From: Vitrella brassicaformis CCMP3155
Lineage: Eukaryota; Protista; Chromerida
Direction: 5' to 3'
Assembly: GCA_001179505.1 (NCBI GenBank)
Contig: CDMY01000704.1
Location: forward strand, 1 to 28,837
DNA: 28,837 nt
In this document: positions 1 to 28,837 of the stretch, piece after piece
How positions within the stretch are numbered: position 1 is the stretch's first letter
Layout of the letters: the number at the start of each line of letters is the position of its first letter
The notes under the pieces: generated by a model
Told to the model about the DNA's origin: nothing
Database searches by the model: none
What the model saw: the letters and a program-made list of their open reading frames with translations, nothing else
Translations under genes and position numbers: made by a program

Positions 1-569
1 TGTGTGTGTCCGTATTGGTGTTGTGTGCATGATGACACACGGTGCATGAACCCACGCAAGGACAAATCAATGAAGGGATGAGCCTTCAGATACACACGTA
101 TATGGACACAAGTCTGTCGTCCACACCATGTATCCCATCCGTCAGTAGTCGCAACATCCGCACCACCATCGATGGGTCATCTAGCCATCAGCAGATGATA
201 AGGGAAGAGAGAGAGAGCCCACTCGCCCACGGCGCAGTCGGACCACGAATGCACACGGCGAACATGTGCTCACAGCACCATGAAACGCCAGATCTCCATG
301 GCCATCACGTCCAGCAGGCACCACGGTGCTCAGATCCACCATCTCGACACGTGCTCATCGCACCATGACCGAGATCTCCTCCAAAACGTCTCACAAACGT
401 GGCAGGGCCCCGTAGATCTGACAGATAAAGCACTCCGTGCTGTCGGCTGACCTCTCGTGGCCCTCCAGCGCCATCTTCCTCGTCGCCACAAGCCTGCACA
501 CCCAGAAACACGACCCGCACACAGCCATCGAGAGGAACTACCTCTTCCCGACGCTGACCAACCACCTCA
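1..569. repeat. Dispersed repeat shared with the far end of the window (27406-28081), partly inverted
   Basis: 1-99 is the reverse complement of 27406-27504. 100-569 is a near-identical direct copy of 27614-28081. Confidence 0.9.
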
Positions 570-911
570 GCCTTCTCCTCGGAGTTGTGTGTTGCTTTGC
601 CCTGGTTCCCGGGGAAGCCGTGCGCGAGCAGCAGAAGGGGCGAAATGCTAGAAGTACGAGTGATAGAAAGCGTGTGGACAAATAAGCGGTCTGTTCCCTT
701 TCAATAATTGCTGCTTTGTATACCGTTGCGTGTCCTCCCTTGTGCACCTACCTGTACAGGGTCTGTATGGTCTGTTTCAGTGTGATACATGTGGAATTAC
801 GAATGAATGACAGGGAAGCAATGAAATCAGTTATTCACCGGCTCACTCATTGCAAATGCCGTGCATGATTGAGTGTGGTCACTCACTCCGCACTACAAGC
901 GGTACATTGCC

Positions 912-1254
912 AGAAAACTGACCCAGGGGGGTGGGAAACTGTGTTCTGCGGAAAATCAGGGCCCCATGCGGAAAACTGAGCCAGGGGCCCGGAAAACTGG
1001 GGCTCTGCAGTGGAAAACTGACGCCCTGAGTGGAAAACTGACCATCCGATGTGGAAAACTGGTGATCTCTAGTGGAAAACTGACCACCTGCATGGAAAAC
1101 TGGCCATCCGACGCGGAAAACTGGCTTTCTGGTGCTTGTACCCAGTTTTCCACTGCCTGATGCCAGTTTTCCATTTCCTGATGCCAGTTTTCCAATCAAT
1201 GTGCCAGTTTTCCGCTGCCTGATGCCACTTTTCCGCTGAATGTGCCAGTTTTCC
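912..1254. repeat. Convergent array of GGAAAACTG 9-mers with variable spacers and ~20-21 bp period
   Basis: Plus-oriented cores start at 912, 933 and 950 (degenerate), then 970, 991, 1012, 1032, 1053, 1074, 1094, 1115. Reverse cores (CAGTTTTCC) start at 1143, 1164, 1185, 1205, 1226 (CACTTTTCC) and 1246. Confidence 0.9.
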
Positions 1255-1540
1255 ACTGCCTGACTGCGCCGCCGACTCAGGCTGCTTCTGCATGGCGTCC
1301 CTGCAGTGACGCCCCCCCTGCTGTGCCTCTGTTGGCAAATCAGGGGAAGAGGGCAAATCGGAAGAGGGGACATGATGTGAAGGTCAATCGGTTGCTTCGT
1401 GGATGACTATCGTTTTGCTCTTGTCGTCAAGGAAGTAGACAGACAGGAGGGGAGGATTGTAAAAAAGTGCCGCTTGTATGGCATTTTGACTGAAGGCAGA
1501 CTTCAAGAATTCTTCAAAATCCTTTGCGATCAGTTCCGTA

Positions 1541-1613
1541 ATTGGGCTAGAGCCCAATCCGCGAATTGGGCTAGAGCCCAATTTGCGTCCGCGAATTGGG
1601 CTAGTGCCCGATT
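1541..1613. repeat. Three tandem short palindromes, (A)ATTGGGCT-AG-AGCCCAAT(T)
   Basis: Units at 1541-1558, 1564-1583 and 1594-1613 (third degenerate). Confidence 0.85.
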
Positions 1614-1618
1614 TGCGT

Positions 1619-1900
1619 CTTTAAGAAACAACACGTCCGGTCAGACAAAACGTTCGATCACGATCGTATGGAAGAGAGAAAGCAAAACGGTAGCGGCGTT
1701 GTGTTGCTTGCAGTACTACAGACACGTCAATGTGTCGAGAAGCTTCGTCTTTTTTTGTCGCGTTTGGATCAGTGTGCGTTAAACTGATGTACCCTAAAGC
1801 GACAAGTCATTGAAAAAAGCGTGGCGCATGAAACAAACCGCTGCTGCTTGAAAAAGATCACGCTTGCTTCGCGGAGAAAGTCAACGAACAAGGGTATCTC
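1619..1900. repeat. 3' flank of the helicase-bearing repeat; left half of the site interrupted by the copia element
   Basis: Aligns to ~15221-15490. Sequence after the copia element (11588 onward) continues the alignment at ~15490-15610. Confidence 0.85.
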
Positions 1901-2742
1901 TGTCGCGCTGACATGCCGCTGCCTATACATATATGTCATCATGGTTGGTCCCATTGTATCCACGCTTCGTTATGTTGGCGATTGGTGCGATGTTGGCCAT
2001 GGCTCAGTGCAGTGGGCCGAGCTATTTGCTACCGGTTACACGGAGCTCGTAGCTCGCAGCCTTCGCATGACCATGGCGGACAGCTCACCATCGCCCTGGG
2101 CATCGTGCACCGTGACACAGGTACATACCCACNNNNNNNNNNNNNNNNNNNNNNNNNNNNNNNNNNNNNNNNNNNNNNNNNNNNNNNNNNNNNNNNNNNN
2201 NNNNNNNNNNNNNNNNNNNNNNNNNNNNNNNNNNNNNNNNNNNNNNNNNNNNNNNNNNNNNNNNNNNNNNNNNNNNNNNNNNNNNNNNNNNNNNNNNNNN
2301 NNNNNNNNNNNNNNNNNNNNNNNNNNNNNNNNNNNNNNNNNNNNNNNNNNNNNNNNNNNNNNNNNNNNNNNNNNNNNNNNNNNNNNNNNNNNNNNNNNNN
2401 NNNNNNNNNNNNNNNNNNNNNNNNNNNNNNNNACACACAGATCACCCACTGGTGGTCTACGTGTACAGTGACACTGGGTTGGTTTTGGTACTGCTCACGG
2501 GGAGCACACACACCTACCTCTTGTGGGTGTCTGTGGTTCTCGGTTCAGTAGCGTGTCGGGTGTCTGACTGGCCATGCATTACACGCCTTCACCGTTTCGT
2601 GTTTGACCTTCGATGGACCGATTCCTGCTGTCTACACCGTTATCTACGACGTACAGCCACGAACGTTGACCGTTGATCCCGACTCTCGGCACGCAACTCA
2701 CGTTCGCTTACGGCATTGACACCGACATACACACGGTCGACA
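1901..2742 (+). repeat. 5' LTR (contains N gap 2133-2432)
   Basis: 1901-2120 matches 10932-11151 and 2433-2742 matches 11273-11582. Three substitutions found by eye in ~530 aligned bp. Confidence 0.93.
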
Positions 2743-2760
2743 TGGGCGCAAAAGCGAACC
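2743..2760 (+). promoter_or_regulatory. Candidate primer-binding site
   Basis: TGGGCGCAAAAGCGAACC begins with TGG immediately after the LTR terminal CA. Cognate tRNA not identified. Confidence 0.4.
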
Positions 2761-2786
2761 CCTGACCAACGACAACGGGACAGACG

Positions 2787-5526
2787 ATGTCATCAGAAGA
2801 CCCTCCCAACCCACCACTCCCAGCAGCTGAGGACGCCCAGGGGTCTGATCAGCCCTCGGGGCAGCCCCAGCCCCTCCAACCCCGGGAACTCGCCACACCC
2901 GCGCCAGGAGTACGTGACGTCTCCCCAACACCAGTGTCGGCCCCGGCGGGGCAGCAGAGGGGACGGAATGCTGTGGAGGCCTACAAGTATGATGCGTCGA
3001 CGTCGCCCTTGGCTCCCGTAGCGTCAGGGGGATCCTCGAGGCTCGATAGGGGGCCTAGTCTAGGGCCAGTGGAGGTGCTCGCCAGTGCGTTTGGGAGGGC
3101 CATCTCCCAGCGCGCATGGACACAAGAGCAGCTGGAAGACCTCCAGTGCGGCCTTGCAGACGTCTTATGGGAGGTCAACCCAGCAAATCCAGCCAACCAC
3201 CACCTGACCCAGACAGAGATACAGCAGAGGGTCCAGCAGGGCAATGCGGGCGACGAGCAGGGAAGAGGCACCGGCGGCCTCGGCTTGTCTGCCAACACGA
3301 ACGGTGCGTCGGAGGGCGTCAGTGGCCCAGCACCACCCCCACCACCACCCCAACCCCAACTAGCGGTCATCCCACCCCCCGAGCAGTCGCGCAACGACGC
3401 CGGGAGACCGTCAACCACGGAGCAGACGTCCACGAGTGCAGCAGCGAGTGCAGCAGCAGCATCAGCCCCACCAGCACAACAGTACACCAGCAGCGCTGAC
3501 CCATTGATCACACCCCTACCGCCAGCCATCGGACACCACCATCGCCCCACCGCAAGGGCGGATGATGAGATAGCACGGTGGGCCAGGGAGGATGTGGCGG
3601 CGTGGGCGGCGGGGATACAAGATGCAGAGCTGACGAACATCGACAACGAACTGAAGTACCACCAGGAGCGACAGCTAGAGGTCGAGCGTCGCATCCAGAC
3701 TGTCACGCTGGGCGACTCACACACCAGCGCAGTTCCGCTGCAGCAGCTGCTCCACTACAAGCAGCTGATCGGACAGGACGTCCAGCGATGTCGACGTCTA
3801 CGCTATGCGCGGATCGCCGCCATCAATGCTGCCCAGACAGCTGGGCGGCAGAGGGCGGACCCGCCCATTCAGGGGCTGGGGGAGCGACTGGCGGCCACCC
3901 ACTCGGCTGCGACGGTGTCATACCGCGGTGACGCCCAGCAGCATATCACCGACCAGCCCCCGCCCCCGCCACCACCTCATACCACCCGTGTTTTGGATCC
4001 ACTGTGGACTGCGTCGGCACCAACGAGCGGCCGGCCGGCCACTACTGCACAGCCCCAGAGTGGGAGTCAGGCCGGATCATCGGTCTACCCACCAGCAGTG
4101 GTGGTAGCTGAGGGCGGCCAGAGGCGATGTGCACACGGAGCTGCTGAGGAGGGGGGGTCGGTGTTTGTGAGGTCGAGTGACCAACGTGACCGTCAGGCGC
4201 GCACATCGACGTCATGGGCCGACCCACGGTGCCAAGGGCGTGGCACTGGGGCGGACAGAGGGAGTCCACCGGGTAGTGATGATGATAGATATCGCAGCCA
4301 CTCGTCGAGGCGGCGGACTCGNNNNNNNNNNNNNNNNNNNNNNNNNNNNNNNNNNNNNNNNNNNNNNNNNNNNNNNNNNNNNNNNNNNNNNNNNNNNNNN
4401 NNNNNNNNNNNNNNNNNNNNNNNNNNNNNNNNNNNNNNNNNNNNNNNNNNNNNNNNNNNNNNNNNNNNNNNNNNNNNNNNNNNNNNNNNNNNNNNNNNNN
4501 NNNNNNNNNNNNNNNNNNNNNNNNNNNNNNNNNNNNNNNNNNNNNNNNNNNNNNNNNNNNNNNNNNNNNNNNNNNNNNNNNNNNNNNNNNNNNNNNNNNN
4601 NNNNNNNNNNNNNNNNNNNNNATCGGACAGTGAGCGACTCAAGGAGAAGAGAGAGCTGCTGTACGGCCTCCTCATGACACGACTCGACCGCCGACTCTTC
4701 AACATAGCGACGGCCACCGTCGGCACCTTGGCCATCGAGCAGATGAACGGGACAGCGCTGTGGAAGGCGTTGGTCAGGCACATGGAGCCACAGGCAGACC
4801 ACCACCTCCAGCTGCTCGCCGACCAGCTCACCTCCCTCCCCCGGGCACCGACGGCAGAGATCGCCGCAACGAACATCCGATCGATCGAGAATGAGATTCT
4901 CGACGCCGGCGGCACGCTCGACACGGAGAAGACTCGCCTGCAGCGCTACAAGGACACCCTGCCGACTCACATGTTGCCCCACGTCAAGCTGATCGAGACG
5001 GCGAGACATCAAGTCAACCACATGCTGGAGAGCAACCCCGAGGCCGAGCTCGCAGGCTTGCGTCGCCTCCGCCCTCTCACCATGGAGGAGCTGTCCACAC
5101 AACTCATCCGTCACGAGCGGAACGAGAACCCCAACCTCGACTACCTGCAGCCGGTGCTGCAGCTGCCCGGCGGCACTGACAAGAAGGGGGCGGCCATGCT
5201 GGCCAACCACAAGTCAGGTGGGGGGCAAGGACGACAAGAACAAGGGGGCGGCGGCGGCAACCGGCAGGCCAACCAGCCCACGTACGCGTCAGGCACGCCT
5301 CCCCGGGGCCAGAAGTGGACCCCCGTCCCCAAGAGCAGCGGTGCGAGCCGGCGGACGCAGCAGACCTCTGGGTCAGCGTCTGGTGGGGGCAACAAGGCGC
5401 CAGGGCACGGCAACCACGAGAGCCTACCGAGGCCCAAGGCCAGCGACGGTCTGGTGTCGCAGGAGGAGATAGACAAGAGGACGGCCGAGAACAAGTGCCC
5501 ACGGTGCGGCAAGGGACCTCACGAGT
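2787..5526 (+). CDS. Gag-like polyprotein, copy 1 (gap-interrupted, runs into a gap inside the zinc knuckle)
   Basis: ATG at 2787, Pro/Gln/Ala-rich N-terminus, copia Gag core (LYGLLMTRLD...NGTALWKALVRHME), CPRCGKGPHE. 3537-5526 is a diverged duplicate of 5827-7687. Confidence 0.8.
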
Positions 5527-5826
5527 NNNNNNNNNNNNNNNNNNNNNNNNNNNNNNNNNNNNNNNNNNNNNNNNNNNNNNNNNNNNNNNNNNNNNNNNNN
5601 NNNNNNNNNNNNNNNNNNNNNNNNNNNNNNNNNNNNNNNNNNNNNNNNNNNNNNNNNNNNNNNNNNNNNNNNNNNNNNNNNNNNNNNNNNNNNNNNNNNN
5701 NNNNNNNNNNNNNNNNNNNNNNNNNNNNNNNNNNNNNNNNNNNNNNNNNNNNNNNNNNNNNNNNNNNNNNNNNNNNNNNNNNNNNNNNNNNNNNNNNNNN
5801 NNNNNNNNNNNNNNNNNNNNNNNNNN

Positions 5827-8800
5827 CACCATCGCCCCACCGCAAGGGCGGATGATGAGATAGCACGGCGGGCCAAGGAGGATGTGGCGGCGTGGGCGGC
5901 GGGGCTATATAATGCAGAGCTGACTGACATCGACAACGAACTGGTGTACCACAAGGAGCGAGGGCTAGAGGTCGAGCGTCTCATCCAGGCGGTCACGCTG
6001 GGCGACTCGCACACCAGCGCAGTCCCGCTGCAGCAGCTGTTCCACTACAAGCAGCTCATCGGACAGGACGTCCAGCGATGTCGACGTCAACGCTATGCGC
6101 GGATCGCCGCCATCAATGCTGCCCAGACAGCTGGGCGGCAGAGGGCGGACCCGCCCATTCAGGGGCAGGGGGAGCGACTGGCGGCCACCCACTCGGCTGC
6201 GACGGTGTCATACCCGGGTGACGCCCAGCAGCATATCACCGACCAGCCCCCGCCCCCGCCACCACCTCATACCACCCGTGTTTTGGATCCACTGTGGTCT
6301 TCGTCGGCACCAGCGAGCGGCCGGCCGGCCACTACTGCACAGCCCCAGAGTGGGAGCCAGGCCGGATCATCGGTCCACCCACCAGCAGTGGTGGGGGCCG
6401 AGGGCGGCCAGGGGCGATGTGCACACGGAGCTGCTGAGGATGGGGGGTCGGTGTTTGTGAGGTCGAGTGACCAACGTGACCGTCAGGCGCGCACATCGAC
6501 GTCATGCGCCGACCCACGGTGCCCAGGGCGTGGCACTGGGGCGGACAGAGGGAGTCCACGGAGTAGTGATGATGATAGATATCGCAGCCACTCATCGAGG
6601 CGGCGGAGTCGGACGCGGAGCCCTGAGGACCAGAAGGGCTTCAACCCGCCTGCCGAGCTGAAGTACGACAAGGACGTCTTCAGCAGGTGGCGTGTGTGGA
6701 AGAGGAACATGGAGAGTGTCGCCATCTTCTCATGGAGACTGAAGGAGGTCCTCACCGATGAACCAGACCCATCGGACAGCGAGCGACTCAAGGACAAGAG
6801 AGAGATGCTGTACGGCCTCCTCATGACACGACTCGACCGCCGACTCTTCAACATAGCAACGGCCACCGTCGGCACCTTGGCCATCCAGCAGATGAACGGG
6901 ACAGCGGTGTGGAAGGCGTTGGTCAGGCACATGGAGCCACAGGCAGACCACCACCTCCAGCTGCTCGCCGACCAGCTCACCTCCCTCCCCCGGGCACCGA
7001 CGGCAGAGATCGCCGCAACGAACATCCGATCGATCGAGAATGAGATTCTCGACGCCGGCGGCACGCTCGACAAGGAGGAGACCCGCCTGCAGCGCTACAA
7101 GGACACCCTGCCGACTCACATGTTGCCCCATGTCAAGCTGATCGAGACGGCGAGAAACCAGCTCAGCGGCATGATAGACAACAACCCCCAGGCCGAGCTC
7201 GCAGGCTTGCGTCGCCCCCGCCCTCTCACCATGGAGGGGCTGTCCACACAACTCATCCGTCACGAGCGGAACGAGAACCCCAACCTCGACTACCTGCAGC
7301 CGGTGCTGCAGCTGCCCGGCGGCACTGACAAGCAGGGGGCGGCCATGGTGGCCAACCACAAGTCAGGTGGGGGGCAAGGACGACAAGCACAAGGTGGCGG
7401 CGGCGGCAACCGACAGGCCAACCAGCCCACGTACGCGTCAGGCACGCCTCCCCGGGGCCAAAAGTGGACCCCCAAGGGCAGCGGGGCGAGCCAGCGGACG
7501 CAGCAGACCTCTGCGTCAGCGTCTGGTGGGGGCAACGCGTCTGGTGGGGGCAGCAAGGCGCCAGGGCACGGCAACCACGAGAGCCTACCGAGGCCCAAGG
7601 CCAGCGACGGTCTGGTGTCGCAGGAGGAGATAGACGAGAGGACGGCCGAGAACAAGTGCCCATGGTGTGGCAAGGGAGGCCACGAGTACTACGAATGCTA
7701 CAGGCACCGAGCCGAGCTCATCAAGAGAGGTGGCCGCTTCGCCAACCTACCACCCAGGTGGTCGCCCAAGCAGACGGGTGGGGGCAAGGGCAGAGATGGG
7801 GGTGGCCATGCCGTCAGGCTGGCCGTCTCTGAGGAGCCAGAGCCAGCTGCAGCACTCGGCAACGCACTCACACCACTCCATTCACCTGGTCCGCCCCCCA
7901 GCACCGGCTCTGACGACTCTGCCTACTACGCAGCGGCCGAGCCGTCGGTCGGCCCTGACCTCTCGGCCCCTCACAGCACCCTCTTCCATTTCAACGAGGA
8001 CCGCCAGCAATTGCCCGATGTGAGTGACGGGGAGAGCGCCACATTGCTTCTGGAGGGTGACGGCGAGGCTGCTGCCATGGACGGCGGCGCCGCAACACAC
8101 ATCTTCCGAGACAAGAAGTTCCTCATCCCCGGCTCAGAGCGGCCCACTCCGGGGCTCACCATCAAGACGGCACATGAGGGCCAGGACCTGGATATCGAGT
8201 GCGAGGGCAAGGCCATCATTGGCGTCACCGACGAGAACGGCTTCCAGCGCCTGATGAAGCTGTCGCCCGTGTATGTCGCCCCTGACTGCCCTACCACACT
8301 CATCAGCGAGCGCCAGCTGCACGCAAGGGGTGGTGGTGTCCACAAGGTCGCTGGGGAGGCTGACCACGCCTACCTCTATTGGCATGTTGTGGGCATCGAC
8401 GGCATTCGGCAGACCTGTGTCGTCCCTCTGACGTGTGCGGTGGGTGGCTATCGCCTGATGGTGTGGCCGTGGACAACGGCCGATGACAAGAGGACTGATG
8501 AGAGGACAGCGAGAGACCCGCTGCAGTCTGGTGGGGGCCACACACACGAGGGAGTGTGTCCGAGTGACTCGAGCGGTGATGGTGGTGACGCTGGTGGTGC
8601 CAACGTGGGCGACCACCGGCAACAACAGAGGATTTGGACGAGTCTGGTGTATCTGATGATGACGGTGCTGATCATGTGTGCACTTCTGAGCTGCATGAGG
8701 ATCTACACCACCGACATCACGACACGATGGCCTCCAGCGACGCAGCCGTCAGCAACCATCCCCACGGTGCGTCACTCACACCATCCATTCGGCCCGTCGC

Positions 8801-10503
8801 TCTTCCTCGATCACTTCAGCTACCCCCTCAATCCATCCCCGTCTCCTGGGCTGCCATTCCTCGGGGGCAGCGAGTCGGGTGGGGGCGAGACGTCGACATG
8901 GACGTCCATGACTGACACAGGGGGTGCTGCTGGGGCGGATGGAGACACCACTCAGCAGCAGCAGCAGCAGCAACAAGTGCAGCAGCCCCCATCGCAACAC
9001 GTGCAGCTAGAGATAGCGGAGCGACCTCAACGAGACAAGAGGCCTCCGGCACGTGCAGAGGAGGAGAGATATCAGTGGCATCGCCCCATCCCCCCTCTGG
9101 ACCCGACGTGTCGCTCTGGGCAGCAGGAGAGCCACCCTGCTACTGGTGTACAGCGGGAGCATGCGTCAGGAGGGGTGCAGCCGGACGGCGAGAGCCGGGC
9201 TGCTGTTGATAATGTTGTCGTCGAGGCGGGCGAGAGCCCAGCCGCTGAGCCCGTGTCTCAGCAGGAGCGTCCTGAGGGCGAGGGCGCCGTGATAGCCGTA
9301 CCCGTAGAGGAGGAGGAGCCCAGCGACGGAGCCCAATTGCCGTCAGCGCAGTCCTTCGGGAGCCCTCCCACCCAGCCGTCTAAGGCGGCGGCAATTCCCC
9401 CCATACCACCCCCAGCACATCAGCCCAGTGACGCCCCCCTCCACCACAGCAACATGCACTGCGCTGGTGGCGATGCGCAGCCGGCCGACCACAGGAGCGA
9501 GGCATACGAGTCACAGCTGAGGGGGCAAGCCGAGAAGGAGAGGAATGCGGCCGACCAAGCCAAGAGGAGCTTGGGTGAGGAGGGGATGGAGGCGGCCTTC
9601 GTGGTCGACTGTTTGGTGGGGGAGGGGACCATGGTGACCTCCCAGAACCCCACTGCTGACGTCATATTTGCGGCAACACTTGAGGGCTACATCAACGGCA
9701 CCAACGGCACACTACACGACCACCAGACGCACGCCCTCTGGGCGTACAAGGGCGATGTGGGTGTGACCAACGACGACTCGACCAAGTCATCCGTCGAATG
9801 CCTCATCCATCCGTCTGGAGCAGCTGGGGGGGCAGAAGAGACCTTCCTGGTCAACTGCATGAAGGTGGGTGGGGGCCTGTACTGCACAGCGCCTCCCGAC
9901 AACCCCTCGGCTGCCGTTATCTTTGAGGCGACACCTGCGACTTGGGATGACACCAGAAGCACCCCCATCGGCCGACTACGACACGACTTTTGTGCACATG
10001 ACGGCGATGGGGTGGCTGAGTGCCTGAATGACCTGCCGGCCCGCTCGACAATCAAGGCGGCCACTGCCCCACTGACATCACACTCATCAGCAGCATCCCC
10101 TGCTGCAACTACCCCTGCATCCCATTTCGGGACGACCCTACGGCCGCCCGACATCCCCCTGCCGCGCGGCGGGGACATCGACAGAGTCGAGAAGGGGATG
10201 AGTGCGGTAGGGGCGGTGGGTGGCTACTTGACCGACGGCAGCTCGCCATCGAAGGCCCACTCAATTGCCGACGGCATGCTCTTCAGCCACTTCGGCAACG
10301 TGTCGCGAATCGGTGACGACAGCCTCGTCATCCATCAAGCGACACACGCCCTCACTCTCGACAGCGTAACGGCACCGGTGATACGACAGATGGTGCTCGA
10401 CAGCAACGGGGCGGGGGCAGACTACGCCAAGTCCAACAAAATGGACAGCCGCTTCTTGCGGCATGAGGATGTGTGCTACCACCACGTCTGTCAGCTTGTC
10501 TAG
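5827..10503 (+). CDS. Gag-protease polyprotein with atypical C-terminal half (5' part lost in the gap or supplied by copy 1)
   Basis: Frame open for 4677 nt. CCHC knuckle CPWCGKGGHEYYEC at 7657-7698. Aspartic protease motif DGGAATH at 8080-8100, followed by copia-like VYVAPDCPTTLISERQL. RNase H-like tail VLDSNGA...RHEDVCYHHVCQLV. Confidence 0.85.
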   Translation, partial: HHRPTARADDEIARRAKEDVAAWAAGLYNAELTDIDNELVYHKERGLEVERLIQAVTLGDSHTSAVPLQQLFHYKQLIGQDVQRCRRQRYARIAAINAAQTAGRQRADPPIQGQGERLAATHSAATVSYPGDAQQHITDQPPPPPPPHTTRVLDPLWSSSAPASGRPATTAQPQSGSQAGSSVHPPAVVGAEGGQGRCAHGAAEDGGSVFVRSSDQRDRQARTSTSCADPRCPGRGTGADRGSPRSSDDDRYRSHSSRRRSRTRSPEDQKGFNPPAELKYDKDVFSRWRVWKRNMESVAIFSWRLKEVLTDEPDPSDSERLKDKREMLYGLLMTRLDRRLFNIATATVGTLAIQQMNGTAVWKALVRHMEPQADHHLQLLADQLTSLPRAPTAEIAATNIRSIENEILDAGGTLDKEETRLQRYKDTLPTHMLPHVKLIETARNQLSGMIDNNPQAELAGLRRPRPLTMEGLSTQLIRHERNENPNLDYLQPVLQLPGGTDKQGAAMVANHKSGGGQGRQAQGGGGGNRQANQPTYASGTPPRGQKWTPKGSGASQRTQQTSASASGGGNASGGGSKAPGHGNHESLPRPKASDGLVSQEEIDERTAENKCPWCGKGGHEYYECYRHRAELIKRGGRFANLPPRWSPKQTGGGKGRDGGGHAVRLAVSEEPEPAAALGNALTPLHSPGPPPSTGSDDSAYYAAAEPSVGPDLSAPHSTLFHFNEDRQQLPDVSDGESATLLLEGDGEAAAMDGGAATHIFRDKKFLIPGSERPTPGLTIKTAHEGQDLDIECEGKAIIGVTDENGFQRLMKLSPVYVAPDCPTTLISERQLHARGGGVHKVAGEADHAYLYWHVVGIDGIRQTCVVPLTCAVGGYRLMVWPWTTADDKRTDERTARDPLQSGGGHTHEGVCPSDSSGDGGDAGGANVGDHRQQQRIWTSLVYLMMTVLIMCALLSCMRIYTTDITTRWPPATQPSATIPTVRHSHHPFGPSLFLDHFSYPLNPSPSPGLPFLGGSESGGGETSTWTSMTDTGGAAGADGDTTQQQQQQQQVQQPPSQHVQLEIAERPQRDKRPPARAEEERYQWHRPIPPLDPTCRSGQQESHPATGVQREHASGGVQPDGESRAAVDNVVVEAGESPAAEPVSQQERPEGEGAVIAVPVEEEEPSDGAQLPSAQSFGSPPTQPSKAAAIPPIPPPAHQPSDAPLHHSNMHCAGGDAQPADHRSEAYESQLRGQAEKERNAADQAKRSLGEEGMEAAFVVDCLVGEGTMVTSQNPTADVIFAATLEGYINGTNGTLHDHQTHALWAYKGDVGVTNDDSTKSSVECLIHPSGAAGGAEETFLVNCMKVGGGLYCTAPPDNPSAAVIFEATPATWDDTRSTPIGRLRHDFCAHDGDGVAECLNDLPARSTIKAATAPLTSHSSAASPAATTPASHFGTTLRPPDIPLPRGGDIDRVEKGMSAVGAVGGYLTDGSSPSKAHSIADGMLFSHFGNVSRIGDDSLVIHQATHALTLDSVTAPVIRQMVLDSNGAGADYAKSNKMDSRFLRHEDVCYHHVCQLV

Positions 10504-10632
10504 GACGGGCTGCTGCGGGTGGTCCACATCGCTGGAGCCGACAACCCATCAAACATCCTCACCGAGCCAGTGGACCGCGCCGCCCTGGAGAAGCATCTCA
10601 AGATGGTGCCAGTGAAGCTGAGCAGTGAGTGA
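10504..10632 (+). pseudogene. In-frame continuation of the copia RNase H C-terminus after TAG 10501-10503
   Basis: Translates DGLLRVVHIAGADNPSNILTEPVDRAALEKHLKMVPVKLSSE*, resembling the copia consensus G...V.HI...DNPADILTK.L. Confidence 0.8.
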
Positions 10633-10912
10633 TATGAATCAGTTGGCTCTTCATGGTGTGTGAGTGCATGTGTAATGCCCTCGGTCATCCATGAAGGGCT
10701 GGTGGGTGTTGGGTTCATCGCATTGCATTGGTATGTGTGTGTATGGTATCACATGCGTGATGGGTGCACACATTCATATCCATGCATGATGGTGTTCATG
10801 ATGGTTAGCTAGGTAGCTATTCACTGCATGTGGGCGTTTCTTTTCACCCATGACGGTCAAGTGATTTTCACTTTTATGTGCGCTTGACCGACACACTCTC
10901 ATTTGCTCGCGT

Positions 10913-10931
10913 GGGTACATGGGGGTGGGGA
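10913..10931 (+). promoter_or_regulatory. Polypurine tract
   Basis: GGGTACATGGGGGTGGGGA directly abuts the TG of the 3' LTR. Confidence 0.8.
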
Positions 10932-11582
10932 TGTCGCGCTGACATGCCGCTGCCTATACATATATGTCATCATGGTTGGTCCCATTGTATCCACGCTTCG
11001 TTATGTTGGCGATTGGTGCGATGTTGGCCATGGCTCAGTGCAGTGGGCCGAGCTATTTGCTACCGGTTACACGGAGCTCGTAGCTCGCAGCCTTCGCATG
11101 ACCATGACGGACAGCTCACCATCGCCCTGGGCATCGTGCACCGTGACACAGAATGCTCTTGGTGTCTGTCCATGATGGCATGTGGTTGGGCTGCCTTTGT
11201 TCTGACGTCGTGTACATCTCATCGGCTGTGATGTGGTCATCTATGGTCGTGGATATGTTTGGGATGACAGAGACACACAGATCACCCACTGGTGGTCTAC
11301 GTGTACAGTGACACTGGGTTGGTTTTGGTACTGCTCACGGGGAGCACACACACCTACCTCTTGTGGGTGTCTGTGGTTCTCGGTTCAGTAGCGTGTCGGG
11401 TGTCTGACTGGCCATGCATTACACGCCTTCACCGTTTCGTGTTTGACCTTCGATGGACCGATTCCTGCTGTCTACACCGTTATCTACGACGTACAGCCAC
11501 GAACGTTGACCGTTGATCCCGACTCTCGCCACGCAACTCACGTTCGCATACGGCATTGACACCGACATACACACGGTCGACA
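10932..11582 (+). repeat. 3' LTR (651 bp)
   Basis: TGTCG...CGACA, followed by TSD ATCTC; matches the 5' LTR. Confidence 0.95.
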
Positions 11583-11635
11583 ATCTCTGCGAACTTCTAA
11601 AAAAGCAAGATCCACTGGCATAACGGAAGTAAGCA

Positions 11636-11870
11636 TCAACTGACTGAACACACGAAACGCGCCAGTTTGTGGTGGATGGGATGTTTCTCCTTTGTCCGTT
11701 CATGCAGCTTGTTGAGCTTAGCCAGCTCTTCACGCAGGCAGTCAGGCCATTCTTGCCGCAGCCACTTCTCATCAAAGTCCCGCGCGAGCCTTCGAGGGAC
11801 GTCACTCTTGACAGCGCCACATAGATGACATGAGGAATCGTTGCCCTCGTCTGAGGACATTCTCTGTCAT
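11636..11870 (-). pseudogene. C-terminal remnant of a PIF1-family (Helitron/Helentron-like) SF1B helicase
   Basis: Minus strand reads HVIYVALSRVTSLEG (motif VI YVALSRV at 11803-11823). After a frameshift it reads RDFDEKWLRQEWPDCLREELAKLNKLHERTKEK. Confidence 0.75.
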
Positions 11871-12230
11871 CCATGGTGTATGTATGTATATACGTCAGGG
11901 AATGCAAATTGGGAGGTCCCTCGTCGGCTGCCCCGGCGGTGTTACCCCGGGGTCTTGTCCGTGGGTGGACAACGCTATGGAATAGCGCTTACTCGATGCT
12001 GATTGACCAATCGATAAGAGACACAATTAAGAATAAATGACAACAAGCACACAAGTCAAGTCGACCTGATGTCACGACGAGTCAAAGGAGGCAACGAGTC
12101 ACAATGGCACTGGCTACGCACACACACACAAGTCGAACGTACAAATGCACACGTCTCAAGACTAGTCAGTGTCCGTCCTGTCAGTCCTATCCCTCTACCC
12201 GCTTTCCTGTCTTTGTCGGCCACGCGCAGA

Positions 12231-12828
12231 GACGCCAATCAGCAGAGGAAGCACGAGGCACCAGGGGCTGGTGCGATGGAGCTGTTGATCAAACATACCC
12301 GCCGAGCTGCGGGGGATGACGTCTCGACCATGAGATCTTGTCGGGGAAAGGTTGGGTGCGTGAGACAGCCCTCGCGTGGGGTCTTCGGTCTCTTCTGGCC
12401 GGCTGGGATGATCACGATGGGGTGAAGCGTTGAATGGAGGGACACGGAGACACCGCTCCGTGCAGTGGCCTTGCTGACGACGGCTGAGAGCACAAGTACC
12501 TCTGGGGGAGGACGGAAGGCTCAGATGCTTGAAATCGACGAAGACAAAAGATGGATGTCGATGGGTCGGAAAATGGGTGACCAGATGAAGCAAATGAGGC
12601 AGGAATGGGCCCTTTCGATGAGGAAATCCTCATTCGATGAGGATTTCCTCATCCGGGTGAGGAAATCCTCACTCACAATAGTTTCACGATGCGAGCTTGG
12701 CAACCGGACCTAAAGCACCACGCCCTTTATCCTTTGCTCTGAGAAAAGGACGCATCGCTCTGCTTTCTCCTTTCAGAACTGTGAAACACGAGGGCTACGG
12801 AATCCTCCCTCCCCTTTTCCAGCGAAGA
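12231..12828 (+). repeat. 598-bp segment duplicated at 13960-14557
   Basis: Apparently identical at offset 1729. The second copy starts at the edge of an N gap. Confidence 0.92.
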
Positions 12829-13144
12829 GAGGCAGCGATACCATGCCATGCCATATCCCATGCATGGGCGCGGTGCGGTGCAAGCCTGCCTACGTGTGTG
12901 TCCATGTGAATCTATCTATCTATCTATCTGTCTGTCCATGGAATCGGTCCCACCCGTGGCTGGCGCCATTCGCCGGCACAGCACAGTCTAGTGGGGTGGG
13001 GTGGGGCGGGTGGTGCATTGAACCATAACACATTTCTGTCGTACCGATTGCCGTCAGTCCTAGGGTGCTCCCATAAACCGCTGTTGCTCGAGGGAAGCCC
13101 CCCTAGTCCCCCCTGCGCTCTTTGCGTCCGCTCGCCCTCCAGCC

Positions 13145-13659
13145 ATGCTCCCACTGCTGCTGCTCTCTTTGTTTCTCGTCGCGCAGCCGCCTGCAATTCG
13201 CGGCCAGCCAGCGGAGGTGACGGTCAAGTATGCGATTCTCGTCTACGCATTCTGGGCTCCATGGCCCGCGACGGTCATCGTCCCACCCTTCGACTACTAT
13301 TCTGAGCGCCTCAACAGCGGCCACTGGAATGGCAAACGGCTCACGGGGGGGAACACGACGATTCGCCTCGAAGGAGACATGATTGAATATAATCGCACTA
13401 CCGGCTGGACCGCGGAGCAGATGGATGCCCTGACCGACGACACCTACGTCGCGCTGATAAGCTATGGACTCGCATACGATGCTATACTCCCTCTTGCGCA
13501 GCACAAGAACCTCCTGCATGCCGTGGGTTGGTCGCTCGACGCCGTCTCAGCGGATTCATTCGTGTTTGACAAATATCCCTTATCTCCTGAAGCCGGTCAG
13601 GGCATCCTCTCGCCCTTCAAGACACGCGGCTACACCAAGTGTGCAGTGATAAGCTCAGT
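13145..13659 (+). CDS. 5' fragment of a secreted or membrane protein (signal peptide; possibly a type I periplasmic-binding-like extracellular domain)
   Basis: MLPLLLLSLFLVAQPPAIRG signal-peptide-like start. Frame is open for ~171 codons of globular composition until the gap. Domain guess is by impression only. Confidence 0.6.
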
Positions 13660-13959
13660 NNNNNNNNNNNNNNNNNNNNNNNNNNNNNNNNNNNNNNNNN
13701 NNNNNNNNNNNNNNNNNNNNNNNNNNNNNNNNNNNNNNNNNNNNNNNNNNNNNNNNNNNNNNNNNNNNNNNNNNNNNNNNNNNNNNNNNNNNNNNNNNNN
13801 NNNNNNNNNNNNNNNNNNNNNNNNNNNNNNNNNNNNNNNNNNNNNNNNNNNNNNNNNNNNNNNNNNNNNNNNNNNNNNNNNNNNNNNNNNNNNNNNNNNN
13901 NNNNNNNNNNNNNNNNNNNNNNNNNNNNNNNNNNNNNNNNNNNNNNNNNNNNNNNNNNN

Positions 13960-14557
13960 GACGCCAATCAGCAGAGGAAGCACGAGGCACCAGGGGCTGG
14001 TGCGATGGAGCTGTTGATCAAACATACCCGCCGAGCTGCGGGGGATGACGTCTCGACCATGAGATCTTGTCGGGGAAAGGTTGGGTGCGTGAGACAGCCC
14101 TCGCGTGGGGTCTTCGGTCTCTTCTGGCCGGCTGGGATGATCACGATGGGGTGAAGCGTTGAATGGAGGGACACGGAGACACCGCTCCGTGCAGTGGCCT
14201 TGCTGACGACGGCTGAGAGCACAAGTACCTCTGGGGGAGGACGGAAGGCTCAGATGCTTGAAATCGACGAAGACAAAAGATGGATGTCGATGGGTCGGAA
14301 AATGGGTGACCAGATGAAGCAAATGAGGCAGGAATGGGCCCTTTCGATGAGGAAATCCTCATTCGATGAGGATTTCCTCATCCGGGTGAGGAAATCCTCA
14401 CTCACAATAGTTTCACGATGCGAGCTTGGCAACCGGACCTAAAGCACCACGCCCTTTATCCTTTGCTCTGAGAAAAGGACGCATCGCTCTGCTTTCTCCT
14501 TTCAGAACTGTGAAACACGAGGGCTACGGAATCCTCCCTCCCCTTTTCCAGCGAAGA
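13960..14557 (+). repeat. Second copy of 12231-12828
   Basis: Identical sequence, followed by the 61-bp LTR-like terminus 14558-14618 that the first copy lacks. Confidence 0.92.
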
Positions 14558-14683
14558 TTTACTCATTGCAGAGCAGCGTTAATGAATTCCATGGCCTCAT
14601 TTCAGGCCCCCTGCAATAGCGGGGCACCCGACGAGATGGGTGGTGGGTGTTTCTCTACATGGTGGCCGGCTATATTGACCATG

Positions 14684-15067
14684 TATGGCTGATGTGAGAC
14701 ATCCATGGCCGGCCACCTCGTGGCCAGTCAGGCCAGGATCACGGCCGTCTCCCAAGCGAAGCAACCGAGAGGGGTTGTCTGCAGTGATGCAGTGATTCAC
14801 TGAATGAATGAATGAATGGAATCAATTCATTGATTCACTGACAAGCAAGCACACACTTATGTGACTCGACTGACGCCCTGTCATTGCGGAATGGCGAAGT
14901 GTCTTCTGCTCGCGTCATGCGCGTCGTTTGTGAGTTTCGCACAAGCACTTCACTGCAAATGCGTCACATTCGGATCATTCGGGCCTGTAAGGGCTCAAGG
15001 CTTGCCTAACGCTGGCAAGAAGTCTGTTTTGTCATGAGAAAAAGTCCATTTCACGTGATAACGAATT
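14684..15067 (+). repeat. Left arm of a long inverted repeat (repeat X); partner 17553-17925
   Basis: Reverse-complement match from TATGGCTGATGTGAGAC to CACGTGATAACGAATT, with a few indels. Confidence 0.92.
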
Positions 15068-15068
15068 C

Positions 15069-15220
15069 ATTGTTGCATGCGTCGGTGTGCTTCTCGCAAA
15101 CACTCGTGCTGTGCACGTCTCTGTGACGCATAATTGAACCACCGCTTCGCACGCTGCTTTCCACCCCCGCCCAATTCGCGGCCCGGGGTGCCCACGCAGT
15201 GGGTGCCCCTTACTCGGAAT
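15069..15220 (+). repeat. ~150-bp direct repeat 1 with GC-rich hairpin; partner 16678-16828
   Basis: ATTGTTGCATGCGTCGG...CCCTTAC(T/C)CGGAAT in both copies. Hairpin GGGGTGCCCAC-GCA-GTGGGTGCCCC at 15185-15209. Confidence 0.9.
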
Positions 15221-15539
15221 CTTTAAGAAACAACACGTGCGGCAGACAAAACGTTCGATCACGATCGTATGGAAGAAAAAAGGAAAATCGGTAGCGGTGG
15301 TGTGTTGCTTGCACTACTACAGACACGCCAATATGTCGAACAGCTTCGTGTTCTTTGTCACGTTTGGATCAGTGACCGTTAAACGGATATGCCCTAAAGC
15401 GGCAAGTTATTGGAAAGAGCTTGTCAAGAACGTCTAGGGTGCTACCTGAAACCGCTGATGCTTGAAAATGACCGCGCTTGCTTCTCTGGGAGCGAACTTC
15501 TGAAAAAAGCAAGATCCGTAACGGAAGATGCGTCAACTG

Positions 15540-16155
15540 ACTGAACACACGAACGCGCTAGTTTGTGGTGGATGGGATGTTTCTCCTTTGTTCCGGTCAT
15601 GCAGCTGGTTAAGCTTGGTTTTTCTTGGGTGCCTTTTCGCAGGTCCCTCAGTGCGCATCAACTTTGTCGAGCTTCTGGCGCTTAACGAAAGAGATCTCGC
15701 CGACTATCGTGCAGTGGACTTGGTAGTGGATATGTTTGCAAGACTCCTCTCTGCAAATGCGGTCACCATCGACTGTCTGCTGCTTCCCGCTTGGCGCCGC
15801 AGCCTCTTCTCGCCACTCTCGAAGTCATCGAAGACGTGCAGGAGCGAATCGATGCTGTCGAGCCTTCGGTGTTATCTGCAACCACACCGGTAAGTCCCGC
15901 CAGACACAGCCAGTGTCGGCATTACAGTTCAGCAAAGTAGGCCTTCACGGCTTTGATGACGTGTGTTTTGCCGGTGCCGCCCTCGCCGGTCAGGCACATG
16001 CGCAATGGCGCGACGTATTTGCTGTCCCGCAGGTTTTTGTAGTGGTTCAGCAAGTGGCTGTAGATGATTTGGAAACCCCGCATCTGCTCTTCGTTCAATT
16101 GGTAACGGCTCGCCCAGTCAACAGAGAAGGTCCTGTCGTCGACTTTCTCAGGCGG
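15540..16155 (-). pseudogene. Internally deleted PIF1-family helicase pseudogene
   Basis: Minus strand 16155-15925 reads ...YQLNEEQMRGFQIIY...PLRMCLTGEGGTGKTHVIKAV (Walker A at 15964-15987). After a stop comes LAGLTGVVADNTEGST (motif Ia-like), then TIVGEISFV...LDKVDAH (degenerate Walker B, ~15684-15710). It then jumps to the same C-terminal tail as 11636-11720. Confidence 0.8.
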
Positions 16156-16677
16156 CTAGAATGCGGACGCCGGCTGCGCCAGCAATCGAGTGAGGCTGGC
16201 AGCATCCATCGAGTGACCACCGTGTGTGAAGAGATTCGACTCGAAGAGAAGCTACTCGGGGGGCTTGCTTCATCTGACGTGGCGCGCTGTGGCCGACTTC
16301 ATTTACCTTGTTGCGTTGCTGGTGCAGGGCATCGTTGGGCTGATCCTGGCGGCTCACATTTGATTGACAAGCCGATTGACAGTCATCGAAGGCAGTCTTC
16401 GATAGCCCCTTAACAGGCGCGCTAGATTGATACATGTCTATTGATATCATCGCTGGATATCGATAGGTTCACATTCAATTGTATCCAGCGATGCATTGAT
16501 ATACTTGGCGACGCACGTCTTCAACAAGGGCACAGCAGGAGCGGCAACATGGGGGGTGTCTTGTGTTCTTACTGCAGCCCTCTGAGTACCTGCGTGTTAT
16601 CGCCACGTCTGTCTTCGGGATCTGCATGTTTTTCAAGCTCCCGCCATTGTTGTCTGCATGTTTTTGACACTCTCGCT

Positions 16678-16828
16678 ATTGTTGCATGCGTCGGTGTGCT
16701 TCTCGCCAACACTCGTGCTGTGCACGTCTCTGTGACGCAAAATCGACCGCCACTTCGCACGCTGCTTTCAACCCCCGCCCAATTCGCGGCCCGGGGTGCC
16801 CACGCAGTGGGTGCCCCTTACCCGGAAT
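16678..16828 (+). repeat. ~150-bp direct repeat 2
   Basis: Matches 15069-15220; hairpin at 16793-16817. Confidence 0.9.
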
Positions 16829-16861
16829 AATGTTCAACGCCTGTTCGAGATAATGTGTGCA

Positions 16862-17551
16862 TGACAGCTCAGATCAGTTTAACGAAGTGTGCTCTAAGCT
16901 GAAAGCTGACCTGGTGGTTATCAGCTCGCCAAATTTTTTTCTTTGCGGCCACGACAACCCAACTTTTTTTCTAGGGGGTCTTTTCAAGATCTGCTTTGTG
17001 ATGGTTGTGGAGGGGGTTACTGCGAGGAACGAGTTTGCTTCGAGCTTCAAATCCGCTCACGCGTTCGCGCGAAAAACGGCGGCAAAAACCCGGAAAATCG
17101 GTTTCTGGCTGTTCGGGTTTCTGGTGCGTTTGACGCGCAAGTTTGTGTGTGAGTGCTCCTCTTGTGCTCTGTCCTTACGCAAGCGGTCATCGCTCTGCGC
17201 TCCGTCAAACACGAGAACCAGCCACCGAATGTTGACATTGCCGTCAACAATTGGATCTATGTACCCCGTACACGGCTAGCCGTCAACCCAAATCAGCACA
17301 ATTGTGTCAATGCATGATACATTCCGCCATGCTGTGTTCACACGCAAGCGCTTATGGCTTTTCGTTGCGTCAAAAAGAACTAGCCACTGAAAGTTCACAC
17401 AGTCATCAACCCAAGCGAAACAGAATACATCGTCCACGGCCTGCAAGCGGCCGTCGACGCAAGCGGCCGTCGCTTCTCGCCCCGAAACGAGACTATAGGC
17501 ACTGAAAACTTGCTCACCGCTAACTCAACCGCAATCTCCTCGCACACGCTT
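16862..17551 (+). repeat. Dispersed repeat Y, copy 1
   Basis: Colinear, moderately diverged match to ~21321-21984 (GACAGCTCAGATCAGTTT...CAACCGCAATCTCC...CACACGCTT). Confidence 0.85.
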
Positions 17552-17552
17552 T

Positions 17553-17925
17553 AATTCGTTATCACGTGAAATGGACTTTTTCTCATGATAAAACAGACTT
17601 CTTGCCAGCGTTAGGCAAGCCTTGAGCTCTTACAGGCCCGAATGATCCGAATGCGACGCATTTGCAGTGAAGTGCTTGTGCGAAACTCACAAACGACGCG
17701 CATGACGCGCATTCCGCAATGACAGGGCGTCATGATCAGTCGAGTCACATAAGTGTGTGCTTGCTTGTCAGTGAATCAATGAATTGATTCAATTCATTCA
17801 TTCAATGAATCACTGCATGCATCACCGCAGACAACCCTCTTCGGTTGCTTCGCTTGGGAGACGGCCGTGATCCTGGCCTGACTGGCCACGAGGTGGCCGG
17901 CCATGGATGTCTCACATCAGCCATA
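17553..17925 (-). repeat. Right arm of the long inverted repeat (repeat X)
   Basis: Reverse complement of 14684-15067. Confidence 0.92.
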
Positions 17926-19071
17926 TGCAACAGGGCTGACGCTGCAGGCCGTTTGAGCCGCCCAGGCAGAAAATTTGAATGGACCTTTCAGTGAGGGGGT
18001 GCACACGAGTGCGGATGCGGTGTGTATGTCACGAATGGAGTGGTGTGAGACCACGTCCGACTCGAGACACGAGAGAGAACGGTTCGTGCGACTGTATGTC
18101 ACTTGATTTGATAGCAATTGATGAGCAACACGGCCACGAATGTGTCCAATGTCACGCACATAAACTGACCCCCCTCAGAGGAGAGCGAGCGTCAGCGATT
18201 CGGTGTTTGCCTGACCAGGGCTGGTTCGAGGTATTTGGGTGGTCGACTGTGACGGTTGCGTCGATAACAGCAAGGTGTGCCCTCAGGGGGCGAATTGAAA
18301 GGGGAGAAAGGGGACAGAGAGGTTAGATCAGAGCGTCGGAGAGGGCGGACTTCACTTGAGACACGTGTGACACGGCGTTTGGCAGGACCACAGGGATTGA
18401 GGATGATGGCAGCTTACACACACGCTTTTCCTGTGAGAGATCTAACGCAGCACAAACAACCAGAAGCCTTCCTCTCTCTTCCCTCGGGGTACCTCCGGCA
18501 GGCAACCGTCAACTCGCCACCAGCGGGCCCTCTGGCAGCGACCGCGTCTTACCTCCTGCCGGCAACCGGCTCGGACAGAGCAGAGAGGGAGGACCAGCTG
18601 GCCGTATCGGCGCCCGAAGCACTCAGCGAGGAAAGGGGGAAGCCGCCAGATGGATGGAAAGGATGGGAAAACTCAAAAGGGATGGATGGGATCACTCAAG
18701 GGATGGATGGGATTCAGTCAAAGTACACACAGAGTCTTTTTCCCCACGGAAAGATGATGGAAAAGTCACGAGTTCATTGCAAGCTCATCCCGCGATCCCA
18801 GGGCACGACTCTCCCTCAAACAATAGCTCATTTGCCCGATCCTTTTACATGGTCAAAATATTTCTGTTTTACACACCAGACCCTAACACAGATTGGACTC
18901 GGGGATTGGCGGCTTCATCAGCGACTTGTAGACCCCACAGGCCGCCTCTGCCGCTCCCTGCCGTCCCAGCGGCTGCCTAGTAGTTGTTTTAGCCGCGGCA
19001 TCTAGCCATCCATCCTTCCCTTTCCAGCCATCCCTTCCCCTCTGTCCATCTTCCCCCGTTTGTTTTCTTAG

Positions 19072-19987
19072 CGAGGATGTCAGCGGGCCCGTCATCGGCC
19101 AAGCCGGCGCCGCCGATGGCGCATGCGACGGTGGAGCAGATCAGGCAGTCCGCCTATCGACAGTCCAAGGCGCAGATCGAACAGGAGGCGAAGGCGATTG
19201 TGGCCATGCTCAAGATCAACGTGCCTGCGAACATCGGCGAGGCGTTTTAGGCGATAGCCCAGAAGCGAAGCCTGGGAGCGCATCTGAAGGTAGGCGGGGT
19301 GCGAAATGGAGAAAGAGGGATGCTCTCACACGGTGGGTAGGGTGGTGTTTGTATGTGTGTGTGGGGATGTCTGCAGCGGTCGGAGCTGCTGGCGTTGGTC
19401 AAGTTCATCGGCAAGGACGCGTTGCACATGAAGGTGATGTACGAGGCGGACGGCAGATCTGTGCTCCAATGGCTACCGGAGTCGCAACATTGATGAGCTG
19501 AAGCGTCAGGAGCGAGGCCAGCAGCGACAGCTTTTGGCTGAGGGTGCAGATCACTGGTGAGGTGACCAGATGGAGGCGGGGGAAGAGAACACCGAGAATA
19601 CACACGGCTCTCTCGTTATGCGTGTGTGTCTATGCAGGTTGCGAAGGGGATGTCATTGCGCCTTGAGGCATTGGCCGTGGCAGATCAATTCATTGCCGGT
19701 GAGAGAAAGCGCCGAGCGGGCAGGAGGGTGCGCGTGCATTGGCGTGTGGGTGTGCCTGTCAGACGTGTGCTTCAACGGGGAAGGACGTCGATTTCCGACG
19801 AGTGCAGCCATGGTCGACAGACATGTGAGGGGCGACGCGCCGCCTCGTCGAGGTGAGCGAATGCACGGTCGAGCTGGCAGATGGCGAACCCCGCTCATCG
19901 TCCGTTTGTGTGTGTGTGTCAGGTGGCGAACATTTGGCGATAAGAGTGTGCGCAGCGATGGAGGGTTGCGAGAGGGTGGCGATATAG
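19072..19987 (+). pseudogene. Decayed multi-exon gene of unknown function
   Basis: Coding-like blocks bounded by AG/GT: 19072-19289, 19377-19556, 19638-19698, 19763-19852, 19923-19987. In-frame TAG at 19248-19250 and TGAs in block 2. Introns are rich in GT repeats. Phases are only partly consistent. Confidence 0.4.
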
Positions 19988-20173
19988 ATAGATGCTGCAC
20001 TGTGTGTAGATAGGCAGCTGTTGCCTGTCAGTAGTAGGTCGCATGTGTATGCTGGGCGGACAAGTGCATGACGGGCGAGTGCACGACGGACCAACGCCAT
20101 TCACATTCATTCAAAGCTGGTTGTTATCGTTCTATTTGCCTATGGCTAGCTTCAGCGAATCTACCGGCTTTCA

Positions 20174-20322
20174 CATACATGGTCAACATAGCCGGCCACC
20201 CTGTAGAGAAACACCCACCACCTCCCTCGTCGGGTGCACCGCCGGTGCACCCGGCGGTGCACCCGACGAGGGAGATGGTGGGTGTTTCTCTATAGGGTGG
20301 CCGGCTATGTTGACCATGTATG
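20174..20322. repeat. 149-bp near-perfect palindrome at the end of repeat X
   Basis: 72-bp arms CATACATGG...GCACCGCCGG and CCGGCGGTGC...CCATGTATG, 5-nt loop TGCAC, two mismatches. Continues into repeat X (20323-20424 matches ~14690-14790). Confidence 0.93.
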
Positions 20323-20424
20323 GCTGATGTGAGACATCCATGGCCGGCCACCTCGTGGCCAGTCAGGCCAGGATCACGGCCGTCTCCCAAGCGAAGCAAC
20401 CGAGGAGGGTTGTCTGCAGTGATG

Positions 20425-21176
20425 TGTTGAGGGGGTTCACGCTATTGAGATAGCTCTTACTCGATGCTCTACTAAGGACACTTCTCGATGGGAGACACTC
20501 ACGATTCAACGACAGGCACACGCAAACGAATAAGGTCTCACGAGGTCACAAGCAGTCACACACGGCACTGCACCACACCTGCTGACGACGGCAGGCTCTG
20601 ACACGACTAATACACACACTCACTCACTCACTCACTCACTCACGACAACTGCTGAGGCCAGCAGCCTCGGCAACACAGCTCTCCGTCTGCTTCTTGGCAC
20701 GCCTTGACGCCTCGGGCTTGGTTGGTTTGACTTCCTTCTTCAACAATCAAGCGGGCAGCTTCACAGTCAGTAGGTAGGAGTCGCCGAAGGGATGGGGATG
20801 GCTGGAATCAGTGAAAAATCGACAAGTACCGAAAAGATCAACGAATCGGCACTTCGTCCTTCGGGATCACCGGAAAAAGCCGTAATGCTCAGCCCGTGCC
20901 CAATCGGAGCGCCAGCTCTCGCTCTGGAGCCTTTCGTCCCGCTCCGGCGCCGTTCGCCTCTAGCGCTGGAGCGCGAGGCCTGTCGCTCCGGAGCGGCAGG
21001 AGTCGTTTAACGAGACTCTAACTCTGATTCTCGACGTCATTTCCTGTTGTTTCGTACTATTGCCGCCGCTGCGACGCTGGAGGCCCTTCCCTCCCTTTTC
21101 TAGCGAAGCGTTATCCATCATCATTGACAGGGAGATTCGAGTGAGTCCATGCACTGAATTGAGTCACCCTGCAACA
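20425..21176. mobile_element. Solo LTR-like element (752 bp) with 4-bp TSD GATG
   Basis: TGTTGAGGG...CCCTGCAACA termini. GATG at 20421-20424 and 21177-21180. The empty site GTGATGCATGCAGTGATTC is visible in the inverted copy of repeat X at ~17812-17830. Confidence 0.85.
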
Positions 21177-21320
21177 GATGCATGCAGTGATTCACTGAAT
21201 GAATGAACGAATGAATGAATTGAATGACAATATTAATGATCCATCATTGATTGTTGACTGACAAGCAAGCACACAATCGTGTGACTCGAGAGAATGACAG
21301 AGCGATTCGTTCCATGCACA

Positions 21321-21984
21321 CGACAGCTCAGATCAGTTTCACGGATCTTGCTCTAGCTGAAAGCTGAGCTGGTGTGGTTATCAGCTCGCAAACAATTTTG
21401 CGGCCTCCGCAGAACCAACTTTTTTTCTAGAGGGTCTTTTCAAGATCTGTCTTCGGATATCTGTGGAGGGGGTCACTGCGAGGAACGAGTTTGCTTCGAG
21501 GTTCAAATCCGCTCACGCGTTTGCGCGAAAAACGGCGGCAAAAAACCCGGAAAATCGGTTTTTGGCTGTTTTCTCTCGGGTTTCTGGTGCGTTCGCCGCG
21601 CAAGTCTGCGTGTGAGTGGTCCTCTGCTCTGTCCTCACGCAAGCGATTGTCGCTCTGCGCTTCGTGAAACACGAGAACCAGCCACCGAAAGTTGACGGTG
21701 CCGTGAACCCAAATCACCACAACTGTGTCAATGCATGATACCTTTCGCTGCTTTGTGTTCACACGCAAGCGCGCATCGCTTTTCGTTCCGTCAAAAGAAG
21801 AACGGATCACTGAAAGTTTACACAGCCATGAACCATCAGTCACACAATGCATCGTTCACGGCACAACTGCTTTACGCTCTCTTCGTACGCAAGCGGCCGT
21901 CGCTCTTCGGCCGCGCAAACGAGACCATAGCCGCTGAAAACTTGCTCACCGCTAGCTCAACCGCAATCTCCTTGCACACGCTTC
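21321..21984 (+). repeat. Dispersed repeat Y, copy 2
   Basis: Matches 16862-17551. Confidence 0.85.
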
Positions 21985-22490
21985 AAGGTCGATCTGGTTG
22001 ATGAAAGATATGCCCACGGACGCTGCCAGAGACGATTTTGCTTCTAGTCGCAATTGCGCTCTGTCGTTCGGGTAAAAGGTGGCGAACACTGGTGTCGGTT
22101 ACACGAAATTCGGCGTTGTGATATCTCTCGGGACTCTCATTCATTCGATGCAAAAGCATGTATGTCTGATACATCCCGTTATGCTGTGTCTGCACGCCAG
22201 CGGCCATCGCCCTGCGCCGTCTTGAGAAAGAGAACTAGGCACCGAACGTGGGCACAGCTGTGGACCTACACCAGCACGATTGTGTCAAGGCATGATACAT
22301 CTCGCTATGCTGTATTCACACTGCAAGCGGCCATCGCTCTCCACTCCGTCAAAAGGAGCCACCGAAAGTTTACACAGCCGTAAATAATCCCAAAGTAATA
22401 CACCTTTCCAGCTCGGTCCTCACGCATGTGGCCGTCGCTCTCTTCGCCTCAAAAGGAGAACCAGCCCAATAAAGGTTTACGCACCCCAAC
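21636..22490 (+). repeat. Diverged ~100-125-bp tandem units
   Basis: A GCAAGCGGCCATCGCT...AGAACCAGCCACCGAAAG-like core recurs near 21636, 21762, 21887, 22193, 22319 and 22421, and also near 17176, 17341 and 17456. Confidence 0.65.
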
Positions 22491-23095
22491 CACCAAACGG
22501 TGTGCATCGTCGGTTGTCAAACGTGTGGATCCCGTCAGGCACGATTTCGCACCCCGCTCTGTTCTTTTGCAGCCACTCATGTGCTTCAGCTCGCCCTCCG
22601 TTGAGCGCCACCCCCGGCCAGGCCTGTGTAAAAGCCGAAAGGTGCACAGTGTTCTGTGCCTGAGAGCTTTTCTTTGTGTGTCGTTGTCAAGTACCAAGTC
22701 TCTTCTACAATAACCACGATTTCAGTTCTGTCAGTAGACCACATGGTGTGACTAACTAAAGAGTACTAAAGAGCCGTCTGAGACGTTTGAGACACGGCTT
22801 GCTGCGATGATTGGGGTTTGTCAGAGAGGGAAAAAGATGCTCTGCTCACTTGTGTAAAGGCCTACGTGCTATACAAAGACCCAACAAGGAGAGACAGTAG
22901 AGGTTTGACGGAAAGCCGACACTTTGATGATCCACCACGGAGGGCCCTTCCCAGGCCTGGCACTGCCTCAGCTTCGAAATCCGTTCCCGAATTTAAGAGG
23001 AGCGAGATGTCTCCTTTCCCTGCATCGAAGTAATCCGAGCTCTAATTACAGCATCCATATACCCTTTTTTTACATTCTCTGCTCCGTTTAGGTTA

Positions 23096-23817
23096 TGTTA
23101 CCGCCTTGTTCTGTCCTGCGGTGTCTGTGTCCGATGTGCTATAAGTAATAGCACAAAGCTCGAGGATGCTGGATGAAGTGTTGCTGGTGAGTTAGAGTGG
23201 GTGTTTGATTGGGTGTGAGAAGGTTTCTGTTACTGAAGGCTCAAGGTATCTCTGTTCGCACACACGGGGAACTGCTCTTATCAACGACCGACTGTCTGTC
23301 TGTCCCGCAGACGGGCACAACAAACGAATGAACGAACGATCGGACGACGAACGACGAACGAACGCACACTTGTGACACACGATGCACCACCTAGCTGCTG
23401 CTTACAACAACTGGTCTGGAATCTGCCTGTGCTGACGATGGGAATCAACACAGGAAGGTCGAAACGATGAAAAACGAATGAAACAACTGCTGCACACTGA
23501 ACGTCGGCAATTGGCGATGAGGTCCAAGGGGTGATTCTCCTTTTCGCCTGTCTAGGGTTCCTAGGGTTTGTCGTAGGGGTCCTTCCGAAGCACCCCTGAT
23601 CTTGTAGGGCACCTTCCTTCGAATTAGGGATGCTTCATCATTCCGTTTACAAAGCCTTTGGTGCCACCGTGAAACCAAAAGGAGAGGCACAGCGAGGACA
23701 AGGGAAGATGTGCGCTTCCCTCCCTTTCCTAGCGAAGCGTTTCTCTATGAGGATCGAATCACTCAGGCACGATTCTCATCAATGATTCAGATACCCCTTT
23801 CTGATCACCCTGCAGCA
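23096..23817. mobile_element. Solo LTR-like element (722 bp) with 4-bp TSD GTTA
   Basis: TGTTACC...TCACCCTGCAGCA termini. GTTA at 23092-23095 and 23818-23821. The 3' block CTTCCCTCCCTTTCCTAGCGAAGCGTT is shared with the 20425-21176 element. Confidence 0.7.
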
Positions 23818-23904
23818 GTTAATTCATCCGTTGCGAGCACGATCTCTTGTCTGGTTATCCGTGAAAAAGTGATGACACCCCGTGCAAGCCTCTTCCCCTG
23901 ATCG

Positions 23905-24110
23905 CACATTTTTTAAAACGTCCAAAATGTGCCAAAATATATTTAAAAGCCGGCAAACCGCCGAAAAATATTTAAAACAACCAAACATATAAAAAGTTGA
24001 TTTTAAATCCGGAGAAATTTTTAAACAACGTCGGAGAAATTTTAAAAAAATCAGATAGACAAGGAACGCATTTTAAAAGCCGCAAAGAAAGGATGATTTA
24101 AACTTTTGGG
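23905..24110. other. AT-rich island with recurrent TTTAAA
   Basis: TTTAAA at 23912, 23942, 23971, 24002, 24020, 24041, 24072 and 24097 in an otherwise GC-rich window. Confidence 0.75.
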
Positions 24111-24951
24111 TTGCAACCCGTTGAATCACATCTTCCTTGCCATGTTCCTTTCTTGCAAACCAATGTCCTTCACACATCGAACTAGATAACACTCGTTTGT
24201 AATGTCCACACAGTCCATTTGCCTTCACACTTACACACACACACGCACGCACACATAAGACAGACATAAGATTACACACAAGACATAGAGACATGCATAC
24301 ATTATTTCATACAGAAACAGCCAGACAGTGTCGGCAGATGCACCACATGGAGTCATAGAGATAGACAGTCGGGGCTTGTATGTACACGAACCAATCAATT
24401 AATCAACCAGTCAATCAATCATTCACCCAATCAATCGACTGACTAGATAGGACAGGGTGAATGTGTCTCGGTCGGTCGGATACCGAGTAAGCAGAGTATC
24501 TCTCTCGCTTCACTTACAAATCCCAATCACCGCGTACAAGTCTCAGACGGCCCCTCAGTCAGTCCCTTCATATTTAGCGCTTGCCGGCGCAAATCAGTGC
24601 CAATCGGAACAAGAAGGGCAATGGACGGCCATGCATTGTCTGCACATTGACAAAAGAGCCCTGTTTTCAGCACACCGTCAAACCATGACGTCTCACGACC
24701 GACTTTCGCTGCCACGTCTATGGCTCAGCTCTCCATCTACCTCCGCAACGGTGCAACGCAACTCAAATTTGTGCATCCAAATAGCCGCTAACGCATGTAC
24801 TGTCATCCTTCCCCGACCAAACCGAGCCAAATTTGCTAAAGTGGGGAAAAAAGGACTAGAACTGTCGTGTGCATCCCCCGGCCCACCTACCGCCGGGGTT
24901 CCGAATGCTACACTGCTAGCACATTTCGTTGAGCACACCGTGGGATTTACC

Positions 24952-27041
24952 ATGAAGTCTTGCGTGTCGTTCCTGGTGCTCGTCGTGCTGTTTGGCGCTC
25001 CTTCTGCAGCTTCGTCCACTATGGAGGCTGGAGACGAGAACGGGACGACACCCAACATTGAGTAAGCCGCTCCAAAGGCAAATGTCAACTCGGAGTACAT
25101 CGCTGTTTCCATTGTTCGAGCAGCCTCCAATTGTTCGACGACGTCACAGAGGCGGCGGGACTCACGAGTATCAAGGCATTATATGTGTCATGGGGCTCGT
25201 CATGGGGTGACATGGATGGCGATGGTGATCCTGATCTCTGGGTCAGCAACCATTATTCACGGCCTGTACTCTACGAAAACTTGGGGGACGGCACGTTTCG
25301 CAACGTTCGTAAGCAGAGGTTGGGAAAGATGTACGGGGACCTTCACACGGCCAGTTGGGTGGATTTCGACAACGACGGCGATCAGGATCTGGTTGTGCTA
25401 CATGGTGGGAGAAGGGCAACCGGCAAGGAAGACAATCAGGTGTTTGTCAACGACGGCAGTGGCCATTTCAGTGAGCGCGCCGAGCAGCTCGGCTTGACGC
25501 ATGGATGGGCCCGAGGAAGAGCACCTTTGTGGTTCGATTCCAATGATGACGGCCGTCTGGATGTGCTTTTCACGGCTCTTCTACGTCCCGACGGGCGCGA
25601 CTACACGCGTTTCTTCAGACAGAAGACAGATGGGACGTTTGTCCCGGACGAGTCAGCAGGCTACGACACCCCTAAATCTCCAGTGACAATGGCATATTTG
25701 ACGGATGTCAATGGTGACCAAAAGCTTGACGTTGTCGAAGCATCGTACTGGAGATTTCCTATTGCTGTGTTTGACACGATGGATCCGACGGCTGCTCAAC
25801 GTATGAAGCCACCTTTTTTGGCGAAACCTGTCAAGGACGTGGCCTTTGCAGACTTGAATGGTGATGCTTTTATTGACGCAATCGTGCCACCTTACGTTAG
25901 AAGGAATATTGTGATCCAGCGCAACGAAAGTCGGGTCGAATTTCACATGCCCAGCGTTGCCGAGGAAATCGGTATTGATGTCCGGACTGAAGGAGCGCTG
26001 ACGATCCAGTTTCAGTGGAAGCAGAGGGTTCTAATCGGCTCCAATGGATATCCTAAGACCTTCGGAAATCTTGATCCTGAGTTTAATCGGCATTATCGGC
26101 TCCTTGGTGGCATTACCAATGCTGAAGATGTGTTTTCTCTCGACCCTGCAGATGCAAAAAACCAGGGCATAGCCCGTCACACACCCGGTGTGGACAATGG
26201 GATATACATTGGCTACTTTCCATCAGAGGGAACTTGGCGGGTGCTGAACAGCGGCAATCCATCCCGCCGAATATCTGGCATTTTATCATCGTCGCAGAAG
26301 ATCACATCCCTCGGACGCATCGGCTTCTCAAGCCATCCGAAGGGTGGTGCACGTATCTTCATATGGAACCCAAAGGAGAGTCGGTATGATGAGAAGACAT
26401 ACAAGTCAGGTTTAAGCGCTGCCGGTGATTTCGGGTCGGAATCAATCGTGGCGGGAGATTTCGATAACGACTGTGACGTCGACTTTTACGTTGTCACGAC
26501 GACTACTCTTGAGAACACCCCAAATCGATTGTATCTCAACGACGGTACTGGAAATTTTGTCCTGTCACCTAACGCAGGGGGAGCAGCTGGTACGTCGACC
26601 GGTATCGGGGATGCAGTCACTGCCGCCGATTACGACTGCGACGGAGCTCTCGACATGTTTGTTGCGAACGGTGGGGGAACGGGGCGAAACAGAGTGGCTT
26701 TCAAGGTGGGTGAGGGGAAAGACCAGCTCTTTCGCAACCGCGGGAACAGCAATGGATGGCTGGAGATTGATCTCGAAGGCACTGCATCGAACCGCGACGG
26801 AATTGGTGCAACCGTGTTTGTGGAGGTCGGCGGGAAAACCCAAGTTCGCGAGCGTGGCAACGGAATGCACTCTCGAAGTCAGGACCACGCACGTTTGCAC
26901 TTTGGTCTCGGGACGGCCAACTCAGTTGACCGTCTGACAGTTCGCTGGCCGAGTGGCCAAATTGACGTCATCAAGAACATTGCGGCCAACCGAGCGATTC
27001 GGGTGAAGGAGGGTGGCACAATACATACGGTTTGCGAATAA
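24952..27041 (+). CDS. Secreted FG-GAP/VCBS-repeat protein with C-terminal ASPIC/UnbV domain (CRTAC1-like); join(24952..25061,25124..27041), ~675 aa
   Basis: Exon 1 encodes the signal peptide MKSCVSFLVLVVLFGAPSAAS. A phase-2 GTAAGC...CAG intron of 62 bp joins it in frame to the long ORF. Multiple DxDGDGDxD-type motifs (GDMDGDGDPDL, DFDNDGDQDL, DSNDDGRLDV, DLNGDAFID, DFDNDCDVD, DYDCDGALD). C-terminal WLEIDLEG...SNRDGIGA...LHFGLG...VRWPSG. Confidence 0.88.
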
Positions 27042-27405
27042 GCGGATCCGTTGGATATACGTGGCAGGGATCGACTTGTGTGAAAGGACGGACTGATGCA
27101 TGACAGCGAACAGCCTACCCTCCTTGGCGAGTTGAGGTGGAGTAGGCTGATGCCGTCTAAAGGGATGTTAGGGCTCGGTGATTTTCCTAAGCAATATGGA
27201 TACGTGTGGCTGGGTGATGGCAACATGTCGCGTGCATTGTGTGCGTGAAGTGAGGAAGTTCCTTTGTCATGGTGTGAGTCCCAGCCTGAGAAGAGGGCGG
27301 CCATGCATGTGTGAAAGACGTGTCAGCATGGGACGAAGGACGCGCAAGGTGCAGAGAACAACACATACTCTCATGGACGGGGCTCAATCTGTCACAGATG
27401 AGCCC

Positions 27406-28081
27406 ACGTGTGTATCTGAAGGCTCATCCCTTCATTGATTTGTCCTTGCGTGGGTTCATGCACCGTGTGTCATCATGCACACAACACCAATACGGACACA
27501 CACAGGCCGATGGGCCAGGCTTGGCAACCCTGGCTGGCAACACCTGCGCATGCATTCCTCAGCCAACCCTGCTGGGGCTCGAACACACCCAAATTCTACC
27601 ACTAGACACCCTGATATGGACACAAGTCTGTCGTCCACACCATGTATCCCATCCGTCAGTAGTCGCAACACGCGCACCACCATCGATGGGTCATCTAGCC
27701 ATCAGCAGATGAAGGGAAGAGAGAGAGAGCCCACTCGCCCACGGCGCAGTCGGACCACGAATGCACACGGCGAACATGTGCTCACAGCACCATGAAACGC
27801 CAGATCTCCATGGCCATCACGTCCAGCAGGCACCACGGTGCTCAGATCCACCATCTCGACACGTGCTCATCGAACCATGACCGAGATCTCCTCCAAAACG
27901 TCTCACAAACGTGGCAGGGACCCATAGATCTGACAGATAAAGCACTCCGTGCTGTCGGCTGACCTCTCTTGGCCCTCCAGCGCCATCTTCCTCGTCGCCA
28001 CAAGCCTGCACACCCAGAAACACGACCCGCACACAGCCGTCGAGAGGAACTACCTCTTCCCGACGCTGACCAATCACCTCA
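27406..28081. repeat. Longer copy of the repeat at 1-569
   Basis: See the 1-569 entry. Confidence 0.9.
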
Positions 28082-28345
28082 ACCAAGGAACTACCGCAGC
28101 ACGACGCCTCGCGCCCGGACTCACGTGTCTACCACGAGATGGTCCGTCTCGGTCACCAGCGGCGCTTCATACCTCAGATCTGGCTTACTGCCTCAGCCTC
28201 ACGTGCCTGCCTGGTGGTGGTTGGGTCCGTCATGTGTGTATTACCCTATGGGTGTCAGGTTCGTGACGACGGGGAGAGCCTGACACATCGTCCTGACCAA
28301 TTAATTTGGAAGGCTCTCCCCGTCTATTTTGGAACGAAGCTTTGA
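27790..28345 (+). pseudogene. Possible decayed APE-type endonuclease of a non-LTR retrotransposon
   Basis: Broken frames give FLVATSLHTQ...ERNYLFPTLTNHL and CLVVVGSVMCVL, loosely like the NxYAP...R..F..L and I..GDFNC motifs. Catalytic residues are not preserved. Confidence 0.25.
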
Positions 28346-28837
28346 GGAAAATGGAAAGAAGTCAGAAGGCTCATGCAGCGCCGATGACTGATTTCGGCTT
28401 GGATGCATGTTTTCGGCTTGGATGAGGTACACTAAGCCCAACTGCTCCCGGGCGGTGTCCCAGATGGAGCGGTGTCTAATGGTAGAGTGTGACTGCTTTG
28501 AGTTTGAACGACGGACACTATGCAGACCTCCGGAGGACCTGAGTGGCCACACTGGAGCATGAAAAGGCTTCACCAAGCAACATTGAACCAAAGATTCAAC
28601 AGTCCAACACCAGTCCATTCTAGACCCCGGCGGGGCCGGGGGATGCACACCACAGCCCTTGTTTTTTTTTTTTCCTTAGTGCAGAACACGTGCGTAAACT
28701 CCATCTAATGAGGGGTATGACGGGCATGTTGCACTGCCATGTACGTGTAGACTGCGATTTTGTGAGCAGACTGGGATGGGCGACGTCGAGACACGTTTTG
28801 GTTGACGGTGTGGTGATGTCGATGTGGCACGCGTGGC

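Follow-up and report, generated by a model that had tools for sequence, protein, structure and literature searches.

How does an LTR retrotransposon with a long open frame come to lie between nearly identical LTRs when it carries no recognizable integrase (IN) or reverse transcriptase (RT) of its own? This question is raised by positions 1901-11582 of the window, that is, the whole 28,837-nt stretch analyzed, on scaffold C704 of Vitrella brassicaformis. Taking all the evidence together, we regard the element as probably a non-autonomous LTR retrotransposon of Ty1/copia type that inserted recently. Its ends and insertion site are the following.

1896-1900, forward strand: left TSD ATCTC, read directly, same as 11583-11587
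1901-2742, forward strand: 5' LTR with TG..CA ends, N gap 2133-2432 inside
2743-2760, forward strand: PBS region TGGGCGCAAAAGCGAACC, motif conserved in relatives
10921-10931, forward strand: PPT GGGGGTGGGGA, adjoining the 3' LTR
10932-11582, forward strand: 3' LTR with TG..CA ends, 651 nt (pairwise alignments and MAFFT)
11583-11587, forward strand: right TSD ATCTC, read directly
15220-15616, forward strand: element-free paralogue of the insertion site, matching both flanks at 81-87%

The two LTRs agree at 219/220 and 308/310 positions (99.4-99.5%), with 3 of 530 positions differing, and ATCTC stands on both sides of the element. The near-identical LTRs, intact TSD, and PPT (10921-10931) of the preliminary description are thus borne out. 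In the paralogue, positions 15220-15484 match the left flank (1618-1870) at 81% and positions 15492-15616 match the right flank (11589-11719) at 87%, the match being imperfect in that about 30 nt of the left flank have no counterpart. The PBS of Ty1/copia elements is complementary to a tRNA, often the initiator Met tRNA or its half. Here, the PBS motif (TGGGCGCAGCA...) also follows the LTR in the related loci C621 and C164, and the window copy has a 3-nt deletion in it. Pattern matches to the PBS were checked for a primer and no tRNA lay at any of them; a search with an initiator-tRNA pattern of low reliability gave 0 matches.

Between these ends lies a single long frame, within which the following features were recognized.

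5827-10503, forward strand: one uninterrupted frame, 1558 codons and a TAG, within one gap-free contig
7657-7698, forward strand: gag zinc knuckle CPWCGKGGHEYYEC (CX2CX4HX4C), by motif
8077-8331, forward strand: protease beta-barrel with motif MDGGAATH (Pfam Pol_BBD, E = 0.01)
8614-8790, forward strand: unmatched segment 1, 59 codons, in the place of the relatives' integrase
8791-9786, forward strand: retained IN-RT linker, 332 codons (tblastn, blastp, phmmer; E = 4e-65 and 1e-11)
9832-10008, forward strand: diverged tandem duplicate of the linker end, about 59 codons (self-blastp, E = 9e-7)
about 10009-10338, forward strand: unmatched segment 2, about 110 codons, in the place of the relatives' RT and first half of RNase H
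10339-10599, forward strand: C-terminal RNase H/pol tail, 87 codons, by homology to family pol

Starting with its contig at 5827, the frame meets no stop until the TAG at 10501 and crosses no gap, so that the earlier figure of more than 1500 open codons holds within one contig. It comprises gag (from family residue ~251), protease, and a degenerate pol. Over 8503-10500, the other five frames have 14-23 stops; shuffled versions of this interval had a mean of 18.6 stops, and none of 5000 trials was open. A Gag with a CCHC knuckle and an aspartic protease are both present, with Pfam scores under the curated cut-off and a weak Pol_BBD match. The knuckle's homologue at the related locus C418 is recognized as zf-CCHC_5 (E = 1e-4), and C418, with a Pol_BBD match at E = 7e-5, shares the DGGA variant of the protease.

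The C418 relative has what the window element lacks. Its ORF of 1186 aa matches RVT_2 (E = 3e-28), SH3_retrovirus (E = 2e-7), and, weakly, rve; it carries D..D..E and LYVDD motifs and shows the PR-IN-RT-RH order. A second relative, C164, also matches RVT_2 (E = 6e-19). In the window element, a Pfam search returned only Pol_BBD, with no rve and no RVT_2, and the IN and RT of C418 found no match by tblastn, blastp, or phmmer, nor did a comparison in all frames find one, which confirms that both enzymes are missing, as first described. Relative to C418, the absent parts are the integrase (residues 1-305) and the RT with the first half of RNase H (671-1099). By homology, the retained linker corresponds to residues 305-534 and 577-670 of the C418 pol, with 535-576 deleted, and the duplicate at 9832-10008 has 35% protein identity to 9583-9816 (phmmer domain 3, E = 0.003). 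The in-frame TAG at 10501-10503 cuts the RNase H tail 33 codons short of the family's usual end.

These comparisons revise one part of the preliminary description, which held that about 600 codons of pol had been replaced by novel sequence: only about 170 are unmatched, while about 390 belong to the family linker and the duplicate of its end. Segment 1 contains a hydrophobic helix, LVYLMMTVLIMCALLSC, with AF2 pLDDT of 67-78; when 8332-8790 was searched against the element's own genome, nothing matched past residue ~94, and tblastx and blastn were negative. Segment 2 gave two chance-level matches in its own genome (E = 0.03 and 0.5), nothing significant in the related loci, and 0 matches among 5.8 billion proteins. 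It is known that spliced RNA without most of pol is a normal copia product (PMC5580714, PMC3735527). The pol deletions here are of another kind than clean splice products: their junctions carry unmatched filler and have no GT-AG borders. That the roughly 170 unmatched codons have been kept open is unexpected if the element is viewed simply as a dead passenger.

With IN and RT missing and RNase H reduced to its last part, the element cannot copy or insert itself. Because these enzymes are gone yet the LTRs are 99.4% identical and flanked by a TSD, we infer that the element is non-autonomous and was mobilized in trans. The preliminary description had proposed a parasite of an autonomous partner and had suggested a search for autonomous elements with the same cis signals. 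In the 40 nt upstream of the 3' LTR, which include the PPT region, 39 are identical to C418, and the LTR ends are 96-97% identical. An IN- and RT-bearing relative with matching PPT and LTR ends supports the proposal that the window element is a non-autonomous derivative mobilized in trans. It shares with the C418 and C164 elements its LTR ends, PPT, PBS motif, CCHC gag, DGGA protease, linker, RNase H tail, and 5-bp TSD, and differs from them in having no integrase, no RT or first half of RNase H, and an LTR of 651 nt instead of ~1050 nt. Since the order PR-IN-RT-RH is present in C418 and IN and RT are missing here, the window element would be a family member by descent that is not autonomous. 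IN/RT-bearing relatives in the same genome would have supplied the enzymes that packaged its RNA, reverse-transcribed it, and integrated the product. With two frame breaks and a 5' LTR missing from the assembly, the C418 copy is not itself an intact donor; the C164 copy has several stops, and no fully intact autonomous partner is present in this assembly.

The loss of pol appears to predate the insertion. At the nucleotide level, what remains of pol is 65-83% identical to relatives, compared with 99.4% between the LTRs; this divergence, together with the 35% protein identity of the duplicate, indicates that the deletions came before the insertion. Compared with C418, the element is 90-97% identical (gag, LTRs) to ~7826 and 65-74% from ~7827 on, and dS rises from 0.07 to 0.35-0.69. 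From this break in identity, the window element appears to be a recombinant of two subfamilies. Its LTRs and gag would come from the C418 subfamily, and the part from the protease onward from a far more distant lineage that had already suffered the deletions; the two may have been joined when reverse transcription switched templates between RNAs packaged together, the usual route to such a recombinant. Neither the IN/RT-less architecture nor the intron-less LTR form described below has a second copy in the assembly, a count that is a lower bound because short-read assembly collapses the family. With one assembled copy, repeated mobilization of the lineage is deduced from divergence and not seen. 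Of the single-copy state with neutral decay that the preliminary description had set against its own reading, the first half is what we found, but decay is not, as the frame is still open.

How far these statements can be trusted depends on the assembly, which is Illumina-only and was built with SSPACE, GapFiller, IMAGE, and REAPR (PMC4501334). Each of the four gaps in the window is written as exactly 300 N, which makes the gap length a convention, and being "in frame" across a gap is meaningless. Gap 1 lies within the 5' LTR, and gaps 2 and 3 lie within a duplicated gag.

2787-5526, forward strand: first gag copy, in two short contigs (2433-4321 and 4622-5526), with ATG at 2787 and open throughout

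This first copy ends at a gap in a truncated CCHC knuckle. Its parts are 94.9% (3537-4321 vs 5827-6611) and 93.1% (4622-5526 vs 6771-7687) identical to the second, with dS of 0.05-0.06, and every edge of the duplication is a contig edge. As written, the frame from the ATG at 2787 meets a stop at 5853; a length of about 1800 codons requires that the two gag copies be merged by homology, which gives 250 + 1558 codons, positions 3537 and 5827 falling at equivalent codon starts. A 598-nt exact duplicate flanks another of the gaps. Both the 1800-codon frame and the 5' third of the element (1901-5826) depend on a patchwork of short-read assembly and are unreliable, and the most likely source of the additional gag copy within 1901-5826 is a sister copy whose contigs were wrongly scaffolded here. 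Positions 5827-13659 are a single contig with no N.

The LTRs of the family contain introns. Five segments with GT-AG borders on the sense strand are present in the LTRs of C418, C585, C164 (both LTRs), and C212, that is, in full in five LTRs at four loci, and in part at C621, whose assembled portion has intron 5 and the end of intron 4. All five are exactly absent from the window element, whose LTR measures 651 nt against the family's ~1050 nt.

11151/11152, 11224/11225, 11294/11295, 11365/11366, and 11434/11435, forward strand: exon-exon junctions in the 3' LTR (pairwise alignments and MAFFT)

In C585, C418, both C164 LTRs, and C212, the introns start with G/GTA(C/T) and end with (C/T/G)CAG/, the one exception being intron 1 in the 3' LTR of C164, with donor GC instead of GT. 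They are 66-113 nt long and CA-rich then GT-rich, like the introns of the host HSP70. No tandem repeats were found in the LTR. Since C164 is just ~75-78% identical to the other LTRs, the introns are ancestral, and their precise absence from the window LTR suggests that the template RNA of this element had been spliced.

The two LTRs of the window element disagree at one point. Positions 2121-2132 of the 5' LTR, immediately before gap 1, are GTACATACCCAC, the start of family intron 1, and match the intron-bearing LTR of C585 over 12 nt, whereas the 3' LTR is without intron 1; from 2433 on, the 5' LTR is without introns 3-5. Reverse transcription should yield two LTRs of the same sequence, which means either that reads from other copies were used to extend the contig end or that our account is incomplete.

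An element that passes through RNA every generation should lose its LTR introns unless intron-retaining RNA is chosen for packaging. If this family has kept them over many rounds of retrotransposition, its genomic RNA would normally have to be packaged with introns retained. We propose tentatively, while leaning against it, that retention in packaged RNA is the rule and that the window element is a rare escapee from the spliced messenger form; packaging or export signals inside the introns may be an example of a reason for retention. If so, the introns would be a natural, sequence-readable marker by which the RNA that an LTR retrotransposon translates could be told from the RNA that it replicates, and the Vitrella family a genomic read-out on how retroelements divide RNA between translation and replication.

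Three other accounts of the locus were weighed. The strong form of the preliminary proposal, that pol was replaced by selected new in-frame coding sequence, seems unlikely; the element would then make an altered fusion of Gag and protease with a new function, such as a tail that binds membranes or modifies the particle. This reading would explain why the unmatched parts have no stops (shuffling P ~0.10 for 8614-8790 and 0.006 for 9787-10347) amid the stop-rich other frames, why 8614-8790 has a confident hydrophobic helix, and why dN/dS against C418 is below 1 in the linker and RNase H tail (0.46-0.84). However, the remainder beyond the ~170 unmatched codons is family linker and duplicate, and the unmatched parts have no relatives in their own genome, the protein set, or the Atlas. 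Their predicted fold is of low confidence (AF2 mean pLDDT 42), and a premature TAG cuts off the tail. With a single copy, selection in this lineage is unmeasurable, and the pairwise dN/dS values may derive wholly from the autonomous lineage.

In-place decay of an element that inserted at full length and never moved in its deleted state would accord with the single assembled copy, but is scarcely credible: 3 differences in 530 LTR positions stand against an interior 24-35% diverged from all relatives, a segment would have had to be duplicated and drift to 35% identity while 1558 codons stayed open, and intron loss from both LTRs needs passage through RNA. Short-read mis-assembly of a repeated family, as the source of the IN/RT loss or of the intron-less LTR, is highly improbable, even in an Illumina-only assembly with gap-filling and REAPR breaking, where this scaffold has duplications at gap flanks and other family copies stop at contig ends (C526, C819) or lie on tiny contigs (C70, C44). 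The N-free contig 5827-13659 begins in gag, spans the 3' LTR, and continues into unique flanking sequence with the TSD, and the deletion sites hold in-frame sequence absent elsewhere in the genome. Repeat collapse, moreover, cannot give five precise GT-AG removals in an LTR free of tandem repeats. Mobilization in trans of an already deleted element remains our preferred reading.

An enzyme-less copia element that feeds on its relatives is in itself routine and well known from plants, and the present locus adds a documented case in a chromerid alga that is closely related to the apicomplexan parasites but free-living. Among plants, TR-GAG and BARE-2 are non-autonomous LTR retrotransposons that retain gag. 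The window element resembles them in its intact LTRs, PBS, and PPT, its open gag, its lack of RT and IN, and its probable dependence on a related autonomous family. Unlike them, it also keeps the protease, IN-RT linker, and RNase H tail in one 1558-codon frame, has LTRs that appear to be spliced, and appears to be a two-subfamily recombinant; several deleted copies with different TSDs would be expected of such an element, and only the window copy was found here, as a lower bound.

The unusual part is the set of five LTR introns, with positions conserved at ~75% identity and all missing in one integrated copy. Splicing of copia elements has been described in Drosophila, where copia has an intron of ~3 kb, and in Arabidopsis EVD and barley BARE, which produce the shGAG RNA (PMC5580714, PMC3735527). 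As in those elements, the sense transcript of the Vitrella family would be a substrate of the host spliceosome, here read from genome sequence; their introns, however, are located within coding sequence and help to express Gag, whereas five lie in the LTR here. In maize, long-read transcripts show introns within LTRs, with a mean of 1303 bp, in non-coding LTR-contained RNAs (bioRxiv 10.64898/2026.05.08.723830). Both cases have canonical introns inside the LTR itself, but the maize evidence is transcript-based, while that from Vitrella comes from the genome, where diverged copies have five short introns in common and a single integrated copy lacks every one of them.

The LTRs of this copia family contain putative introns, and the main weight of our findings lies with them. 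The 3' LTR of the window element (10932-11582) is 651 nt long, whereas the LTRs of relatives on contigs C585, C418, C164 (both LTRs) and C212 of the same genome measure approximately 1050 nt. The difference consists of five segments of 66-113 nt each, all of which are precisely missing from 10932-11582. On the sense strand of the element, the segments start with GTA(C/T) after a G and end with (C/T/G)CAG in every copy examined, the exception being a GC at the first donor in the C164 3' LTR. The intron-bearing LTRs are located as follows.

L024 (C585 locus), 5030-6095: intron-bearing LTR
L022 (family locus), 180-1232, minus strand: intron-bearing LTR
L021 (C164 locus), 149-1200: intron-bearing LTR
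L021 (C164 locus), 8808-9859: intron-bearing LTR
L038 (family locus), 1501-2573, minus strand: intron-bearing LTR

The assembled portion of the copy on C621 includes intron 5, preceded by the final part of intron 4. Host HSP70 introns are alike, being 47-109 nt long with a CA-rich first half, a GT-rich second half and TGCAG or TTCAG at the end.

Intron positions are conserved across copies that are ~75-99% identical, and among the assembled LTRs only that of the window element at 10932-11582 is without introns. Collapse of tandem repeats would also shorten an LTR, but the LTRs contain no such repeats. Introner-type gains in the relatives were rejected because all five segments occupy the same sites in the distant LTRs of C164 and C212, which match the window over the first 220 nt at 78-89%, compared with 99% for C585. 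Since the introns are shared by these distant copies and also by the near-identical C585, we infer from the sequences that the five introns are ancestral and that the intron-less LTR of the window is derived. A single passage through spliced RNA would account for all five losses. No long ORF was found in the spliced LTR, which places the introns in untranslated sequence, and a run resembling a TATA box at LTR positions 22-36 hints that transcription may start upstream of the introns, which would then belong to the leader.

Splicing for Gag expression is known from copia elements (PMC5580714, PMC3735527), where the introns are located within coding sequence. The pol deletions of the window element are not clean splice products. 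A 2026 preprint on maize transcripts (bioRxiv 10.64898/2026.05.08.723830) presented introns within LTRs as a first observation, and a limited phrase search of the open literature returned nothing closer. To our knowledge, as far as this search extends, multiple short conserved LTR introns together with an integrated intron-less descendant would be new.

The element had been described from sequence alone as a young copia insertion in which integrase (IN) and reverse transcriptase (RT) appeared to be replaced by novel in-frame sequence. Its boundaries are as reported, with TG..CA LTR ends, the 5-bp TSD ATCTC and a PPT, and a paralogue of the insertion site without the element (15220-15616) matches both flanks. 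The long open polyprotein also stands, comprising 1558 codons (5827-10500, then TAG) wholly within the gap-free contig 5827-13659. The larger figure of 1800 codons from the ATG at 2787 does not hold as written, because that frame meets a stop at 5853 and the total is reached only when a duplicate is collapsed by homology. Downstream of the protease, the frame has 0 stops in 666 codons, compared with 14-23 in each of the remaining five frames, and shuffled sequence was open in 0 of 5000 trials. Chance does not account for a frame as open as this.

The best control for the absence of IN and RT is provided by the relatives on C418 and C164, which were found by a DNA search of the genome. The 1186-aa ORF of C418 follows the copia order, with matches to rve (weak), SH3_retrovirus and RVT_2 (E 3e-28), and carries the motifs D..D..E and LYVDD. 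By comparison, Pfam searches of the window ORFs gave nothing beyond weak Pol_BBD (the protease barrel, 8077-8331) and weak zf-CCHC matches, and C418 residues 1-305 (integrase) and 671-1099 (RT and half of RNase H) have no window counterpart in any frame, in agreement with the preliminary description. Its "novel sequence", however, was overstated for much of the interval. The window retains C418 residues 305-534 and 577-670, the IN-RT linker (8791-9786), and residues 1100-1186, the RNase H tail (10339-10599), which is cut by the TAG at 10501, 33 codons short of the family's end. At 9832-10008 the filler consists of a tandem copy of the linker end that has since diverged. Only roughly 170 codons, in 8614-8790 and about 10009-10338, are truly without a match.

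Comparison of these unmatched segments with all family loci examined, by blastn (word size 7) and tblastx, turned up no significant match in whichever frame, so they are not frame-shifted IN or RT remnants. Aligned globally at low gap cost with the RT and RNase H of C418, the tail produced only short, unconvincing blocks; a possible linker remnant among them (YLTDGSSPSKAH versus YLATGTRPDLLY) was given no weight. A splicing origin of the pol deletions, like that of the 3-kb intron of Drosophila copia, was likewise rejected, since the junctions are unclean, unmatched filler is present and the relatives lack GT..AG borders there. In a protein search of the same genome, the unmatched segments returned only the window itself and chance-level matches. 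A word search of 5.8 billion proteins with 8503-10500 gave no match at E <= 1e-3 in the length range of 366-1165 aa, and the ESM Atlas yielded no usable match. AlphaFold2, run on the single sequence without an alignment, gave a model of insufficient quality to support a fold search (mean pLDDT 41.9, pTM 0.24). Neither an IN nor an RT fold was seen in it, which proves little in a mostly low-confidence model. A hydrophobic helix was predicted in 8614-8790 and another helix in the linker. The former segment, the filler at the integrase position, encodes a 17-residue hydrophobic stretch, LVYLMMTVLIMCALLSC, which is predicted to lie within a long helix and is the sole part of that region modeled with good confidence.

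Between 5827 and about 7826 the element is 90-97% identical to C418. Identity drops sharply to 65-74% just past the zinc knuckle and recovers to 83% near the pol end, with 39/40 positions shared at the PPT and LTR sequences that are 96% identical. Similarly, dS against C418 is 0.07 in the front of gag and 0.35-0.69 afterwards. These steps identify the element, at the level of sequence comparison, as a recombinant that combines gag and LTRs of the C418 subfamily with a protease-to-tail stretch from a distant lineage, which would already have lost the enzymes. The donor lineage diverges by 24-35% and the internal duplicate has 35% protein identity, whereas the LTRs of the insertion are 99.4% identical. 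This contrast argues that the deleted form was itself copied and inserted, and hence that it relied on enzymes provided in trans. Co-packaging would be expected to lead to recombination with a subfamily that has the enzymes, which supports the core of the original interpretation, a mobilized parasite of an autonomous partner. The other part of that interpretation, a modified particle protein made by the element, is a hypothesis. Non-autonomous LTR elements that retain gag, such as TR-GAG and BARE-2, are well known; the window element would be a further member of this kind, with more of the polyprotein kept.

The V. brassicaformis CCMP3155 assembly is Illumina-only, with SSPACE scaffolding, gap-filling by GapFiller and IMAGE, and breaking by REAPR (PMC4501334). 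The window element is thus a retrotransposon of an alga and not an animal, human or crop virus. Each of the four gaps in the window consists of exactly 300 N, a length set by convention. Gaps 2 and 3 fall within a duplicated gag region, and the other two are as follows.

2133-2432: gap 1, within the 5' LTR (1901-2742)
13660-13959: gap 4, flanked by a 598-nt exact duplicate (12231-12828 and 13960-14557)

In the 5' LTR, the 12 nt that immediately precede gap 1 (2121-2132, GTACATACCCAC) correspond to the beginning of intron 1, an intron missing from the 3' LTR; from 2433 onward, introns 3-5 are missing, as in the 3' LTR. Because reverse transcription should yield two identical LTRs per insertion, we suspect that this stub arose when the contig end was lengthened with reads from copies that carry the introns.

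In the gag duplication, 3537-4321 matches 5827-6611 at 94.9% identity and 4622-5526 matches 6771-7687 at 93.1%. The gag copies differ by dS 0.05-0.06, compared with 3/530 positions for the LTR pair, so that the short contigs 2433-4321 and 4622-5526 either derive from a sister copy or represent a duplication predating the insertion. All edges of the duplication coincide with contig edges, gag is single in C418, and the exact duplicate around gap 4 indicates that duplications at gaps do occur in this scaffold. On balance, we lean towards sister-copy pieces placed into the scaffold; a genuine duplication older than the insertion is the less likely of the two. The 598-nt duplicate itself may have been produced by gap-filling or may constitute the LTR pair of a small element.

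No second copy of the IN/RT-less architecture was found in the genome assembly, where copy counts are lower bounds owing to the poor assembly of the family. LTR starts 99% identical to that of the window occur at extreme contig ends (C526:57218-57443 and C819:1-114), pointing to at least two further young copies with unassembled interiors, and PR-IN fragments are present on the 3-kb contigs C70 and C44. Among assembled family members there is no flawless autonomous copy: C418 has two frame breaks and an unassembled 5' LTR, and C164 has several stops. A PBS motif is common to the window, C621 and C164; its pattern matches outside the family coincided with no tRNA, and an approximate initiator-tRNA pattern gave no match. 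The C585 copy (L024:5030-6095; G000:C585:22029-23094 in the genome assembly) is an intron-bearing solo LTR with its own 5-bp TSD, TCGGA. Directly after the C164 3' LTR, at L021:9860 (G000:C164:169159), a new LTR start (TGTCGCG) may belong either to a tandem LTR or to a second element next to the first.

The window ends share repeats: 27406-27504 recurs exactly, in inverted orientation, at 1-99, and 27606-28084 recurs in direct orientation at 92-572 with 97% identity. Downstream of the element, a second repeat family occurs as direct and inverted copies of 79-98% identity at 14619-15067, 17553-17925 and 20174-20424, and also at 16860-17554 versus 21319-21986.
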